Below, one piece after another: positions 1 to 64,000 of a DNA stretch of 64,000 bases; the stretch's first letter is position 1, and every line of letters starts with the position of its first letter. The notes under the pieces were generated by a model. The model had not been told where the DNA came from. It ran no database searches and worked only from the letters and a program-made list of their open reading frames with translations. The stretch comes from Candidatus Zhuqueibacterota bacterium (GTDB lineage Bacteria > Zhuqueibacterota > Zhuqueibacteria > Residuimicrobiales > Krinioviventaceae). The DNA lies in contig JAPDQV010000014.1 in assembly GCA_034505495.1 (NCBI GenBank), positions 4,967-68,966 on the forward strand, given 5' to 3'. The translations under genes and the position numbers were made by a program.

Positions 1-673
1 CGCCGTGCAGAAAGCCGAGGTAGGGATCGAGTCCGTGCGCGGCGGCAAGGGCGAACAGTTCGTTAAATACCAGAGTGTAGCCGAGGCTGAGCAGGGCGTT
101 TACCGGGTCTTTGGGCGGCCGGCGCGAGCGCTCCTGAAAGGTGAAATCGCCGCGCAGCAGGCGGCCGAAAGCGCGGAAATAAGCCGCGGCGGCGCCGCCT
201 TCGACGCCCATCAGGCTGCCGATCGTCTGCGCGCGCTCGATGCGCCGACAAGCAGAGCCGACGGCCTCCAGGCTTTGGCCGATCTGTTCGTCGTCGATGC
301 GGGCGGCGTAGCGCTGCAGCAGTTTTTCCGTATGCCTCAGCTTGGCGCGCACAATGGCCTTGGCCGTCTGCAGGCTGAATTCCTCGTCCAGCACCCGTTC
401 ATACTGGGCCAGGCGAAGAAAGACGTTTTTGGCTGAAAGCGCATGCAGGCGGCCGCGCAGCTTGCCGTTTGAGGTGAGAAACGCGACCTCGATGCCTTCT
501 TCGAGCAGCGCTTCCATAGCCTGAGTGGTGATTTGTACGGGCCCGAACAGCAGGACTGCGTCGAGGCGGATGAGCGGCATCTGCGCCAGTTTTTCCTTGC
601 CTTTGCACACCACCAGGGAGTGGGAGGAGAGCCGTACCACGGCTCCGGGTTCCGTCACATAAAGGGTGTTCAT
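1..673 (-). CDS. cas1: Cas1 integrase, N-terminal ~224 codons; the 3' part runs off the left edge of the window
   Basis: Own translation of the minus strand from the ATG at complement(671..673): MNTLYVTEPGAVVRLSSHSLVVCKGKEKLAQMPLIRLDAVLLFGPVQITTQAMEALLEEGIEVAFLTSNGKLRGRL...FQERSRRPPKDPVNALLSLGYTLVFNE...GLDPYLGFLHG. This is the canonical Cas1 N-terminal domain and the start of the helical catalytic domain. It is absent from the ORF track because it is open at the window edge. The 5..436(+) ORF is its antisense shadow. Confidence 0.9.
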   Translation of the reverse strand, partial: MNTLYVTEPGAVVRLSSHSLVVCKGKEKLAQMPLIRLDAVLLFGPVQITTQAMEALLEEGIEVAFLTSNGKLRGRLHALSAKNVFLRLAQYERVLDEEFSLQTAKAIVRAKLRHTEKLLQRYAARIDDEQIGQSLEAVGSACRRIERAQTIGSLMGVEGGAAAAYFRAFGRLLRGDFTFQERSRRPPKDPVNALLSLGYTLVFNELFALAAAHGLDPYLGFLHG

Positions 674-683
674 AAGCAGGCCT

Positions 684-3545
684 TTAGATTTCCAAGATCC
701 ATTTCAGCTCGCCGTTGATTTTAACGCGCTGCAGGCGGCCGTAGAGTGTGTCAAAGCGGTCGCAGCCGCACTGCGCGGCAAGTCGGTCGAGCTCTTTTTC
801 CAATTCGGCGAGTTGCTGTTCGAGCCGCCGCTTTTTGCGGCTGCAGGCGAGAAAGAGGCCCACCAGGCGGTCGAGCGAAGCCGACGGCACGGATGCAGCC
901 TCGACGGCCTGGGCCTGCGGCGGCTCGGCCTTCACCCGTTCGGCCGGCGCTTGTTCCGGCTTAACTCCGGCCTGAAGCTCTTTCTTCAACCGAACGACGG
1001 CTTCGGCGTCGGCGTATAGGAGCGGCGAGGGATAGCCGCCCGCTTTTTCCGGCAGGCGGCAATTGCAGCCGAGCCGCGGCGTGACCTCCTGATGCCGCAG
1101 GCGGATTTTCGGGCAGCTCAAAGGCAGGCGGTGGGGCCGGCGAAACCATTTTTCCGTAATGCGGGCGTCATAGTTGAGCGTGTGACCGATGATTTCGTGC
1201 AGCTTTTGCCGTCCTGCTTCGCCCAGGTGGCCGAGCACTCCCAGCAGGGTCAGGCGTTCGAGGTGGGTCAGATGCTGTTGTCTTTCGGCCTTTTCGGCGA
1301 GCCAGTGCAGCACGCGGCAGCCGTTCATGACCGCCTCTACGCGTTTCTGCTCTTCGGGCGGCAGGGGAGAGGCGACGGGCAGCTTGGGTTCGGCGAGCCG
1401 CCGGAGGGCTGCGCGGATTTGTTCCGCAGAGACGGTTCGGATGTTTAGGAGCTCGGCCATAGGGTCGGGGACCGGCAGGCCGTCGGCGCCCACCCAGACG
1501 CAGCGCCGGCGCGTCAAAAGATGAAGGCCCAGCGGCAGCTTGATCAACGGGCCGCAGGCGTCGGCGGACACGCGGCTTTGCGCCGGAAAGTATTCGATGT
1601 GCACTTCCGGAGCCGCGCGGTTGCAGGCAAGGATTTTTTTGGCCAGTTTAACGACCTGTTCGGCCGGCGTCGGCTCCTTGATAAAGATCCACAGGTGGTA
1701 GCCTTTATAGCCCGAATCTTCGGCATAGGCGGGCAGGCCGAGCGTCTGCAGCAGCTGCTGCAGTTTGCGGGTTTCGCTCCAGGCGCGCCGGCGCCAGAGG
1801 TCGCGCTCCTCCGGGCGTTCGAGAAATTCCTGCGCCGATTTGACGAGATCGATGTCGAACACCAGATGGCGCACGGTTTGGTCCATGCGCACGAGATACA
1901 TGGCCAGCGTGGTTTGGCCGGCAAAATGGCGGGCAATGTCTTCCGCCTCGATGGGTCGCTTGACGGGCATGTATCCCGACCGACCGTCGGCGCTGAGCCA
2001 CTGCACGGCATGGATTCCTTCGCGGCCTTGGAACATTTCGCGAAAGCGCTGAACGTGCTCCTGGGTAAAGACGGGCGGCGCCTCTTCCTTATGCGGCGGC
2101 TCGAGCAGGGATTTGAGTTCCGGTTTGAGTTCCACCGCTCTGACGAACAGTTTGTCGGCGGCGCCGAAGAGCGAAAAATCCTGCAGCGCGGCGCCGAGAG
2201 CAAAGTGATAGTCGCCCTTTTCGGGAGCATTCTGGACGGCCTTTTGCAGCCAGCGCAGGGCGGCGTCGCGGCGGCCCTCGCGCAGGTAGAACAGGCCGAG
2301 GGCAAAGGCGGCTTCGCCGGAGGAAGGGTCGAGCCGATAAGCGGTGGTCAGGGCGTCGCGGGCGACGGCGTCCAAACCGACGCGTTCGCACAGGGTTGCA
2401 AAACGTACCAGGGTTTCGGTGTCGGAGCAGGGCAGGTCGACGGCGGTCTGCAGCAGGCTGCGCGCCTTCGCCTCGCCTTCGGCCTGCAGCGCCAAAGCTG
2501 CTTTTACGAGGGTCTTTTTCAGCTCGTCACCTTCTTCCGGAATGCGGTCGATCTGCGCCGCCAGCTGGGTAAAATTCGTCTGCCGATCCAGGCGATAATA
2601 GTTCAGCCAGCCCCGCACCAGAGCGTCCAGCTTTTCCTCCCACTGGTGCCGATTGAGCGCTAAAAATTTGCCGAGCAGCGAGCTGACCGATTGTTCCAGG
2701 CGGTTGTAGGAAGCCTTGTCGGGTCGGCGGCCGTTCAGGTCGAAATGAAAGCCGAGAAAGGAAAAGCCGTCCTTGAGGTGGACGATCTCTGTTTTGTCCG
2801 GGTGATAAGCCAATTCCAACGCCTGCAGTTCGACTTCGATTTTTTGAAACGCTTCGCGGACGAGCTCTTCGGTGTAATCGAGCACGAGCAGGTTATCGGA
2901 ATAGCGGATATACTGCCAGGAAGCGCGGCAGAGGGCGTCGTCGAGCGGGTGGAGATAGATGTTGGAAAAGAGGGGACTGCAGCAGGTTCCCTGGGCGATG
3001 CCGCGGCCGTCGGGCTTTTCGTAATTCTGCAGAATTACATGGATGAGTTTGAGCAGTCGGTCGTCGTCGATCGTGCGGCCCATCTCCTGCAGCAGGATCT
3101 GCCGATTGATCATGTCGAAAAAGTCTTCGATGTCGAGGTTGAGCACCCAGTGTCGGCCCTTTTTCAGGTGACGTTCCACCCGCTCGACGGCCTTGAGGGC
3201 CGAGCGGCCCGGCCGATAGGCATAGCTGCAGTTGTGAAAGATCTTTTCATAAATCGGCTGCAGCACGAGCACGACGGCCTGCTGGACGATGCGGTCGCGC
3301 ACTGCCGGAATGTGCAGAACGCGCTCGCCGCCGTCTTCTTTGCGCACGGTGAACGTTTTCAGCGGCAGCGGCTGATAGGCGCCGCTGTGCAGCTCGGCGG
3401 CCAGCTCTTCGAGCTGTTCGGAGGCGTTTTCTTCGAATTCATCGACCGAAACGTTGTCGCTTCCCGGCGCGCCGCCGCTCAGCAGCACTTTTTCCCAGGC
3501 GGCGGAGAGAGTGTCGAGCTCGGTAAGTTGATTGAACAAGAACAT
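684..3545 (-). CDS. Reverse transcriptase (group II intron-like) - TPR - primase-polymerase (AEP/PrimPol) fusion protein, CRISPR adaptation-associated
   Basis: 953-aa ORF. aa 1-325 carry RT blocks 1-7 (APGSDNVSVDEF; RVLHIPAVRDRIVQQAV; SYAYRPGRSALKAV; LNLDIEDFFD; AQGTCCSPLFSNIYL; RYSDNLLVL; FSFLGFHF) plus the thumb/maturase motif RGWLNYY. aa ~345-478 are TPR-like repeats (AAFALGLFYLREGRRDAALRWLQKAVQNAP). aa ~495-700 carry archaeo-eukaryotic primase motifs (LVFDIDL = DxD, SGYKGYHLWIF = His motif, LIKLPLGLH). A Cys/His helical region and a coiled-coil tail follow. The stop codon is 10 nt upstream of the cas1 ATG. Confidence 0.85.
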   Translation of the reverse strand: MFLFNQLTELDTLSAAWEKVLLSGGAPGSDNVSVDEFEENASEQLEELAAELHSGAYQPLPLKTFTVRKEDGGERVLHIPAVRDRIVQQAVVLVLQPIYEKIFHNCSYAYRPGRSALKAVERVERHLKKGRHWVLNLDIEDFFDMINRQILLQEMGRTIDDDRLLKLIHVILQNYEKPDGRGIAQGTCCSPLFSNIYLHPLDDALCRASWQYIRYSDNLLVLDYTEELVREAFQKIEVELQALELAYHPDKTEIVHLKDGFSFLGFHFDLNGRRPDKASYNRLEQSVSSLLGKFLALNRHQWEEKLDALVRGWLNYYRLDRQTNFTQLAAQIDRIPEEGDELKKTLVKAALALQAEGEAKARSLLQTAVDLPCSDTETLVRFATLCERVGLDAVARDALTTAYRLDPSSGEAAFALGLFYLREGRRDAALRWLQKAVQNAPEKGDYHFALGAALQDFSLFGAADKLFVRAVELKPELKSLLEPPHKEEAPPVFTQEHVQRFREMFQGREGIHAVQWLSADGRSGYMPVKRPIEAEDIARHFAGQTTLAMYLVRMDQTVRHLVFDIDLVKSAQEFLERPEERDLWRRRAWSETRKLQQLLQTLGLPAYAEDSGYKGYHLWIFIKEPTPAEQVVKLAKKILACNRAAPEVHIEYFPAQSRVSADACGPLIKLPLGLHLLTRRRCVWVGADGLPVPDPMAELLNIRTVSAEQIRAALRRLAEPKLPVASPLPPEEQKRVEAVMNGCRVLHWLAEKAERQQHLTHLERLTLLGVLGHLGEAGRQKLHEIIGHTLNYDARITEKWFRRPHRLPLSCPKIRLRHQEVTPRLGCNCRLPEKAGGYPSPLLYADAEAVVRLKKELQAGVKPEQAPAERVKAEPPQAQAVEAASVPSASLDRLVGLFLACSRKKRRLEQQLAELEKELDRLAAQCGCDRFDTLYGRLQRVKINGELKWILEI

Positions 3546-3590
3546 AAGACCACCCCAGGTCTAATTTCTGTTTTGCTGCACGACCGCCCG

Positions 3591-3693
3591 TCGTAGGGCG
3601 ACATTTATGTCGCCGATCTTGGGCGTCGTCGTAGGGCGGCATTTATGCCGCCGATCTCGGATGTCATCATCGTAGGGCGACATTTATGTCGCC
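3591..3693. repeat. Three tandem REP-like palindromic units (GTAG + 18-bp perfect palindrome), periods 38 and 41 bp
   Basis: TCGTAGGGCGACATTTATGTCGCC lies at 3591-3614 and 3670-3693. TCGTAGGGCGGCATTTATGCCGCC lies at 3629-3652. The two differences in the middle copy are compensatory and keep the palindrome GGCG(A/G)CAT-TT-ATG(T/C)CGCC intact. Confidence 0.8.
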
Positions 3694-3697
3694 CCCG

Positions 3698-3740
3698 TGT
3701 CGCCCCCCTGTCGCCCCCCTGTCGCCCCCCGTCGCCCGCC
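3698..3740. repeat. 11-bp tandem direct repeat TGTCGCCCCCC x3 plus degenerate GTCGCCCGCC, reusing the palindrome half-site
   Basis: Read directly: tgtcgcccccc (3698-3708), tgtcgcccccc (3709-3719), tgtcgcccccc (3720-3730), gtcgcccgcc (3731-3740). Confidence 0.8.
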
Positions 3741-3778
3741 TCGTTCCGCAACCCATTTTTTTAATTCCACACCCGCCC

Positions 3779-4924
3779 TCAAAATATCGACGAGCTTTCG
3801 GCTTTTCTTTTGATCTTCTCCAGCACTTTCGTCAGGGCTTGGGGATTCTGAAGCGTTTCTCCGTCGACGATATTAATACCAAAGAGCTTTTCTGCCCGCT
3901 GATAGTGTTTGTCCTTGACTTGATTTCTCTCCTTTCCAGGCCTCGACAGCGTAAAAATGTACGCAAAAACCTGCAGACCGAATTCGCGACGCAGGGCTTC
4001 CAGTTTATAAATGGCATCCTCCATAATGTCTTTATCCTGACTGCTGCCGATGCCGGTCTTGCATTCGATCACATAAAGAGCGTTTTCATAGACAAAGGCA
4101 ATGTCCAATTCGTTATTGACCTCCTGCTTGCGAATCTGTATGGAGCAGCCTATAAAAGGATCTTTCAAATCAAAGTATGCGCGGTATAGGTCATAAACAT
4201 ATTCTTCGAACCAGCCGCCGATGAGATAACGGACTTCTTCCTTGGCAAGTTTTTTCCATTCGGCATCTTTAGGCTGAAACGGTGAACGCTGCAATAGCTC
4301 GACAAGTTCGGGCAGTTCGCTCATCGACTTTTCGGCAACTTCACGGTTTTTGCGCAGGTCGTTTAAAAGACCGCGTTCATTATCGGACATATCCACAAAA
4401 AAATCGAAAAACCGGCGCGTTTCCTCTGCCGAGCGTACGAGTTGATGAATATTTTTGGGGTTAGTGATTTCTATTCCATACGCGGTCAAATATTCCGTCA
4501 GGTTGACGCGATAAGCGAGCGGATACAGCTTTTGCCGCACGCGCGGAAAAATCTTCCAATACAAGTTTTTGCCGATGGGGATGTAATAGATCTCACTTTC
4601 TCGTTCGCGGAAGAAATTATAGACGGCCAGCGACATGATTTTGGTGCCGCCGGTGACGTTGACGATAAAGCGGTCGTCGTCGGCAAACTCGACGCTTTGC
4701 AGGCATCTTTCAATGTCCTCCAGGTCGTCTTTTTTGACGACCAGCGGTTCGAGAAAACAGTCGTCAGAGAGGCCCAACGCCGATATCAGCGCCTGCCTTT
4801 TGCCCTGCTGTTCCATTTGTTCCGTCGTAATAAAAAGATGTCGGTCGACGTTCTGCATCTGTTTGATAAGGAGAAAATTGGGGATGGTCTGTTCGCTGAT
4901 CAAGGAGATCATGATGGTTGCCAT
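3779..4924 (-). CDS. card1: CARF + PD-(D/E)xK nuclease effector, Card1/Can2 family (DUF1887), cyclic-oligoadenylate activated
   Basis: 381 aa. The N-terminal CARF signature is ISLISEQTIPNFLLIKQ ... VNVTGGTKIMSLAVYNFF ... IYYIPIGKN. The C-terminal restriction-endonuclease-like core is YLIGGWFEEYVY ... NELDIAFVYENALYVIECKTG ... DAIYKLEAL. Length and motif order match Card1/Can2. Confidence 0.85.
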   Translation of the reverse strand: MATIMISLISEQTIPNFLLIKQMQNVDRHLFITTEQMEQQGKRQALISALGLSDDCFLEPLVVKKDDLEDIERCLQSVEFADDDRFIVNVTGGTKIMSLAVYNFFRERESEIYYIPIGKNLYWKIFPRVRQKLYPLAYRVNLTEYLTAYGIEITNPKNIHQLVRSAEETRRFFDFFVDMSDNERGLLNDLRKNREVAEKSMSELPELVELLQRSPFQPKDAEWKKLAKEEVRYLIGGWFEEYVYDLYRAYFDLKDPFIGCSIQIRKQEVNNELDIAFVYENALYVIECKTGIGSSQDKDIMEDAIYKLEALRREFGLQVFAYIFTLSRPGKERNQVKDKHYQRAEKLFGINIVDGETLQNPQALTKVLEKIKRKAESSSIF

Positions 4925-4944
4925 TGCGATCCTCCTCTTGAGGG

Positions 4945-5904
4945 TTAAAAAGAATTTATAGTCAATTCATATCGTCCAAAGCCCCGCGAGGTGTCGCTGC
5001 CGATGTGCGTATATTCGCCGGCCCGCAGTAGGGGCAGAAACGGGGACAGATCGCCGGTCAAGGTCACTTCGCCGATAACCGCTTTGATGACCTGTCGGCG
5101 CTGCTGACGGGAAGAGTAAGGATAGAAGACCAGACGCTGAAACCGATGGTCTTCCGACTGTATGCCGGCGACGAAAGATTGAATGATCGCCGAATAATCG
5201 ATCGACCAGGCCTGCGCGTGCTGCGCCGCCAACAGAGACAAGCGGCGGAGCAGGGTGCGGATCAGAATTTCGGCGGTCAAATCAAATTCCGGTCGGTTAT
5301 GATGGATGATTTGCACCGGCGTTATAAATTTTAGCCGTGCTGAAGTTAATTGTGCCTCGCCGTCAAAATCCTGCAGCTGCAGTACGACGGGTTGGTCGAT
5401 TAAACAGCGGGTTGAAGGATCATAGAGTCGCTTTTCAGCAAAGCGGTCGCGGATATCCGCAAGATGAATCTTTGCCCGAGTGCGGCCGAGCCCCAACTCG
5501 CAGACTTTGAGAACGGCGTACACATAGAACGGTAGAAAAGAGACGCCGCGGCCGATGAGGGTTACAAATAGAGAAAAAGATTGTCCTCTTCGAACGGTTT
5601 GCGCTTGGCTCAAAGAAAGGCTCCAAACCATCGGATGCGGGAGTTTTTCGGCTTCGAAGCGGAGAGACTTTTCGGCTGCTTTCGGGGTTTCGAAGAGATA
5701 GCCGTAGGGGCAGTTGCTGTTAAAGGGGCACGGTCGACAATCCATCCGGCTGTTTTTGAGGATGCAGAGCGACCGCAGCGCCAATCCCAAAACGCTGCGG
5801 AAGGTAAAGCCTGGAAAGTCACGGAATTCGAGCTCATCGACGGCGGTCAGACGGAATTCGAGCGCTGCGAGCGGCAACGGCATATGCTGCAGAGGCAACT
5901 TCAT
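4945..5904 (-). CDS. cas6: Cas6-like pre-crRNA endoribonuclease (RAMP, Cys-rich PF10040-like type)
   Basis: 319 aa. It has a Cys cluster (CRPCPFNSNCPYGYLF) and a C-terminal glycine-rich RAMP loop (HIGSDTSRGFGRYEL). It sits inside the type III locus, where no other Cas6 is present. Confidence 0.6.
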   Translation of the reverse strand: MKLPLQHMPLPLAALEFRLTAVDELEFRDFPGFTFRSVLGLALRSLCILKNSRMDCRPCPFNSNCPYGYLFETPKAAEKSLRFEAEKLPHPMVWSLSLSQAQTVRRGQSFSLFVTLIGRGVSFLPFYVYAVLKVCELGLGRTRAKIHLADIRDRFAEKRLYDPSTRCLIDQPVVLQLQDFDGEAQLTSARLKFITPVQIIHHNRPEFDLTAEILIRTLLRRLSLLAAQHAQAWSIDYSAIIQSFVAGIQSEDHRFQRLVFYPYSSRQQRRQVIKAVIGEVTLTGDLSPFLPLLRAGEYTHIGSDTSRGFGRYELTINSF

Positions 5905-5958
5905 GAATTTCCTCGCACTTTTCTATTTTTACACCGGCTTTGTCCGAACTGCTTTTGA

Positions 5959-6327
5959 TTAAAGAAACTGCATCAGCAGCGTGCGCCATCCCAGAACGGC
6001 ATCGGCTTGCACCTCCTCGCCGATGGTCGGCCGAAACCCTTGCCGGTAAATAGGAGTCACCAAAAGCACCTCTGAAAAGGCCGCTCCGTAAAGAGCGGGC
6101 AGCATTTCTTCGTTCAAGACCAGAGCCGGCCGCGGCTCTTTGGGCGTCAAATCAATGCCCAAAATCGCATTAACCACCTTGAGGGTGTTTTCGTGTCCCC
6201 AGGAAGATTCATAACCGCGTTCGAGAATGAGCTGTTTCGCCCGTTCGATCTCGATGGGCTCGATGAGCACGCGTCGGTAGATGAGTGAAAATGGAAAAGC
6301 GTTGGCGATTAACAAAGGAGGTTTCAT
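5959..6327 (-). CDS. crn2: DUF1874 family protein, Crn2/AcrIII-1-like cyclic tetra-adenylate ring nuclease
   Basis: 122 aa. LLIANAFPFSLI ... SSWGHENTLKVVNAILG parallels the ANAFS..ML and GH..T...N..(L/C)G motifs of the AcrIII-1/DUF1874 family as I recall them, including the catalytic His position. It is encoded between csm5 and cas6. Confidence 0.65.
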   Translation of the reverse strand: MKPPLLIANAFPFSLIYRRVLIEPIEIERAKQLILERGYESSWGHENTLKVVNAILGIDLTPKEPRPALVLNEEMLPALYGAAFSEVLLVTPIYRQGFRPTIGEEVQADAVLGWRTLLMQFL

Positions 6328-6599
6328 GATGTATATTCTTCTTTCAATGTGTCAATTTTAACATCCGCTATGCAGGCGCCTGGTAAAGTACGACGGCCGA
6401 GTCAATCGCTCTATATTGGTCGAGTTGAAGCATTTATAAAGCCTGCTGCGCGGATGTCGAGGTCATTGATGGATTCGACTGTATTGAGTGCTGATAAAGG
6501 ATTCGTAAAGCCTTTGATCCGGTTTCGAATACAAGGGTTTTTATTGTACCTTCAGCCAATGATGTCCGTCGCGATTCTAACGGCCGTTGGCAGCCGCTT

Positions 6600-7808
6600 T
6601 CAGGCGTTGGAAGCGGTTTGCCGCGGTACTATTTGCACCCAGCCCAGCAGAGAGGTCGGCCTGCCGTCGGCGCCTATGACGACGCGCCGCGTTTTGGGGA
6701 ACTCGCCGATCCGGATTTTGCCGTAGCGATTCGGCCAGGCCTTTTTTAGGCCTTGTTGAATGGAGTTTTTATAAAGCTCCTCATTTTTTTGCGCCAAGAG
6801 CAGATTGATCGTCGTACTCAAAAAGCCCTGACCCATGCCGAGGCGCAGAAACGGCGTCTGCGGGGTGTTTTCCTTTTTCAGGTTTTCGATAAGCGCAGTT
6901 ATCTCTTCCTTATCTTTGAAAAATTCACTTTCTTCTTCCAAAACGTCTTTGGCGCGCTCATGGCAGACCGTCAAAAAATGATCCAAGCTCCAATCATCGA
7001 ACCGCTGCAAACCCAATTCCCCGCGATATTTTTCCTTGATGTCAAAGAACGTGACATAAAGGGTTATTTCGGCGTTCGGAGCGATGCATTCCAGCCAGAC
7101 GCGCGTATTGGGGTTTTCGAGATCGGATTGCGTCATCTCGAGGCGCATATATTGCGGTTTGGCGTAGGTGTCTTGAAACTGAAAGAAACGCAACACATCG
7201 AATTTGGCGTCGCTATTTTTTCCCCGAAAGGCCGAGTTTTCCAGCTTTTCAGAAATCTTTTCGAATTTTTTCTCAATTTTACGATTGTTAAAGTCGGTAC
7301 TGTTTTCCATCAATTTTTGCAACTCTTGCAGGGATGCTTGGTACTCGTTAAACAATTTAGTCTCATTTTTTAACAAGTAATGCAGATATGCCGTGCGGAA
7401 GGCGCCTTTGATTTCGGAACCGGGGATGCAGGGCGAATGGCCTATCCTTTTAATGCAGGCGTGAAAGCCCAACCGTTCCGGGGGGTGGGTAAAGGAGAGC
7501 TGGTATTGACGAGTTTTGGCAATAAACTGCTCGTCGGCACTCAGCAGGTTCTGATTCTCGAAAAATTGGTTGAGGCTGAACTCGGTATCCCTTTTCTTGG
7601 CGTGCATCAACGATTCCAGATACTCCAGCAGCGCATCTTTTTGAGTTTTATTCAGCCTTTCCATTAGCTTTGAGAAATTCAAAACATGGAGCTTTTTATT
7701 CTCTCTGTCGATATAATAGGCAACCGGCTTGACCTGTTCGCCGCTGCCGACAAACACCGGCGTCAAAGTGCGCAGCCTAAAAGATTTTTTCTCCGGTTTG
7801 ACAGTCAT
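6600..7808 (-). CDS. csm5: Csm5 (type III-A RAMP, Cas7 family)
   Basis: The ORF track extends to 8057, but the first 83 codons overlap csm4 in another frame. The ATG at complement(7806..7808) forms an ATGA overlap with the csm4 stop. Motifs: MTVKPEKKSFRLRTLTPVFVGSGE, CIPGSEIKGAFRTAYL, FLRLGMGQGF. Confidence 0.85.
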   Translation of the reverse strand: MTVKPEKKSFRLRTLTPVFVGSGEQVKPVAYYIDRENKKLHVLNFSKLMERLNKTQKDALLEYLESLMHAKKRDTEFSLNQFFENQNLLSADEQFIAKTRQYQLSFTHPPERLGFHACIKRIGHSPCIPGSEIKGAFRTAYLHYLLKNETKLFNEYQASLQELQKLMENSTDFNNRKIEKKFEKISEKLENSAFRGKNSDAKFDVLRFFQFQDTYAKPQYMRLEMTQSDLENPNTRVWLECIAPNAEITLYVTFFDIKEKYRGELGLQRFDDWSLDHFLTVCHERAKDVLEEESEFFKDKEEITALIENLKKENTPQTPFLRLGMGQGFLSTTINLLLAQKNEELYKNSIQQGLKKAWPNRYGKIRIGEFPKTRRVVIGADGRPTSLLGWVQIVPRQTASNA

Positions 7809-8890
7809 GCTCTTCCTCCTATTGCAGCTTTGACGGCGATCGCCGTTCCGGCGTGGTAGACGGAGCGATCTTCTTGTACATCGACCTGAATCAGGCGGCC
7901 GTAGAAAGGCTTTTGGGACTGCGGTAGGGGGAATACCGAACCTTCGGCAAACAGACGGACGCCCCGCTCGCGGTAAGGATGCTGCGAAGCGGAAAAGCGG
8001 TTTTCCACTTTGCCGCGGTGACCGACCAAATGATAGAAAATCGGCTTGGCCGACCAATCGATTTCATCGTGCGCCGGCAGATAACGGGACAGCATGACGA
8101 CGGCATCGGCGCGCTCAACCGCAGGCAATTCAAACGGCTCCGGCTCGCTGAAAGCAAATTGTCCTTTGCCGACGCTGCGGTCGCCGCCCAAACCGGTGTC
8201 CTCGAGCCAGCGCAGCACCGGCCGCCAAAACGCCGCGTCCTCGGCATAGAACAGAAACCATAAGCCGGTGTGCTCTGCAAAAGATACCCCTGTGCGCATG
8301 AACAGTTGCCCTTCTGCGGTGGCCAGGCCGACTCGGTCGACGGCGTTGCCCTGCGCCATAACCTCTCGAATCTCCGGCGCCTTGAATGTCGCGGCTTCGT
8401 TTTTGCCCATCAAGATATTGCCGCAGAGCTGAAGATCCTTTTCCGTTTCTTCCGCATACAGAAGAGAGGCAAAAATTGACGGCCGCGTCAGTCGACCGGT
8501 AATGATCTCGGTAAAGAGCGAATGGGAGACGAACGCGAGTCGGTTCAGTTTTTTGTTCAACTCGACGATTTGGATGAGGGCCTGCTTTGGAGTCAGCTTC
8601 GGTTTTTTCTTTTGCAGCTCGGCGGTAAATTTTTGTATGTCGGGCGTCTGCAGCGGCGGCAGAATCGGCATGGGGAAAAACCTCAGCGTCTCTCGGCCGG
8701 CGAACGAGCAGGGAAAAGCCGAGCTGACCGCTACCGGCGGCGAGTCCGGCAGGCGTTTAAGCAGCTGCTCGAAATCGGGCGGCTTATGTATCCATCGTGC
8801 GCCCCATATCATCGCGCCGAAAAGGGTATCGGAGCGGATCGGCGAAGCAAAGGCGCAGCGCGGTCTAAGCGTAACGGCATACAGTCCCAT
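7805..8890 (-). CDS. csm4: Csm4 (type III-A RAMP, Cas5 family)
   Basis: 361 aa. MGLYAVTLRPRCAFASPIRSDTLFGAMIWG is the typical Csm4 N-terminus. The glycine loop is GLGGDRSVGKGQF. The gene lies between csm3 and csm5. Confidence 0.85.
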   Translation of the reverse strand: MGLYAVTLRPRCAFASPIRSDTLFGAMIWGARWIHKPPDFEQLLKRLPDSPPVAVSSAFPCSFAGRETLRFFPMPILPPLQTPDIQKFTAELQKKKPKLTPKQALIQIVELNKKLNRLAFVSHSLFTEIITGRLTRPSIFASLLYAEETEKDLQLCGNILMGKNEAATFKAPEIREVMAQGNAVDRVGLATAEGQLFMRTGVSFAEHTGLWFLFYAEDAAFWRPVLRWLEDTGLGGDRSVGKGQFAFSEPEPFELPAVERADAVVMLSRYLPAHDEIDWSAKPIFYHLVGHRGKVENRFSASQHPYRERGVRLFAEGSVFPLPQSQKPFYGRLIQVDVQEDRSVYHAGTAIAVKAAIGGRA

Positions 8891-8892
8891 AC

Positions 8893-9732
8893 TTAGGCTC
8901 CCTGCGCTTGTTTTTCGTGGTTAAAAAGCTTTTCGAAATTTGCTACGAAATCTTTGACGTCTTTGACTTCATTGAGCGAAACAGGTTTGCCGTTTTTGCC
9001 GTTACGATAATAATCCTCAACCGGCCGCCATTCGATGTAAAGATCTTCAAAATACACCCTGCCGCTGCCGCGGCTGCCGGCGCCGCCCAAATAGCTGTCC
9101 TCCAGCAGCGCCAGGCCGCTGAACAGCCGCTTGAGCAGAATTATATCGCTATCCTGATAAATATCTACCATCATTTCGACCTTAAAGGCGGCGCCGGCCG
9201 GCACGCGCTCCAACGGCCGCGGATTGGCGGCGGAGGTGACGCGGTCGAGCGCATTTTCGGTCTTGATTTCCGTATAGATGTTTTCGCCCAAATATTTTTC
9301 CAGATCGCTTTTGGTCAGATATTTTCTTTTTCCACCTGACGGGTTTTCTTCATCGATGAGGTAAGCGTCGTAAACGGTCAACCGCGAAGGACCGGCAACT
9401 TGGCGGATATTGGTGTCGGAGGACGAAACGCCGAACAAGCGGCACACTTCGCAATTACCGCAGTCGCAGGGCTGAAATTTGCCGGGGGTTTTAACATTGA
9501 ATTTCGGCCCATCTTCATGACTCCACTCCAAAAGATGGCGCAGTTTGCCTTTAAGGGAAGAGCCGGGGATGTAGGGTTCTTCGGTGATCGGGTGTTTGAT
9601 GACCGGATTGTCGACGCCGCCGATCTCGATGCCCTCGGAGGACCCGCCGATGTGCAGGCCGGTGAACACCACCATCCGCGCGCGGATATAGTATTTGCCT
9701 TTAAGTTTGAGATCCATAACAAGTCCTTTCAT
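8893..9732 (-). CDS. csm3: Csm3 (Cas7 backbone/target-RNA cleaving subunit)
   Basis: 279 aa. Motifs: FTGLHIGGSSEGIEIGGVDNPVIK, YIPGSSLKGKLRHLLE, Zn-knuckle CDCGNCEVCRLFG, LGGAGSRGSGRV. The ATG forms an ATGA overlap with the csm2 stop. Confidence 0.9.
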   Translation of the reverse strand: MKGLVMDLKLKGKYYIRARMVVFTGLHIGGSSEGIEIGGVDNPVIKHPITEEPYIPGSSLKGKLRHLLEWSHEDGPKFNVKTPGKFQPCDCGNCEVCRLFGVSSSDTNIRQVAGPSRLTVYDAYLIDEENPSGGKRKYLTKSDLEKYLGENIYTEIKTENALDRVTSAANPRPLERVPAGAAFKVEMMVDIYQDSDIILLKRLFSGLALLEDSYLGGAGSRGSGRVYFEDLYIEWRPVEDYYRNGKNGKPVSLNEVKDVKDFVANFEKLFNHEKQAQGA

Positions 9733-10232
9733 CTTCTTTGGTTACGATATTTGTGGAAAGCCAAAACAGCCGTCAAAAAGTCCATGAAGCGCAGAAAATC
9801 CGCATTGGTTTGCAAAAGTTGCGCGTCGAAACACGTTTTGAAAAGTTTATAAAACTTTTCGGGAATGAGCTCTCTGCCCACGGCATAGGCCAATTCCGGC
9901 AGCAACAGAGCGACTGTTTCCCGATTAAAAAGATGGTTGGGGTCTTCTTTCTCGACTTTTCTCTGAACGGCCTTTAAACTGTGAAAGACTTTGCGCAGTT
10001 GAGTGGGCTTGAGCTTGTCTTTGAATTTCTCTGCAATGCAGTCCGCCCAGCCGTTTTCTTCGGCAAACTGGGAGACGGATACGTCTTTGAATGTTTTCTT
10101 TTCAGCTTTTAAATTGTTGATATCCTTTATGATGCTGTCTATTATTTGTTCATCTTTTTGCTTCCCTTCTGCCTGCCCTCTTTGATTAGGAAAGCTTTTT
10201 CCACCATATGTAACTGCACCTGGTCCATTCAT
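9729..10232 (-). CDS. csm2: Csm2 (Cas11 small subunit, type III-A)
   Basis: 167-aa helical protein between cas10 and csm3. Motifs: KPTQLRKVFHSLKAV and LLLPELAYAVGRE. It has ATGA start/stop overlaps with both neighbours. Confidence 0.75.
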   Translation of the reverse strand: MNGPGAVTYGGKSFPNQRGQAEGKQKDEQIIDSIIKDINNLKAEKKTFKDVSVSQFAEENGWADCIAEKFKDKLKPTQLRKVFHSLKAVQRKVEKEDPNHLFNRETVALLLPELAYAVGRELIPEKFYKLFKTCFDAQLLQTNADFLRFMDFLTAVLAFHKYRNQRR

Positions 10233-12658
10233 TTTCTTTTCTCCCTGTTTTTTAAACCGGCATACGACGCGGGCACAATCATGGCCTTCATGGCCTGACG
10301 CACGGATTCGATCAGATTCAGTCGCTCATCCTCAAGCACCTCCTTTCGAATTCTTCGCGATAATGCATAATAGGCTTTGGGGATCCACATCGGGTTTTCA
10401 CGGCCGTTGCGGAAATGCTGCAGATGCAGCCGATGCAAAAGATAGACGATCGAGCGCGGCACGGAGCGGCTCCGCACGGCTTCCGCCAGGCGAATGCCGA
10501 AATCGATCAGATCGGCAAACTCGTCCCATTCCAGCACCTTGCCGAAAATAGATACATGATTGCGGGTCCGGCCTTTGACCTCCGTTTCTTTGGCCTGATG
10601 TAGGGCGCGGTCGGCAAGCTCGGCAAAGCGCTGAATCGGATAGTTCGGCTTGACCAGAACGATTCCGGCGGACAAGTGCAGATTGGGATTGCCGCCCGCA
10701 AAGCGCTGGAACTCGTTGCGGATGCGCAAAGCCAAATGCAGCGTCTGCTCCCACGGCCCGATGACCAGCAGGTCGTCGCCGCCGGAGTAAACCAGGTAAA
10801 ACAGGCTTTCGAGCAGGCCGCGCCGCGGATCGTTCTCCTCAAGGCTGCTTTCCCATGTTCGGGTTTGCTCCCGACAGATTTCGTTGAGCCAACCGGCGAA
10901 AAAGAAATCGAACTGACTGCTCAGCGCCGCCAAGCGGGAAATGGTCGGTCGGTCGAAACCGGCGCTGAACAAGAGTCCCAAGCGATCCACGTCCATCTTT
11001 AACACGCCGAGGTAATCGGCACCTTCGCCTAGGGAGGCTATTTCCTCAAATTCCAGCATCTCATCGCGATGAAAGACCAGTTCCTGCTCGGATTGACGAA
11101 CCGATTTCTGCACGATCGGCGCCGCGCCGCCTAGGAACTGAAATCCGTAAGAGATATTTGTCAGCGGAATTTCAAATTTGCCCGGCTTATTCAAAGACAA
11201 AACAAAAAGTTCTCCCTCGGCGTCACGAACAAAAGCAGCGTATTGCTTTTCGTCAAGCAGATAAGCGGTCGATCTCTCTTCAGGCAGGTCAAAGTCAATT
11301 GCATTAAATCCGGCTAACGGCTGTGAACCATATGTAAAGATCAAATAACCATCGTTGACCCGCGGAATCCAACCGCCGATTTCTTTGTGAGTTTCGCAAT
11401 CTCGACAGGGCTTTCTCTGATTTCCCTGCAGGACAGCCGGATGAATGCCGCAAATCGGGCAGAGCTCCTGCATGGCGTCGATTGTGAAAACCTGGGGTTT
11501 TTTCGCTAAAAGCGGCAGGTATTTTTGCAGCTTTTTTTCCGACAATCTGTCGTCGATTTTGCGATAGACCGTTGCAAACCGTTCCGACTGCACAAAGTCG
11601 GCGACGGCTATCTCCACCCAGGCCGTCACCAAACCGATCTCGCCGCTGTAGGTGTTCAGCAAATATTCCTGCAGCATCTCTTCATATTCGACAAGCCGTT
11701 GCCGGACGTCCTCCGTGTTCGGCAACAGCAAATCGAAATTGCCGCCGCCGCAATAAAGAATATTGGTGATCGGCAGGTCGAATCGGCGACGAAACCATTC
11801 CGCCAACGTCTGATTGAGCAATGACAAATAGAAAGAGCGGCCTCGGAGACGTTTGGCCGTGCCTTTCGTCTCATCGCCCCTGGTGATGCGATAAATCCAT
11901 GCCTGGATGCCGGAAAGATCGCCGCGCAGGAGCAGACAAGGTTTGCTTTCCGGAGGTGTGTAGCTGCGCAGATTATTGAGGATATCTGCGAAAAGGTTTG
12001 CAGACCAGTCAAGATCGACCAGGCAGGCGGCAATAGCCGCCGTCATTCGGCTGTGATCAAAGAGGGACACATCCGGTATGGTGCGCAGTTCATCCTTTTC
12101 CCACGGCGTAGCGCCGGGCATAAAGGAGGTATACACTTTTAATAGATAAAATAGCGTGGTCAGGTCGGCAGATTGGTAGGTGCGGCCGGTCGTGATCTTT
12201 TGCAAAGACTGCATGAATTCATTCCACAAATCGACATAGCTGCCTTCGGCCAGCTGAGGCTGATCTATGGGAAAAACCGTGTCCGCAAGCTCGAGTTTTT
12301 GCAGTTGATGATATTTTTCTTCTACCTGATCGTTTTCCAAACGTACTCGCGAAACGGCAGCCGTCAAAGCCGACAAGTGGGGCGATAGTTGATCACGTTC
12401 TTCCTTTTCCCGTTCTCCGGCAGCCAGCCAATCGGCCAACTGGACGATGAGGGCAGCCGGGTCATTTCCCGTTTGATGGTGATGCAGCGTCAATCGAATC
12501 AATTCATCCGCCCGTTCGCCCCAGTATGGCCGGGAAGAACGGAAAAAGGCCTCGGTGAGTTGTTCGTGTTTCATTTTCATTTCGCTGAGGTAACGCTGCG
12601 AAAGCTTGCCGATATCGTGCAGCAGTGCCGCCAGGATGATGGTTTCCTTATCAGTCAT
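10229..12658 (-). CDS. cas10: Cas10/Csm1 with intact HD nuclease and GGDD cyclase motifs
   Basis: 809 aa. N-terminal HD domain (IILAALLHDIGK), Zn ribbon (CPICGIHP...CRDCETH) and Palm/cyclase motif (LVYSGGDDLLVIGPWE). Confidence 0.92.
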   Translation of the reverse strand: MTDKETIILAALLHDIGKLSQRYLSEMKMKHEQLTEAFFRSSRPYWGERADELIRLTLHHHQTGNDPAALIVQLADWLAAGEREKEERDQLSPHLSALTAAVSRVRLENDQVEEKYHQLQKLELADTVFPIDQPQLAEGSYVDLWNEFMQSLQKITTGRTYQSADLTTLFYLLKVYTSFMPGATPWEKDELRTIPDVSLFDHSRMTAAIAACLVDLDWSANLFADILNNLRSYTPPESKPCLLLRGDLSGIQAWIYRITRGDETKGTAKRLRGRSFYLSLLNQTLAEWFRRRFDLPITNILYCGGGNFDLLLPNTEDVRQRLVEYEEMLQEYLLNTYSGEIGLVTAWVEIAVADFVQSERFATVYRKIDDRLSEKKLQKYLPLLAKKPQVFTIDAMQELCPICGIHPAVLQGNQRKPCRDCETHKEIGGWIPRVNDGYLIFTYGSQPLAGFNAIDFDLPEERSTAYLLDEKQYAAFVRDAEGELFVLSLNKPGKFEIPLTNISYGFQFLGGAAPIVQKSVRQSEQELVFHRDEMLEFEEIASLGEGADYLGVLKMDVDRLGLLFSAGFDRPTISRLAALSSQFDFFFAGWLNEICREQTRTWESSLEENDPRRGLLESLFYLVYSGGDDLLVIGPWEQTLHLALRIRNEFQRFAGGNPNLHLSAGIVLVKPNYPIQRFAELADRALHQAKETEVKGRTRNHVSIFGKVLEWDEFADLIDFGIRLAEAVRSRSVPRSIVYLLHRLHLQHFRNGRENPMWIPKAYYALSRRIRKEVLEDERLNLIESVRQAMKAMIVPASYAGLKNREKRK

Positions 12659-13041
12659 GGCTTCCTCATGGGTTTCATCTTTTGCCGGTTTGTAACGGAA
12701 TAATTGGAAAACAAACCTGCCGACAGTTTTGAGCGGATGGACGCTGAGCAGGCTGCGGCAGGCATTGTGAAGGCAGGATTCAAAAAATTGCTAAAACGTG
12801 TAGCACGGCGATGCAGCAATCCGCCGGATTTCTGCCGACGAGACTGAACGATTTCGACGGTTCGAATTAAGGCGATTCCCTCCCCAAAGCTAAATTAAAT
12901 TAGCGAATTTTATTTCATTGTCAACTAAAAAATCTCGCCGCAGAGAAAAAAGGGGGGATGGAGTCGGGCGCTCGCAGCGCTTTTAGAGGAATAAAACCGT
13001 GTCCTGCAGGTTGCGGTAAATCTGATGGGGAGCTGAGGCAC

Positions 13042-14646
13042 TCATCGGTACTTGTACAGGCGGAAACGTTGGGCGCTCATTTTGCCCGGCTCTAAACGAA
13101 TGTGTCGGCCCTGGTGCGTCTGGTCGCCGTTGAGCCGACGAATCGGCTGGGGGGCGCCGCCGACAAAGCGGACCTCCTGCGCCCACAATATGCCGGCGCG
13201 CTCGTCTTCGGGGCCGGCCGATTCGAAGGTAATCGTGAGCCCGGCGCCCGCGACAAGGAACTCGTTCCGAGACAAGACCCACAGCAGGCCGCCGCTGCGT
13301 TCCCAGGATTCTCGGTCGTACTGAACGTTGACGACAAAATCGCCGGCAATCAGCCGCTGCGGTTGGCGTTGTTCCGGCCCTTTGGAAAGCAGTCCGAAGG
13401 ACAGAGCGCCCGGGTAACCTTCGAGAAGGAACGGCGCCATGCCGGCGAGCAGACCGTAGGCGTCGGCCAGCGCGGCTCGCGTTTCCGCATCGATCGACTC
13501 GATGGCGAAGGGGCTGAATCCCATAGCCTTATGCTGCCCGAAGGCGTAAAGGGCCTGGACGCCGTTGTTCGGACCTGGTTGGATTTCGGGAATGAACAGC
13601 GGGTTGTCGGGACGGCGGTATTGGGCCGTCCAATCGGTAAAGTCGCCGAAATAGATGTCCGGAGCCGCAAAATCGATGTGCGGCGCCGCCGCCTTCCAGA
13701 TCTCCAGGTTGTGCGGCAGCGGTCCGCCGCTTGCATATTGGCCGGGCTGATAGCCGGGACGAATGAGCGCGGCGTTGACAAACATCGGCAGAGGGTATTC
13801 GGCCTTGCCGCGCTCGGCGACCTGATCGATGTAGCGCGCCAAGTGCCAAGCCATGAAAAAATCGTCGGTGAGCGGGGAAGGGCCGAATACCTCCGACCAA
13901 CTGCCGCTCGTGCGGAAGCCGCCGGAGGACCAGGCCTGCCGCAGCGTCGGGTGCAGACGCTCTTTTTCCTGCATCAGGCGGGTTATCAGTTCACTCGGTA
14001 CCGGCGCTTGAAAAAGGCTTTCGGCGACGACGCTGCGGTCGCGCGAGTCGGGGATGATGCCGACTTCATTCTCCACCTGTACCAGGATGACGGTATGCGC
14101 GACGCCGTCGACTTGGCGGAGGTGCCGCATGAGCGCTGCAAAGGCGCGCGCATCGGCCTCCAGATTTGCGCGGCTGAACGGTGAAAGGATTTCCATCCCG
14201 CGGCCGGATTTGTCCTGGGCGCGCGGAAAGCGCTGCGTATCGATTTTGACCCAGGAAGGGACGTAGCATGACATGCAGTTTTTCCACGAGCCGAACCAGA
14301 GGAGAACCAGCCGAATGTTGGCCTTGCGCGCATCCGCGATCAAGCCGTCGACGAGGCCAAAGTCGAATTGCCCCTCGGTCGGTTCGATCATCTCCCAGTA
14401 AACCGGGGTCAGCAGCGTGTTGAGGTTGAGCGCAGCCAGATTCGGCCAATGAGGATGCAGATAGTCCGGAAACGCGGACGAGTTGCCGATTTCGCCGGCG
14501 AGCATGAGAAAGGGTTTGCCGTCGACGATCAGCCTGCTTGTGTTTCCGTCATTTTGCAGGTAGGGCAGCGGCGATTTGCAAAAGCCGGACAGTATCGGCA
14601 GAATCACTTGCCATAGGATTAATAAAATTTTCGTTTTACTGATCAT
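13042..14646 (-). CDS. Secreted clan GH-A glycoside hydrolase, GH35-like beta-galactosidase family (DUF5597-type C-terminus)
   Basis: 534 aa with a signal peptide. Motifs: VDGKPFLMLAGEIGNSS, NTLLTPVYWEMIEPTEGQFDF, LLWFGSWKNCMSCYVPSWVK, VILVQVENEVGI (acid/base NE motif). Confidence 0.65.
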   Translation of the reverse strand: MISKTKILLILWQVILPILSGFCKSPLPYLQNDGNTSRLIVDGKPFLMLAGEIGNSSAFPDYLHPHWPNLAALNLNTLLTPVYWEMIEPTEGQFDFGLVDGLIADARKANIRLVLLWFGSWKNCMSCYVPSWVKIDTQRFPRAQDKSGRGMEILSPFSRANLEADARAFAALMRHLRQVDGVAHTVILVQVENEVGIIPDSRDRSVVAESLFQAPVPSELITRLMQEKERLHPTLRQAWSSGGFRTSGSWSEVFGPSPLTDDFFMAWHLARYIDQVAERGKAEYPLPMFVNAALIRPGYQPGQYASGGPLPHNLEIWKAAAPHIDFAAPDIYFGDFTDWTAQYRRPDNPLFIPEIQPGPNNGVQALYAFGQHKAMGFSPFAIESIDAETRAALADAYGLLAGMAPFLLEGYPGALSFGLLSKGPEQRQPQRLIAGDFVVNVQYDRESWERSGGLLWVLSRNEFLVAGAGLTITFESAGPEDERAGILWAQEVRFVGGAPQPIRRLNGDQTHQGRHIRLEPGKMSAQRFRLYKYR

Positions 14647-14806
14647 TCAGTTAAACCGGGGAGATGCCTGCAACGATTTTATTTGATGAACTTTGAGTAA
14701 CAGTCAGCAAGCCGCTTTTCCCACCCTGGAGGGGGAATTGGCGGTCAAACGCCGCCGTTCAAAATGCCCTGCATCGGTTGAAACCGATGCAGGGCATCGT
14801 TTACGG

Positions 14807-16456
14807 TTATTTCAGGAGCGTCAGTTTGCGGCTCAACACCTCGGATCCCGCCTTAAGCTGATAGAGATAGATGCCGCTGCTCAAATCGGATGCATCGATC
14901 ATGATGCGGTGTTCGCCGGCGGCACGCAGGTCGTGCAGAAGGTTTTTGACCAGGCGGCCGTCGACGGAATAGAGATCCAACCTCACCCATTCTTCCCGCG
15001 GCAAACTAAAGCGGATTTGGGTGGAGGCGTTGAAAGGATTGGGATAGTTTTGCGCAAGCTCCACAGTCGAAGGGAGAAGAACCGGTTTTTGTTTTACGGC
15101 CGCCATTTTTCCGGCCAAAACCGCATTGCCGAACAAAGTCGAATTGCGCCAAGAGTCGTTGTCCGGAGACCACCAACGGGCCATGGTTTCCCGGAATCTC
15201 TGCGAATCGCCGTCGTTGTCGTTGACCTGGATCTCAAAGCCGAACTCGTGGCCTTCCGCCGGATCGATATCGTGCAGGTCGCTGAACGGGATAGCGATTT
15301 CGAACGCCCAACCGTATTCGGTATCGGCAAAAGCGTGTTTGCTGTTGGGATAGTTACTGGCGACCGTATTGTCGTGCAGGATCCACCGCGTTTGTTTGTC
15401 GTTCTTGTCGTAGGTGCCGGACTTTTCATTGAGTCCGTCGAAATAGAGCTCGATGCCGTCTTTTTCCCAAGCCTGTCCGGTGGTGGTTTCCTGTACATCA
15501 TCGACGACGTCGATGTAGAGGTAAAAGTTTTCGTCATCCCAAGCCGCTTTAAAGTTCATCCAGAGGTCGTTCCAGTCGATCGGCTCCTGGTATTGATCCT
15601 CGGGAATCGTCACATAGGTGTTTTGCGAAACGGTGGGAATCGTATGCCAAATGTCGTCCAGTTTGCCGTCGATCACCGGCGGCTGGTCGATCCGGCGGAC
15701 GTCAAGTACGTCGGAAACGGTCCGTGCCGGATCCAAGACGGCGGAACCGTGATTGATGGTTTGCGTCCAGGGATTCAGTCCGGGATATTTCCAGCGGTAA
15801 TAGACCACCTCGCCCTCGCCGGGGCCGTCGTTATCGCCGGTCTGCGTTTCGAATCCGAAGACGCGACCGACTTCGATGTTGAGATCCGGGTAGGGAATCG
15901 CGACTTCCAGATTGTAGCCGTGCTCAGTCAGGGCAATGGCCCACTCGATGACCGAGGTATCGAACCCCCAGTTGGCGCCGCTGCTGCCGTAGCCGACGTC
16001 GATGACATTGTCCGCTTCGGCTTCGTCAAAGGTCCAGCGAAGCTGAATGTCGTCAACCCCGTCGTAGACGCCGGTGCCGCGGCTTTCGTCGCCGTCGAAA
16101 TAAAGCTCGACATTGTCGGCCTGCCAAGTCGCCTGGCCGGGATCTCGGTACAAAATATCATCCTGAACGCATACCCAGATGTAGAGCATGTTGTCTTTCC
16201 ATACCATTCGGTGCATGACATAAAAATCCCACCAGTCGAAAATCGGCTCGCGAACTCCTAAATAGCAGGCTGTATCCGGCGCAGCAAACACGTTCGAATA
16301 GACTTCAGGATCCATCAGTCCGTCGATGACCGGCGCTTTGGCGGCCTTTGGCACATGTAAAACACCATTCGCGTCGAACCAGCTCGGCGCCGCGTGGAGA
16401 GATCCCGCAAATGCAGCGGCAATTATTAATGCTGCAATGATTCCACCCTTCATCAT
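14807..16456 (-). CDS. Secreted protein with three CBM9-like carbohydrate-binding modules and a T9SS C-terminal sorting domain
   Basis: 549 aa with a signal peptide. Repeated motifs: PVIDG.(L/M)D... and D(N/G)(V/I)ELYFDG, EFGFEIQVNDNDG. The C-terminus LAQNYPNPFNASTQIRF...GIYLYQLKAG is a type A T9SS CTD. Confidence 0.75.
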   Translation of the reverse strand: MMKGGIIAALIIAAAFAGSLHAAPSWFDANGVLHVPKAAKAPVIDGLMDPEVYSNVFAAPDTACYLGVREPIFDWWDFYVMHRMVWKDNMLYIWVCVQDDILYRDPGQATWQADNVELYFDGDESRGTGVYDGVDDIQLRWTFDEAEADNVIDVGYGSSGANWGFDTSVIEWAIALTEHGYNLEVAIPYPDLNIEVGRVFGFETQTGDNDGPGEGEVVYYRWKYPGLNPWTQTINHGSAVLDPARTVSDVLDVRRIDQPPVIDGKLDDIWHTIPTVSQNTYVTIPEDQYQEPIDWNDLWMNFKAAWDDENFYLYIDVVDDVQETTTGQAWEKDGIELYFDGLNEKSGTYDKNDKQTRWILHDNTVASNYPNSKHAFADTEYGWAFEIAIPFSDLHDIDPAEGHEFGFEIQVNDNDGDSQRFRETMARWWSPDNDSWRNSTLFGNAVLAGKMAAVKQKPVLLPSTVELAQNYPNPFNASTQIRFSLPREEWVRLDLYSVDGRLVKNLLHDLRAAGEHRIMIDASDLSSGIYLYQLKAGSEVLSRKLTLLK

Positions 16457-16962
16457 TTCTCCTCCATCTCTCTACAGGTTTAATGGTACATGTTGCTTGA
16501 CATGCCGATGCATCTTATTCTACAAGCATACCCCACCACCTCCCTTCCTGATAGAGCCGCTTTGCTCAAGTGTTCAAGAATTTTAAAAAATATTCATCTT
16601 AATGTCAAATGATATTTAACAGTCACAAAATCCGTAAAAAAATCGAAAGGAAAGCGGCCAAGGCGGATGCACATAAAGCCGGAATAGGTCAACCCCCTTG
16701 GTCAAAATTTGCGGAAAAAATATTAACCGGCAGGAGCAGGGGAGGATGAGGAAAGAAAACTTGCGGCAGACAAAAGCGGAATGGCATCGTGACGTCGCCC
16801 TCCGGCCGCTCCTGAACGCTTTATTCTAAACAAGCTCGGAGGGACGGAGATGGGCGTTAATAAAAAACGATCTGGTCTTTTTTATCGCTCCTGCCATTAC
16901 TGCCTATTGCTTTTGTCTGCCGCAATCAAAACGAGATGCGGTGTTCAGCCGCGCGATCTGAT

Positions 16963-19239
16963 TTAGCGAATCAGCACCAGTTTGGTTGTCAGCGACTGCT
17001 CGCCGGTTTCCAGGCGGCAAAAATAGGTGCCCGAGCATGTCGGAACGCCGTCTTGATCTTTGCCGTCCCAAACCATACGGAACTTGCCGGGACTGTTCGC
17101 TTTTGCGCTGAAGGTGCGAATGCGCCTGCCCTGAAGGTCAAACACGGAAAGCTCCACTTCGCCCGCTTTGGGTAAATCGTATTCGAGTATTGTGGATTGG
17201 TTGAACGGATTGGGAAATGCCTTCAGGCTGTACCGGCGCGGCAGAACGGGCTCGTTACGGTCCGAAACGCCGACGGTCGTATCGCCCTTGGCCTTGAAAA
17301 GGAACGACTGCAGCTGAAACAGCTTGCCGGCGCTGCTGCCGGTGAATTTGAGATAGAGATCATGGCGTCCTTGAGCGGCTTCGACCGGAGCCGTAAAGGT
17401 CTGAAAGGTTTTCCAGTCGCCGGTTGAGCTGATCCGGCACTCGCCGATCTTGCGGCCCGTTTCGAGCGAGTCGAGCCAGACCTCGACCGTGCCGCCGTCG
17501 CCGACGCAGGAGGCGACGATTTTGAGCGAATCGGGCTGCTTGGGATAGTCGGCGCCGCCGAATTCGACGCCGGCGTACATCGCCCAATCGCCGTTATGGA
17601 TGTTGTCCAAAAGATAGGACCCCTGGCGGGTGTAAAGCCGCGAGTTGCCCCACTGATTGGCATAACATTCCGCCCAGATCGGCGAGTAGGCATCGCGGTA
17701 GATGTAGAGATCGAAATCCGCCTGCCGGCCGATGACATAGAGTCCCTGCTTGTTGCCGGTAAAGGCGTTGTACTCCGGCTGCTGCACGTCCATGGTGGAG
17801 ACTTTGATCGGCGCGCCGATCTGCGTCCAATAAAAGCCGTCGGCGCTGTAAAATCCGGTAAGGTTGTGGTTGTAGCGATAGATCTTGAGCCAAACGGGAC
17901 TGCCGACGGTGTTTTCGACTTCATAGCGCGTCTTGTCGAACGTAAAGACGATGATCGGTTTTCGGGCGGCGTCGACCGTGCAAAAGAGCCGGGCGTTGAG
18001 ATTCTGCAGTCCGGTCATGATGCGGATGCCCGCCTCTTCGTTCGGCGCCTGCGGGGCAAAATCAACGCGGGTGATTAGGGCATAGTTGTGTTCGGCGTCG
18101 TTCTTGACGACGGTGTTGTGCTGATTTTTCGGTAAAAGGCGCAGCCAGCCGGGACGGTCGGTTAAGGAATAGTTCATCTGCGGGCAGTAGCCCAGGCGCC
18201 GCCACTCGGGATTCAGTTTTTCCGAATCAAAGAAATCGGATTTCGGCACCATCCAGGGAATGCCGCTCGACGGCAGGTCGGGGGCCTTCATCGGCTCGTT
18301 GATCGGAAAATCGGCGATCGGTTTGTCGTCTACATAGCGGACTTGGCTGAGCAGTCCTTGACGGCCGAGGCCGCGCCATTCCTCGGTGCCGAAGGAATGG
18401 TACATCACCCACCAGGTGCCGTCGTCCAGCTCGACGGCCGGCGAGCAGTGGTTGGGCAGATTGTAAAGCGAACCGCCCTTTTTGGGGTCATTCTCGTTGA
18501 AAAAGTTGCCGAGAAACTCCCAGGCACCCGGATCATCGGTCAAGGTGCGGCTGCGCATGACCCTTTGTGTGGCGTAAATATGGATGGCAAAAGAGTAATA
18601 GTACCAGCCGTTGCGCTTCCACATCACCGGTCCTTCGGCCCAGCTGTAGGGGTAGGTCGGCGCGGGGTTGATCCAGCAGAGATTGAGGATCACGCCGGTC
18701 GGCTGCGCGTCGTCGCCGAGCTGGACGATCCAGTTGTTGGACTGGCCGTTCTTGACCAACAGGTACCAGCTGTTGTCGTCGTCGATAAAAATCGAGTTGT
18801 CCATGCCGAGGCCGGGCACCTGCGGCGGACATTCGATTTCTTTCGGCTGACTCCACGGCCCTTCCGGTCTGTCGGCGGTGACAAAGTACATGCGCGCAGC
18901 GCGGCCGAAGAAATGCCAATATTTGCCGTTGCGAAAGACGAGGTGACCGCCCCAGATGCCGTCGGCAGGATTGGTGCCCCAAAGCGGCCAGGAGTTGTCC
19001 ACCGGATGCGAGATCGCCTCCCAATGCACCAAATCGGTCGAGTGATAGATGATCGGCGTGGTCGAAAAGGAGGAGCCGGTGGTGTAAAAGTCATTGCCGA
19101 CGCGGGTTAAGGTGCAGTCCGGGTGATCGCCGGGAATGATCGGGTTCATAAAAGTAAGAAAGGAGGGCGAACGCCCCAAAAGAGCGCTGCCGGTAATCGT
19201 GAGCAGGAGTAGCAATTGAAAAATGGATCGCTTCATCAT
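16963..19239 (-). CDS. GH43 glycoside hydrolase (beta-xylosidase/alpha-L-arabinofuranosidase type) + CBM6-like module + T9SS C-terminal sorting domain
   Basis: 758 aa with a signal peptide. NPIIPGDHPDCTLTRVGNDFYTTGSSF is the GH43 N-terminal signature. GDWAMYAGVEFG...GDWKTFQTF is CBM6-like. The C-terminus is FPNPFNQSTILEYDL...GTYFCRLETG. Confidence 0.85.
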   Translation of the reverse strand: MMKRSIFQLLLLLTITGSALLGRSPSFLTFMNPIIPGDHPDCTLTRVGNDFYTTGSSFSTTPIIYHSTDLVHWEAISHPVDNSWPLWGTNPADGIWGGHLVFRNGKYWHFFGRAARMYFVTADRPEGPWSQPKEIECPPQVPGLGMDNSIFIDDDNSWYLLVKNGQSNNWIVQLGDDAQPTGVILNLCWINPAPTYPYSWAEGPVMWKRNGWYYYSFAIHIYATQRVMRSRTLTDDPGAWEFLGNFFNENDPKKGGSLYNLPNHCSPAVELDDGTWWVMYHSFGTEEWRGLGRQGLLSQVRYVDDKPIADFPINEPMKAPDLPSSGIPWMVPKSDFFDSEKLNPEWRRLGYCPQMNYSLTDRPGWLRLLPKNQHNTVVKNDAEHNYALITRVDFAPQAPNEEAGIRIMTGLQNLNARLFCTVDAARKPIIVFTFDKTRYEVENTVGSPVWLKIYRYNHNLTGFYSADGFYWTQIGAPIKVSTMDVQQPEYNAFTGNKQGLYVIGRQADFDLYIYRDAYSPIWAECYANQWGNSRLYTRQGSYLLDNIHNGDWAMYAGVEFGGADYPKQPDSLKIVASCVGDGGTVEVWLDSLETGRKIGECRISSTGDWKTFQTFTAPVEAAQGRHDLYLKFTGSSAGKLFQLQSFLFKAKGDTTVGVSDRNEPVLPRRYSLKAFPNPFNQSTILEYDLPKAGEVELSVFDLQGRRIRTFSAKANSPGKFRMVWDGKDQDGVPTCSGTYFCRLETGEQSLTTKLVLIR

Positions 19240-19451
19240 ACTTTCTTTCCTCGATGCTGGTTAATCTTTGGGATGTTGCCAACTTAACTTTTCGGTGTCG
19301 ATAAATTAAGAAAAACCGCATCAAAATCAAGGAAAGAAAGGGTCTTGGTCAGGGGTGTGAAAACAGCTCGTCCGAATAACAAAAGGCGACATTACGCGGG
19401 CTTGCTATGGGGGCAGAACATCCCCCGCTTTAACCCGTTGCGCTGCTCAAT

Positions 19452-19619
19452 CTATTTTTTCCTCAACATCCAGATCGGAGATGAGGCAAACCAGAGCAGC
19501 ATTCCAAAGAGCATGAGGCGGTAATGTTCCTCCAAGGGAATCCTATTGGTAAAGACCAGGACGGCGGGGATGAGGGTCAGCAACAGTCCGATCAGGGAAA
19601 TGATTTTGGCAATCCACAT
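19452..19619 (-). CDS. Small (55 aa) two-TM membrane protein translationally coupled to the upstream transporter
   Basis: MWIAKIISLIGLLLTLIPAVLVFTNRIPLEEHYRLMLFGMLLWFASSPIWMLRKK. Its ATG overlaps the transporter stop (ATGA at 19619..19622 region). Only the last 55 codons of the 298-aa track ORF are plausible. Confidence 0.5.
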   Translation of the reverse strand: MWIAKIISLIGLLLTLIPAVLVFTNRIPLEEHYRLMLFGMLLWFASSPIWMLRKK

Positions 19620-21001
19620 CACTGTCTGCCTCCTTTCCGAATGACTTTTTGTTCGAGCGCACTTGCAGCGACAAAGATCAGGACGGCCATGAACCACCCG
19701 GGCAGCGCTTTGAAATAGATTTCCAGCGGCGTCAAGAAGGCAAAAATTAAAGTGACCAGCCAGGCGGCGGCAGCCGGCCAACTGAAAAGCAGGCGCCTTT
19801 TCTCTGCAAAGTTGCTTTCCAGTCCCAACCGCGGCAGCAGCCAAAAGTCGGCGAAAATGACGGCGCCCATGGGCATGAGCATAAGGCCGTAAAAGGCGAC
19901 AAAGTCGAGCAGCTTCATCATAATCGCCGGAAAGAGGGCGGCGATGGTTGTGATCATGCCCACGGCCAAGGTCATTTTCCAGCGGCTCCAGTTGGGGGTA
20001 ACGGTCTGCAGGGCCAAACCGGCGCGGTAGATGGTCGGATTGGCGGTGGTCCAACTGGCGATCACCACGCAGACGGCGCCGGCCGCTCCGGCGCCCAGGT
20101 AGGCAATCGGTCCGGGAGCCACATTGCCCATGGCCGCGGCGCACAGAATTCCGGAGGCAATCCAGGCGATATAGTGACCGAGGTACATGCCGAAGGCGCT
20201 GAAAAAGCCGTACTGCCACTTGGGCGCATAGCGCAGAATCGACATATCGGCCATACCGATATGCATGGCCAAATTGGCGAACCAGGCGAAAAAGATGACG
20301 TGCCAAATCGTGAACTGCGACTGCCCTTCCACCGCTTGGCCGGTCCATATTTTTTCATTGGCGACGCGCCAAAAGTCGCCCAAAGAGTGCACGCCAAGCA
20401 TGGGCAGGACGGCGATCGCCGCCGAAACAAAGACCAAAAACATCCACGGCGCGGCGATTTGACCGACATTGGAAATCTTTTCGAATCCCAAAATGGCCAG
20501 CAGAGTGACCACGGCGCCCACACCCAGCACGACAAGCACCCATTGCAGACTATTGGGGTACATGTCGTTCAAGGTCGGCATGGTCATGTGGAAAGGAATG
20601 CCGACCGCCGTTGCGGCCACGGAAATCATCGATCCGGCCAGGAAGCAGAACATGACGGCGTTGACAATGTTGTAGAAAAAAGTGACTCCCGGCCCGGCGA
20701 TCTTGCGCGCCTGCCAATACATATTGAGCCGCGTCTTGACGGCAATGGGGGCGCAGACGAAAGCCCAGCTGAGTACCGCAAGCAGGTTTCCGATCAGCAG
20801 CCCCACGAACAGATCGAACGCCGTGACGCCGTGGGCGACAAACAACGGGCCGATGACGAATTCGGTGCCGGCGACATGCTCACCGGCATACAAGCCCATG
20901 AAATTGGCCGCCTTTTTCAGTTGGTGCGGCGCAACCGGTTCGCGATCGAATTCATACAATGCATCCAACCGCTCGGCCAAGGATCTCTTTTCCGTCGCCA
21001 T
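19619..21001 (-). CDS. Multi-pass membrane transporter, NCS1/purine-cytosine permease-like superfamily (substrate unknown, sugar-locus context)
   Basis: Start trimmed to MATEKRSLAERLDALYEF (ATG at complement 20999..21001). The protein has ~12 hydrophobic segments and the motif GLYAGEHVAGTEFVIGPLF. Family assignment is from memory only. Confidence 0.5.
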   Translation of the reverse strand: MATEKRSLAERLDALYEFDREPVAPHQLKKAANFMGLYAGEHVAGTEFVIGPLFVAHGVTAFDLFVGLLIGNLLAVLSWAFVCAPIAVKTRLNMYWQARKIAGPGVTFFYNIVNAVMFCFLAGSMISVAATAVGIPFHMTMPTLNDMYPNSLQWVLVVLGVGAVVTLLAILGFEKISNVGQIAAPWMFLVFVSAAIAVLPMLGVHSLGDFWRVANEKIWTGQAVEGQSQFTIWHVIFFAWFANLAMHIGMADMSILRYAPKWQYGFFSAFGMYLGHYIAWIASGILCAAAMGNVAPGPIAYLGAGAAGAVCVVIASWTTANPTIYRAGLALQTVTPNWSRWKMTLAVGMITTIAALFPAIMMKLLDFVAFYGLMLMPMGAVIFADFWLLPRLGLESNFAEKRRLLFSWPAAAAWLVTLIFAFLTPLEIYFKALPGWFMAVLIFVAASALEQKVIRKGGRQ

Positions 21002-21119
21002 ACGCACTCTCCTGTTGAGTTCTCTCTCGATTGCAAAGCCATCGATCTGCGCTGCCGCGCCGAAACGGCCGCGATGTTCGGCTTTGGGTCGAAACGGCCG
21101 CGGCGGAAGCAGCGCCGGT

Positions 21120-22346
21120 TCAGCGCCTTTCCCCCTCGATTTTCTGCTGATAACGGCTGCGCCGGTATTCTTCGACCGGATCGATCGGCAGCAGCTTTTC
21201 CAGGCGCGCCGCCGCAACGATCGGCCGCACGTCGGCCTGCAGCAGGGCGCGGTTCAAGATGCGGTTGGCCGCGATAATCTCATCGGCATCTTGAGCTTGT
21301 TTGAGCTCCCCTTCCGGAACAAGCATGGCGCGGGCCAAGCACTGCTGCAGCGAATCGATCGAATGCAGCACGGCGTGAATCCGATTCTCGCGGCTGCTGC
21401 ACTGATCGATCATATAGGCCCAGTTCTTGTCGCTTTTTTCATTTGCCACTACGCGTCCGGAAACCAGTTCGTAAAAAATGCGCGCCATTTCCGCATTGGG
21501 TTCCACGGCGTGGTCGTCGTCGGCAGCGTATCGGCTGTTGAAATGAAAGCCGCAGCGCATGTTTTCGGCAATGAGTCGCGCCACTATCTGCTCGATGTTG
21601 GCGCCGTGAAAATGATGGCCCAAATCGACCAGAACGCCGGTGTTTCCTCCAAGGGCTTTGGCAAGGGCAAATGCCGTTCCCCAATCGGGAATGGTGGTGC
21701 TGTAGGTGCCGGGTTCAAAGACCTTGTACTCGATGAGCATCCAAACGTCGGTGCCGGCGGCTTGGCGGATGTGCAAAAGACTCTCTTTTGCCAGCTCATA
21801 GTTGCGGCGCAGGGAAATCTGCCCCGGATAAGAAGAGCCGTCCGGCAGCCAAATCGTCACCAGTTTGCTGCCCAGGTCCTGGGCAATGCGACATGCCAGA
21901 AGGCTTTGTTCGATATAGCGCTCGCGCGTCTGCTTTTCTTCGGCGGAAAGCGAATTGCGGTGCGAGCCGCGCAAAAAGTAGGTCGGACTGATGGAGCCAA
22001 TTTTGAGCTCTCGTTCTGCAGCCAGTTTGTGCGCCTCGACCGCTTTTTCCCACGAAGCGACGCCGCTTTCCTCGGCAAAGTCCCAAAGCACGTGCATCGC
22101 AACGGCTTCAACGGCACCGGTCAGACGGCGTACCACCGCCGCATCGTCCAATTTTTCGGCCAGGTTGCGCGCCGCCCCGGGCGGCGTATAGTCGCCGAAT
22201 CGCCCGCCGCCGAAGCGTCCGAACACCCAACTCGGCACCTCCACGGTAAAGCGCTTGACCGCCTCGACGGCGCCTCGTACCCTTGCGGCGCCGAACTCCA
22301 GTTCCAGAGCCGACAAACCCCATTTCACCTGTTCTTCCGTCATCAT
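21120..22346 (-). CDS. Xylose-isomerase-like TIM-barrel sugar isomerase, L-rhamnose isomerase (RhaI, P. stutzeri/rhizobial type)-like
   Basis: 408 aa. Motifs: VPSWVFGRFGGGRF, LVTIWLPDGSSYPGQ, MLIEYKVFEP, VLVDLGHHFHGANIEQIVA, HFNSRYAADDDH. Confidence 0.65.
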   Translation of the reverse strand: MMTEEQVKWGLSALELEFGAARVRGAVEAVKRFTVEVPSWVFGRFGGGRFGDYTPPGAARNLAEKLDDAAVVRRLTGAVEAVAMHVLWDFAEESGVASWEKAVEAHKLAAERELKIGSISPTYFLRGSHRNSLSAEEKQTRERYIEQSLLACRIAQDLGSKLVTIWLPDGSSYPGQISLRRNYELAKESLLHIRQAAGTDVWMLIEYKVFEPGTYSTTIPDWGTAFALAKALGGNTGVLVDLGHHFHGANIEQIVARLIAENMRCGFHFNSRYAADDDHAVEPNAEMARIFYELVSGRVVANEKSDKNWAYMIDQCSSRENRIHAVLHSIDSLQQCLARAMLVPEGELKQAQDADEIIAANRILNRALLQADVRPIVAAARLEKLLPIDPVEEYRRSRYQQKIEGERR

Positions 22347-22463
22347 TACGTTATCTCCATTCGTGATTCATAAGCTGCGCCGCAAAAGGCTTGGCAAAAA
22401 TTCGTCTTGAAAGCTGTTCAATAAGCTGCTCGTATTCCCCCCAATTTTATCCGACCGCTTGGC

Positions 22464-23516
22464 TCAAGGCCGTTCGAGATCGTACTCGGCGCCGATTTCG
22501 TGATACAATAGATCGGCCGGGATGATGCGGTGCTCGGGCGGGGTTTCGCTCTGTGCGCTAATCCGCTGCAGCAGCATGTCGACGGCTTGTCGACCCATTT
22601 TGTAGGGGTGCTGATAGACGGTCAGAAATGGCACGCCCAGCCGCGCCACGATGTCGTTGTCGCCGAATTCGGCGAGCAGAACATCATCCGGAATGCGTTT
22701 GCCGCTGCGCAGAAGCGCACGTCCCGCACCGAACGCCACCAGACCGCCGATGCTGACCACGGCGTCCACCTTGACCCTGCGCTGCAGCAGATCGATCATT
22801 CCGCGCTCGGCATCGTCGACATCGACCTGGCAGCGGACGACCAGATTTTCGTCGAAAGGCAGGCCGACTTCGGCCAATCCCTGACGGTATCCCTCGAAAC
22901 GTCGACGAGCGACATAAAGATTTTCCGTGGGACCGAAATAGGCGATCTGCCGCTTGCCGGCGGCATAAATGCGGTGCACCACCTTTCTGCTTGCCTCTGC
23001 GTCGTCGATAGTCACGGCGTCGACGGTCAGCCCGTCGATCAGGCGGTCGTAAGCGACGATCGGAATGCCTCGGTCGCGCATGCGGCGCAATAGAACCGTG
23101 TTGCTTTCTCCAGGCACCGCGTCGATGAGGATGCCGTCGACCAGCAGCGAGGACAAGAACTGCAGGCTCCTTCGTTCCAGCTCCGCCTGCTCGTCGCTGA
23201 CCATAATGATCGCCTCGTAGCCGCGTTCACGCGCTCGCTCATAGATTCCGCGGGTCACCTCGGAAAAGAACGAAATGCGCAGATTCGGCACCACCACGCC
23301 GATCATAAGAGACTGCTGTTTGACCAAACTTCGCGCCAGCAGGTTCGGCTGATAACCGACCTCTTCGGCAAGTTCTTTGACCCGCCGGCGCATTTCCAAG
23401 GAAATGTCGTCGGCGTCGCGCAGAGCTTTGGAGATCGTCGCGGGCGTAACGTTCAGCAAGGCGGCCAAATCGCGCAGAGTTACGCGCTTTCGTTTCGGCA
23501 TCATTTCCTCCTGCAT
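22464..23516 (-). CDS. LacI-family transcriptional regulator
   Basis: 350 aa. The N-terminal HTH is VTLRDLAALLNVTPATISKALRD, followed by a periplasmic-binding-protein-like sugar-binding core. Confidence 0.9.
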   Translation of the reverse strand: MQEEMMPKRKRVTLRDLAALLNVTPATISKALRDADDISLEMRRRVKELAEEVGYQPNLLARSLVKQQSLMIGVVVPNLRISFFSEVTRGIYERARERGYEAIIMVSDEQAELERRSLQFLSSLLVDGILIDAVPGESNTVLLRRMRDRGIPIVAYDRLIDGLTVDAVTIDDAEASRKVVHRIYAAGKRQIAYFGPTENLYVARRRFEGYRQGLAEVGLPFDENLVVRCQVDVDDAERGMIDLLQRRVKVDAVVSIGGLVAFGAGRALLRSGKRIPDDVLLAEFGDNDIVARLGVPFLTVYQHPYKMGRQAVDMLLQRISAQSETPPEHRIIPADLLYHEIGAEYDLERP

Positions 23517-23720
23517 GAGCGTTCGCTGGTCGGCGGGCCTGCGCCGCGGGCGAACGCGTTTTCTAAATCGATTAAGAGCAAATTAATATGCGGAATTTTT
23601 GTAGTCAAGCGGTTTTTCGAAAAATATCGACAAATAATCGCTTAAAAAAACGCAGAATGGGACAAAGAGTTTTGGTGTGGAATGGAAAAATGCGGCGGTA
23701 AAAAAGGAGAGGGGTGGCGC

Positions 23721-24089
23721 TCAGCGGATCTCTTTGCCGAAAGGAGTCAGAGCCAAAGTCGCCAATTTGGCGTGCTGCTTGGCAAAAGGAAGGCCGATAA
23801 TCGTCACGGCCAGCAGCAGGGCAAAGATGAGATGCGTCAGGGCGATCCAAATTCCCCCGATGAACAGCCAGATGATATTGAACAGGGTGCCCAAGCAGCC
23901 GGACGAGGTCGGCTTGGAGACGATCTCGCGGCCAAAGGGAAACAGCGCCAACAGCGCCAGCTTGAAGCACTGCAGACCAAAGGGAATGCCGATGATGGTC
24001 AGGCAGATCAGGACTCCGCCGACGAGGTATTCGAGGGCGATGATGAACCCGCCGAGCAAAATCCACAATAAATTTCCTAGAAAACTCAT
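23721..24089 (-). CDS. yccF: YccF-family inner membrane protein (DUF307)
   Basis: 122 aa with an internally duplicated pattern: NLLWILLGGF...IIGIPFGLQCFKLALLALFPFGREI and NIIWLFIGGIW...IIGLPFAKQHAKLATLALTPFGKEI. Confidence 0.8.
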   Translation of the reverse strand: MSFLGNLLWILLGGFIIALEYLVGGVLICLTIIGIPFGLQCFKLALLALFPFGREIVSKPTSSGCLGTLFNIIWLFIGGIWIALTHLIFALLLAVTIIGLPFAKQHAKLATLALTPFGKEIR

Positions 24090-24190
24090 GGCCGCCTCCT
24101 CATTAAAAGGTCGATTTGTTTACGGCTCTTTTGCCGTCGGGTTTCATCGGCTTCGGCGTTCGCCGGCATGCTGCCGATGCAGGGTTCTGC

Positions 24191-25672
24191 TCAGCGCTCC
24201 GCCAACATTTTGTTGATGGCCGCGGCCGCGCGTCGGCCTTCGCCCATTGCCAATATGACCGTTGCCGAGCCGCGCACAATGTCGCCGCCGGCATAAACGC
24301 GATCCATCGAGGTCTTGCCGTTTTCGTCCACCAAAATGTGCCCGTGACGGTCCGTCGCCAATCCTTCGCAGGTCTGTCGGATCAGCGGATTGGCCTCGTT
24401 GCCGATGGCGACGATCACGGTATCGAACTCCATGAGGCTCTCGCTGTTTGGGATCTCCACCGGACGACGTCGCCCCGATTCATCCGGTTCTCCCAGCTCG
24501 TAAGAGATCGTCTCGACGGCGCGTACCCGTCCCTGTTTGTCGCCCAAAATGCGCTTGGCGTTGCGCAGAAAATGAAAAATGATCCCTTCTTCCTTGGCAT
24601 GATGCACTTCCTCGACCCGCGCCGGCATCTCTTTTTCGGTGCGGCGGTAGATGACATGCACCTCTTCCGCGCCGATGCGCAGCGCCATGCGCGCCGCATC
24701 CATGGCTACATTGCCGCCGCCGAGCACGGCTACCTTTTTCGAACGGTAAATGGGCGTGTTGGCTTTGTCGACGGCATAGGCCTTCATCAAATTGGCGCGC
24801 GTCAGATACTCGTTGGCGGAAAAGACGCCCACCAGATTTTCGCCTTCGATGCCCATAAATTTAGGCAGACCGGCGCCGGCGCCGATGAATACGGCGTCAA
24901 AACCGTCCTTTTCCAAAAGGTCCTGCAGTTTGCGCGTGCGGCCGACGAGAAAGTTATAGTTGATCACCACGCCCATGCGCAAAAGGGTGTTGACCTCGAT
25001 CTCGACGATGCGCTTGGGAAGACGAAACTCCGGAATGCCGTAGATCATCACGCCGCCCGGTTTGTGAAAGGCTTCAAAGATGACTACATCGTGGCCCGCC
25101 TTGCGCAGGTCGGCGGCGGCGGAAATCCCGGCAGGCCCGCTGCCGATCACCGCAACCCGTTTGCCGGTCGGCGGCTGTATCGCAGGCAGCGAGATATGCC
25201 CCGATGCCTGTTCGCGATCGGCGACAAACCGTTCTAATCGGCCGATTGAAACCGCTTTGTCGATGCTCTTTAGGCTTTTGCCGACCGTGCACTGTTCCTG
25301 GCACTGGTTCTCCTGCGGGCAGACGCGGCCGCAGATGGCCGGCAAAAGGCTCGCCTCCTTGATGATGGCGATCGACTTTTGATAGTCGCGGTCGACGATC
25401 GCTTGGATGAAAGCGGGAATGTTGATGCGCACCGGACAACCTTCGACGCACGGCGCGTTTTTGCATTGCAGGCAGCGCATGGCTTCGACGATCGCCTGCT
25501 CTTCGAAATAGCCCAGTGCGACCTCGTTTTGATTGCGAATGCGCTCCGCCGGTGGTTGTTCCGGCATAGGCTGCGGCGGAATGGCGAGCCTCTCCTTGGG
25601 CCGCAGCTGCTTACCGTCCAGTTCCTGCAGCAGAGCGGCTGCTTCGCGTTGCAGTTGTTCAGGTGTTTTCAT
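24191..25672 (-). CDS. nfnB: GltD-like NADPH-dependent oxidoreductase large subunit (NfnB/SudA type; glutamate synthase small-chain family)
   Basis: 493 aa. Motifs: CLQCKNAPCVEGCPVRINIPAFI, VAVIGSGPAGISAAADL, GGVMIYGIPEFRLPK, VAVLGGGNVAMDAAR. It overlaps the upstream PyrK-like subunit gene by 14 nt. Confidence 0.8.
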   Translation of the reverse strand: MKTPEQLQREAAALLQELDGKQLRPKERLAIPPQPMPEQPPAERIRNQNEVALGYFEEQAIVEAMRCLQCKNAPCVEGCPVRINIPAFIQAIVDRDYQKSIAIIKEASLLPAICGRVCPQENQCQEQCTVGKSLKSIDKAVSIGRLERFVADREQASGHISLPAIQPPTGKRVAVIGSGPAGISAAADLRKAGHDVVIFEAFHKPGGVMIYGIPEFRLPKRIVEIEVNTLLRMGVVINYNFLVGRTRKLQDLLEKDGFDAVFIGAGAGLPKFMGIEGENLVGVFSANEYLTRANLMKAYAVDKANTPIYRSKKVAVLGGGNVAMDAARMALRIGAEEVHVIYRRTEKEMPARVEEVHHAKEEGIIFHFLRNAKRILGDKQGRVRAVETISYELGEPDESGRRRPVEIPNSESLMEFDTVIVAIGNEANPLIRQTCEGLATDRHGHILVDENGKTSMDRVYAGGDIVRGSATVILAMGEGRRAAAAINKMLAER

Positions 25673-26525
25673 ATTGTCGCAGTCGATTGAGTTCCGGATT
25701 GAGTCGGCAGTGGTATTCTTGATGAGCTTTTTCCTCGATCTCTTTATAGGCGCGCATACGCAGCATCATATTGTCGAAATCGACCAAATGGCCGTCGAAT
25801 TCCGGTCCGTCGACGCAGACGAACTTGGTCTCCTTGCCGACGGTTACGCGGCAGCCGCCGCACATGCCGGTGCCGTCCACCATGATCGTGTTGAGGGAAA
25901 CGACGATCGGCACGTTGAACTCGCGCGTAACCTCGGCGCAGGCCTTCATCATGATCGGCGGCCCGATGGCCACGACGAGATCGGGTTTGGCTCCTGCGCA
26001 CAGTCGACGCAGCGGCTCGGTCACCAGCCCTTTTTCACCGTAAGAGCCGTCGTCGGTGCAGATTAAAAGCTCGTCGGCAATGGCCTGCATCTCTTTTTCC
26101 AGGATCAACAGGCCGTGCGTGCGCGCTCCCAATATCACGATCAGCCGGTTGCCCGCCTGTTTCATGGCCTGGGCAATGGGGTAGAGCGGCGCCGCGCCGA
26201 TGCCGCCGCCGACGCAGACCACGGTGCCGAATCGTTCGATGTGCGTCGGCTTGCCCAACGGACCAAGAATATGACGAATTTCATCGCCGACTTGACGCTC
26301 CGCCAACAAATGGGTGGTCTTGCCGACGGTCTGGAAAATCAGCGTGATGGTGCCGGCCTCGGCATCGGCGTCGGCGATGGTGAGGGGAATGCGCTCCCCG
26401 TAATCGGAATCGAGCTGCAGGATGACAAACTGTCCGGGCCGACGCTCGCGCGCAATCAGCGGCGCTTCAACGACAAAGCGGAAAACTTCATCAGAAAGCT
26501 GTTCTTTGGCAATGATTCGATGCAT
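25659..26525 (-). CDS. nfnA: PyrK/FNR-like FAD + [2Fe-2S] subunit (NfnA/SudB type)
   Basis: Start trimmed to MHRIIAKEQLSDEVFRFVVEAPLIA (ATG at complement 26523..26525). Motifs: RRPGQFVILQ, IPLTIAD, VCVGGGIGAAPLYPIA, C-terminal CGGCRV Cys cluster. Confidence 0.75.
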   Translation of the reverse strand: MHRIIAKEQLSDEVFRFVVEAPLIARERRPGQFVILQLDSDYGERIPLTIADADAEAGTITLIFQTVGKTTHLLAERQVGDEIRHILGPLGKPTHIERFGTVVCVGGGIGAAPLYPIAQAMKQAGNRLIVILGARTHGLLILEKEMQAIADELLICTDDGSYGEKGLVTEPLRRLCAGAKPDLVVAIGPPIMMKACAEVTREFNVPIVVSLNTIMVDGTGMCGGCRVTVGKETKFVCVDGPEFDGHLVDFDNMMLRMRAYKEIEEKAHQEYHCRLNPELNRLRQYENT

Positions 26526-26979
26526 CAAATATCCGTCAGATGGGTTGAGACTCTTACTGTCATTGATAGAAAATAAATTATTAAATTTTTCGAAAATAAC
26601 AAACCCCTTGCAAAACATCATTGGAAAGCCCCTTAAAGCCGTCCAGTCGGCTGAAGCCGCCATGTGGAACGGACAAAAGACAGCGACAGTTTGATCGCTT
26701 CAGTATGGGCAAAAAGGGAGGGTGCTGTCGCTAAGGCAGGAGTGAAAAGTGAAAATCGGATTGCGGCAATAGCAGAAATGACAATGCAAAGTCGGACAGA
26801 ACCTGGAATGCCGGTATGCAGAATTTGGCGCCGGCTGAAGAAACCTCGGCAACTGTCTTGACGCCCGGGTCGCGTGCCGGACAGCCATGTCTCTTTCGAC
26901 AGGCCTGCCACTTTCCGCTTGCGGATGGCGCGGCATTCAACTATATTTTGCAAAATCCATTCAATCTCGTGGAGCAGAA

Positions 26980-28965
26980 ATGGAAACGAAAAAGAGCCTG
27001 CCGTCCAACGCTTATCGGCCGCTGCAGAATGGTGAAGAGTACCTGCCTGTGGTTCCGCCTGACGCCAAGTTACCGGAGGTGACCGCATGGTCCGTGGGGT
27101 GGGGGTTGTTTTTTGCGGCGCTGTTTTCGATGGCTGCCGCTTATTTGGGTCTCAAGATCGGACAGGTCTTTGAGGCCGCCATTCCCATTGCCATTCTTGC
27201 CGTCGGCTTGTCCGTATTTACCCGCCGCCGGAACGCTCTGTTGGAAAACGTCATCATTCAATCCATCGGCGCCGCTTCGGGCGTCGTCGTCGCCGGCGCC
27301 ATCTTTACCATACCGGCTCTCTACATTCTTGAACTGAACGCGAATTTTTGGCAGATTTTTCTCGCCTCGCTTTTCGGCGGCTGCCTGGGTATTCTGTTTC
27401 TCATTCCCTTCCGTCGCTATTTCGTCAAAGAAATGCATGGACATTTCCCCTTTCCGGAAGCGACGGCGACGACGGAAGTTTTGGTTGCCGGCGAGGCCGG
27501 CGGCGAGCAGGCCAAGCTGTTGCTGAAAGCCATGGCCGTCGGCGGTCTTTACGACTTTATCATCGGTACCTTCAACTGGTGGTCTGAAGTGTTTACCAGC
27601 CGCGCCGTACCCTTTTTGCGCCATGCGGCTGATCAGTTCAAGATGGTCTTTAGTCTTAACGTCGGTGCCGCAGTCATGGGCTTGGGCTATATCGTCGGTC
27701 TCCGCTATGCGGCAATCATCACCGCCGGATCGTTTCTCTCCTGGTTCGTCTTGGTGCCGCTGGTCTACTATTTCGGTCAGCACGCGCCGATGCTCATCGG
27801 CAGCACGGCGACGGCGCCGATCGGCGAGATGTCGGCCGAGCAGATCTTTTCCTTCTATGTCCGCCACATCGGCATCGGCGGGATCGCCGTGGCGGGATTG
27901 GTGGGTGTGCTCAAGTCCTCCAAGATCATTGTCGGCGCCGTAAAGCTGGCGGCGGGCGAGGTGCTTCATAAGGAGGACGGCAAGCCGCGCGCAACCGTGC
28001 GCACCGATCGCGATCTGCCCATGGCTTGGGTGGGAGCGCTGATCGTGCTGCTGATTGTCGCCGTTGGTCTCTTTTTTCAGTTCGGCGTCGTCCACCATGC
28101 CGGCCGCGCATTGGCGGCGCTGATCATCGTGTTGCTGATCGCTTTTCTCTTTACGACGGTTGCAGCACGGGCTATTGCCATTGTCGGCACCAACCCCGTC
28201 TCCGGCATGACCTTGATGACCCTCATTCTGGCGTCGATCGTCCTGACGCGGGTTGGCCTCTCCGGTCCTACGGGCATGGTTTCGGCGCTGATCATCGGCG
28301 GCGTGGTCTGCACGGCGCTGTCCATGGCCGGCGGCTTTATTACGGATCTCAAAATCGGCTATTGGCTGGGCGCTTCTCCCTACCAACAGGAACGTCTCAA
28401 GTTCCTAGGCACTCTTGTCGCTGCGGCTTCTGTAGGGCTGGTCATTCTCATGCTCAACAAAACCTACGGTTTTGTCGGCAAAAACGCTTTGGTGGCGCCG
28501 CAGGCCAACGCTATGGCGGCCGTGATCAAGCCGCTGATGTCCAACCAACCGGCTCCCTGGATGCTCTATGCCGTCGGCGGCATCCTGGCGCTGATTCTCG
28601 AAATGATCGGCATTCCGCCGCTGGCGTTTGCCTTGGGCATGTACATTCCGTTGTCGCTCAACACACCGCTGCTGGCGGGCGGATTGCTGTCGCATTGGGT
28701 GATCAAGAGCAGCGCCGACGCCGCCGTCTCGGACAAGCGCCGCGAGCGCGGCACGCTCATCGCTTCGGGATTCATAGCCGGGGGCGCCATTATGGGCGTT
28801 TTGTCCGCATTTCTCAAATACATCGGCTTTGAGCGCCTGACTTGGGCGCAGCGCCTCATTACGGCTCACTGGGCCGAAAGCTCCGGCGGGCAGATTCTCG
28901 GTTTGGTCATGTTTCTGCTCCTCTGCGGCTATCTCTACCGAACCGCCTGCAGAGAAAAGGATTGA
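26980..28965 (+). CDS. OPT-family oligopeptide transporter
   Basis: Start trimmed to METKKSLPSNAYRPLQNGEEYLP. Motifs: TAWSVGWGLFFAALFSMAAAYLGLKIGQVFEAAIP and HFPFPEATATTEVL. It has many TM segments and is ~660 aa. Confidence 0.75.
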   Translation: METKKSLPSNAYRPLQNGEEYLPVVPPDAKLPEVTAWSVGWGLFFAALFSMAAAYLGLKIGQVFEAAIPIAILAVGLSVFTRRRNALLENVIIQSIGAASGVVVAGAIFTIPALYILELNANFWQIFLASLFGGCLGILFLIPFRRYFVKEMHGHFPFPEATATTEVLVAGEAGGEQAKLLLKAMAVGGLYDFIIGTFNWWSEVFTSRAVPFLRHAADQFKMVFSLNVGAAVMGLGYIVGLRYAAIITAGSFLSWFVLVPLVYYFGQHAPMLIGSTATAPIGEMSAEQIFSFYVRHIGIGGIAVAGLVGVLKSSKIIVGAVKLAAGEVLHKEDGKPRATVRTDRDLPMAWVGALIVLLIVAVGLFFQFGVVHHAGRALAALIIVLLIAFLFTTVAARAIAIVGTNPVSGMTLMTLILASIVLTRVGLSGPTGMVSALIIGGVVCTALSMAGGFITDLKIGYWLGASPYQQERLKFLGTLVAAASVGLVILMLNKTYGFVGKNALVAPQANAMAAVIKPLMSNQPAPWMLYAVGGILALILEMIGIPPLAFALGMYIPLSLNTPLLAGGLLSHWVIKSSADAAVSDKRRERGTLIASGFIAGGAIMGVLSAFLKYIGFERLTWAQRLITAHWAESSGGQILGLVMFLLLCGYLYRTACREKD

Positions 28966-29012
28966 TTCGCGCCGAACGGCGGACAGAGCGAAAGCCACGG
29001 TATAGGAAAGAA

Positions 29013-30083
29013 GTGACGATCGTCTTTTATATTTCCGGCCACGGTTACGGACATGCCGTGCGCGATATCGAAATCATCAAAGAACTGCTGCGACAACGGC
29101 CGGATGCGGTCGTGCACGTGCGCACCGCCGCCTGGCCGCAGTTGTTCGACAAACTGCCGAAGCATCGCGTCGTCTATCATCGGCGCGAGCTGGATTTCGG
29201 CATCAAACAGCCGAACAGTTTCGACGTCGACTGTGAAGCTACTCTGCTCGCTTATGCTGAACTGATCCGTGTCAAAGAGCGGCTGATAAGCGAAGAGATT
29301 GCGTTTCTGCACTCGGTTGCGGCCGACTTGATCGTCAGCGACATCACCCCCTTTGCATTCGACGCCGCCGCCGGTTACGGCAAACCTGCGACGGCCGTCG
29401 GCAATTTCTCTTGGGACTGGATCTATGCCGATTATGTCGCCCGCATGCCGCAATACGCCTTTGTCGTGGAAGACATTCGCGCTTCCTATCGACAAGCGGC
29501 AAGGCTGCTTCGCCTGCCGTTTTACGGAGACATGTCCGCTTTTGCTCAGATCGAAGACGTTCCTTTGGTGGCGCGCTTGGCCGAACGAAGCGGTACCGAG
29601 GTTCGCCGGCTGGCCGGGATGACGTCCGATGAACCCTATCTCATGCTCGGCCTGCGCATGGCCGACATGGAAAGCGTCGAATGGCGGCGTTTGGATGAAG
29701 AGCTGTCGGCAATCAGCGTCGCCGTCGGCCGTGACGTGCCGCTGCAGCGCTGCCTGCGGTTGGACGAGCAATCGTTGACGTTCGAAGAAATCCTGGCCGC
29801 CTGCGATGCGGTGCTTTCCAAGCCCGGCTACAGCATGGTTGCAGAGTCGTTGGCCAACCGAACGCCGCTGCTCTACGTCCGGCGCCGCGACAACGCCGAG
29901 GATGCGGCGCTCATCGACGGCCTGCAGCGTTACGGTGTCTGCGAAGAGCTGGCTTGGGATGATTTTCTTGCCGGCCGCTGGTGCGATGCGCTGCGGCGTC
30001 TGCTCAATAAACCGCAGAACTGGCCGCCTCTGCGCATCGACGGCGCCGCCGTCATCGCTGAAAAGCTTTTATCGAATCGCTAA
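29013..30083 (+). CDS. GT-B fold glycosyltransferase-like protein (GT28/arabinokinase N-domain-like)
   Basis: A GTG start at 29013 follows AGGAAAG; the longer track ORF overlaps the OPT gene. The N-terminus VTIVFYISGHGYGHAVRDIEIIKEL is characteristic of this family. SKPGYSMVAES lies in the C-terminal lobe. Confidence 0.55.
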   Translation: MTIVFYISGHGYGHAVRDIEIIKELLRQRPDAVVHVRTAAWPQLFDKLPKHRVVYHRRELDFGIKQPNSFDVDCEATLLAYAELIRVKERLISEEIAFLHSVAADLIVSDITPFAFDAAAGYGKPATAVGNFSWDWIYADYVARMPQYAFVVEDIRASYRQAARLLRLPFYGDMSAFAQIEDVPLVARLAERSGTEVRRLAGMTSDEPYLMLGLRMADMESVEWRRLDEELSAISVAVGRDVPLQRCLRLDEQSLTFEEILAACDAVLSKPGYSMVAESLANRTPLLYVRRRDNAEDAALIDGLQRYGVCEELAWDDFLAGRWCDALRRLLNKPQNWPPLRIDGAAVIAEKLLSNR

Positions 30084-30101
30084 CTCACTGCAAACATCGC
30101 G

Positions 30102-31424
30102 ATGGATCCGGTAAGCATCATCTTCCGCAAACGCAACGGCGAAAAGCTGACGCGGGAAGAGATCGACTATTTCATCGCCGGTTATTGCCGCGACCGCATT
30201 CCCGATTATCAGGCGGCGGCATTGCTTATGGCGATTTTTTTGCGGGGAATGGACTTTGAAGAGACCGCCGCACTGACCGCCGCGATGCTCGAATCCGGCG
30301 CGCGCCTCGATCTCCGCGGCATCGCGGCGCCCAAGATCGACAAGCACAGCACCGGCGGCGTCGGCGACAAGGTCTCGCTGATCCTGGCGCCGCTGATGGC
30401 GTCGGCGGGGCTGTGCGTGCCGATGATCTCCGGCCGCGGCCTCGGCCACACTGGCGGCACGCTCGACAAACTGGAAGCCATTCCCGGCTTCCGCACGCGC
30501 CTGAGCCTCGAAGAGTTCTGTCGTCAACTCGAAACCATCGGTGTAGCCATCGTCGGGCAAAGTGAACAGATCGTTCCGGCCGACAGAAAATTGTACGCCC
30601 TGCGCGACGCTACGGCCACCATCGAGTCGATGCCCCTGATCACCGCCAGCATTCTCAGCAAGAAACTGGCCGAGGATCTCGACGGTTTGGTAATGGACAT
30701 CAAGACCGGCAGCGGCGCGTTCATGCGCACCTATGAGGAAGCAAAGACCCTGGCCGAGCTGATCATCCGCACCGCGGCGCTGAACGGCCTACGGACGCGC
30801 GTCGTCATCACGCGCATGGACGAACCGCTCGGCCGCGCCGTGGGCAGTTGGCTGGAGGTGAAGGAAGCGTGCGAGTGCCTGCAGGGAAAGGGACCGAAAG
30901 ATGTGCTGGAGGTCACTTTGGCGCTGGGCGCCGAGATGCTGATTTTGGCCGAGCGCTGCGCCGATCAGGAAGAAGCGAAGGCGCTGCAGATGCGGCTTTT
31001 GGAATGCGGCGCCGCGTGGGAATGGTTCAGCCGCATGGTCAAGGCGCAGGGGGGCAACGTCGACTACCTGCTCTTGCCGGACAAATACCCGAGCAGCCGC
31101 ATCATCGAAACCATCACTGCTGATCGGAGCGGTTGGGTGGGCAGAATCGACGCTCTGGCAATCGGTAAAGCGGTGGTCAAGTTGGGCGGCGGTCGCTATG
31201 TCATGGAAGATCAAATCGATCACAAAGCCGGCATTCTGCTGAATGTTCAAGTCGGCAGCCGCGTTAAAGCGGGACAGCCGCTGGCGACGCTTTTTACCGA
31301 TCGCCTGAGCGCTTTCGAGGAGGGCGCGGCGCTCGCCAAAACCGCTTTTACCATCGTCGAGTCCGCGCCGCAAAAGAGACAATTGATCGTCGATGTTTTC
31401 AGTGAGGAGAGTTGGAGAGAATAA
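30102..31424 (+). CDS. deoA: Thymidine/pyrimidine-nucleoside phosphorylase
   Basis: 440 aa. Motifs: KRNGEKLTREEIDYFIAGY, IPDYQAAALLMAIFLRGM, DKHSTGGVGDKVSLILAPL, SGRGLGHTGGTLDKLE. Confidence 0.92.
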   Translation: MDPVSIIFRKRNGEKLTREEIDYFIAGYCRDRIPDYQAAALLMAIFLRGMDFEETAALTAAMLESGARLDLRGIAAPKIDKHSTGGVGDKVSLILAPLMASAGLCVPMISGRGLGHTGGTLDKLEAIPGFRTRLSLEEFCRQLETIGVAIVGQSEQIVPADRKLYALRDATATIESMPLITASILSKKLAEDLDGLVMDIKTGSGAFMRTYEEAKTLAELIIRTAALNGLRTRVVITRMDEPLGRAVGSWLEVKEACECLQGKGPKDVLEVTLALGAEMLILAERCADQEEAKALQMRLLECGAAWEWFSRMVKAQGGNVDYLLLPDKYPSSRIIETITADRSGWVGRIDALAIGKAVVKLGGGRYVMEDQIDHKAGILLNVQVGSRVKAGQPLATLFTDRLSAFEEGAALAKTAFTIVESAPQKRQLIVDVFSEESWRE

Positions 31425-31973
31425 ATGGAGTTTATTCGTACCGAAATCCCCGATGTGCTGGTGATCAAACCGCGAGTATTTGCGGATGCCCGCGGCTATT
31501 TCATGGAAACGTACCGCAGCGATCTCTTTGCTGCTCAAGGTCTGCCCACCGAATTTGTCCAGGACAATATGAGCAGTTCAGTAAAAGGCACGCTGCGCGG
31601 GCTGCACTACCAATTGGCTCCTCATGCGCAGGGAAAGTTGGTGAGGGTGCTGCGCGGTGCGGTCTATGACGTCGCCGTGGATCTGCGCCGCGCTTCGCCG
31701 ACTTTTGGAAAATGGGTCGGTGTGCTGCTCAGCGAGGAAAACCGTCTCTCCATGTTTATCCCTGAAGGATTCGCGCACGGATTTTACGTACTCAGCGACA
31801 CGGCGGAATTTCATTACAAGTGCACTCGCCTCTATGCGCCGCAAGCCGAGAGGGGCATTATTTGGAACGATCCCGACTTGGCCGTAGAATGGCCGATTCA
31901 GGGCAATGAAATCATCCTTTCACCCCGCGACGCCGCCAATCCGCGTTTTCAGGACGCTGAGATGAATTTTTAA
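31425..31973 (+). CDS. rfbC: dTDP-4-dehydrorhamnose 3,5-epimerase
   Basis: 182 aa. Motifs: IPDVLVIKPRVFADARGYFMETY, GTLRGLHYQ, KLVRVLRGAVYDVAVDLR, IPEGFAHGF. The ATG directly abuts the deoA stop. Confidence 0.92.
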   Translation: MEFIRTEIPDVLVIKPRVFADARGYFMETYRSDLFAAQGLPTEFVQDNMSSSVKGTLRGLHYQLAPHAQGKLVRVLRGAVYDVAVDLRRASPTFGKWVGVLLSEENRLSMFIPEGFAHGFYVLSDTAEFHYKCTRLYAPQAERGIIWNDPDLAVEWPIQGNEIILSPRDAANPRFQDAEMNF

Positions 31974-32086
31974 GGTCATGCTGTAAGAGCTGTCCCCAAA
32001 GTTGTTGCATTGTAAAGCCTGCCGAATAGACTGCACCTGAAATGATCGGCTACCCAAAAGCACTTCAGGAGACCGAAAATCTTTAT

Positions 32087-34303
32087 TCAGATAAACACTT
32101 TGAGCAGCAAGTTTGCGCTGCGGCCCTGCTCCGGCATAATCTCCCGCACCCGATTGAGATGCCGGCGGTAGACCGTGTCGAACAGATTGGTTAGCGATAG
32201 GGAGAACACACAGAGCGTTTTGCCGACGGTTGCCGTGCGGTAGGCGCTCAGGTCCCACACCGCATAGCCGGCCGTTGGTGCTTCGAACGGCCCAAGGCGT
32301 CTTTGCGGCGCCGCAGCGCGCAGCGCAATACTGAAATCCCAACCGTCGGTCGCAAGACCAATATTGATTTTGCCCTCAGCCGGCGGAATGTACGGCAGGG
32401 GTGCGCCCGTGCCCGCCAGGCTGCCTTTAACCGTGCTGAAGGTGCCTGCAACATGGAAGCGCTGAAGAATCGGCAAATGAAACGACAGTTCGACGCCGCT
32501 CAGCAGAGCGTGAACACCGACGAATCGATAGACATACAGATCGGCCCGCTGCCAACTTTTTTCTCCCGTGTTTTGCGGAAAGACATACCCCCGAATGTCG
32601 TTGTGATAGAAAGCAAGACGAAGGAATGCATCCTCACGCTTGAGTTCGCCGAACAGTTCCGCGCCGAAGGCGATTTCCTTTTTCAAGTCGGCGTTGCCGA
32701 TTTCATAGCTGTAGGCGGCCAAATGCGGCCCCTCCGAGAACAGCTCCTGCGGCATAGGCGCGCGCCAGGTGCGCATGAGATGAACCCCGATCGTGCCGTA
32801 AGGGGCAAGACGATAATGAGGGGAAAAACCTGCTGAAACTCCCTGAAACTGCCGCTTCCGGATCATGCCGACATAAGGAGAGAGTCGTTCCTGTTGGGGG
32901 GTGACGGACAGGGCATCGAATCGCGCGGCGCCGTGCAGCAGCAGTCGTCCATATTCGATTTCCTGATAATAAAAACCGCCGAACCTTTCCTCGACCGTAT
33001 TTGGAGTAAAACTGAGCCCGGCCGACGCCAAGTCGCGCGTCGACAACTGCATGCCGACGATGCCTTTGTTCGCTCTGCCCATCGGCTTGACCCGGCCTTC
33101 CCAGTTTGCCTCGTAGGCAATCTGACCGAACTCGACGCCCAACTTGCCGTTTTTTTCGAACTCGAAATGACGATAGAGCGTACGGCGAACGGTAAGCTCG
33201 TGAGACGCCAGGAATGCAACCGGTTGTCGAAATGCGGCATGCATTTCCTGCGCCGAGCGCTCGAGTCGAATACGCACACCGGACGGGTGCCCGCCTTTGG
33301 GATCGGGAGGAATGCCGTACTGCGAAAGATAGCCGATGCCCGCTGCCCCGACGCTTCCCCATTTTTCGACCAGCGATAGCCCGGCAGAATAGGTTTGCGT
33401 GGTGAGATCCGTGTTGATCAATTTCCCAAGCGGCGTGCGCATGTCATCAGACCGGCGGCGACTGTAATCAAAGTGCCATGCCGTTGAGCGCAGAGAACCG
33501 GAAAATTCGGCGCCGAGCGCCGCTGCTGAGGAGGCGCTCTCTCCTTGGATGATGATTGAGCCGGTTAAAGGCGACTTTTGCGTCGGCACGGCCCTGCGGG
33601 CGACGTTGATGACGCCCGCAAGGGTTTGGGTGCCGTAAATCAAGGCTTCGGGCCCGCGGATGATCTCGATGTGCTGGGCCGTCAGCGGTTCAATGGCTAC
33701 GGCGTGGTCGGATGAAGTCGCCGATAGATCACCCGCCTGCTGTCGATCTTCGAGAATCAGCAGTCGGTCGCTGCTCAAACCGCGCAGCACCGGCCTCGCC
33801 GGTGCGGGTCCCATGGTGCGCTGCGATATGCCGGGCTCATAGTCTATCGTCTGCGCAATCGTTTTGCCCAGCGCCTGATGCAGCTTTCTGTCCGAAAAAA
33901 GAATGTCCGGCTCGACCGGCGACTCTGTGTCGCCCCGCTTCGCCTCAACGGTCACCCCGCCGAGATGAATGACGGCGCGCTGCAGCTCCAGCGTGATGCG
34001 CATCGTGTCATTGCCGATCTCCACCGGCTGCGTGACTTCCGTGTAGCCGATGCGAAAGGTGCGCAGCGTGTACCTTCCGGCCGGAAGATCCGGCAGGCGA
34101 AACGTGCCGTCGAGGCCGGCTGTCGCGGAACGGTTGGCCTCGACCAACAGAATGTTGGTAAACTCGACCGGTCGACCGGTTTCCCGCTCGATCACTCGTC
34201 CGATCAACTCACCGGCAAAAGAAGACGGGACGATCCCTATTAGGAAAAGCGGCACGGCGACGGTGATCGATTGAAACGCCGTGCCGAGTTTGCGCAAGAT
34301 CAT
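32087..34303 (-). CDS. TonB-dependent outer-membrane receptor with N-terminal CarboxypepD_reg domain
   Basis: Start trimmed to MILRKLGTAFQ... (ATG at complement 34301..34303). GRVIERETGRPVEFTNILLVE...GTFRLPDLPAGRYTLRTFRIGY is the CarboxypepD_reg domain. The plug domain carries IEIIRGPEALIYGTQTLAGVINV. A long beta-barrel follows. Confidence 0.85.
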   Translation of the reverse strand: MILRKLGTAFQSITVAVPLFLIGIVPSSFAGELIGRVIERETGRPVEFTNILLVEANRSATAGLDGTFRLPDLPAGRYTLRTFRIGYTEVTQPVEIGNDTMRITLELQRAVIHLGGVTVEAKRGDTESPVEPDILFSDRKLHQALGKTIAQTIDYEPGISQRTMGPAPARPVLRGLSSDRLLILEDRQQAGDLSATSSDHAVAIEPLTAQHIEIIRGPEALIYGTQTLAGVINVARRAVPTQKSPLTGSIIIQGESASSAAALGAEFSGSLRSTAWHFDYSRRRSDDMRTPLGKLINTDLTTQTYSAGLSLVEKWGSVGAAGIGYLSQYGIPPDPKGGHPSGVRIRLERSAQEMHAAFRQPVAFLASHELTVRRTLYRHFEFEKNGKLGVEFGQIAYEANWEGRVKPMGRANKGIVGMQLSTRDLASAGLSFTPNTVEERFGGFYYQEIEYGRLLLHGAARFDALSVTPQQERLSPYVGMIRKRQFQGVSAGFSPHYRLAPYGTIGVHLMRTWRAPMPQELFSEGPHLAAYSYEIGNADLKKEIAFGAELFGELKREDAFLRLAFYHNDIRGYVFPQNTGEKSWQRADLYVYRFVGVHALLSGVELSFHLPILQRFHVAGTFSTVKGSLAGTGAPLPYIPPAEGKINIGLATDGWDFSIALRAAAPQRRLGPFEAPTAGYAVWDLSAYRTATVGKTLCVFSLSLTNLFDTVYRRHLNRVREIMPEQGRSANLLLKVFI

Positions 34304-34313
34304 GAGGATTTTC

Positions 34314-34790
34314 TTATAAACCGCCGCCGTCCGAAGTAACGGTAACGGGAATGTCCAGCGAAACAAAGTCGGCATGATCGCCGTGCAGTACTTTAAAAAT
34401 GAATACCGTACTGCCTGCTTGGAACCCTTTTACTCTGAACGCCCATCGACCGTCGATTTGATATTGGATAATGTCGGCAATTTCCGGATGCTTGGATTCC
34501 CAGGCAAAAACATACTCCTGCTCATTGGGCTGAAAAAGATCGCCGTCTTCGGCAATGAGATAAAACTGCATGGCGGGTGTTTCGGTTCGCTGTTTAACGG
34601 ACAAGGAACCGGTCACCTTGTTTTTTTCGGCGCGAACCAGCTCGTTTTCATTCAGTTTGATGACGCAGCCGACCGCGCGCGTATGTTCTCCATGATCATG
34701 ATCCGAAACCGGATTCTTTTCTCTGCTGCAGCCGGCAAATATCGAGACCACAAAGGCTGAAATGCCGATAAAAAAGTAAAGTCTGGACAT
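34314..34790 (-). CDS. Lipoprotein with His-rich N-terminal segment (function unknown; metal binding suspected)
   Basis: 158 aa with a lipobox (VSIFAGC). DHDHGEHTR follows the lipidated Cys, and HGDHADF lies near the C-terminus. It is immediately upstream of the TonB receptor. Confidence 0.55.
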   Translation of the reverse strand: MSRLYFFIGISAFVVSIFAGCSREKNPVSDHDHGEHTRAVGCVIKLNENELVRAEKNKVTGSLSVKQRTETPAMQFYLIAEDGDLFQPNEQEYVFAWESKHPEIADIIQYQIDGRWAFRVKGFQAGSTVFIFKVLHGDHADFVSLDIPVTVTSDGGGL

Positions 34791-34928
34791 GGTTGCTCTC
34801 CTTGTAAGAGTTCTGGATTAATTTCGAGCGCTTTCAATGAGATGGTTTTAAGCGCAAAAAGTTCCCTCTACGCCTATTCTTATAGATCGCGGCCTCGAAA
34901 GGAAAAAAAGTTATTATGACGACGAGCT

Positions 34929-35252
34929 TTAAAATTCGAAAATTGGGGGAGCGCGTGTCTTTTGAGACTGCGGAATGATCGAAACGGCAAGGGTATAGTC
35001 GATATCAGGGAAAAAGTTCGTATGCCGAAAATAGATGACAAAGACGATGGAGACGAACAGAGCTGTACTGAGAATCGCCTGCAGCTGATGCGCCGGACAG
35101 TCATAATGCTCGTAAAAGTCGGCATCGTGATTGTGGAGCAGTTCGGCTCCGGAAGCAATCAATAACAGCAGCAGGGCAAGGGTTCCGGCCGCCCCTCTAA
35201 AAATTGCTGAATTAAGCAGCTTCAAGTGTCGACCTCGTTGCCGCTCCTTCAT
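34929..35252 (-). CDS. Small membrane protein (107 aa) with His/Cys-rich loop HNHDADFYEHYDCPAH
   Basis: The internal ATG at complement(35250..35252) gives an ATGA overlap with the SWIM-protein stop. Two hydrophobic segments flank the His/Cys motif. Confidence 0.45.
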   Translation of the reverse strand: MKERQRGRHLKLLNSAIFRGAAGTLALLLLLIASGAELLHNHDADFYEHYDCPAHQLQAILSTALFVSIVFVIYFRHTNFFPDIDYTLAVSIIPQSQKTRAPPIFEF

Positions 35253-36055
35253 CCCGCCGAAAATCCCGTCTTTGCTTTCAGTTCTTCGAACCACACCATC
35301 TCGCTGTCCGGCAGACAGGCATCCAATGCGGCAAGCTCCTGACGCATCGCGGGAGCTTCCTGAGAGAAATGCGGATCGGCCAGGCACAACTCTTCATATG
35401 CATCGGCGAGGTCGATCAATATCTCTTCGGGAAAAGCCTCGCCGAGTCTCCTCGTTCGGTTCAGCATAAAGACATGGCGCAAGAGATGGAAGTACACGGC
35501 TCGCGCCTGGCGGTATTTCCCTTCGATACGAAGCAGTTTGGCGCGAACGGTCAAAATCTGCACGGGCACGTTCAATTCACGAAAGGAGAGATTCACCTGC
35601 TCGGGAAAGGTAAAAACAGCGTCCACCTCTTTTTGCAGTGCGGCGAGTTCATCGGCCCCTTTCGAATCGGTGAACAGGCTGCAAAGCTCGGGAAACGTCT
35701 CGCATAACAGCAGCAACGTTTCCGCCAGCATCTCTTTGTCCTTGGCGCGAACAGCTTTCCGCAGAGAATCGATGTTGACAAAGCTTTCCGGCTCGTTAGC
35801 CCAGGCGATCAAAAGCGCCGTCTGATGCTCGCAGGGGCCGCTGCCGATCTGACAGGTGCAGCGTCCGAACATTTGTCCCTTATCAATCACCACTTCGGCA
35901 GAGGCTTTTTTCTCGCCGATCACCACACCTTTGATGCCCACCGCGGTATGAAAACGGCTTCTGACTCCCCCGAGTCGATAAAGAGTCTCCCCTCGTGCAA
36001 AGATTTCCGAATCGACAAAAGCTCGTATATCCGGCAATGTGACCGAATGAGGCAC
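35249..36055 (-). CDS. SWIM zinc-finger domain protein
   Basis: 268 aa. GRCTCQIGSGPCEHQTALL is a CxC...CxH SWIM motif. The C-terminal half is helical. Confidence 0.65.
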   Translation of the reverse strand: MPHSVTLPDIRAFVDSEIFARGETLYRLGGVRSRFHTAVGIKGVVIGEKKASAEVVIDKGQMFGRCTCQIGSGPCEHQTALLIAWANEPESFVNIDSLRKAVRAKDKEMLAETLLLLCETFPELCSLFTDSKGADELAALQKEVDAVFTFPEQVNLSFRELNVPVQILTVRAKLLRIEGKYRQARAVYFHLLRHVFMLNRTRRLGEAFPEEILIDLADAYEELCLADPHFSQEAPAMRQELAALDACLPDSEMVWFEELKAKTGFSAG

Positions 36056-36069
36056 AGCGGCTCTCCGAT

Positions 36070-36684
36070 CTAATTCTGCGCTGCTTTGAACGCCTCCCGC
36101 GCTGCCTTGAGGATCATTCGATTCAAATCTTTATCCATTTTGGGCTCGTTGCGGTCGCTGCGGTTCTTGCTTTTCACATCGCTGAAATGAGTTTTAACGT
36201 CCATGCAGACCTTGACCGTCGGAGTCACTGGAATGTGCTGATGATCGCGATGCTCGAAATGGAGGACAAAGCCGCTCTTTTTATGATCTTTGATCTCTTT
36301 TACTTCGGCCCAAGGCACAAAATAGTACATCGGTTTGAAAAAGCGGCGCTTCGGCGGCGGGCAGCTTTCTTCCCATCCGAAATAGGGATGGATGTGCACA
36401 ACACCCTGAGTCGTAATTTGATAGGTAATGCCTTTGACGATGCAACGGAACCAGCTGTCGATGATGCCGCCGATCCATACGGCGAAAAAGACCACGCGGG
36501 CCGCCTTTTGTGCAATGTCCGGCAAACCGACGGCGATAAAGAAAATCGACGTTAAAATACCAAAGAAAAACCCTCCGAACAGCCAGGAAAATATCTTGCC
36601 GATCAGACGTTCAATGTCCCGACGACGCCATTCGATGACCGTTTGGCCGAAAGACGGTTCTTTGGACTTGTGCCAATGCTTCAT
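36070..36684 (-). CDS. Hypothetical membrane protein (two TM segments + soluble C-terminal domain)
   Basis: 204-aa ORF with hydrophobic segments (FSWLFGGFFFGILTSIFFIAVGL, VVFFAVWIGGII). No family recognised. Confidence 0.5.
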   Translation of the reverse strand: MKHWHKSKEPSFGQTVIEWRRRDIERLIGKIFSWLFGGFFFGILTSIFFIAVGLPDIAQKAARVVFFAVWIGGIIDSWFRCIVKGITYQITTQGVVHIHPYFGWEESCPPPKRRFFKPMYYFVPWAEVKEIKDHKKSGFVLHFEHRDHQHIPVTPTVKVCMDVKTHFSDVKSKNRSDRNEPKMDKDLNRMILKAAREAFKAAQN

Positions 36685-36865
36685 GTTGGTCTCCGGTTTT
36701 TCCCCAAGCCTTCTCGTACCTCAAAAACCACAGCAGAGGACGAATTTCGGCGCGGCTTTTTTCAATATATCAAACCGCTCGACGAGTTTCAAGGGATTTG
36801 TTCGATTGTAAAGGGTATGAAAAAAGAACCGCCGCATTTTGCGGCGGTTTGATGGTGAAACAACC

Positions 36866-37525
36866 TCAGATGGCAATACCGAGACGGCCGAAGGGGGAAA
36901 TGAGGGAAAAGAAAGGGCTCGAAGGCGATCCTGCCGGCCGGACATCGTGATGGAGAATGGCCTGCTTGAGGTCCTCGGCATTGCGGCCTTCGAATTCGAG
37001 ATAGACGGAACCAATCTCAAAGGGTGTGTGCGCATCGCTGCCGGCGGTGACGGGCAGCTTGAGCTTTTGTGCCAGCACCTCGGCCATTTCATTGTCGCGT
37101 TCGTTAAAGATCCGACCGTTGCGGACCTCCAATGCAATGCGCTGCCAATCCACGATATGCTCAAAGGCGCGAAACTCTCTGCGACTGCAGAAGGGATGAG
37201 CGATGACAGCCAGGCCGTCCTGTTCCGCGATCTCGGCCAGCAGCGCCGGCAACTCCCGACTGCGCAACGGCTGCTTGAGGAAAAGTCCAACTACATCTCC
37301 GGCTGGAAACTTGCCGTTCCAAAGCCTGATCTCCTGGCCGAGCACGACTTCCACGCCGTAGTAAGGTCCCTTTTCCAACAGCTCCGACCAGGCGCCGGTC
37401 GAGTCGTGATCGGTGACGGCAATGATATGCATGCCTTTTTCGGCGGCGGTCTGCAGCACCGTCGCCGGTTTGGTTACCGCATCCGATGAGTAGAGTGTAT
37501 GAATATGAAGATCAGCCTTCTTCAT
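36866..37525 (-). CDS. PHP-domain metal-dependent phosphoesterase
   Basis: 219 aa. Motifs: MKKADLHIHTLYSSDAV, IIAVTDHDS, AHPF, GSDAHTP. Confidence 0.8.
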   Translation of the reverse strand: MKKADLHIHTLYSSDAVTKPATVLQTAAEKGMHIIAVTDHDSTGAWSELLEKGPYYGVEVVLGQEIRLWNGKFPAGDVVGLFLKQPLRSRELPALLAEIAEQDGLAVIAHPFCSRREFRAFEHIVDWQRIALEVRNGRIFNERDNEMAEVLAQKLKLPVTAGSDAHTPFEIGSVYLEFEGRNAEDLKQAILHHDVRPAGSPSSPFFSLISPFGRLGIAI

Positions 37526-37697
37526 CTCCTTACTCCTGTCTGTTAAGCGTATATGAAGTTACAAAGCTCGTGCCTGCGTATCACCATGAACGATATGAAA
37601 TTGACGTGTTAAGAGAATATTAAAATCAATAGGTTGCAAAGAGGATAAAGACAAGGAATTCGGATGGAGAGCGTAAAGAAGGCATCGAATTGACCCG

Positions 37698-37729
37698 CAG
37701 CCCCTGCACCTGCATGCCGGCAGGGGCTG
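37698..37729 (-). terminator. Putative hairpin terminator downstream of the GWxTD gene
   Basis: Perfect 10-bp inverted repeat cagcccctgc (37698-37707) / gcaggggctg (37720-37729), 4 nt after the stop. There is no clean U-tract. Confidence 0.35.
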
Positions 37730-37733
37730 AAGG

Positions 37734-39011
37734 CTATTCGACTTTGATCAACCGATAGGTGCCGTCGCCGGTTCGGTCGGCAAAATAGTAGCGGCGGTTC
37801 AGGCGGTTGTAATGCCAGACTTCCACGGCCCGGACGGACATTTCCATTTCCTGCCGATCTACTGCGTCCGGCGGACCGTAAACGAGATAGATTCGGCCGC
37901 GATCCGTTTCCCAACCCTGTCTGCCGGCCGAGACTTCGCTAAAGTTCATATTGCAGAAATCGATGCGGCGAAAGTATTCCTCCCGCAGCTCGTTCCTTTC
38001 GGTGGCGGGCGTGGGGTCGCGCTCTTTCCAAAACTGCTCGTAAAGTCGTCTCTTTTCCTCGGGGTCGGCTTGGCGCATGGCGTCGATCGTCCTCTTGCGG
38101 GCAATGACGGCCAATTGTTCGATCGCCAGGTCGATATTATTTTCGCGCAGGGTCACATTTGACCAAGAAACCGAAAACAGGCGCTGTACTTTAGCCGATT
38201 GAGATCCCCAAACCGCATTCACCAGCAGGCCGTAATCCCCCGGCTGCGTCAAATGTTGACGGAACGGAATAAGAACCGGAATGGTCGATCTGTCGCGCAC
38301 CGCGTAGCTTTTCTTTCCTTCAAAGAGCTTTTGGTTCTTTCCAAAGATGACCGTCTGCACCTGAATCGAATCGGCAGAATGGGGCGGATAGATTTCGACA
38401 TAAGCGGAAAAGGCGGAAGAGAGATCGTTAAAGAGGTTGAGCACGTTGGGTCGAAAGCTGCGGCCGCTTTGCGTTGAATCGACGCGATCGAGAAAGACGA
38501 GGTCGCTAAGGTGGAGGCGGTCTCTGTTGAATTGACGAAAGGTGCAGCTTACCTCTTCATTAAGCTGTTCGTTCGATTCAAGATCGATTAAACGAATCAG
38601 TCCCAGATAGCGACCGGGCGCCAGCGAAAAAGAAAAAGAATGATGATGCGGATTTTCGCGCGAATTGGTTTCCGCAAACGTGGCGACGATTACCCGATGG
38701 CTTTGGGATTGTTCCGCCAGCAGTTCCTGTTTGTCGTTGCGGATGACGACATTCAGCTCGTAGCGCGCACGGAACGTGCCCTCTTTGGTCTTGATGAACG
38801 TCAACAGATCGTTGACGACCTGCAGATGGAATTCCATGAGACTCTTGGTTTGATCCGTCGAGTCGGCGAAATTGTAGGTCTGATAGACGAAGAGATTCTT
38901 GCCGAACATGGTCTTGCGACGGGAGGAGGCCATGTCCCGGACCTGCAGCGCCTGAATCGGCTCAATAAGAGTCGAAATCACGATAAAAAGGCAAATGAAA
39001 GCTTTTCTCAT
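37734..39011 (-). CDS. GWxTD domain-containing protein
   Basis: Start trimmed to MRKAFICLFIVISTLIEPIQA (signal peptide; GAGGAG SD upstream). The C-terminal signature is GWETDRGRIYLVYGPPD...EVWHY. Confidence 0.8.
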   Translation of the reverse strand: MRKAFICLFIVISTLIEPIQALQVRDMASSRRKTMFGKNLFVYQTYNFADSTDQTKSLMEFHLQVVNDLLTFIKTKEGTFRARYELNVVIRNDKQELLAEQSQSHRVIVATFAETNSRENPHHHSFSFSLAPGRYLGLIRLIDLESNEQLNEEVSCTFRQFNRDRLHLSDLVFLDRVDSTQSGRSFRPNVLNLFNDLSSAFSAYVEIYPPHSADSIQVQTVIFGKNQKLFEGKKSYAVRDRSTIPVLIPFRQHLTQPGDYGLLVNAVWGSQSAKVQRLFSVSWSNVTLRENNIDLAIEQLAVIARKRTIDAMRQADPEEKRRLYEQFWKERDPTPATERNELREEYFRRIDFCNMNFSEVSAGRQGWETDRGRIYLVYGPPDAVDRQEMEMSVRAVEVWHYNRLNRRYYFADRTGDGTYRLIKVE

Positions 39012-39034
39012 TTTCTCCTCAAGTTCGGCATTGG

Positions 39035-42000
39035 CTAAAAATCCGCTCCCAGAGACCACAGCACCTGCATGTCTTTGCTTGTGCTGTAAAAGTTGGTCGG
39101 CCAGGCAAAGTCGACGCGCAGGAGAAAGATGCCCAGATCAATGCGCAATCCCCATCCGATCGAGGCGTAAAGATCTTCTGCCTGCAGCAGGCCGTTGGGG
39201 GCGCGTTTAAAGAGAGTAAGATTCTGCTGCTTAGACTTGTCGGACGTCGGTTGAGGTTCGCTGCGATACAGAGCGACGTTGTCGCCGCGATCCCAGGCAA
39301 AGCCGGAGTCGAGAAAGAGGGCGCCGGCAAGATTTCCCAGCGTCAAAGGAAACGGAAAGCCGAGCTGCAGATAGCGCACAAAGGGGAACCGGAACTCCAA
39401 GTTGGTGAGCAGGAAGCGGTTCCCTTCGATGGCATAATAACCGGCGCCGCGGAGCGGCATCTCGAAGGACGCAAAATAAATCTCTTCGATGTGATCGACG
39501 CGGATGCCGCCGTTGTAGCGATAGTTGATCCAGTTCGGCTCGCCGCCCAGAAAGAACTTTTGCGGGTGTTTGCCGAAACTGGCGCCCGAAGCGGCCCGCA
39601 GGCTGATCACATAATCGCGGTAAAGCTTGAAATATCGCCGCCAATCGCCGCGCAGAGTGGTGAAATCGATGCCGTTGTCGCCAAGCTGGGGACTGGAGCT
39701 GAGGCTGACTCCCCACCGCGTGCCGTTGACGGGACCCGTATAGCCCCAGATGGTGTTGTCGACCGTATAGGTAACGTCGCCCAAAAGGAAATAGCGGTTG
39801 GTGGGAGAGATATAGCCGCGCCTGGCCAGCCAATCGACGTATTCATCGGGCAGATCAAGATAGTCGCGGCTGATGCCCATTAGAGTCATGCTGCCGCTGA
39901 TACGGCGATAACGATCGAACGGATTAGAGCCCATGATCGACAAGCCGTAGTTGCGGTCGCGTACCCAACCGGCGTTGGGCGAATAGAAAAAGTAGGCGTT
40001 ATGATAGACGCCGCCGCCCACATCCAGCCGTCGTTTTAAATAGTAATAGACTACGGCATAATCGGCGTTCTTGAAATCGCCGTAAAGATTGAGCGCAAGA
40101 TTGATGCGATGGTCGCCGAGCACATCCGACAACATGATGGTGGTATAGCCCTGCGTGCCGAAAAACTGATCATAGCCGACGCTTCCATAGACCAAGTCGG
40201 GTGTAAACTTGACCTCGTAATTGGAGACTTTGAACTCGCCGGTGGGTAAAAAGTAGTCTGTGGAATCGAGAAACACCTTGTGCTCGTTGATTTCGATTTC
40301 GCCGTCGGCAAATTTTTCATCAAAGACGAACGTGCGGTATTTTTCCAAGTCCCGATTCGGCTGCGGTGCAGGAGAAACGGGTTCGGCCGTTATTTTGGGC
40401 TTTTCCTGCAGGCTTTGCACGAACTGCGTCGGACGGACGGTCACATCTCCAGGCTGAATTTCGAGGGGATTTCGTAGGACATAGACATCGTAACCGGCAT
40501 AGTAAAAGGAGGTAAAGGCCAGCTGATTTCGGCTGCCGCCCCAGCTTGGCAAATAAGCGCCGGTGACCACATTGGTTATCGGCCATTCCTCGCCGTCAAT
40601 TTGTTTCAAATAAATGTTCGATACGCCCGAACGATCGCTGCTGAAGGCGATGGTGGTGCCGTCGGGAGAATAAACCGGCGAACGGTCGAGAAACGGCGAA
40701 TCGACGATCTTGCGCAGCCCGCGGCCGTCGGCGCCGATCTCAAAGATGTCATAGTCCTTCATGTTCAGCTTTTCGGGACGAAAGTTTTGCGGCACTTCGG
40801 TCAGATAATCGTTGCGGTCGCTGGCAAAAACCAATTTGCTGCCGTCGGGTGACCAGCAGGGCTCGACATCGCTGAAAGGATCGTCGGTGATCTTGCGCAG
40901 AGAGTTCGTATCGAGGTTATAGGCATAAATATCTGATTGCCCATTTTTGACGCCCATAAAGGCAATTTCGTCGCCCTTTGGGCTCCAGGCGCTGTTATAA
41001 ATGCCGTCCAAGCCGACGGCAATGCTGCGCACAATTTTCCTCTTTTTAACGTCCACAATGTGCAGCTGATCTTCGGCGCCGGCTTTGGCGGAAAAGACGA
41101 GAAAACGGTCATCCGGACTCCAATCGATGCCGCGTCCGCGCAGCCAATGCAGCTCTTCGAGGTTTCCGGCGCGCTGGCCCCTTACCACCTTTGAAAGAAT
41201 GCGGCCGTCGATCGTGCCGGCGATATAAATGTCGAAATAGTCATCCTTATCCGACAAAAACGCTATCTTGTCGCCCTTTTTGCTGATTGCCGGGCTGGTA
41301 TTGACAAAGTTGTTCCATTTCCGATGATCGGTGATTCTCTTGGCAATTTCCTCCGGCTCCTTGCGGTCGGCGATGTCCGGCCAATAGAGCCGTTTCAGAT
41401 AGAGCTGCCACCGCTTGGTCAGTTCCTTTTCCTCGATGCCGATCGCCTGCTTCATGCCGCGGTTTGCGCCTCTGTTCATCTTCATTTTATTGATCAGTTC
41501 GCTGATCTTTTCTTCGCCGTAAGTCTCGGCAATATAGCGCAAAACCGATTGGCCTCCCTTGTAAGCCAAAAAGCCGTTGAGATAGGGAATTTCAGGCAGA
41601 TAACCGTGTACGGACGCATCGCGCATAAACATATCGCTTTCGATGTCCCAACCGCGGCTTTCATATTCGGCCAAGCCTTCGATCAACCAGAGCGGCAGCT
41701 GAAACTGCATGATGCCGCTGATAATCGATTGCGTGCCCGCTCCGTACACCATCTGCAGCATAACGGCATGCGTCAGTTCGTGGTGAATCACGTGGCGAAA
41801 TTTTTCCCACTCTCCTTCATAGGGAATGACCACGCGGTTCTTAAAGAATTCGGTAAAGCCGCCGACCGTTTCTTCGGGCGGACTGAGATCGACGTTGGTT
41901 TGACCAAAGTCGTTGTGACTGTTATAGACGATGATCTTGACGCGGTCCAACAGCTCGAAACGCAGCAGGCCGCTGATGGAGCGGTAGCTTTCCTCGCCGA

Positions 42001-42181
42001 CTCGAGCCGTAAATTCGGCAATTGATTTTCCTCCTTCCGTAAAGTAAATGTCAAAATGCTCCGACTGCAGGTATTGCCATTTGAACACCGTGGTCTGCAC
42101 TTTATTTTTGCCGAAATACTGCGCTTGCGCAACAGTCCACAGCACCAAGATGGATACTATAAACAAATTGACACGGCTCAT
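39035..42181 (-). CDS. Large outer-membrane protein: MA-clan peptidase-like domain (HExxH) + PD40/TolB-like beta-propeller + Omp85-type beta-barrel
   Basis: Start trimmed to MSRVNLFIVSILVLWTVAQA. The peptidase motif is HHELTHAVMLQ. PD40 repeats: WSPDDRFLVFSA, WSPKGDEIAFMG, WSPDGSKLVFASDR, YSPDGTTIAFSSDRSG. C-terminal barrel motifs are GALFLDSGFAWD and terminal ...LWSLGADF. Confidence 0.75.
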   Translation of the reverse strand: MSRVNLFIVSILVLWTVAQAQYFGKNKVQTTVFKWQYLQSEHFDIYFTEGGKSIAEFTARVGEESYRSISGLLRFELLDRVKIIVYNSHNDFGQTNVDLSPPEETVGGFTEFFKNRVVIPYEGEWEKFRHVIHHELTHAVMLQMVYGAGTQSIISGIMQFQLPLWLIEGLAEYESRGWDIESDMFMRDASVHGYLPEIPYLNGFLAYKGGQSVLRYIAETYGEEKISELINKMKMNRGANRGMKQAIGIEEKELTKRWQLYLKRLYWPDIADRKEPEEIAKRITDHRKWNNFVNTSPAISKKGDKIAFLSDKDDYFDIYIAGTIDGRILSKVVRGQRAGNLEELHWLRGRGIDWSPDDRFLVFSAKAGAEDQLHIVDVKKRKIVRSIAVGLDGIYNSAWSPKGDEIAFMGVKNGQSDIYAYNLDTNSLRKITDDPFSDVEPCWSPDGSKLVFASDRNDYLTEVPQNFRPEKLNMKDYDIFEIGADGRGLRKIVDSPFLDRSPVYSPDGTTIAFSSDRSGVSNIYLKQIDGEEWPITNVVTGAYLPSWGGSRNQLAFTSFYYAGYDVYVLRNPLEIQPGDVTVRPTQFVQSLQEKPKITAEPVSPAPQPNRDLEKYRTFVFDEKFADGEIEINEHKVFLDSTDYFLPTGEFKVSNYEVKFTPDLVYGSVGYDQFFGTQGYTTIMLSDVLGDHRINLALNLYGDFKNADYAVVYYYLKRRLDVGGGVYHNAYFFYSPNAGWVRDRNYGLSIMGSNPFDRYRRISGSMTLMGISRDYLDLPDEYVDWLARRGYISPTNRYFLLGDVTYTVDNTIWGYTGPVNGTRWGVSLSSSPQLGDNGIDFTTLRGDWRRYFKLYRDYVISLRAASGASFGKHPQKFFLGGEPNWINYRYNGGIRVDHIEEIYFASFEMPLRGAGYYAIEGNRFLLTNLEFRFPFVRYLQLGFPFPLTLGNLAGALFLDSGFAWDRGDNVALYRSEPQPTSDKSKQQNLTLFKRAPNGLLQAEDLYASIGWGLRIDLGIFLLRVDFAWPTNFYSTSKDMQVLWSLGADF

Positions 42182-42393
42182 CCTGATTCTCCCTATCGGC
42201 CTTTGCAGGGCTCTTTTAAAATATTTAATGAAAAAAACGGGAAAAACCAAATCGTTCCTTTTCAGCTTTGTTCTTTAATAGGTTTGTCTTGTTTTTTATT
42301 TCCAAATTTATTTCCGAAAGTGTTACTTTACCGTATCGACTGAGAAATAGAACGCCGAAATTTACCGCAGGTTGCATCGTTACGGAGGATAAA

Positions 42394-43230
42394 ATGAAAA
42401 TAAAACTTTTGATCTGGACGGCGGCGGTTCTGCTTACTCTTTTTTCCGCCCTATTTCAACGCTTAACCGGCCCCACTTACCCCTTGAAAGGCCGATTCAC
42501 CTGGGACGGCAAAGACTATGCGTACAAGTTTCCGCGCACGCATGCCGGCGCAGGCGGGCAAATTGTGGCAATTCCTCTTTTGCCTCAATCCGATACCGCG
42601 CAATTGGTGTGGAAACGCTATAAAACCAATGACGAATGGACGCGGGTGGAAATGCAGCGACAGTCGGATGTGATGACGGCCGAATTGCCTCACCAGCCGC
42701 CTGCGGGAAAACTGGAATATCACATCGAAATCCGACGCGGCGATGAAATCCTTCTTTTACCGGTCAAAGAAAATGTGGTGATCCGCTTTCGCAACGACGT
42801 TCCGGCCTGGGCATTAATTCCGCACATTCTGCTCATGTTCTTTGCCATGCTTTTCTCGACGGCAACCGGCCTTTCCGCTCTTACGCGTTCGCAGCCGCTC
42901 GCCGGCAAGATCAAATGGACTCTCGTTCTGCTTTTTGCCGGAGGATTCATTTTCGGACCCTTGGTGCAAAAGTTTGCCTTCGGCGAATGGTGGACAGGGT
43001 TCCCGCTCGGCACCGATCTTACGGACAACAAAACCTTGATCGCCTTTCTCGTTTGGCTCGGCGCAGGATACCTAGTCCGCAGGAATCCGCAGCGTCGGTT
43101 TGTCGTCGTTGCAGCCGCGGTCGTCACCCTGATCGTATTTATGATTCCCCACAGTCTTCATGGCTCGGAGCTGGATTACAGCAAGCTTGAAAAAGAAGGG
43201 CAAGCTGTCGTCATAAGGCAACAGGAATAA
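42394..43230 (+). CDS. Hypothetical integral membrane protein
   Basis: Start trimmed to MKIKLLIWTAAVLLTLF, after GGAGGA. An extracytoplasmic N-domain is followed by ~4 TM segments. No family recognised. Confidence 0.55.
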   Translation: MKIKLLIWTAAVLLTLFSALFQRLTGPTYPLKGRFTWDGKDYAYKFPRTHAGAGGQIVAIPLLPQSDTAQLVWKRYKTNDEWTRVEMQRQSDVMTAELPHQPPAGKLEYHIEIRRGDEILLLPVKENVVIRFRNDVPAWALIPHILLMFFAMLFSTATGLSALTRSQPLAGKIKWTLVLLFAGGFIFGPLVQKFAFGEWWTGFPLGTDLTDNKTLIAFLVWLGAGYLVRRNPQRRFVVVAAAVVTLIVFMIPHSLHGSELDYSKLEKEGQAVVIRQQE

Positions 43231-43452
43231 GCCGATTGTGCGACAGCCGGTAGGATGCAGCATGACAGGTGTATCTGACGCAATTTCTTAAAAGTTCATA
43301 CCGGTTTGTCAACTTGACAGAGGCAAGTAAAGCGAAAGAAAAAGAGGTCTAATTTTGTAACTCTATAAAAATTAAGTCGAAAAGCCTTTTCTAGAAAGCC
43401 GGCACGCAACTTGAATATCTAAGGGCAGCAAACCAAAAGAAGGAGATGAAAA

Positions 43453-43881
43453 ATGTATTACCGGCCTTATAGAATGGGATGGGGCGTTCAGAACGACTTG
43501 GATCGCGGATGGCGGGCGATGCAGGATGAAGACGAGATGGAGTGCCGCGGAACCTGGATTCCGGCGGTCGATATTCGGGAGCGCAAGGATGCCTTTGTGC
43601 TGATGGCCGAGCTGCCCGGCATGAAGCGTGAAGACATCCGGCTCACCATTCGCGACGGCATCCTGGAGCTGAGCGGCGAGAAAAAAGCCCCGCAGCTTCA
43701 GGAAGATGAGCGCTATAACCGCAAGGAGATTCGTCACGGCAGTTTTTGCCGCAAGTTTTTGCTGAACACGGACATCGATTCCGCCAAGGTTACGGCAACT
43801 TTTCGCGACGGCGTGTTGGAGCTGCTGTTACCGAAAGCGGAAAAGATGATTCCCAAAACGATCGAGATCAAAGGCGAATAA
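43453..43881 (+). CDS. Hsp20/alpha-crystallin small heat-shock protein
   Basis: 142 aa. Motifs: WIPAVDIRERKDAFVLMAELPGMKREDIRLTI, GILELSGEKK, ATFRDGVLELLLPKAEK. Confidence 0.9.
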   Translation: MYYRPYRMGWGVQNDLDRGWRAMQDEDEMECRGTWIPAVDIRERKDAFVLMAELPGMKREDIRLTIRDGILELSGEKKAPQLQEDERYNRKEIRHGSFCRKFLLNTDIDSAKVTATFRDGVLELLLPKAEKMIPKTIEIKGE

Positions 43882-43890
43882 GAAAGGAGG

Positions 43891-44337
43891 GTGAGTCATA
43901 TGGCAATTGTCAGATGGCGTCCTTTCCGTGAGCTGAATACCCTGCAAAGGGAGATGAACCGCATGTTCGAGTCCTTCTTCCGTGACTTTGAAGAGGAGAG
44001 CGGCGGCGAGCTCGCGTGGTACCCGAGCATCGACGTCAAAGAGACCAACGACAAGGTTGAGGTCTTTGCCGAGCTTCCCGGCATGCGTAAAGAGGACATC
44101 AAGGTTTCGGTTCGAGACAATGTCCTGCAGATCTCCGGTGAGAAGAAACGGGAAGAGGAAGAGAAGGATGCCAACTATCATCGCATCGAACGGGTTTACG
44201 GTACCTTCTCCCGTACCATCACTCTTCCGGCGCATGTCGAGATCGGCAAAGTGGAGGCCTACTTTAAGGACGGTGTGTTGCGTCTGACTCTCCCCAAAGC
44301 GGAAGAAGAGAAGCCTCGTCAAATCGAGATCAAATAA
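43891..44337 (+). CDS. Hsp20/alpha-crystallin small heat-shock protein (second tandem copy)
   Basis: 148 aa. Motifs: WYPSIDVKETNDKVEVFAELPGMRKEDIKVSV, VLQISGEKK, AYFKDGVLRLTLPKAEE. The start may be the Met at 43900. Confidence 0.9.
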   Translation: MSHMAIVRWRPFRELNTLQREMNRMFESFFRDFEEESGGELAWYPSIDVKETNDKVEVFAELPGMRKEDIKVSVRDNVLQISGEKKREEEEKDANYHRIERVYGTFSRTITLPAHVEIGKVEAYFKDGVLRLTLPKAEEEKPRQIEIK

Positions 44338-44351
44338 TTATCTCTATTGCG

Positions 44352-44384
44352 GCGCGGATGAGTTTCTCATCCGCGCTTTTTTTG
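44352..44384 (+). terminator. Rho-independent terminator after the hsp20 pair
   Basis: GCGCGGATGAG-TTT-CTCATCCGCGC followed by TTTTTTTG. Confidence 0.75.
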
Positions 44385-44816
44385 TTTTTGGGCGGAATTA
44401 ATGACCATCTTTGATTGAAAACAAGCGACTCAGATTTCTTGAGAATATCCTCCATTTATTTTTTCATGATTTGATGTCGCCTGTCCCTTTTTCATTCCCT
44501 CGCACTCACAAGAAAGTTTTAATCAGCATTATTGAGATGATGTAAACAAAGCACTTTTTCTGTCGTGTATTTGATTCTCAATAAATATTTTTTTCTCTAT
44601 GGCCTCCGTGCCTCCGCGGCAAAAGCAACCGTTAAACCAAGATTAAAAAAATTTGAAATAAGGAAAAATAAAAGTCAGTTAAAATGATTGGAAAACAAAA
44701 GGCACAAAGAAAAGCACTTTTCCTCCTATCCCGAGCACTGATGTCCCCCCTCGCCGGTTGCTAATCCCCCTACGCGGCCGGCGCGGTGCTCGGGATTTTT
44801 ATCCCGGCCCTGTTGC

Positions 44817-45758
44817 CTACTCCAGCCGCCTATAAATTTGCTGTTCTTGGAAAGTGACCAGTGTTCGGGGAGGAACGGAGGAGGTGATCCACGTATTGGC
44901 GCCTATGATGCAGTCCTCGCCGATCACCGTCTCGCCGCCTAAAATGGTTGCGCCTGCATAGATCGTCACGCGATCGCGGATGGTGGGGTGGCGTTTGCCG
45001 CCTTTGACCAGCGTGCCGTCGCTTTGCTTCGGAAAACTCAACGCCCCAAGGGTGACCCCCTGATAAATTTTTACATTATTGCCGATTTCGGTCGTTTCGC
45101 CGATGACGACGCCGGTGCCATGATCGATGAAAAAGCTTTTTCCGATCGTCGCGCCTGGGTGAATGTCAATACCGGTGCGTCGATGCGCCCACTCGGACAT
45201 AACCCGCGGAATGATGGGGATCTCCATGCGATGGATCTCATGTGCGATGCGATGCGTGGCCACGGCGATCACAAAGGGATAGCAGGAGATGATCTCTTCG
45301 ATGCTTTTGGCTGCCGGGTCGCCCTCGTAACCGGCGCGAATGTCCAGCTGCAGCATCGAGCGGATCTCCGGCAGTGCCGAGATCAGGCGAAGAGCCTTTT
45401 CTTCGCAGGTGGTGCGGCTGATTTCACCATGATAGGCGCCGATGGATTGCGCATAGCGACAGGCGCGCTTGAATTCTTCGATCAACTGCAGAAAAAGTCG
45501 GTCTATGGCGCTTTGCACGAAAAAAAGAATGTTGGCGCGCGCCGGAACCCGATGTCCAAAGTAACCGGGAAAGAGAATTTCCAAGAGGCCGTCCAATATC
45601 TCAAAGACGGCGGCCGGGGCGGGCAGATTGGCGCCGTCGATGCGGTTGATGCCGCCGTCCCTTTCATAAGTATCGACGATCGCTTCGGCAATTTGCGTCA
45701 GCCGATCTCCAACTTCGTTCATAACTTCCTCGCGATCAATTAGAATGGCACCGCTCAC
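44817..45758 (-). CDS. cysE: Serine O-acetyltransferase (long form)
   Basis: 313 aa. Left-handed beta-helix hexapeptide repeats: IDIHPGATIGKSFFIDHGTGVVIGETTEIGNNVKIYQGVTLGA. The ATG overlaps the pgl stop. Confidence 0.85.
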   Translation of the reverse strand: MSGAILIDREEVMNEVGDRLTQIAEAIVDTYERDGGINRIDGANLPAPAAVFEILDGLLEILFPGYFGHRVPARANILFFVQSAIDRLFLQLIEEFKRACRYAQSIGAYHGEISRTTCEEKALRLISALPEIRSMLQLDIRAGYEGDPAAKSIEEIISCYPFVIAVATHRIAHEIHRMEIPIIPRVMSEWAHRRTGIDIHPGATIGKSFFIDHGTGVVIGETTEIGNNVKIYQGVTLGALSFPKQSDGTLVKGGKRHPTIRDRVTIYAGATILGGETVIGEDCIIGANTWITSSVPPRTLVTFQEQQIYRRLE

Positions 45759-46474
45759 AATCGGGATGCCGCTGCAACGTCCAACAAAAAAAAGAGCCTG
45801 CCGTTGGTCGGCCGCACTTGTAAAGCCGGCAGCGTCGGATCCTGCTCTTTGAGCAGTCGCCTTACGGTTTCAGCCTTTTCCTCGCCGCTGATTATAAAAG
45901 CAATGTTTTTCGCCTGATTGAGCAGGGGCAGCGTAAAGGTGATGCGCCAACTCGACAGCTTTTCTACAAAATCCGCGGTCACCAAACGCCGATTCTCCAG
46001 CAGCGCTTTGCCGTTGGGAAAAAGCGAGGCCGTATGGCCGTCGCTGCCCAGGCCGAGGAGAATTAGATCAAATCTCGGCACGGTCTCCAAAACGCCGAAA
46101 AAACCGCGGATGAGGGACTCGTACTCCATCGCCGCCTGATGCGCGGTCGGATATTGCGTGGGGACCGGAAAGTAATGCTCCTTTTCGATTCCCAGCGGCT
46201 GCAACAGCCTTCGAACGGCCAGGCCGGCATTGCTCTCCTGGTGATCGATCGGCACGAACCGTTCGTCGCTCCAAAAAAAATCGAAATAACTCCATTTTAT
46301 TTCATCGCGTAAAACCAGATGGTCGTACCAACCGGCGGGTGTGGAGCCGCCGGAGAGGGCAATTGTGAATCGCCCGGACTTGGCAATGATTTCATCCGAG
46401 ACCTCCGCCAGCCAATCAGCGGCAAAAGCGTAAAGGTCGTCACGCTCGGACAGAGTTATGATTTGCGGTTTCAT
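45755..46474 (-). CDS. pgl: 6-phosphogluconolactonase
   Basis: Start trimmed to [15 protein letters not shown]. Motifs: RFTIALSGGSTP, FFWSDERFVP, DLILLGLGSDGHTASLFP. Confidence 0.85.
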   Translation of the reverse strand: MKPQIITLSERDDLYAFAADWLAEVSDEIIAKSGRFTIALSGGSTPAGWYDHLVLRDEIKWSYFDFFWSDERFVPIDHQESNAGLAVRRLLQPLGIEKEHYFPVPTQYPTAHQAAMEYESLIRGFFGVLETVPRFDLILLGLGSDGHTASLFPNGKALLENRRLVTADFVEKLSSWRITFTLPLLNQAKNIAFIISGEEKAETVRRLLKEQDPTLPALQVRPTNGRLFFLLDVAAASRL

Positions 46475-47573
46475 GCAAAAACTCGAGCAAATGGTTACAG
46501 GTTTGGAGATAGAGCTCGTCTTGAACGACGGTATCCAACGCTTCGCAGAGGAGGTCGCCGGTACAGCGCCGAGGATGAGGGAATTCATATTCAGCGGTTA
46601 TTTCGCCGCCAACCTGCAGCGAGGCGGTAAAAACATTCTTTTCGGCGGCGAGTGTTAAAATAAAGCTTTTTTCATTTCGTTTGCCGAGAAATTTGATTTT
46701 CTGCACTCCCAAACCCTCACCCGGCAGCCTCCTAAGGGTGATTGCCGGAAGAGAACAGCCTCGACGGTAATGTAGGACCGTGTTCCAGCGCTCGACCGTT
46801 CCAACCCTGGAATTCTGCAGCGAAGCGGCGAGCCAAGCCGCCGTATATAGCGCCGCAAGGGCCGGTTTTTCTGCCGAGTAGTAGATTTCGATCTCCTGCA
46901 GCGCGGTAAGGAGCTGCAGATTCTCCACGCGGTCAAAGAGACGGGCCGTCGCCTCGCGCCAGTCCGCCGAGCGCAGCCATACAAGATCGACGACGCTGCG
47001 CTGCCGGCTTTGCTTTAGGATTTCCTTGAGGATGTCTGCAATCTCTTCGAGATTGTCAAAAGTATCGTCGGGCCGGACGACGAGCCGGTCGACATAGCGG
47101 AGCAGCGGTTCCAGGCTTTCCGGAAGGCTGTGAAAACGGTCAAAAGACCACAAAAAGACCGGCAGATCCGGCAACAGGAGCGGCAACACTGCACCGCTAA
47201 TCCACTGAGACGGTCGGCGATTTGCCTGTAAAAAGATCGCCTCGGCTACAATAAGCTTATGACCTTCGGCAAACTCTTGGAGATAGGCATAGAGGCTTGC
47301 ACTCATTTCAGCGGCTGATAAAGTCGGTTCCGCCGAAACGACAATAATTCGGCCCGGATGATGAGCAATGATTTCGGGCAGCTGCCGGCGAAGCTTTTGG
47401 GCGCACGAGGTCTCTTGACAAAGCACGACGAGATTTAGGGTTCCGGCTTTGAGCAAAGCCGCAGAGTCGCTGCCTGCAATTTCGCGCCAAAAACGCCGAA
47501 AGACCGACTCGATTTGCGGCGGCGGAATCTGCTCGCCAAGTTTTTGCTCGACGGCTTTCATAGACGTCTCCAT
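46440..47573 (-). CDS. opcA: OpcA-like glucose-6-phosphate dehydrogenase assembly protein
   Basis: 377 aa. It lies between zwf and pgl and overlaps both. The N-terminus reads [14 protein letters not shown]...[11 protein letters not shown]. Assignment rests on context plus remembered family pattern. Confidence 0.6.
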
Positions 47574-49099
47574 TCCCTACCTTCGCGGCCCGGCAAGGCG
47601 TCCGCCTCCGGCGGCCCCCACGTCCCGGCAGGATAAACCGGCAAACTGCTCACCTTGGATTGCTGCCAATACCGGAAGATCGGCTCAAGAATTTTCCAAG
47701 ACGTCAAGTTTTCGTCAGAGCGCGTAAAGAGCGTTGCGTCGCCGATGAGCGCGTCCAACAGCAGCCTCTCGTAAGCCTCGGGCGCCTTTTGTCCGAAACT
47801 GGTGCCGTAACGAAAGTCCATAGTGACCGGCCGAATGAGACTGGAGTGGCCGGGCACTTTGGAATCGAAGCGCAGCGAGATGCCTTCATCGGGCTGGATG
47901 CGGAGGGCCAGGACGTTCGGGCCGACCTGCTCGCGCGTCTCGCGGCTGAACATTTGCAGCGGCGCGCTCTTGAACTGCACCGCTATTTCGGTGACGCGCT
48001 TCGGCAGACGTTTTCCGGCGCGCAGATAAAAGGGCACGCCCGCCCAACGCCAGTTTTCGATCTCCAGTTTCATGGCCACGTAGGTTTCGGTCGTCGAGTC
48101 CGGCGACACGCCCTCTTCCTCTTTGTAGCCGGGCAACGGCTCGCCCATAATGGAACCGGCAATATATTGGCCGCGCACGACAAAATCGGCGATACGGCTT
48201 GGATCGAACTCTTTGATTGCGCGCAGAACTTTGACTTTTTCATCCCTTACCGCCTCCGAATCGATGGAAGCGGGCGGTTCCATGGCAAAGAGACAAAGAA
48301 GTTGAAAGACATGATTCTGCACGATGTCGCGGGTGATGCCTGTTTCCTCGAAAAAGTTGCCGCGTCCTTCGACACCGAGCGTTTCCGCAACGGTGATCTG
48401 AACATGATCGACGTAGCGGCGGTTCCAGATCGGTTCAAAGATGCCGTTGGCAAAGCGAAAGACAAGGATGTTCTGCACCGTCTCTTTGCCGAGATAATGG
48501 TCGATGCGATAGACCTGGTCTTCGCGAAACACTTGGCTGATCAAACGGTTGAGCTTTTCCGCGGTGGTAAGGTCTCGGCCGAAAGGTTTTTCGATGATGA
48601 TGCGCGTCCAGCCTTTGGGACTGCGCTGCAGTCCCGCCTGACGGATGCCCTGCACGATGGTTTCGTAGGCCGAGGGCGGCGTTGCCAAATAGAACAGCCG
48701 GTTGCCGGGCAATTGGCAGCGTTCTTCGAGTGCTACAATGAACGCCGCCAGTCCCTTGTGCGCTTCAACGGTCGTAAAGTCGCCCTGGTGGTAGTGGATT
48801 CGTGATAGAAAGCTGCGCCTGTCTTCCAGGCTGCTGTCGCCGTGAAAAGTCTGGAGCGCAACGTCCAGATCGTTGCGGAAGGTATCATCGTTTTTTGGTC
48901 GTCGGGCAAAGGCAACAATTTGCAGCTCCGGAGGCAGCAGATTTTGTTGATAGAGACTGAAAAGAGAAGGGATCAGCTTGCGCTTGGTCAGGTCGCCGGT
49001 TGCGCCCCAAATGACCAGAACCGCCGCTTCAGCTGTCCGTCTGCCGCGCATTCCCTCTCGGAAAGGGTTTTCAAACGCTTCATCCATATCTTTATTCAA
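47558..49099 (-). CDS. zwf: Glucose-6-phosphate 1-dehydrogenase
   Basis: 513 aa. Motifs: [42 protein letters not shown]. Confidence 0.95.
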
Positions 49100-49189
49100 T
49101 CACCTAAAATGATCATTTCAGGAAACCCCGCAATGCGGAGCGAGTTACAACAACAAGCATCGACATCGGTTTAATCCTTAAGGTGATGA

Positions 49190-50659
49190 ATGAAAACTCT
49201 CCTAATGCACGCGATTCGGTTTATCGTTTTGTCGGCGGCGCTTTTTATGATTCTGGGAGTATTCGAATCGACCGGCGTCCAAGTTCATCAAATTAATATA
49301 CAATCCCCCAAGTTAAAATCCAATCGTGAGGTCAGGCTGCTGCATTTGACGGATCTTCATTTGGCGCACTGGGGGAGGCATGAACAACACCTTTTGGCTC
49401 TTCTTTCCAGGCAGTCGTATGATGCAGTGCTGATAACCGGCGATTTTCTCAAAAACCGAAAATTGTTGGAGAATCCCGATTCTCCGGCGGCGCAGCAAGC
49501 CCTGGCGACGGTCGAGCAGTTTGTCCGTGCTTTGAAAGCGCCGATGGGCATTTTCGTTTGTCGCGGCAATAACGATTTCAGCAACGACAAAGAAAAAAGC
49601 GACACCTTATTGGAGCGACTCGAACGCAGCGGTGTAAAGGTTCTGGTGAACGAGGCGGTGTCGATTGCTGATGGGGCGGTAACCCTTTTGGGGGTCGATT
49701 TCCCATGGTTTTCACGCACCGAAGTCGCCGACTTTGCCGTCGTCGAATGCGAAGGGAATCGCGTCCTGCAGGCCAAGTCCTCGACTAAAAACTCTTACAG
49801 CCACCGGCTGATCGATAAAGGGCGTTCGAAGTGGCGGGATTACCGTTACTCCGGCAAGTTTCGCCTTTCCCAGCCGGAACGCGGCGGCATTGGTTTCATT
49901 TTCTATTCGCAATTCGACCGCGGTTGGGATCGCTTCTATCGGCTTCGCATTCGCGGCGGACAGGCAGAGTTCTGCTTTTCCCATCACGGCGCTGAAGCCG
50001 AGGGACAATGCTTTCCTTGTCGGCTCGTCGGCGATCGATGGTATTGTTTTCTTATTGAATGCCGCACCGAGGCTGCCGGCGCAATTATGCGCGGCAAGGT
50101 GTGGCCTGACGGAGAAGCCGAGCCCGACTGGTTGGTGAGCGCCGTTGAAGCCTCGGCGGTGTTTCAGGGCGGCACGGTCGGTGTGTGGAGCGCGGGCGAA
50201 GGCCTGCGCCAGTTCGATGACCTATGTGTTGTTTCCAGTATCGGCGATACGTTGATGTACGAGGATTTTTCTGCGACGGTCGTCGGCGGCGATCCCTACG
50301 GATGGGTTGATTACAATTACGAGGAACAGGCGCTGACCTGGTTGACGGATCATCTGCCGGATTCCACGCTGACGATCCTGCTGGCGCATTCGCCCGATGC
50401 GGTTCGTCAGGCCGAGGAGGCCGGAATTGACATTCAGCTAAGCGGCCATACCCACGGCGGTCAGGTCTGCCTGCCGTTCATCGGCGCGGTGCAGGCGCCG
50501 ATCGCGCTCGGACGACGCTATGCGCAGGGTCTCTTCCACTACGGCAATACGATGCTCTATGTCAATCGCGGCATCGGCTCGGGCGATCTGCCGCTGCGGC
50601 TCTACTGCAGACCCGAGGCAACCATCATTGTTTTGCAGCCGAGGAGCAGTGCAAATTAG
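49190..50659 (+). CDS. Calcineurin-like metallophosphoesterase (YaeI-like) with a ~210-aa inserted jelly-roll-like domain
   Basis: Motifs: LLHLTDLHL, VLITGDF, CRGNNDF ... (insert aa ~172-385) ... ILLAHSPD, LSGHTHGGQ. It has an N-terminal TM/signal segment. Confidence 0.75.
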   Translation: MKTLLMHAIRFIVLSAALFMILGVFESTGVQVHQINIQSPKLKSNREVRLLHLTDLHLAHWGRHEQHLLALLSRQSYDAVLITGDFLKNRKLLENPDSPAAQQALATVEQFVRALKAPMGIFVCRGNNDFSNDKEKSDTLLERLERSGVKVLVNEAVSIADGAVTLLGVDFPWFSRTEVADFAVVECEGNRVLQAKSSTKNSYSHRLIDKGRSKWRDYRYSGKFRLSQPERGGIGFIFYSQFDRGWDRFYRLRIRGGQAEFCFSHHGAEAEGQCFPCRLVGDRWYCFLIECRTEAAGAIMRGKVWPDGEAEPDWLVSAVEASAVFQGGTVGVWSAGEGLRQFDDLCVVSSIGDTLMYEDFSATVVGGDPYGWVDYNYEEQALTWLTDHLPDSTLTILLAHSPDAVRQAEEAGIDIQLSGHTHGGQVCLPFIGAVQAPIALGRRYAQGLFHYGNTMLYVNRGIGSGDLPLRLYCRPEATIIVLQPRSSAN

Positions 50660-50709
50660 GCAGATGATCAAACCACTGCAGGCCGTTAGAAAGCAATGGG
50701 CACGCTTTA

Positions 50710-51924
50710 TCAGATTTTGAGCCTTTTGATGATCAGGAGGGTTGCGTCGTCCTGGAGGGGCGAATAAGCGTCGAACGCCTGAACTTGATCGAAAATGCGT
50801 TCGCAGATGGCGCGGCTGGATTCTTTTTTATGCTCGCGAACTGTTTGGACAAGCCGCTCGATACCGAAAAAGCGATCAGGCGCGGTGCCTCGTTCGATGA
50901 TGCCGTCGGTATAGGCCACCAGAATGCTGTCCGGCGGCATATAAACGTGCGAACGGGTGATCTTGAGTTCGGGAAAGAATCCTAAGGCAATGCCGCCCGC
51001 TTCCAGCCTGACGGTCGAAGTCTCGGTTATGAGGACCGGCGGCGGATGGCCGGCGTTGGCGTAAAAGAGGTGCCCGTCGTTTTCGAATTCGCCGATAAAC
51101 ACGGAGACAAAGCTGGTGGAGTAGGTGCTGCGCTGGATGACGCGGTTGAGCTTTTTCAGAGTGTGGATGAGGCGGAGTTCCTGCGCCAGCCCCATGCGCA
51201 GGCCGACAACCACATCCCTGACCAACAGCGCCGCCGGAATGCCATGGCCGGTGGCGTCGCCGATCGAAAAGCCGAAAGCGCCGTCTTCAAAGTCGTAAAA
51301 GTCAAAAAAGTCACCGCCGATAATTTCCGCCGATTGCGAAAAGGCATAGACGTCATAGCCGGAGATTTGCGGCGGCTGTGTCGGCAGGAGAGATTTGTGA
51401 ATCTCTGCCGCCTGCTCCAAGCGTCCGCCAATCAGGTCGATAAAGATGCGGTAATTCAGCGAGAGACGTACGGCATTAAGGAGCAGCGTGATTTCTTCGC
51501 GTCCCCAGCCCGGCAAAAGATCGAAAACCAGCAGCCATTGCTGTTCTTGACTGTGCACCCAAATGGCGGCGACGTCGTGCGCAGGCTCGGCGACGAAAAA
51601 ATGTCTGCTTAGATGCGGCTGATCATAGATGTAACTGCGGTGCTTGGCGGCCAGGACGATCGGCTCAGAGTCTAAAGGGAGGTGGGGTGTCCATCGATCG
51701 GTTGCTTCGGGAAAGGTCAGGACGAACTCGGCTCCGCGGAGCTCGTAAAGCCTGCCGGATCCGATATGCAGCCGTTCGCCGAAAACAGTCTCGATTCGAC
51801 GAATGACATGCGGCAGCAGAGCGCCTTCCGGCTGTTCGATGCGAATGGTCGCGAGAAGTGCGTCCAACTCGCGATAAAAGCTTTTTGCGTCAATCATGCA
51901 GGAAAAGCAAGAATGGCTTGACAA
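50710..51924 (-). CDS. PP2C-type (SpoIIE/RsbU family) serine phosphatase with N-terminal sensor (GAF-like) region
   Basis: Motifs: IHKSLLP, GYDVYAFSQSAEIIGGDFFDFY, IGDATGHGIPAALL, YANAGHPPP, YTDGIIE. An alternative start is MIDAKSF at 51897, because the hairpin at 51930-51954 leaves little room upstream. Confidence 0.8.
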   Translation of the reverse strand: MSSHSCFSCMIDAKSFYRELDALLATIRIEQPEGALLPHVIRRIETVFGERLHIGSGRLYELRGAEFVLTFPEATDRWTPHLPLDSEPIVLAAKHRSYIYDQPHLSRHFFVAEPAHDVAAIWVHSQEQQWLLVFDLLPGWGREEITLLLNAVRLSLNYRIFIDLIGGRLEQAAEIHKSLLPTQPPQISGYDVYAFSQSAEIIGGDFFDFYDFEDGAFGFSIGDATGHGIPAALLVRDVVVGLRMGLAQELRLIHTLKKLNRVIQRSTYSTSFVSVFIGEFENDGHLFYANAGHPPPVLITETSTVRLEAGGIALGFFPELKITRSHVYMPPDSILVAYTDGIIERGTAPDRFFGIERLVQTVREHKKESSRAICERIFDQVQAFDAYSPLQDDATLLIIKRLKI

Positions 51925-51929
51925 ATGAA

Positions 51930-51954
51930 GCGGCGCCGAATGGCTCGGCGCCGC
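51930..51954 (-). terminator. Putative hairpin terminator after the OMP gene
   Basis: Perfect 10-bp stem gcggcgccga / tcggcgccgc with a 5-nt loop. On the minus strand it is followed by TTCATTTG (weak U-tract). Confidence 0.45.
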
Positions 51955-51962
51955 ATGTGGGA

Positions 51963-52520
51963 TTATTTAAGCTTGAAAATGACGCCTGCGTAAATACCCA
52001 AATAGTCGAGGTCCCCAAGAGTATACTTGACCTCGGCAAAGCCGTCGAGATTCGGCGAGAGCTTGTAGGAGGCGCCGCCAAGCAAATGGATCGCCAAATC
52101 CAATTCGCTGTCGGAAGCTTCAACATCGCCGAAACTATAGCCATAGTTCGGCCCTGTATATTCGCTCTTCCACATCGAGAGATCAAAGCCTAATCCTGCA
52201 CCGGCGTAGGGTTTGAAATCGCTGCTGCTTTCAAAATAATACTTGCCGATTGCGGCAAGAGAAAGAACGCTCCAACTCCATTCCCAATAGGCGCCCTCAT
52301 TGTAGGCTTTGCGCCAGTAATCCAAATAGCCGTAAACTCGGACAACCGAAATTTTACCGAGATCAGCAACCGCACCAAAACCGATCGTATTATCCAACGG
52401 ATCTTCCGGCATGATGAATCCCAATTTGCCGCCGATGCCCTTAAATCTGATGTCCGTCTGCGCTGAAACGCTGAGCGTCAAGGTCAGCACCACAAGCACC
52501 ACAATTCCTAGTTTTTGCAT
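51963..52520 (-). CDS. Small outer-membrane beta-barrel protein (OmpW/porin-like)
   Basis: Start trimmed to MQKLGIVVLVVLTLTLSVSAQ, after GAGGAGG. It shows an alternating beta-strand pattern and ends ...GIYAGVIFKLK. Confidence 0.7.
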   Translation of the reverse strand: MQKLGIVVLVVLTLTLSVSAQTDIRFKGIGGKLGFIMPEDPLDNTIGFGAVADLGKISVVRVYGYLDYWRKAYNEGAYWEWSWSVLSLAAIGKYYFESSSDFKPYAGAGLGFDLSMWKSEYTGPNYGYSFGDVEASDSELDLAIHLLGGASYKLSPNLDGFAEVKYTLGDLDYLGIYAGVIFKLK

Positions 52521-53029
52521 CGCCACTCCTCCTCGGATTAGTATGGATTTTCTTTTGGGTATTGTCGAATACCTTGCAGCACAAAACATTCGGTCAAAAG
52601 CGATAATTCCCATTAATGTTATAACAAGGAAAATCGCTTGATTCAGCGTTTGCTTGTGAACCGACAAGAGAATATATTGAAAATAGCGGAAAACGAGTAG
52701 AAAAATCGCTTTTGAAATTGTCGAGAATAAAGTATGATGTATAGGAATTGGTTGCTCCATATTTTCTTTCAAAACATTGTCAAATAAAGCAGAACGGAAT
52801 AGCTGGTTTTAAAGACAAAATGGGGAACGTGTCATATTCTATTGGCAATTGTTTTATCATGTCCTCTAGTTTCCTTAAAATCACTTGCAAGCGTTACGGC
52901 GGTTAAATCTGCCTTAATCCGATTATTGGGGCGCCGTCTTGCCGGCGCATTTATGCATCCGCAAGATGATGGTGAGATTCCACAATTTTCCATTGTTATT
53001 GTTAGTGTGCTGTAATAAGGAGGAACGTT

Positions 53030-53875
53030 ATGAAAGCCATGAAAAATGTGCACTGGATCGGTGCCGGGCTGATGGTTCTATCCTGGGTACTTAATTGGTC
53101 GCTTTCCGGACTGCGGACACATTTGCTCTTCTTTCCGCTTTGGTTGGGTTTTGCATTGTTGCTCGACGGTCTCACCTTTGCCCGTACCGGCTCTTCGTTG
53201 CTCACTCGGTCGCCGCGGCGATATGCGGGACTCTTTCTCGTCTCGGCACCCGCATGGTGGCTGTTCGAACTTTTCAACCTGCGCACGCAAAATTGGTTCT
53301 ATTTGGGAAAGGAATCATTCAGCTCCCTGGAATATGCCCTATTCGCTACGATCAACTTTTCCACCGTTATGCCGGCGGTATTCGGTGCGGCGGAACTTTA
53401 TCGCTCGTTTAATTTCATTGGCGGGCAAAAGACATGGATTCGCGTCCCGACCGCACCGCGCAGTCTGATCCTTTATGCCGGCATCGGCTTTGTCATGCTG
53501 GCTTTGGTCCTAGGTGCGCCGCGCTATAGTTATCCGCTGCTCTGGACCTCTCTGGTGTTTATTCTCGAGCCGCTCAACTATCGATTGGGTGCAAGAACAC
53601 TATTGGCAGAATTGGAAAGAGGCGATTGGCGCCCGGTCTGGTCTCTGTGGCTGGGGTGCCTAACCTGCGGCTTTTTTTGGGAAATGTGGAATTATCTTTC
53701 TTATCCCAAATGGATTTATCATACGCCTTTCGTCCAATTTGCGCATGTTTTTGAGATGCCCCTGCTCGGCTATTTGGGTTACCTGCCTTTTTCCATGGAG
53801 CTCTTTGCCCTTTATCATTTGACCGTACGTATTCTTGGTGGAGAAAGCCCCTATTTGCTTTTGAGCAAGAATTGA
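53030..53875 (+). CDS. Hypothetical integral membrane protein
   Basis: 281 aa with ~7 hydrophobic segments and AGGAGG upstream. No family recognised. Confidence 0.55.
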   Translation: MKAMKNVHWIGAGLMVLSWVLNWSLSGLRTHLLFFPLWLGFALLLDGLTFARTGSSLLTRSPRRYAGLFLVSAPAWWLFELFNLRTQNWFYLGKESFSSLEYALFATINFSTVMPAVFGAAELYRSFNFIGGQKTWIRVPTAPRSLILYAGIGFVMLALVLGAPRYSYPLLWTSLVFILEPLNYRLGARTLLAELERGDWRPVWSLWLGCLTCGFFWEMWNYLSYPKWIYHTPFVQFAHVFEMPLLGYLGYLPFSMELFALYHLTVRILGGESPYLLLSKN

Positions 53876-53910
53876 ATTATGTTATCGGTGAGCTAATACG
53901 GAAAGAATTT

Positions 53911-55332
53911 ATGGATTGGAATCTCGTTCTCCCCTTCCTCTTGTACTTGTCGGCGATGGTGGCGATCGGGCGTTGGTTCTACAGCCGCTCGCAGACCCCG
54001 ATCGATTTTTTTCTCGGCGGTAGGGGACTCAATTCCTGGGCTGCGTCTTTGAGCGCTCAGGCTTCGGATATGAGCGGTTGGCTGCTCGTGGGTTTGCCCG
54101 GATACGCCTATCTTTACGGCATTGAGGCGCTGTGGATTGCTGCCGGATTGTGGCTTGGGACCTTTCTTAACTGGAAATTCGTTGCGGCCAGGCTGCGTAC
54201 CCTCACCTTGAGCCGCGGCAACGCGATCACGCTCCCTCAATATTTCGCCAACAGCGTCGGCGAGCCTGCCCGCCTACTGCGCTTGATTTCTGCTGCTTTT
54301 ATACTCATCTTTTTTCTCATCTACACCGCATCCGGATTTGCAGCGGGCGCCAAGCTGTTCAGCACCGTGCTGAACGTCTCTTATTCGGCCGGACTGCTTG
54401 TCGGCGCGGCGGTGATCATCAGTTACACTTTCCTGGGCGGGTTTTTAGCGGTATCGTGGACCGATGTGGTGCAGGGCACGATCATGTTTTTCGCCATTAT
54501 TATTGCACCGCTGCTGGTTTTGGTAAAATTGGGAGGCAGTGAAACGGCTGCACGTTACTCTGCCATGGATTCTTCCTGGAAAAGTTGGATCGGCGCAGCT
54601 CATTCGGGTCATTCCGGTATTCGCCTGTTATCCTTGTTGGGCTGGGGCTTGGGTTACTTTGGGCAGCCGCACATTCTGGCGCGTTTCATGGCGATCCGTT
54701 CACCGCAACAGGTTCCGATCGCCCGTCGTATTGCCATGTTTTGGGTCAGCCTGTCCTTGACCGGCGCGGTGTGCATGGGTTTAATTGCGCGCCTTTATCT
54801 CTCGCCGGAACTTACGGGACAAGAGGCGGAAAAGGCGTTCATGATCGTCGTTCGCACGCTCGCCCATCCGTTTCTGGCCGGATGCCTGCTTTCCGCCGTC
54901 CTGGCTGCAATCATGAGCACGGCCGATTCGCAATTGTTGGTCGCATCTTCGGCGTTTGTCGAAGACATCTATCACACCCTTCGGCGTAAAAGTCCTTCGA
55001 CCAAGGACCTTATGCGGATCAGCCGCGCCGCAGTTCTGATCATTGCCCTGGCCGCTCTGGCCATTGCCGTCAATCCCGAATCCGGCGTGTTCGATCTGGT
55101 TTCGTATGCCTGGGCCGGTTTCGGCGCCGCATTCGGCCCGCTGGTGTTGTTTTCATTGTACCGGCGCGACGTTTCGGCAAACGGCGCTTTGGCAGGGGTT
55201 GTCGTCGGCGGATCGACCGTGCTGATTTGGAAGCAGCTTTCCGGCGGTTTTTTTGACTTGTACGAAATCGTGCCCGCCTTTTTGCTGTCCAGCCTGGCGA
55301 TCTATAGCGTCAGCCGTTGGGAAAAAAGATGA
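53911..55332 (+). CDS. putP: Sodium:solute symporter family, proline permease-like
   Basis: FFLGGRGLNSWAASLSAQASDMSGWLLVGLPGYAY closely parallels the PutP N-terminal signature. The start was chosen at MDWNLVLPF; the track ORF starts at 53872. Confidence 0.8.
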   Translation: MDWNLVLPFLLYLSAMVAIGRWFYSRSQTPIDFFLGGRGLNSWAASLSAQASDMSGWLLVGLPGYAYLYGIEALWIAAGLWLGTFLNWKFVAARLRTLTLSRGNAITLPQYFANSVGEPARLLRLISAAFILIFFLIYTASGFAAGAKLFSTVLNVSYSAGLLVGAAVIISYTFLGGFLAVSWTDVVQGTIMFFAIIIAPLLVLVKLGGSETAARYSAMDSSWKSWIGAAHSGHSGIRLLSLLGWGLGYFGQPHILARFMAIRSPQQVPIARRIAMFWVSLSLTGAVCMGLIARLYLSPELTGQEAEKAFMIVVRTLAHPFLAGCLLSAVLAAIMSTADSQLLVASSAFVEDIYHTLRRKSPSTKDLMRISRAAVLIIALAALAIAVNPESGVFDLVSYAWAGFGAAFGPLVLFSLYRRDVSANGALAGVVVGGSTVLIWKQLSGGFFDLYEIVPAFLLSSLAIYSVSRWEKR

Positions 55333-55473
55333 TGCGGAGAAGCTGTGGAAAGACAATCCAATTAACTTGGCTGGAGGAATGACAAAGTTTTTGCTCCGTG
55401 ACACAGTTGCAGAAATGGGTTTGCCGCCGCCTTTTCACGCCGGCGCAAACAGGTAAGCAATTGGGAGAAAGCC

Positions 55474-55902
55474 ATGCTTAGGAAAACGTTGCTCTCTTTG
55501 GTTACGGTTTTCATTTTGGTGCAGTTCATTCCTGTAAACCGCAATAACCCGCCTATGGAAAAAGACCTGAACGCACCTGATCGAGTCAAAACCATCCTGA
55601 GGGTTTCGTGTTATGATTGTCACTCCCACGAAACCAAGTGGCCGTCTTATAGCCGTATTGCGCCGATTTCTTGGCTGATCGCTCATCATGTTCGTGAAGG
55701 TCGCGAATATCTCAATTTTTCACATTTTGAGAGCATGGATTCGACACAAAAGCGCTTGGCTGCGGTTCAAATTAAAAGAGAAATTGAAAAGGGAAGTATG
55801 CCCTTGGCTCCCTATGTGTGGATGCATTCGCAGGCCAAGATGACGCCGGAAAAACGACAGATTGTACTTGATTGGCTTGCGGCTTCTTTTGGCGCCAACT
55901 AA
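55474..55902 (+). CDS. Haem-binding-domain (Haem_bd, PF14376-like) protein
   Basis: 142 aa with a signal/TM segment. Motifs: SCYDCHSHETKWPSYSRIAPISWLIAHHVREGREYLNFS. Confidence 0.65.
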   Translation: MLRKTLLSLVTVFILVQFIPVNRNNPPMEKDLNAPDRVKTILRVSCYDCHSHETKWPSYSRIAPISWLIAHHVREGREYLNFSHFESMDSTQKRLAAVQIKREIEKGSMPLAPYVWMHSQAKMTPEKRQIVLDWLAASFGAN

Positions 55903-55905
55903 GAG

Positions 55906-56598
55906 ATGAAAAAGATGCTGAAAATTGATATTTTTGAACTGCCGGTGCAGTTTGCGGCAGTGGAGTTGGCTGAAGTCAAGGTTACGGAAAATCAGACGGC
56001 ATTTGCCCGCATGCTCGAGTGCGCCGAAGAATATGCCGAGCGTTACGCCTGGACGCCGCCGAGCGAGATTCCCGGCGTGCAGGCGGCGCGTCGCCTGTTT
56101 CACGCGGTCGGTATTGATCCCACCAAGCGGCGGCCCTCTTCCGAGGCACTGCTGCATCGGGCCCTCAAGCGCAAAGGATTCGAGTCAGTCAACGCCCTGG
56201 TCGACGTCGGCAATTGGTGTTCATTGGAATTTCTTTTACCTACCTGTATTTACGATGTCGCACAAATAGAGGGGTTGGTGGTGCTGCGCCGCGGACGGCC
56301 GGGTGAGCAGTACGAGGCGCTGAACGGTCGGCTGATGGAGTTCGAAGGCAAGCCGGTGTTGGCCGACGATTTGGGCCCTTTCGGCTCACCATTGACCGAT
56401 TCTCAGCGTACGGCGGTTCGAATGCATACCCGCACCGCACTGCTGGGCATTTGGGCACCGCAGGATTATGACCGCTCCCTTTTGCTGGAGCAGGCCGAAC
56501 AGTTTGCCGAGCGCGCGCTTCAGGTCTGCGGCGGCAAACTTGTCTCGTTGGCCGTCCTGCCGCCGGCAGCAACCCAGGCATCTCCGCTGTCTCCATAA
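55906..56598 (+). CDS. B3/B4 tRNA-binding domain-containing protein
   Basis: 230 aa. Motifs: GIDPTKRRPSSEALLHRALKRKGFESVNALVDVGNWCSLEFLLPTCIYD, VLRRGRPGE. Confidence 0.65.
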   Translation: MKKMLKIDIFELPVQFAAVELAEVKVTENQTAFARMLECAEEYAERYAWTPPSEIPGVQAARRLFHAVGIDPTKRRPSSEALLHRALKRKGFESVNALVDVGNWCSLEFLLPTCIYDVAQIEGLVVLRRGRPGEQYEALNGRLMEFEGKPVLADDLGPFGSPLTDSQRTAVRMHTRTALLGIWAPQDYDRSLLLEQAEQFAERALQVCGGKLVSLAVLPPAATQASPLSP

Positions 56599-56635
56599 TT
56601 GTTTGCTTCGGACCCGTGTCTGATCGCTATAACTG

Positions 56636-59032
56636 TTGGAAAAAAGAATGAATTGTAAACATGCATCGCTGGTTTTTTGGGGGATTCTTGCGTCAGCGTT
56701 TTTATTTGTGATACGCTGCAGCTCGCCGGAAAAGCTTGCGGGCGAGGTTCAGGCGCCGAAGCCCCTGCCTGCCGGTTTAAAGATCGACTGGCCGAAGGAG
56801 GGAACCCTGTACCCGCCGGAAATGGCGCCGGCGAGCGTTATCTGGCGGCGCACTGCCCCGGTAAAGCGACAGCTGGCTTTCGTGCATGCCGGAGCCGAGC
56901 TGCTGTTCAGCGGTGAAGTGTCGGGAACGACCTGGCGTCCCGACTCGCTGCTTTGGGAGCGAATCAAGCAGCGGGCGCTCCGGCAGACGGTGACTGTGGC
57001 GGTGGTCGGCGTAAAAGGCAAGCGAATCGTCTGCGGCGACCGCCGCAGTTTTCGCGTTTCGCCGGACAGCGTGGGCGCGCCGATCTTTTACCGCGCCGTG
57101 CCGCTGCCGTTTTTTTACGCGCTGCATCATCTCAATGAAATCCGCTGGAAACTTGGGTGGATCTCTTCCGCCAAGCCCGCACCCACGCTCCTGACCAATC
57201 TGCCGCTGTGCGGCAACTGTCACAGCTTTTCAGCCGACGGCCGAACCCTGGCCATGGACGTCGATTACGCCAACGACAAAGGCTCGTACGCCATCACTGA
57301 GATCAGCGACCAGACGGTGCTTTCACCCGAGCAGATCATCACATGGAGCGACTATCGGCGCGAAGATCGGCGCCCAACCTTCGGCCTCCTGTCGCAAATC
57401 TCTCCTGACGGCCGCTACGTCGCCAGCACGGTCAAGGATCGATCCATTTTTGTCCCCAAAGACGATCTGCATTACTCGCAGCTCTTTTTCCCCATCAAGG
57501 GGATTATCGTCATTTATGATCGAGTCGAAAAGCGGTTCTTCCCTTTATCCGGCGCCGATGATCCGACCTATGTACAAAGCAATCCAAATTGGAGTCCTGA
57601 CGGCCGCTGGATCTATTTTGCCCGCAGCCGCGCCTACAGCTCGGAAAGACTCGAGCAGAGCACTGAAGTCGTAATGCCGACGGAAGTAGCGGAAGAGTTT
57701 ATCAGCGGCCGAAAAGAGTTTAAATTCGACATCTATCGTGTACCGTTCAACAACGGCCGGGGGGGGATTGCGGAACCGGTACGCGGCGCTTCGAACAACG
57801 GCAAGAGCAACTACTTCCCGCGCATTTCGCCGGACGGTAGACGGCTGGTCTTTTGCCAGGCAAACAATTTTATGCTGCTGCAGCCGGACAGCAGGCTGAT
57901 GCTGCTTCCCATTGAAGGCGGCGAACCAAAGCCGCTCGCCTGCAATACCGATTCAATGAACTCCTGGCACAGCTGGTCGCCGAACGGCAAATGGTTGGCC
58001 TTTGCTTCCAAAGCGCGTTCGGCTTATACCGACATTCTTTTGACCCATATCGATGAGGAAGGGCAGGCTTCGCCTCCCGTGCTGCTCGATCACCTCGCCG
58101 CCGAAGGCTATGCCGCCAACATTCCCGAATTCGTCAACCGTCGGGAAAGGTGGAGCCGCATTGTAGACGGTTTTTCCAATCAGGCCCACTATTACTTTAC
58201 CATCGGCCGCAACAAAATGGGGGAGAAAAAGCCGAAGGAAGCTTTGGAGGCCTTTGCCCAAGCTATTCGCCTCGATCCGACTTACGGCCGAACCTATATC
58301 TTAAAAGGGCACATCGAGTTTGCCAACGGTCTGTATGACGAGGCCCTACAGTCTTATCAGAGCGCCGCTCGCTACATCAAGGACGATTTTGATCTTTACC
58401 AGAATCTCGGCACAACATTGTACAAGCTGCGGAGATTCGATGAGGCTGTGATGGCTTTTTCGACCGCTTTGCGGCTTAATCCCAAGAGCGCCGATGCCTA
58501 TTTGGGCAGGGGGCTGGCCTATGCTCAGCAGGAGAAATATGCGGCGGCGTTGAAGGATTACGACGCGGCCGCCGCGGCGGCGCCGAACAACGGCCGCATC
58601 TATCATGAGCGGGGCGTTGTGAACGCGCTGGTCGGCAACTTGGTGCAGGCGGAACAGGATCTGCAGACCGCTCATCGTCTGGAGCCGGAAAACGCGAGGA
58701 CTTTAGAAAAACTGGGGGATATAAGATATCAGCTGCAGCGATACGCTCAGGCGGTGGAGACTTATACGCAGGCGATCGGTCTTGAACCGCAAAACGCCAA
58801 ACTTTATGAGGCGCGCGGCGACGCCCGTTACAAATTGCGCGATCTGCAGGCCGCTTTGTCAGATTACGAGAAGGTTGTCTCTTTGAATCCGCGCGCCGGC
58901 AGCAGTTACTACCGACTCGGGGTGGTGCGGCTGGAACTGGGCGATCGTGCCGGCGGCTGCCGTGACTTGGCGACGGCGGCTCAGCTTGGGGTTCGGCAGG
59001 CGGAGGAGCTGCGCCGCAAATCGTGCCGCTGA
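56636..59032 (+). CDS. Secreted PD40/TolB-like beta-propeller protein with C-terminal TPR array
   Basis: 798 aa. PD40-like repeats: ISPDGRYVAST, WSPDGRWIYFARSR, ISPDGRRLVFCQ, WSPNGKWLAFASK. At least six TPR units lie at the C-terminus (e.g. AYLGRGLAYAQQEKYAAALKDYDAAAAAAPNN). Confidence 0.7.
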   Translation: MEKRMNCKHASLVFWGILASAFLFVIRCSSPEKLAGEVQAPKPLPAGLKIDWPKEGTLYPPEMAPASVIWRRTAPVKRQLAFVHAGAELLFSGEVSGTTWRPDSLLWERIKQRALRQTVTVAVVGVKGKRIVCGDRRSFRVSPDSVGAPIFYRAVPLPFFYALHHLNEIRWKLGWISSAKPAPTLLTNLPLCGNCHSFSADGRTLAMDVDYANDKGSYAITEISDQTVLSPEQIITWSDYRREDRRPTFGLLSQISPDGRYVASTVKDRSIFVPKDDLHYSQLFFPIKGIIVIYDRVEKRFFPLSGADDPTYVQSNPNWSPDGRWIYFARSRAYSSERLEQSTEVVMPTEVAEEFISGRKEFKFDIYRVPFNNGRGGIAEPVRGASNNGKSNYFPRISPDGRRLVFCQANNFMLLQPDSRLMLLPIEGGEPKPLACNTDSMNSWHSWSPNGKWLAFASKARSAYTDILLTHIDEEGQASPPVLLDHLAAEGYAANIPEFVNRRERWSRIVDGFSNQAHYYFTIGRNKMGEKKPKEALEAFAQAIRLDPTYGRTYILKGHIEFANGLYDEALQSYQSAARYIKDDFDLYQNLGTTLYKLRRFDEAVMAFSTALRLNPKSADAYLGRGLAYAQQEKYAAALKDYDAAAAAAPNNGRIYHERGVVNALVGNLVQAEQDLQTAHRLEPENARTLEKLGDIRYQLQRYAQAVETYTQAIGLEPQNAKLYEARGDARYKLRDLQAALSDYEKVVSLNPRAGSSYYRLGVVRLELGDRAGGCRDLATAAQLGVRQAEELRRKSCR

Positions 59033-59038
59033 GCGCGG

Positions 59039-61972
59039 TTAGAAGGCAAATCGGAACGAAGAAGTGGACAAGCTGACGATCCAGCGAAACTCGAACTCCG
59101 ATTCGTTTGGCAGGGGGTCGCTGACCCAGATCGGCAGATGCAGCGCCAAGGGGCCGAGCGGCAGAGAGATGCCCGCATCGTAGCGCCAAATCTTGTCTGC
59201 CGAGGCCAATCGGCTGTCCCATACCGATCCGGCGTCGAAAAAGAATCTGATGGGCATCAGCGGCACGGAGAGTTCCGCATTGGCGGCGATCAGGCGGTCG
59301 CCGGACAGGTAGCGGCCAAAATAGCCGCGCAGGTTGCCGCCTTCAGCCGGAAGCTGCAGGCGCTCCTGGGGCGAAAAGCGACCGCGACCGTCGACCAGCG
59401 GCGATAAAAGGCCGCGTTCCTCCATGCCGCCGTAGAGGTACAAGCGGTGCTGCAGCGCCGGAGTACCGGTCGTCAATCCGGCAAATAGGCGCAGGTTAAG
59501 CCTCAGCTCCTTGGCTGCCCGCCAGTCAAAGGTCGAGGTTATCTGCAGGCGATGAAAGGAAAAGTCGCTCGCCGTGAAGTTGCCGCCGCTGAGCAAAGCA
59601 AGACTCGTTCGATTTTGCAGCAAAAAGCCGCCGGTTTCTGCTTCCGCGGATAATTGGAGGGCTGATACGGTTCCCGGACTCCAGGTTCTGGTTTCCCAAT
59701 AGGCGAGGTCGTACAAGCGGTCATAGCGCCACCCGGCGGTCAGTCTGAGCAACGGCGCCCGCCAGGGCAGTTCGGCAAACTGCGTGGACAGAGCCGCCTC
59801 GGCGTGAACGCGGCCTTCGAGGTCGCGCAGCCCGCTTTCAAAACGAAGCAATTGGTCGCCGGCATAAAGGTGGGTCCCATAACCGAGAGAGTAGTTCCAT
59901 TTGCCGCTGCGCGTGCCGTAGCTTGCGCCGAGGTGCCACTCGTGAAAGCCGATAAGCGGGTAAAAGGTGCGCCAATTGCCGCCGCTGATCGTCAGGCCGG
60001 GCCGCCATCCGTCCACGTCGTCTTCATACCACAGGGTCGGCATGAACAGGACCATGTGGCGGTCGAACGGTGGAACGGCAAAAAACGGCCGCACCTGAAA
60101 ACGACGTGGAAAAGAATTGTTCCAGTTATTTACTTCCGGAATCGCGTCGTTCGGATCGATAACGACCGATTTACATGAGGCGGCCTGAAAGATCAATGGC
60201 TCGCGGGAACGCCCGTCCCATTGCTGCGTCAGGGTTTTGCCGTCATGCGTCTGCAGCACGACGTTGGCCGGTAGGACGGCGTCGCCTCGATTTTCCACAA
60301 AAACGCGAACGGTGTTGCTTTCCTTGTCGCGTTCTTTTTCGAGGTGTGCAATGCGTAAATCTGCCCGCGCCGTACCGTAGACCCATTGGCGAAAGAATTC
60401 GTCCGCCGGTTCACCCGTCACTTCTTTGACAATTTCGCAGAAATCTTTTGTCGTCGGGTGCTTAAACTGCCAACGCGCAAAATAGGTCTGCATGATGCGG
60501 TCAAACATTTCTTCGCCGAACCGATCCTGCAGCATGTTGAGTACAAAGCCGCCCTGCGCATAGACGAGGGCTGCGTACTGCAGATCGTCCATTTCATAGG
60601 GCTTGGTCGAAAGCGGCAGACTGCTGCGGTTGGCGGCAACCATGTACCAGATCATCCGCTGCATATCATGGTCGCTGAAGGCGGGCAGGAAGGGATGTTT
60701 GTCGCCCCAGGTGAACAGGTTCCCCTTGACCCCGTAACGCTCCCGCATGTAGCGCATCTCGCTGAAGGTATTCATGCCCTCATCGAGCCAGGCTTCGGCC
60801 ATCTCGTTGTTGCCGAGGATGCCGTAGAACCAGTTATGGCCGACCTCGTGCATGATCACGCCTTCCAACAGCCGCATAAAAGAAGGTCCCCCTTCCGAAA
60901 TGATGGTGAGCATAGGGTATTCCATGCCGCCGCCTGCGGAAAGGTCACCGTCGACCACGCTTTGTTGGGGATAAGGAAACGGCATGTACCATTTGCCGTA
61001 GCTTTCCAGCGTTTTTGCAACATAGCTGACGGCATCTTTCCACGCCTCTTCGTGATGCGGAAGCACATAGACGAAGATGTCCGTTTGCTCAAATCGTCCG
61101 TGTTTGACGATGAAACGCGAGTCGGCGCACCAGGCAAAGTCATGAACCTTTTCCGCCTTGAAACGAAGCGTCTTTGTCGCGCTGCTCTTTTCTCTTTTTG
61201 CCGCCTGCTTGAGGATTCGCCGAATTTCCTTTTCGGCGGCCCTGTTTTTGAGGGTTCTCAAACTGTCGATTCGTTTCCCTTCGGAGATCCTCTCCTGCAT
61301 GGCGGCGATTTCCTGCTCGGGAGAAACCAGCGTGCCGGTGGCGGCGACGATCAGATCTTCCGGAACCGTTATTTCAACGTCGAATGTTCCGAACTCGCCG
61401 TAAAATTCGCCGATGCGGTGATAGCCGTCCGGGTGCCAGCCGAAGCGGTCATAGACCACCATTTTGGGATACCATTGGGTGATTTCATAATGGCGATCGG
61501 TATGTCCCAAGCGGGAAAAGATGATCGGCAATTTAACAAAGAACTCGATCGAAAGAGTTATGGTGCCTTGAGGCGGCAGCGGCGAGGGAAGAAAAACCTG
61601 CAGTTCCGTACCGTCATCCGGCTTTTCGCGCCGCTCGAGCTCTTGGCCGTTCAGGGTCAACGAACGGATCTCCATAAAGCCGCGCTGCTTGGCGCTGCTG
61701 AAATGAAATTGCGTCGAACCGGCGGCGCGCATTTCGCGGGCATAGACGCTGTTGTCGTCGCGATAAGCGTTCGGATAAAGGTGGATCCAGACAAAACTCA
61801 GCGTATCGGGTGAATGATTGATATAGGTCAGCTCCTCGCTGCCGGTCAGAGTGTGCTCTTTATCGTCCAAGGTCACGCGGATGCGATAGGCGACCTCCTG
61901 CTGCCAGTACTCGGCCTGCAAAGCTGACGTCAAAGCTGCGACGACAAGCCCAAAGAATAATGCTCGATACAT
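59039..61972 (-). CDS. M1-family (gluzincin) metallopeptidase fused to a C-terminal Omp85-type beta-barrel
   Basis: 977 aa with a signal peptide (MYRALFFGLVVAALTSALQA). The M1 motif is VIMHEVGHNWFYGILGNNEMAEAWLDEGMNTF (HExxH-x18-E). The C-terminal ~330 aa carry GGNLRGYFGRY and FFFDAGSVW (Omp85 loop-6 and barrel motifs) and end ...SSFRFAF. Confidence 0.75.
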   Translation of the reverse strand: MYRALFFGLVVAALTSALQAEYWQQEVAYRIRVTLDDKEHTLTGSEELTYINHSPDTLSFVWIHLYPNAYRDDNSVYAREMRAAGSTQFHFSSAKQRGFMEIRSLTLNGQELERREKPDDGTELQVFLPSPLPPQGTITLSIEFFVKLPIIFSRLGHTDRHYEITQWYPKMVVYDRFGWHPDGYHRIGEFYGEFGTFDVEITVPEDLIVAATGTLVSPEQEIAAMQERISEGKRIDSLRTLKNRAAEKEIRRILKQAAKREKSSATKTLRFKAEKVHDFAWCADSRFIVKHGRFEQTDIFVYVLPHHEEAWKDAVSYVAKTLESYGKWYMPFPYPQQSVVDGDLSAGGGMEYPMLTIISEGGPSFMRLLEGVIMHEVGHNWFYGILGNNEMAEAWLDEGMNTFSEMRYMRERYGVKGNLFTWGDKHPFLPAFSDHDMQRMIWYMVAANRSSLPLSTKPYEMDDLQYAALVYAQGGFVLNMLQDRFGEEMFDRIMQTYFARWQFKHPTTKDFCEIVKEVTGEPADEFFRQWVYGTARADLRIAHLEKERDKESNTVRVFVENRGDAVLPANVVLQTHDGKTLTQQWDGRSREPLIFQAASCKSVVIDPNDAIPEVNNWNNSFPRRFQVRPFFAVPPFDRHMVLFMPTLWYEDDVDGWRPGLTISGGNWRTFYPLIGFHEWHLGASYGTRSGKWNYSLGYGTHLYAGDQLLRFESGLRDLEGRVHAEAALSTQFAELPWRAPLLRLTAGWRYDRLYDLAYWETRTWSPGTVSALQLSAEAETGGFLLQNRTSLALLSGGNFTASDFSFHRLQITSTFDWRAAKELRLNLRLFAGLTTGTPALQHRLYLYGGMEERGLLSPLVDGRGRFSPQERLQLPAEGGNLRGYFGRYLSGDRLIAANAELSVPLMPIRFFFDAGSVWDSRLASADKIWRYDAGISLPLGPLALHLPIWVSDPLPNESEFEFRWIVSLSTSSFRFAF

Positions 61973-62002
61973 AGATTCCTCCCGAGAGATGACGACACTC
62001 CG

Positions 62003-63049
62003 TCAGGATTCGCGGAAAACGAATAGGGTCTGCGTGGGGTATGCGAATTGAATATCTTCCTCTTTGAAACGACGATAGACGGCCAGGTTGATGCTTTGCT
62101 GGATGTCCATTGCCGCACGATATTCCGGAGACAACACCCAGAAGATAATCTCGAATTGGATGCTGTAGTCGCCGAATCGCACCAAGTGGGCGCGGTCGAA
62201 GCGCGTTTGCGGCGTCTGTTCGATGATTTCCCGCAGAATCTGCGGGATTTTCTCCAGCTTTTCGGCCGGCGTTTGATAAACGACGCCGATGTTCATCGTC
62301 AGACGGCGTTCCTGCATGCGTTTAAAGTTGCGAATCCGGCTGGCAAGCAGATCGCTGTTGGAGATGATGAGCTGCTCCCCCGAGATACTGCGGATGCGCG
62401 TCGTTTTCAAGCCGATGTGTTCGACATGTCCCATAAAGGTGTCGATGGTGATAAAATCGCCGATGACAAACGGCTTGTCCAAGGCAATGGAGAGCGAGGC
62501 AAACAGGTCGCTTAGAATATGCTGCAAAGCTAAAGCAATGGCTACGCCGCCGATTCCCAGGCCTGTAATTAGCGCCGTAATATCGATGCCGAGGTTATCG
62601 AGCGCCAGTAATAAGATGATGGTCCAGAGCAGGGCTTTGAGCAGAAAGCCGAAGGCGGCAAACGTCGGTGCCGTACCGTTTTGATCCAGCCTTTTTTCCC
62701 TTTTGTAGGCCAAATAATGCTCGATGACGCCGTTTCCCCACAGGGCTATCTGCAGCAGCAGAATGAGGACGGCAAGGTTGTTGAGAACGTGACGGACCTT
62801 GTCGCTTTGCGCCAAAAAACGGCTGCCGACAAACAGGGCAAAAGCGAGAACGATCGGCGCTTTGAGTCGCGTCAGCAGGTCGGCCAGCAGGTCGTCGATT
62901 TTATTTTCGGTTTTGTGTGCCAAAGAGAGAAGCAGGCGCTGAATGAGCATTTTTGCGCCGAAAAGCAGGAAAAAGACACACAGCGTGATCAGTCCGGATC
63001 GCAGCCATTGCGCCGCTGTATTCCCCCAAAAGAGCTGTTCGATGTTCAT
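62003..63049 (-). CDS. MscS-family mechanosensitive channel
   Basis: 348 aa with N-terminal TM helices. The beta-domain reads KPFVIGDFITIDTFMGHVEHIGLKTTRIRSISGEQLIISNSDL. Confidence 0.85.
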   Translation of the reverse strand: MNIEQLFWGNTAAQWLRSGLITLCVFFLLFGAKMLIQRLLLSLAHKTENKIDDLLADLLTRLKAPIVLAFALFVGSRFLAQSDKVRHVLNNLAVLILLLQIALWGNGVIEHYLAYKREKRLDQNGTAPTFAAFGFLLKALLWTIILLLALDNLGIDITALITGLGIGGVAIALALQHILSDLFASLSIALDKPFVIGDFITIDTFMGHVEHIGLKTTRIRSISGEQLIISNSDLLASRIRNFKRMQERRLTMNIGVVYQTPAEKLEKIPQILREIIEQTPQTRFDRAHLVRFGDYSIQFEIIFWVLSPEYRAAMDIQQSINLAVYRRFKEEDIQFAYPTQTLFVFRES

Positions 63050-63261
63050 GCACCTTTCCTTTTTAATCGACGAAATATAACGATTTCAGATAAATCGATA
63101 AAGTGCTTTCAACATTAGCTGCTTTTTACTATTTTGGTCTTGACTTTTGACACGGCCGATCGTCGGTTTTCAGCCGAACAACTTTTGGTGAGTACATATC
63201 GTGCTGTTTTCGTCAACAGGCAAAGTGTAGGCTGGTATTCGATTTTGTATAGGAGTCGATT

Positions 63262-63855
63262 ATGCGACGAGTAATTTTTCTGCTGAGTCTTCTGTTTGCA
63301 GTTTACGGCGCTGCGGCGCCGCGCTATTCGGTTACCCTGGGGATGAGCAAGCCGTTTGCGCCCGAAGAGCTGCAGCGCTATTGGCGCAGCGGCTTTAATC
63401 TTGCCGCCGGAATCGGCGTCAAATTAAAGCCGCAGCTTGAATTGCAGGGCGAGTTGCTCTACAATCGGCTGGAATTGGACGACACGGCTTTTCTCGGCAA
63501 CATCACTTCGGCAACGGATGTTTATTCCTCCGTCTCGGGAGGCGCGACCTCGATCACCGAGCTTTCGGCACGGCTCAAATACTTTTCGCAGTCCATAAAA
63601 AGCACCACGCCCTATCTTTATCTCAGCTTGGGAGGCGGCCTGAAGGTGATTGCTGAAAAAGAGGTGACCACCGCGGACCGCAACTACAAAGAGCCGCGCG
63701 ATTCGGTTTTTTCGCCGTCGACGGGAATCGGCCTGGGCGCCGAGGTGAAAATGGCGAAAAATTCACTTTTGGTCGTCGAGGGAGGGTTTCAGTTGCTCTG
63801 GACTGATCCGACCACGGTCTATTTGCCTCTTAAAATCGGAGTGATCGTTTTTTAA
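63262..63855 (+). CDS. Small outer-membrane beta-barrel protein
   Basis: 197 aa with a signal peptide (LLSLLFAVYGAAA). It shows an alternating strand pattern and a C-terminal hydrophobic strand ending in F. Confidence 0.6.
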   Translation: MRRVIFLLSLLFAVYGAAAPRYSVTLGMSKPFAPEELQRYWRSGFNLAAGIGVKLKPQLELQGELLYNRLELDDTAFLGNITSATDVYSSVSGGATSITELSARLKYFSQSIKSTTPYLYLSLGGGLKVIAEKEVTTADRNYKEPRDSVFSPSTGIGLGAEVKMAKNSLLVVEGGFQLLWTDPTTVYLPLKIGVIVF

Positions 63856-64000
63856 ATTCGGATAACGGCTTTGAGGACGCCGTCGGCATAGACGTCGGTC
63901 AACTGAAAGGCTTCCTGTACCTGATCTAAAGAAAACCGGTGGGTAATGAGAGATCGGCCGTCGACGAGGCCCTTCTCCATCAGCGCCAATACCCGTTCAT
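63852..64000 (-). CDS. 3' end of a medium-chain (Zn-dependent) alcohol/polyol dehydrogenase family gene; the start lies beyond the right edge
   Basis: Own minus-strand translation: ...ERVLALMEKGLVDGRSLITHRFSLDQVQEAFQLTDVYADGVLKAVIRI*. This is a typical MDR C-terminus. The stop overlaps the stop of the convergent 63262..63855 gene. Confidence 0.55.
   Translation of the reverse strand, partial: ERVLALMEKGLVDGRSLITHRFSLDQVQEAFQLTDVYADGVLKAVIRI

Follow-up and report, generated by a model that had tools for sequence, protein, structure and literature searches.

A single gene in a candidate-division KSB1 bacterium encodes a reverse transcriptase (RT) joined to a CRISPR-associated primase-polymerase (CAPP), and we consider this RT-CAPP fusion very probably the dedicated polymerase of the adaptation module in a type III-A CRISPR system with Csm and Card1, a judgement that includes the mechanism proposed below. 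Judged from its sequence, the protein is a group II intron-derived RT placed on the N-terminus of a complete TPR-type CAPP (TPR, AEP core, putative PriCT/PriL-CTD-like domain and Gam-like tail). Fusions of RT and Prim-Pol beside cas1 are already published, partly characterised and recognised by the NCBI annotation pipeline. What goes beyond the literature that we searched is a subfamily in which the RT is full-length and the CAPP joined to it is a complete one of the TPR type and, as the alignments indicate, a monophyletic group with Y/F-S-D-N in RT motif 5 and every AEP catalytic residue conserved.

The gene lies in a 64,000-nucleotide stretch of DNA, hereafter the window (Table 1). A reading made earlier from the sequence alone had described one uninterrupted 953-codon ORF, which proved intact in translation. 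Its parsing into RT, TPR, AEP, Cys-containing helical and coiled-coil segments agreed with Pfam, NCBIfam and AlphaFold2, and we distinguish five parts from N- to C-terminus: group II intron-type RT, TPR, AEP/Prim-Pol core, four-cysteine helical domain and Gam/Gp157-like tail.

Table 1. Features of the RT-CAPP gene and its surroundings in the window.
Feature	Position	Strand	Basis or remark
cas1	1..673	(-)	first 224 codons, continues beyond window; TIGR00287 E 9e-59
Whole RT-CAPP gene	684..3545	(-)	ORF list and translation; 953 aa plus stop; uninterrupted
Coiled-coil and three-strand tail (aa 888-953), Mu Gam/Sipho_Gp157-like	687..884	(-)	PF22709 E 2.5e-10
Low-complexity linker, poorly conserved (aa 846-887)	885..1010	(-)	pLDDT <50 at aa 861-887; mean pairwise identity 18%, no invariant column
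Helical C-terminal domain, four conserved Cys (C743, C811, C827, C829); putative PriCT/PriL-CTD-like domain of CAPPs	1011..1358	(-)	NF040561 coverage
AEP/Prim-Pol catalytic domain (aa 495-716)	1398..2063	(-)	PF22548 E 1e-36; MsCAPP sequence and fold matches
TPR helical repeats (aa 340-482)	2100..2528	(-)	Pfam TPR_16, TPR_2 and related; NF040561 starts at aa 353; AlphaFold2
Group II intron-type RT: N-terminal extension, fingers, palm, thumb (aa 1-335)	2541..3545	(-)	RVT_1, TIGR04416, PDB matches
RT motif 5, Y-S-D-N (aa 215-218) where Y-A-D-D is expected	2892..2903	(-)	translation; alignment to group II RT YADD
Intergenic region upstream of RT-CAPP gene	3546..3778	(-)	three 38-nt units, one GGGCGACATAAATGTCGCCC-type palindrome each, then (GGGGGCGACA)n
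Card1-type CARF nuclease (cyclic-oligoadenylate effector)	3779..4924	(-)	PF23400 and PF09002
cas6	4945..5904	(-)	PF10040; TIGR01877 match weak
csm5, csm4, csm3, csm2, cas10/csm1 (type III-A effector genes)	6600..12658	(-)	NCBIfam equivalog models, all above cut-offs; Pfam

A second, independent NCBI assembly (L001) also has the ORF unbroken, with 6 nt differences within the gene, and the window protein is 99.6% identical to an NCBI protein named 'CRISPR-associated primase-polymerase type A1'. Around 60 bacterial and archaeal relatives, found in unrelated samples, share the complete set of domains in this order and a place beside cas1/cas2 in type III loci. The order cas6 or accessory gene, RT-CAPP, cas1, cas2 recurs in L002, L003 and L004, in one Thermoanaerobaculia genome and in one Halobacteriota archaeon. 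Synteny and recurrence are direct observations, as are the domain identities and the conservation of catalytic residues described below. An assembly chimera, a frameshifted gene pair or a mobile group II intron ORF that lies beside cas1 by chance is therefore extremely improbable. One relative, in a Lachnospiraceae MAG (L013), does have the gene split into two ORFs within the AEP domain, but two independent assemblies and the full-length relatives argue against a chimera or frameshift, and a chance intron is opposed by the missing endonuclease domain and by a search of positions 1-13500 of the window in which no group II intron RNA or other Rfam family reached its gathering score.

The TAA stop of RT-CAPP is followed by a 10-nt gap and the cas1 ATG at 673. 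As had been claimed, and as profile searches bore out, the two genes stand at the end of a complete type III-A locus comprising Csm1-5, Cas6 and Card1. On the near-identical contig of L001, cas1 is followed by cas2 (Cas2 confirmed), a leader of ~240 nt and a 9-repeat array (9 x 37-nt), which agrees with the earlier assignment to a type III spacer-acquisition module. The gene table of L001 lists cas1 on its own (329 aa), and the locus does not encode RT-Cas1 as a single polypeptide. A search for protospacers of the spacers, which bears on whether these come from RNA or from DNA, found none. In the intergenic region upstream of RT-CAPP, the GGGCGACATAAATGTCGCCC-type palindrome stands out: it has six strand-specific matches in the window, five of them at three sites in 3546..3778 (chance expectation 0.01).

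RT-CAPP fusions have been published as 'CAPP-RT' (Zabrady 2021, PMC8211822) and as 'CART-CAPP', for which biochemical assays and a crystal structure were presented (Zabrady 2023, PMC10415136), and RT fused to AEP appears as CRISPR-RT clade 12 in a review (PMC8632793, citing Toro 2019). With an N-terminal RT and a Prim-Pol in one CRISPR-associated ORF, the window protein belongs to the CART-CAPP (CAPP-RT) class. The sequence-only reading had taken this order for an uncharacterised architecture; it is that of a published class and of a family that NCBI names. Like Caloramator australicus CaCART-CAPP (CCJ33120) and Geobacillus lituanicus GlCART-CAPP, the protein carries RT, Prim-Pol and CTD in one polypeptide encoded with cas1/cas2 in a type III locus, and a role in prespacer synthesis has been proposed for these enzymes. 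CaCART-CAPP is a 713-aa protein whose RT is short (fingers and palm at aa 1-204, without N-terminal extension) and for which no TPR is mentioned, whereas the window protein has a full-length RT of 335 aa, from the N-terminal extension through the thumb, and ~150 aa of TPR before the AEP.

Two other families share parts of this design. Fusion to Cas1, which had been called the normal state of type III RTs, is just one among several published classes. RT-Cas1 and Cas6-RT-Cas1 proteins (Marinomonas mediterranea; Thiomicrospira 7kft, E 1.7e-33) have a group II intron-derived CRISPR RT, several of them 36-41% identical to the RT domain here, and these systems serve type III adaptation with spacers taken from RNA; in them the RT is fused to Cas1, whereas in the window Cas1 is a free gene and the RT is fused to CAPP. 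PPRT/UG10/DRT7 proteins (PMC12439943) also combine an AEP Prim-Pol, a PriL-CTD-like domain and a group II-like RT, and set a precedent for two active sites dividing tasks. They differ in their reversed order (PrimPol, PriL-CTD, RT), in a C-terminal region of ~1000 aa (long alpha-repeat), in their YVDD motif and in not being CRISPR-associated, so the window gene, with the opposite order and its linkage to cas1/cas2, falls outside UG10/DRT7 PPRT.

The NCBIfam model NF040561, 'CRISPR-associated primase-polymerase type A1', matched aa 353-919 at model positions 2-515 of 515 (323.8 bits; cut-off 200). Because this model covers the region end to end, the TPR belongs to the CAPP itself, as the N-terminal domain that TPR-type CAPPs normally have, and is not the new linker that had been suggested; Pfam matches at aa 394-455 and an AlphaFold2 helical repeat at 341-481 place it directly N-terminal to the AEP core. 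Model score, AEP core, TPR and a cas1-cas2 operon in a type III locus together allow assignment to CAPP_A, TPR type, on sequence grounds. Known TPR-type CAPPs (Marinitoga piezophila MpCAPP, Marinitoga sp. MsCAPP; 7nqd, 7nqe, 7nqf, 7p9j, 7qaz) have the same TPR, AEP and Cys-containing CTD in a cas1-cas2 operon; MpCAPP differs in its 546 aa and in having no RT. In homolog searches, stand-alone TPR-CAPPs were farther from the window protein (24-32% identity) than its RT-fused relatives.

Profile and fold searches upheld the identification of the C-terminal segment as AEP. Pfam AEP-TOTE (PF22548) matched aa 496-711 (E 1e-36), the solved MsCAPP Prim-Pol domain 7nqd matched with all motifs aligned (E 3e-33), and a Foldseek comparison of the AlphaFold2 model with 7nqe gave a TM of 0.93 and an rmsd of 1.7 Å at 30% identity. 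The catalytic set comprises the DxD D564/D566 (nt 1848-1856), H617, E651 and KLPLGLH. All of these except E651 had been named beforehand; they align with the motifs of active MsCAPP, whose catalytic motifs are identical. DxD, His and Glu are conserved in those of 75 aligned sequences that cover the domain, stand-alone active-type CAPPs included. In the same alignment the four cysteines of the next domain are conserved where that region is covered. The AEP domain also matched the PADLOC UG10 model (RT_UG10_large), and PADLOC labelled the protein 'RT' and 'PrimPol adaptation polymerase'. In the helical domain that follows (AlphaFold2 pLDDT 94), the four cysteines are invariant in close-homolog sets; in a wider set C743 is invariant and the other three are at least 90% conserved. 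Its top Foldseek matches, primase large-subunit 4Fe-4S domains, were non-significant (E 0.5-6, TM ~0.3-0.4), and the CAPP CTD has been reported as PriL-CTD-like (PMC12439943). The tail matched Pfam Mu_Gam-Sipho_Gp157-TOTE at aa 903-953, with a predicted helix at 888-926 and strands at 930-952, and is found in stand-alone CAPPs too. With an AlphaFold2 pTM of 0.49, the arrangement of the domains relative to one another is uncertain.

In sequence and in fold, aa 1-335, spanning RT0-7 and thumb, came closest to group II intron RT/maturases (GsI-IIC RT 6ar1; 7uim). Both matched with E 1e-45, and the RT part of the AlphaFold2 model gave a target-normalised TM of 0.73 against 6ar1. Pfam RVT_1 covers aa 67-268, and TIGR04416 (group II intron RT/maturase) aligned with aa 12-332 at 282.3 bits, below its curated cut-off of 300. 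The window protein differs from these enzymes in having no intron RNA, no DNA-binding or endonuclease domain, and YSDN as motif 5. Motifs 3, 4, 6 and 7 and the thumb RGWLNY are conserved, with D138 of motif 3 present and RT6/7 canonical. The YSDN in block 5 had been overlooked in the sequence-only reading. The protein thus deviates from the canonical aspartate set (motif 3 D plus YxDD), which is a property of the assayed CART-CAPPs and lies outside the published definition of the architecture.

Nineteen of 22 close homologs have Y/F-S-D-N at this place, and a neighbour-joining tree unites 24 relatives and the window protein in a monophyletic Y/F-S-D-N group whose sister clades carry YADD and YCDD. 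The same D-to-N change (Y[S/G]DN) is seen in a separate RT-Cas1 clade, where it probably arose independently. In the tree the RTs of RT-TPR-CAPPs cluster together, adjoining one RT-Cas1 clade and apart from compact RT-AEP proteins. Within the YSDN clade, mean pairwise identity is 55% for RT fingers/palm versus 49% for AEP, and invariant columns make up 20% versus 16%.

The RT active site is non-canonical. In Ty1 RT, replacement of the second D of YXDD (D211N) leaves polymerase activity with kpol down 223-fold and a preference for Mn2+ (PMC2148107), a precedent that predicts a slow, Mn2+-preferring enzyme here. In retroviral RTs, mutation of any of the three aspartates abolishes activity (PMC2148107), so YSDN could also mark a dead polymerase site. 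In both CART-CAPPs assayed, priming and extension on RNA and on DNA come from the RT by itself, and the Prim-Pol is inactive and dispensable (PMC10415136). This inactivity, in a domain nevertheless called highly conserved (PMC10415136; PMC12439943), means that conserved AEP residues are no proof of activity. The assayed RTs carry DD, and changing this pair to NN abolishes their activity (PMC10415136). Since the motif here is YSDN, neither the CART-CAPP assay result nor the scheme of the sequence-only reading can simply be transferred.

The window protein might nonetheless work as CaCART-CAPP and GlCART-CAPP do, its RT performing all priming and synthesis and its Prim-Pol serving as a catalytically silent scaffold. 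We regard this as rather unlikely. It would follow the sole biochemistry for the class (PMC10415136), and no other catalytic domain here is as well conserved as the RT. However, the assayed enzymes pair YxDD with an inactive Prim-Pol, whereas the window protein pairs YSDN with a canonical AEP site whose catalytic residues are conserved as far as stand-alone active-type CAPPs. Its RT is also distant from the CaCART-CAPP RT (structure 8bgj, E 1.7e-11, versus 1e-45 for group II RTs), and the compact RT-AEP proteins are separate in the RT tree.

According to the scheme first put forward, the RT would copy RNA into first-strand cDNA, the AEP would prime and make the second strand, and one polypeptide would hand a double-stranded prespacer to Cas1-Cas2. 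Purifying selection on both domains, AEP motifs identical to those of active MsCAPP and the priming and extension of DNA by stand-alone CAPPs are consistent with this division, which we hold to be possible yet doubtful. It is opposed by the ability of CART RTs to prime themselves on RNA and DNA while the Prim-Pol of both tested fusions is inactive and dispensable, and by the weak RT that YSDN predicts. In addition, RT-Cas1 systems can integrate RNA/cDNA or dN-tailed RNA without classical second-strand synthesis (10.1101/2023.09.01.555893).

Alternatively, the RT of the YSDN clade may no longer be a processive polymerase and may bind RNA or primer-template, or perform limited or altered chemistry (short tailing, Mn2+-dependent priming, exonuclease), leaving the AEP as the sole real polymerase. 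The fixation of D-to-N in a monophyletic clade whose RT is otherwise highly conserved points this way, as does its counterpart in the RT-Cas1 clade. PPRT provides a precedent: its PrimPol polymerises and its RT-like domain is an exonuclease (PMC12439943). Against this, Ty1 D211N still polymerises, and the PPRT exonuclease is ascribed to an altered RT6/7 region and not to motif 5 (PMC12439943), whereas RT6/7 is canonical here. We entertain this reading tentatively, as one that may well be wrong.

The proposal that we favour is that both sites are used, with the AEP taking a larger share of bulk synthesis than in CaCART-CAPP, because the YSDN RT is predicted from Ty1 to be slow and the AEP site is fully canonical. 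In the two fusions characterised so far the RT does the work and the Prim-Pol is inactive, so the window protein may share out the tasks differently. All activities, and which active site does what, we infer from comparison with characterised relatives. In a module that reads RT-CAPP, cas1, cas2, leader, array, RT-CAPP may dock on Cas1-Cas2 via its CAPP part. CAPPs prime, extend, displace strands and bind Cas1, and MpCas1 binds a TPR+AEP fragment of MpCAPP (PMC8211822), which lends published support to the earlier suggestion that the N-terminal part of CAPP contacts Cas1. RT-CAPP would then supply template-dependent DNA synthesis, with a primer or none, on RNA and single-stranded DNA, so that invader transcripts or single-stranded DNA fragments could become integration-competent prespacers; it may also fill integration gaps. 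A stronger form, that site roles have been re-balanced relative to CART-CAPPs, with a D-to-N RT that is slow, Mn2+-dependent or non-polymerising (RNA capture, short priming/tailing, end trimming) and a Prim-Pol responsible for bulk DNA synthesis, we advance as a conjecture that is less probable than its negation.

The architecture alone adds little to what is known. If roles have indeed been re-balanced, a D-to-N change that recurs would imply selection for attenuated reverse transcription in CRISPR adaptation. The value of the subfamily is also comparative, as the two studied fusions leave the puzzle of why an apparently inactive Prim-Pol is kept. With its full-length RT, its complete TPR-type CAPP, a clade that carries YSDN and a Prim-Pol site that does not vary, this larger subfamily offers natural variants for the question of Prim-Pol retention. 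The role of the second motif 5 aspartate in RTs could be addressed in the same proteins, with the YADD and YCDD sister clades as controls.

The RT-CAPP gene (684-3545, minus strand) is an uninterrupted ORF that translates to 953 aa, and profile searches divided it into the same RT, TPR and AEP parts that the sequence-only reading had proposed for a single polypeptide. A group II intron RT/maturase model aligns over a wider stretch than RVT_1, aa 12-332, at 282 bits, slightly below its cut-off of 300 bits. Pfam names both the AEP and the tail domains after the 'TOTE conflict system', a term we use purely as a Pfam label. A chimera or frameshift was ruled out by the intact gene in two assemblies and by the same domain order in about 60 relatives. 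We also rejected a mobile group II intron, as the locus (window 1-13500) has no intron RNA or other Rfam family and the protein no endonuclease domain, and an RT-Cas1 fusion, as cas1 is a separate gene.

Domains of the RT-CAPP protein detected by profile search
Domain	Position (aa)	Match
RT	67-268	RVT_1 profile
TPR	394-455	TPR profiles
AEP	496-711	Pfam 'AEP-TOTE', E 1e-36
Tail	903-953	Mu Gam/Sipho_Gp157-like domain profile

An AlphaFold2 model of the whole protein, built on an alignment of 22 homologs, reached a mean pLDDT of 82.8 with each domain confident internally, but its low pTM (0.49) leaves the packing of the domains undefined. In Foldseek searches the RT fold matched the GsI-IIC RT (6ar1, TM 0.73 on target), and the AEP fold matched the Prim-Pol domain of the Marinitoga sp. 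CAPP, MsCAPP (7nqe; TM 0.93, rmsd 1.7 Å, 30% identity). Sequence alignment with MsCAPP revealed a one-for-one match of the DxD, GYH-W, E-FP-Q and K-PLG-H motifs, and the DxD, His and Glu residues are conserved in those sequences of a 75-sequence alignment that cover the domain.

The NCBIfam model NF040561 ('PrimPol_Msp, CRISPR-associated primase-polymerase type A1') aligns almost end to end, positions 2-515 of 515, with aa 353-919 (324 bits, cut-off 200), and thus the TPR, AEP core and Cys-containing C-terminal domain (CTD) form one known unit, a TPR-type CAPP. In the Marinitoga piezophila enzyme MpCAPP, a TPR at the N-terminus precedes the AEP core and a PriCT-like CTD that has conserved cysteines; the enzyme shows primase, polymerase and strand-displacement activities, and is bound by Cas1 through a TPR+AEP fragment (Zabrady et al. 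2021, PMC8211822). An RT-fused class, of which two members have been characterised, is named CART-CAPP (Zabrady et al. 2023, PMC10415136), and a review lists RT-AEP domain fusions in CRISPR-RT clade 12 (PMC8632793). The order of RT followed by Prim-Pol beside cas1-cas2 in type III loci, also known as CAPP-RT, is therefore catalogued and partly characterised. The earlier suggestion of a novel architecture is not supported, since an N-terminal RT with a C-terminal Prim-Pol has been published (PMC10415136, PMC8632793) and NCBI names the family; we place the gene among the RT-CAPPs already known (CART-CAPP / CAPP type A1), as a new and uncharacterised representative.

The window protein nonetheless differs from the characterised fusions. 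In contrast to CaCART-CAPP, its RT is full length, extending from the N-terminal extension through the thumb (335 aa), and it matches group II intron RTs (E 1e-45) and Cas6-RT-Cas1 (E 1.7e-33) far better than the RT of CaCART-CAPP (8bgj, E 1.7e-11). Unlike the characterised CART-CAPPs it has a complete TPR domain between RT and AEP, which unites in one protein two of the three CAPP_A types published so far. We found no published description of a full RT joined to a TPR-type CAPP in the part of the literature covered; the supplements of Zabrady 2021 yielded helicase entries only, with neither RT + TPR entries nor KSB1.

Modelled alone, the CTD (aa 722-862) was predicted very confidently (pLDDT 94). 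Its top PDB fold matches were 4Fe-4S domains of human, Xenopus and yeast primase large subunits, all non-significant (E 0.5-6, TM ~0.3-0.45), followed within the same non-significant range by helical domains of cryptochromes and photolyases; a sequence search of the CTD against the PDB gave no meaningful match. This pattern does agree with the published description of the MsCAPP and CaCART-CAPP CTDs as PriL-CTD-like (PMC12439943). Four Cys are conserved wherever the CTD is covered in the 75-sequence alignment, and together with the PriL-like pattern they hint at a possible metal or Fe-S site.

The TAA stop codon lies 10 nt from the cas1 ATG at 673, a spacing already seen in the sequence-only reading. 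Upstream on the same strand are genes for a Card1-type CARF nuclease, cas6, a small ORF, csm5, csm4, csm3, csm2 and cas10; all Csm and Cas10 genes exceed curated NCBIfam cut-offs, upholding the claim that the RT-CAPP/cas1 pair adjoins a Csm locus. An NCBI protein 99.6% identical to RT-CAPP (4 aa differences), named 'CRISPR-associated primase-polymerase type A1', is encoded on L001, a contig of a candidate-division KSB1 MAG that extends beyond the left end of the window. There, where cas2 and an array had been expected, both were found: L001 carries cas1 (329 aa), cas2 (91 aa), a leader of ~240 nt and an array of nine 37-nt repeats GTTAGAAAAGGAACCAGGGGAGATACTGGATTGCGAC with 38-44 nt spacers, the final repeat being degenerate. 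The adaptation module is therefore complete, comprising RT-CAPP, cas1, cas2, leader and array, with the array past the left end of the window and none inside it. Homology and synteny support the proposed role in spacer acquisition well, and the protein is very probably the adaptation polymerase of the type III-A system in the window. Where L001 seems to depart from the window, in cas6 and the intergenic repeats, it simply has runs of N (scaffold gaps).

The Card1-type gene (3779-4924, minus strand), a CARF + nuclease effector directly upstream of the adaptation genes, has a homolog in the same position in L002, a contig of a relative. A 122-aa ORF between csm5 and cas6 (5959-6327, minus strand), called as a gene in L001 too, has a weak STIV_B116-like Pfam match (E 7e-4, below cut-off).

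The repeat of the L001 array (14379-15036) ends in ATTGCGAC, the 8-nt tag that Cas6 processing classically leaves as the 5' handle on type III crRNAs, so array and cas genes are read in one direction. Rfam held no match for the array or its repeat. No protospacer was found for the spacers, with no self-match >15 nt in the window or L001 and no exact match to fragments of three spacers in IMG/VR. Leader-proximal spacers 1 and 2 (L001 14416-14456 and 14494-14534) have in common a 28-nt stretch of 82% identity at differing offsets; ATAGCATAAATGC occurs in both, and several spacers are strongly self-complementary. Spacer 2 also has 13 nt (GCATAAATGCCGC) in common with a palindrome upstream of the RT-CAPP gene. 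That intergenic region (window 3589-3741) lies between the Card1-like gene and the start of RT-CAPP; in it, a GGGCGACATAAATGTCGCCC-type palindrome recurs in each of three 38-nt units, after which come some five copies of GGGGGCGACA. Strand-specific matches to the palindrome number six in the window, five of them at three sites within this region, against a chance expectation of 0.01. A promoter scan of the region found no sigma-70-like site, and 'terminator-like' matches were the palindromes themselves. The region, which could be a putative operator, REP-like element or attenuator, is not conserved upstream of homologs, where the gaps span 16-130 nt.

Searching a large protein collection for the same domain order, as the sequence-only reading had advised, we identified about 60 clusters with RT, a ~150-170-aa linker (mostly TPR), AEP, CTD and tail at 28-47% identity, several bearing the NCBI name CAPP type A1. 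Their sources are KSB1, Cytophagia, Myxococcota and Thermoanaerobaculia MAGs, MAGs labelled Actinobacteria, and the archaeal Methanophagales, Methanosarcinales and Halobacteriota. Full-length or near-full-length relatives occur in only ~10 of 185,579 species-representative genomes, which makes the family rare yet widely spread. Wherever a relative lies on a long contig, its neighbours are cas1 and cas2 of a type III locus, as in three bacterial loci (L002, L003, L004), a Thermoanaerobaculia locus ordered cas2, RT-CAPP, cas1, and a Halobacteriota locus comprising Csm1-5, Csm6, Cas6b, Csx3, RT-CAPP, cas1 and cas2. Stand-alone TPR-AEP-CTD proteins of 610-702 aa are more distant (24-32% identity). 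A second kind of RT-AEP fusion is compact, with nearly no TPR linker (proteins P0025-28; contigs L011 963-3614 and L014 463-3078) and a hydrophobic-looking N-terminal extension of ~140-200 aa that is possibly membrane-associated. In a rough RT tree (neighbour-joining, BLOSUM distance, midpoint root), the compact-fusion RTs group apart from those of the RT-TPR-CAPPs and fall among other RT-Cas1 proteins, a placement suggesting that RT and AEP were fused independently more than once. A Lachnospiraceae MAG contig (L013) carries a relative broken within the AEP domain into two ORFs (6001-7728 and 7743-8831), which could reflect a frameshift, pseudogene or sequencing error. P0081 (913 aa, JGI), an AEP-domain relative without RT, carries a fusion with DUF927 and domains of the primase C-terminal/helicase type, resembling the 'CAPP-helicase' or mobile-element relatives that Zabrady 2021 mentions.

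RT motif 5 of the window protein reads Y-S-D-N (nt 2892-2903, minus strand), setting it apart from the characterised members. Of the 22 closest homologs, 19 share Y/F-S-D-N, and a wider set brings its bearers to 24 homologs plus the window protein. These bearers (among them homologs P0002-P0017, P0019, P0021, P0023 and P0085-P0087) form one clade in the RT tree, next to clades that have YADD (an archaeal group, P0018 and P0020), YCDD (a Thermoanaerobaculia group) or YSDD. The D-to-N change is not decay: motifs 3, 4, 6 and 7 and the thumb remain conserved in the clade, as do the RT fingers/palm (55% mean pairwise identity, 20% invariant columns; AEP 49% and 16%). A distinct clade of RT-Cas1 fusions (P0032, P0034, P0039, P0045, P0053; ~760-790 aa; contig L087 5384-7711) has motif 5 Y[S/G]DN, and the change probably arose twice in CRISPR RTs. 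P0032 directly follows a cas6 gene. In the passages that our literature search covered, no YSDN or DN variant of CRISPR RTs was mentioned.

Mutation of any one of the three aspartates reportedly costs retroviral RTs their activity; Ty1 RT with the second D of YXDD changed to N still polymerises, with a 223-fold lower kpol and a strong Mn2+ preference (PMC2148107). CART priming is supported only by Mn2+ or Co2+, and in the two characterised CART-CAPPs priming and extension on both RNA and DNA come from the RT domain by itself. Their Prim-Pol domain is inactive, and is retained for a reason that the authors say is not known to them (PMC10415136). In PPRT (UG10/DRT7), an unrelated PrimPol-RT hybrid, polymerisation falls to the PrimPol and proofreading to the RT-like domain, with exonuclease activity attributed to the RT6/7 region (PMC12439943), which shows that such hybrids can share out tasks unexpectedly; in contrast to PPRT, RT6/7 of the window protein is canonical. 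We give roughly equal weight to three rivals of our own reading of the division of labour, in which the RT makes the first strand and the AEP the second, the RT alone acts, or the AEP alone acts beside an altered RT. We infer a functional pair, in which both active sites would work, the RT being attenuated or specialised and the Prim-Pol contributing real synthesis. Only one feature here deserves experiment, the pairing of a YSDN motif with an intact Prim-Pol site.

Follow-up and report, generated by a model that had tools for sequence, protein, structure and literature searches.

Whether a reverse transcriptase (RT) can still work, or serve some other end, once the second aspartate of its Y-x-D-D motif has become asparagine is the question raised by an RT encoded in the stretch of DNA analysed here (64,000 nucleotides, hereafter the window). 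Exchanging D for N at YxDD is a routine way to kill RTs, and to our knowledge every characterised RT has DD, with Asn at the second-Asp position in no assayed RT. One paper calls the second Asp invariant among all RTs (PMC3394715), and a search of the literature for an Asn-variant block 5 as an RT motif found nothing relevant. We report that the enzyme belongs to a known kind, the CART-CAPP adaptation enzymes, and that its YSDN block 5 is a new variant.

An RT-Prim-Pol fusion gene in a type III-A CRISPR locus

The RT forms the N-terminal part of a 953-aa protein with Pfam matches to RVT_1 (1.3e-30), AEP-TOTE (1.1e-36), TPR and PF22709. The NCBIfam family NF040561 (CAPP type A1) matched residues 353-919 with 323.8 bits (cutoff 200), and NCBI gives the same family name to a 99.6%-identical protein; TIGR04416 scored 282 bits, slightly under its cutoff of 300. 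Residue numbering and the AlphaFold target are those of protein P0001, in which four residues (238, 326, 474 and 518) are not those of the window protein (P0229), with no indels and no difference in any motif. The AlphaFold2 model of P0001 had a mean pLDDT of 91.5. The features of the gene are as follows.

684..3545, minus strand: gene for the 953-aa RT-TPR-PrimPol-CTD protein, CART-CAPP type, CAPP type A1 (Pfam, NCBIfam, AlphaFold2)
2556..3545, minus strand: RT domain, aa 1-330, group II intron-like, fingers-palm-thumb/X (phmmer, Foldseek)
3114..3134, minus strand: RT block 3 (motif A), D138-I-E-D-F-F143-D144, with the metal-binding Asp and steric-gate Phe (homologue conservation)
2988..3002, minus strand: RT block 4, G182-I-A184-Q185-G186, Ala where Pro is usual (alignment)
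2892..2903, minus strand: RT block 5 (motif C), Y215-S216-D217-N218 replacing YxDD (codons, gapless alignment, clade conservation)
2793..2795, minus strand: RT block 6 (motif D) Lys, K251, kept in the window protein (invariant in the main SDN clade)
2082..2528, minus strand: TPR region, aa 340-488 (Pfam TPR families; helical repeats in the model)
1404..2069, minus strand: Prim-Pol (AEP) catalytic domain, aa 493-714 (phmmer, Foldseek)
1848-1856, 1695-1697 and 1521-1523, minus strand: Prim-Pol residues D564/D566, H617 and H675, respectively
687..1364, minus strand: C-terminal domain, aa 728-953, Cys-rich PriCT-like region plus PF22709 (Pfam, conserved Cys)

By phmmer the RT domain was matched to the group II intron RTs 7UIM (1.5e-46) and 6AR1 (5e-45), and the predicted model was matched by Foldseek to 6AR1 (TMt 0.75) and 5HHL (TMt 0.85). 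The Prim-Pol domain was matched to the Marinitoga CAPP structures 7NQD/7NQF (2e-32), and its model to 7NQE (TM 0.93, rmsd 1.7 Å). As the sequence-only reading had noted, the fused Prim-Pol retains its DxD and His motifs, D564/D566 in VFDIDLV and H617 in GYHLW; these residues are unchanged in 28 homologues and correspond to DID and GYHIW of 7NQD. Judged from these intact motifs, the Foldseek match and NF040561, the domain looks like an active Prim-Pol of the Marinitoga type. The C-terminal domain has four conserved cysteines (C743, C811, C827 and C829) and a match to PF22709 (Mu Gam/Sipho_Gp157-like; aa 903-953, 2.5e-10). A group II intron-like RT and a CAPP thus stand in one ORF, as in CART-CAPP fusions.

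The gene is flanked by a type III-A csm/card1/cas6 module upstream and by cas1 downstream.

1..673, minus strand: cas1, N-terminal 224 codons, the gene crossing the window start (Pfam Cas_Cas1, 2.2e-71)
3779..4924, minus strand: Card1-type CARF-nuclease effector (Pfam CARF_Card1 6.5e-38, Card1_endonuc 8.4e-20)
4945..5904, minus strand: cas6 (Pfam CRISPR_Cas6, 1.5e-15)
6600-8057, minus strand: csm5 ORF, real start probably near 7800 (Pfam/TIGRFAM)
7805-8890, minus strand: csm4 (Pfam/TIGRFAM)
8893-9732, minus strand: csm3 (Pfam/TIGRFAM)
9729-10232, minus strand: csm2 (Pfam/TIGRFAM)
10229-12658, minus strand: cas10 (Pfam/TIGRFAM)

The type III-A effector genes csm5 to cas10 together span 6600..12658 on the minus strand. 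Cas10 retains its HD (H13-D14) and GGDD (residue 626) motifs and is accompanied by Csm2-5 and a CARF effector, the composition of a type III-A (Csm) system with cyclic-oligoadenylate signalling. The fusion gene adjoins cas1 and a type III effector module, as CART-CAPP genes do, with cas2 lying beyond the window edge; the order RT-TPR-CAPP, cas1, cas2 is common to loci L003, L004 and L006. No CRISPR array was found within the window, and no Rfam family reached its gathering score anywhere in it. A mobile group II intron was ruled out, as the whole window contains no intron ribozyme RNA by Rfam and cas genes flank the ORF. An RT-Cas1 fusion was ruled out as well: the RT-CAPP ORF ends at 684, and cas1 starts 10 nt past its stop codon in another frame, as a separate gene from 673. 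The sequence-only reading had proposed that an impaired RT or an altered chemistry would set the module apart from known RT-Cas1 systems; its block 5 does differ from that of their YADD members, but RT-Cas1 is the wrong frame of comparison, because cas1 is a separate downstream gene (1-673) and the protein is a fusion of the CART-CAPP type.

Block 5 is an inherited YSDN variant

On the minus strand, the codons TAT (2903-2901), TCC (2900-2898), GAT (2897-2895) and AAC (2894-2892) give Y215-S216-D217-N218, in the context WQYIRYSDNLLVL of the ORF. RYSDN pairs with RYADD of the GsI-IIC RT (6AR1) and of the E. rectale group II RT (7UIM, 5HHL) in phmmer alignments with PDB chains, with zero gaps from block 4 through block 5, so that by this alignment Asn218 is the site of the second Asp. 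In the AlphaFold model, strands 211-215 and 218-223 lie on either side of S216-D217, forming the canonical beta-turn-beta of motif C. The codons and the gapless alignment thus bear out the earlier observation that block 5 reads Y-S-D-N, and the canonical YxDD of CRISPR-associated RTs (CARTs) is absent from the window protein. The other RT blocks were also correctly described as preserved: D138, F143, Q185, K251, K69 and R75 are all present, and the block 3 Asp is indeed D138, LNLDIEDFFD beginning at residue 135.

The replacement could be a sequencing or assembly error, a strain polymorphism or the mark of a decaying pseudogene. Against this, the 953-aa ORF is intact, and the 99.6%-identical protein, which belongs to a separate assembly, has the same YSDN and four substitutions, all outside the motifs. 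More than 30 homologues, drawn from independent metagenomes, share the motif, and both AAC and AAT serve as the Asn codon among related loci. Conservation among homologues and the second assembly therefore refute error or decay, and we consider any explanation of this kind exceedingly improbable.

Comparison with homologues had been proposed to tell whether SDN is clade-wide or a singleton, and it proved clade-wide: [YF]SDN was found in 20/20 of the closest homologues (37-47% identity), and the basal relatives P0018, P0020, P0022 and P0024 have DD. In the wider family, counted on representatives at 50% identity, xDN was present in 30/166 RT-PrimPol fusions and in 5 RT-Cas1 fusions, and the second-Asp position held D (185) or N (36) and no other residue. 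On neighbor-joining (NJ) trees built with the motif masked and 200 bootstraps, Fitch reconstruction gave a minimum of 5, a median of 7 and a maximum of 10 D/N changes with DD at the root; the monophyly of the main clade received 29% bootstrap support. The Ser216 codon is TCN in the RT-TPR-CAPP clade and AGC in the RT-Cas1 xDN clade, which, together with the Fitch counts, indicates independent origins of xDN. This previously uncharacterised RT-Cas1 clade (P0032, P0034, P0039, P0045 and P0053) has Y[SG]DN and lacks the motif 6 Lys, and no PrimPol was found in the available flanks of its xDN fusions (contigs of 8.3 kb and 5.6 kb). The TPR-less YADD fusions P0025-P0028 form a separate RT branch in the NJ tree.

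YSDN is thus a genuine, inherited and selected motif C variant, fixed across a deep clade and with at least five origins among CRISPR-associated RTs. Its inheritance, selection and several origins mark it as a functional variant; it is neither an error nor the remnant of a decaying gene.

Constraint around Asn218 and the activity of the RT

The sequence-only reading had taken both Asp residues of YxDD to bind metal and loss of the second normally to abolish polymerisation, which is overstated. Substitutions of the second Asp do lower or abolish Mg2+ activity in the RTs and RNA-dependent RNA polymerases (RdRps) studied (PMC3394715). However, Mn2+ rescues second-Asp mutants of HIV RT and poliovirus 3D, and the birnavirus ADN enzyme is active, with its Asn binding an ion (PMC3394715), while the L proteins of negative-strand viruses have GDNQ as their active centre (PMC5648267). 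In the crystal of the CaCART-CAPP RT, the metal is coordinated by the Asp of motif A, by a backbone carbonyl and by the first of the two YxDD aspartates (PMC10415136). The same work reported that priming by CRISPR-associated RTs requires Mn2+ or Co2+, used dead-RT controls in which both Asp residues were changed, and described the RT motifs of CARTs as "well conserved" with no further detail (Zabrady 2023, PMC10415136).

The RT could nevertheless be dead and kept as a conserved nucleic-acid/dNTP-binding or scaffolding module, with Prim-Pol making all the DNA, a reading that we take seriously although we put it well below an even chance. The replacement of a residue whose changes are damaging in the enzymes above speaks for it. 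In 30/30 xDN fusions the Prim-Pol retains its DxD and H617, and the model of the domain can be superposed on the active Marinitoga CAPP; with an intact Prim-Pol in the same polypeptide the loss of RT catalysis would be tolerable; functional redundancy of RT and PP, with one domain silent, is documented in characterised fusions (PMC10415136). The motif 6 (motif D) Lys was lost in 7/35 xDN and only 1/183 xDD proteins. The losers are the RT-Cas1 xDN clade and P0220/P0227/P0228, two xDN lineages besides that of the window, so that catalysis may be attenuated or lost. These losses suggest that xDN lineages rely less on fast catalysis.

The constraint on the RT domain argues the other way. In the main SDN clade R75, D138, F143, Q185, D217 and K251 are invariant and K69 is present in all but one member. 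Invariance thus holds for 6/7 of the catalytic or dNTP-binding sites, compared with 57/329 as background (binomial p=1.6e-4). Among the xDN RT-PrimPol fusions, D138, F143, R75 and D217 are conserved in 30/30, K69 in 29/30 and K251 in 26/30. Template binding requires none of the metal ligands D138 and D217, the general acid K251, the triphosphate binders R75 and K69 or the steric gate F143. The RT domain is moreover better conserved than PrimPol (mean identity 52.8% vs 47.9%), and the RT/PP divergence ratio is 0.91 in the clade of the window protein vs 1.00 and 0.94 in the DD groups, so the sequences give no sign of relaxed constraint. Taken together, these data argue against a mere RNA-binding relic. 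Of the earlier proposal of an impaired RT retained as an RNA/template-binding module, the pure binding module does not fit, as the dNTP-binding and catalytic residues are invariant and RT is more conserved than PrimPol, and impairment keeps partial support from the two Lys-losing lineages.

The pattern of substitution points in the same direction. Only the isosteric Asn is accepted in place of Asp, and x is always Ser, Cys or Gly in xDN motifs (Ala in 0/36, compared with 117/185 in xDD), which looks like tuning of an active site and not like decay. Nor can substitution by PrimPol account for xDN in general, given the RT-Cas1 fusions that have xDN but no PrimPol in the available flanks. We had considered a reciprocal decay, xDN going with intact and xDD with degenerate PrimPol; the association had the expected direction but was not significant (30/30 vs 130/136 intact, p=0.59).

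Other positions near the active site were compared between xDN and xDD proteins. Pro at position 184 was found in 9/36 xDN and 89/183 xDD (Fisher p=0.01, in a test that ignores kinship); A184 in block 4 tends to accompany N218, and one small lineage has Glu at 184, where the window protein has Ala. A basic residue at position 136 was found in 0/36 xDN and 74/185 xDD, kinship again being ignored. Loss of a third-ion partner at 136 was rejected as stated, acidic residues being present in 13/36 xDN and 92/185 xDD (p=0.15). Among the columns that separate xDN from xDD, no compensating acidic residue of the palm tracks N218; E124 is enriched in xDN and was judged, from its place in the sequence and predicted secondary structure without distances, to lie in the fingers, off the active site.

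Such co-variation, at S216, at A184 and at the never-basic position 136, could also reflect a change in chemistry or role and not in rate alone, for example into a switch or sensor that depends on dNTP, a terminal transferase extending protospacers by a few nucleotides, or an enzyme with another metal or substrate. Every xDN lineage conserves its dNTP-binding residues, even where the motif 6 Lys has been lost, and one preprint reports short 3'-dN tailing of RNA protospacers by an RT-Cas1 (10.1101/2023.09.01.555893). We consider this unlikely, however, since an ordinary dNTP-using RT has the same steric-gate Phe and fingers residues and the co-variation statistics ignore phylogeny.

The reading that we prefer, and to which we give an even chance, is that the YSDN RT is a selected variant that binds dNTP and metal, is attenuated and/or Mn2+-preferring, and shares prespacer synthesis with Prim-Pol. 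The RT active site would retain dNTP and metal binding and its chemistry, and the metal-A/third-ion site would be remodelled, which would make the RT an attenuated and/or Mn2+-preferring polymerase-primase, probably with short products. Prespacer synthesis may be split between RT and the intact Prim-Pol, the latter probably making most of the DNA, and Cas1-Cas2 would then integrate the RT/Prim-Pol product. Conservation by itself cannot separate a slow enzyme from a dNTP-binding non-enzyme.

Division of labour and comparison with known systems

In Caloramator australicus (CCJ33120) and Geobacillus lituanicus CART-CAPP, RT is the active polymerase and primase, and PrimPol is inactive in vitro (PMC10415136). 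If the RT were impaired and PrimPol did the polymerising, the window protein would mirror these characterised fusions, and such an arrangement may apply here. More broadly, we propose, with a little less than even confidence, that YxDN is a natural RT class that has evolved repeatedly in CRISPR adaptation modules, catalytically competent without the second Asp and Mn2+-biased or throttled, and that RT-TPR-CAPP represents a two-polymerase subfunctionalisation, the reverse of the Caloramator/Geobacillus case. The recurrence of selected xDN means either that RT chemistry tolerates or exploits the loss of a carboxylate, with consequences for metal use, processivity and priming, or that CRISPR adaptation modules repeatedly retain a non-polymerising RT for another job. 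In published CART-CAPP work PrimPol is the silent partner; in the xDN clade the roles may be reversed, which would be relevant to the making of prespacers from RNA or DNA by type III systems and to the mining of RT tools.

The closest solved relatives of the RT in fold and sequence are the group II intron RTs (6AR1; 5HHL/7UIM), with about 26-30% identity and the same blocks 0-7 and thumb/X; these have YADD, whereas the window protein has YSDN, no intron RNA and no En/D domains. RT-Cas1 and Cas6-RT-Cas1 proteins (Marinomonas mediterranea; Thiomicrospira 7KFT/7KFU) are of a related RT lineage (phmmer 2.8e-34 to 7KFT) with a similar inferred role in type III spacer acquisition, but their characterised members have YADD, and in the window cas1 is a gene of its own. 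Asn in place of the second Asp is shared with the active GDNQ L proteins of non-segmented negative-strand RNA viruses and birnavirus VP1 (ADN) (PMC5648267, PMC3394715); these are RNA-dependent RNA polymerases and distant kin, so the analogy speaks for feasibility and not for homology of the change. DRT7/UG10 likewise combines an RT and an AEP primase-polymerase in one immune polypeptide but reportedly belongs to the UG/Abi RT lineage and acts in abortive infection by protein-primed synthesis, with no CRISPR link (10.64898/2026.04.18.719102; 10.64898/2026.02.16.706125).

The part that follows the RT resembles MpCAPP of Marinitoga sp. 1137 (CAPP_A, CAPP-TPR; Zabrady et al. 2021, PMC8211822; 7NQD-7NQF, 7P9J), which has the same TPR, AEP and Cys-rich CTD, is likewise encoded upstream of cas1-cas2, and is matched by residues 353-919 (NF040561, DxD/His conserved, TMt 0.93); MpCAPP has no RT domain, whereas the window protein has a 330-aa RT fused at its N-terminus. 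The whole protein is most like CART-CAPP (Zabrady et al. 2023, PMC10415136; 8BGJ), with an N-terminal group-II-intron-like RT, an AEP Prim-Pol and a C-terminal domain, encoded next to cas1/cas2 in type III loci. The Caloramator and Geobacillus members have YxDD and no TPR, whereas the window protein has YSDN, an inserted TPR and a Marinitoga-type PrimPol with intact motifs.

Identity of the gene product and position of the YSDN motif

The minus-strand codons TAT TCC GAT AAC (2903 down to 2892) encode Y215-S216-D217-N218 in the context WQYIRYSDNLLVL, within an intact ORF of 953 codons (684-3545, minus strand) whose block 3 Asp is D138 in LNLDIEDFFD. A phmmer search against all PDB chains aligned RYSDN to RYADD of the GsI-IIC RT (6AR1) and the E. 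rectale intron RT (7UIM, 5HHL). Because this alignment is gap-free from block 4 through block 5, N218 unambiguously occupies the second-Asp position of YxDD, and the codons and the alignment together confirm the motif as it was called in the sequence-only reading. In the full-length AlphaFold2 model (mean pLDDT 91.5), strands 211-215 and 218-223 flank the turn S216-D217, the canonical motif C hairpin. The Pfam domains of the protein are as follows:

aa 67-268, RVT_1
about aa 394-455, TPR repeats
aa 496-711, AEP-TOTE
aa 903-953 (687-839, minus strand), PF22709 (2.5e-10)

The NCBIfam model NF040561 ("CRISPR-associated primase-polymerase type A1") matched residues 353-919, scoring 324 bits where the cutoff is 200. 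The PrimPol domain, with its DxD at D564/D566, is similar to the Marinitoga CAPP (CRISPR-associated Prim-Pol) catalytic domain in sequence (2e-32) and in fold (TM 0.93, rmsd 1.7 Å), and the RT domain superposes on group II intron RTs with TM 0.75-0.86. PF22709, at the extreme C-terminus, is the Mu Gam/Sipho_Gp157-like domain of "TOTE conflict systems"; together with the "AEP-TOTE" match, this means that Pfam places CAPP-type proteins under a conflict-system name.

The CRISPR locus around the gene

The neighboring genes are arranged as follows:

1-673, cas1 (Pfam 2e-71), truncated at the window edge and starting 10 nt downstream of the RT-CAPP stop codon
3779-4924, minus strand, card1, upstream of the RT-CAPP gene
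4945-5904, minus strand, cas6, upstream of the RT-CAPP gene
5959-6327, minus strand, 122-aa ORF between csm5 and cas6
6600-8057, minus strand, csm5
7805-8890, minus strand, csm4
8893-9732, minus strand, csm3
9729-10232, minus strand, csm2
10229-12658, minus strand, cas10, with HD (H13-D14) and GGDD (residue 626) both intact

The gene order matches that of relatives on long contigs (cas6, sometimes a CARF effector, RT-TPR-CAPP, cas1, cas2), and this content and conserved order identify the locus as type III-A and the protein as its adaptation enzyme. An RT-Cas1 fusion was rejected, as cas1 is a separate downstream gene; the RT-Cas1 class used for comparison in the sequence-only reading is therefore replaced by CART-CAPP (CART, CRISPR-associated RT).

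The retention of HD and GGDD in Cas10 is consistent with cyclic-oligoadenylate signaling to Card1. The 122-aa ORF has a weak Pfam match to the STIV_B116-like family (E=7e-4; 20 bits, below the cutoff of 26), to which AcrIII-1/Crn2-type ring nucleases belong; it could thus be a cA4-degrading off-switch for the adjacent Card1. The intergenic region between card1 and the RT-CAPP gene (3589-3741) holds three tandem 38-nt units, each with a hairpin-like inverted repeat GGCGACATTTATGTCGCC, followed by about five copies of an 11-nt unit TGTCGCCCCCC. These repeats are spaced too closely to be a CRISPR array and, lying upstream of the adaptation genes, may act as a regulatory or REP-like element. Neither Rfam matches nor CRISPR-like repeats were found across the entire window. 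A glycosyl hydrolase-like ORF lies at 13042-14646.

Distribution and origins of the Asn variant

A 99.6%-identical protein in a different assembly also carries YSDN, with four substitutions and none in motifs: P0001 (MDZ7371078.1, 17.8-kb contig), given as 100% identical in the homology search, differs at residues 238, 326, 474 and 518. The exact database match, P0229, lies on a 76-kb contig, so this KSB1 bacterium is represented by two strains or assemblies that are close relatives. Far from being a singleton, which had been one option at first reading, [YF]SDN was found in 20/20 of the closest homologues (37-47% identity, independent metagenomes) and recurs beyond them. Y[AS]DD is the motif of the more basal RT-TPR-CAPP proteins (P0018, P0020, P0022, P0024) and of the RT-CAPP proteins that lack a TPR region (P0025-P0028), and Y[SG]DN appears in five RT-Cas1 fusions (P0032, L001 5384-7711; P0045, L002 909-3242; P0034, P0039 and P0053). 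On the contigs of these fusions the genes are cas6, RT-cas1 and cas2, and a search of all frames revealed no PrimPol domain.

The best 150 matches from a profile search against 1.84 billion representative proteins were then pooled with the first homologue set, and block 5 could be scored in 221 RT domains of the pool. Among these, 36 were xDN (Asn at the second-Asp position) and 185 xDD, with no other residue at this position; xDN occurred in 30 of the 166 RT-PrimPol fusions among the matches listed. Neighbor-joining (NJ) trees of the RT domain (four motif columns masked, 200 bootstraps) gave, by Fitch parsimony, a DD root and a minimum of 5, median of 7 and maximum of 10 D/N changes, an exact count that is soft because only NJ trees were used. 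The RT-Cas1 xDN clade and the P0146 group had bootstraps of 91% and 100%, and the main SDN clade, to which the window protein belongs, 29% as one group; the main and RT-Cas1 clades never grouped exclusively. The Ser216 codon is TCN in the RT-TPR-CAPP clade versus AGC in the RT-Cas1 xDN clade, which further supports independent origins; the Asn codon in xDN loci is AAC or AAT. The recurrent origin of xDN is robust all the same, and YSDN is a clade-wide, recurrent and selected state.

Constraint on the RT domain and its likely function

Among the xDN RT-PrimPol fusions, D138, F143 (steric gate), R75 and D217 were each kept in 30/30, K69 in 29/30 and K251 in 26/30. The main SDN clade shows no variation at 57 of its 329 RT columns, and 6 of the 7 residues that canonically serve catalysis or dNTP binding are among them (binomial p=1.6e-4). 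Mean pairwise identity there is 52.8% for the RT versus 47.9% for the PrimPol domain, and the RT/PrimPol divergence ratio is 0.91, versus 1.00 and 0.94 in two DD groups. The RT of this clade is not decaying. With kinship ignored, Ala at the x position was found in 0/36 xDN versus 117/185 xDD, and Pro184 (block 4) was rarer with xDN (9/36 versus 89/183); a Ser/Cys/Gly rule at x was obeyed in 6/6 xDN groups. Residue 136 (3138-3140), two before the motif A Asp, is Arg/Lys in 74/185 xDD versus 0/36 xDN (Fisher p=1e-7, kinship ignored) and Asn in the window; xDN proteins may thus have lost a residue whose charge was paired with that of the second Asp.

The block 6 "hpxKT" Lys was missing in 7/35 xDN versus 1/183 xDD, being replaced in the RT-Cas1 xDN clade (LNENPQ, LNKNPY) and also absent from P0220, P0227 and P0228. 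In the RT-Cas1 xDN clade the Asp of motif A and the first Asp of block 5 are still in place, as are K69, R75 and the Phe of the steric gate. In lineages without this Lys a second catalytic residue is gone while dNTP- and metal-B-binding residues are kept, which fits attenuated or lost catalysis there. This loss keeps the impaired RT of the sequence-only reading alive, and a catalytically silent yet constrained RT domain seems possible, if on the doubtful side; K251 is retained without exception in the window's clade. We incline, with about even confidence, to an RT remodeled at the metal-A/third-ion site, which would still bind dNTP and catalyze attenuated or Mn2+-biased synthesis beside an active Prim-Pol. 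From the earlier proposal, the intact PrimPol as a possible main polymerase stands; a mere RNA-binding relic is unlikely, and the premise that replacing the second Asp normally abolishes polymerization was overstated.

Mönttinen et al. 2012 (PMC3394715) describe the second Asp as invariant in all RTs and as a ligand of metal A and of a third, non-catalytic ion; Mn2+ rescues second-Asp mutants of HIV RT and poliovirus 3D. In the same paper, the ADN of birnavirus is an exception that occurs naturally and is active, and changing it to GDD raises activity. Negative-strand virus L proteins have the active centre GDNQ (PMC5648267). No mention of YSDN-type RT motifs was found in the literature searched. 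In Caloramator and Geobacillus CART-CAPP, both the polymerase and the primase activity come from the RT, and the PrimPol shows neither (Zabrady et al. 2023, PMC10415136). According to the same study, priming by CRISPR-associated RTs requires Mn2+ or Co2+, the metal in 8BGJ is coordinated by a backbone carbonyl together with the Asp of motif A and the first YxDD Asp, and both YxDD Asp were mutated in the dead controls; CART RT motifs are called well conserved, with the Asn variant unmentioned. CAPP-TPR and CAPP-RT are listed separately by Zabrady et al. 2021 (PMC8211822), whereas the window protein unites both architectures.
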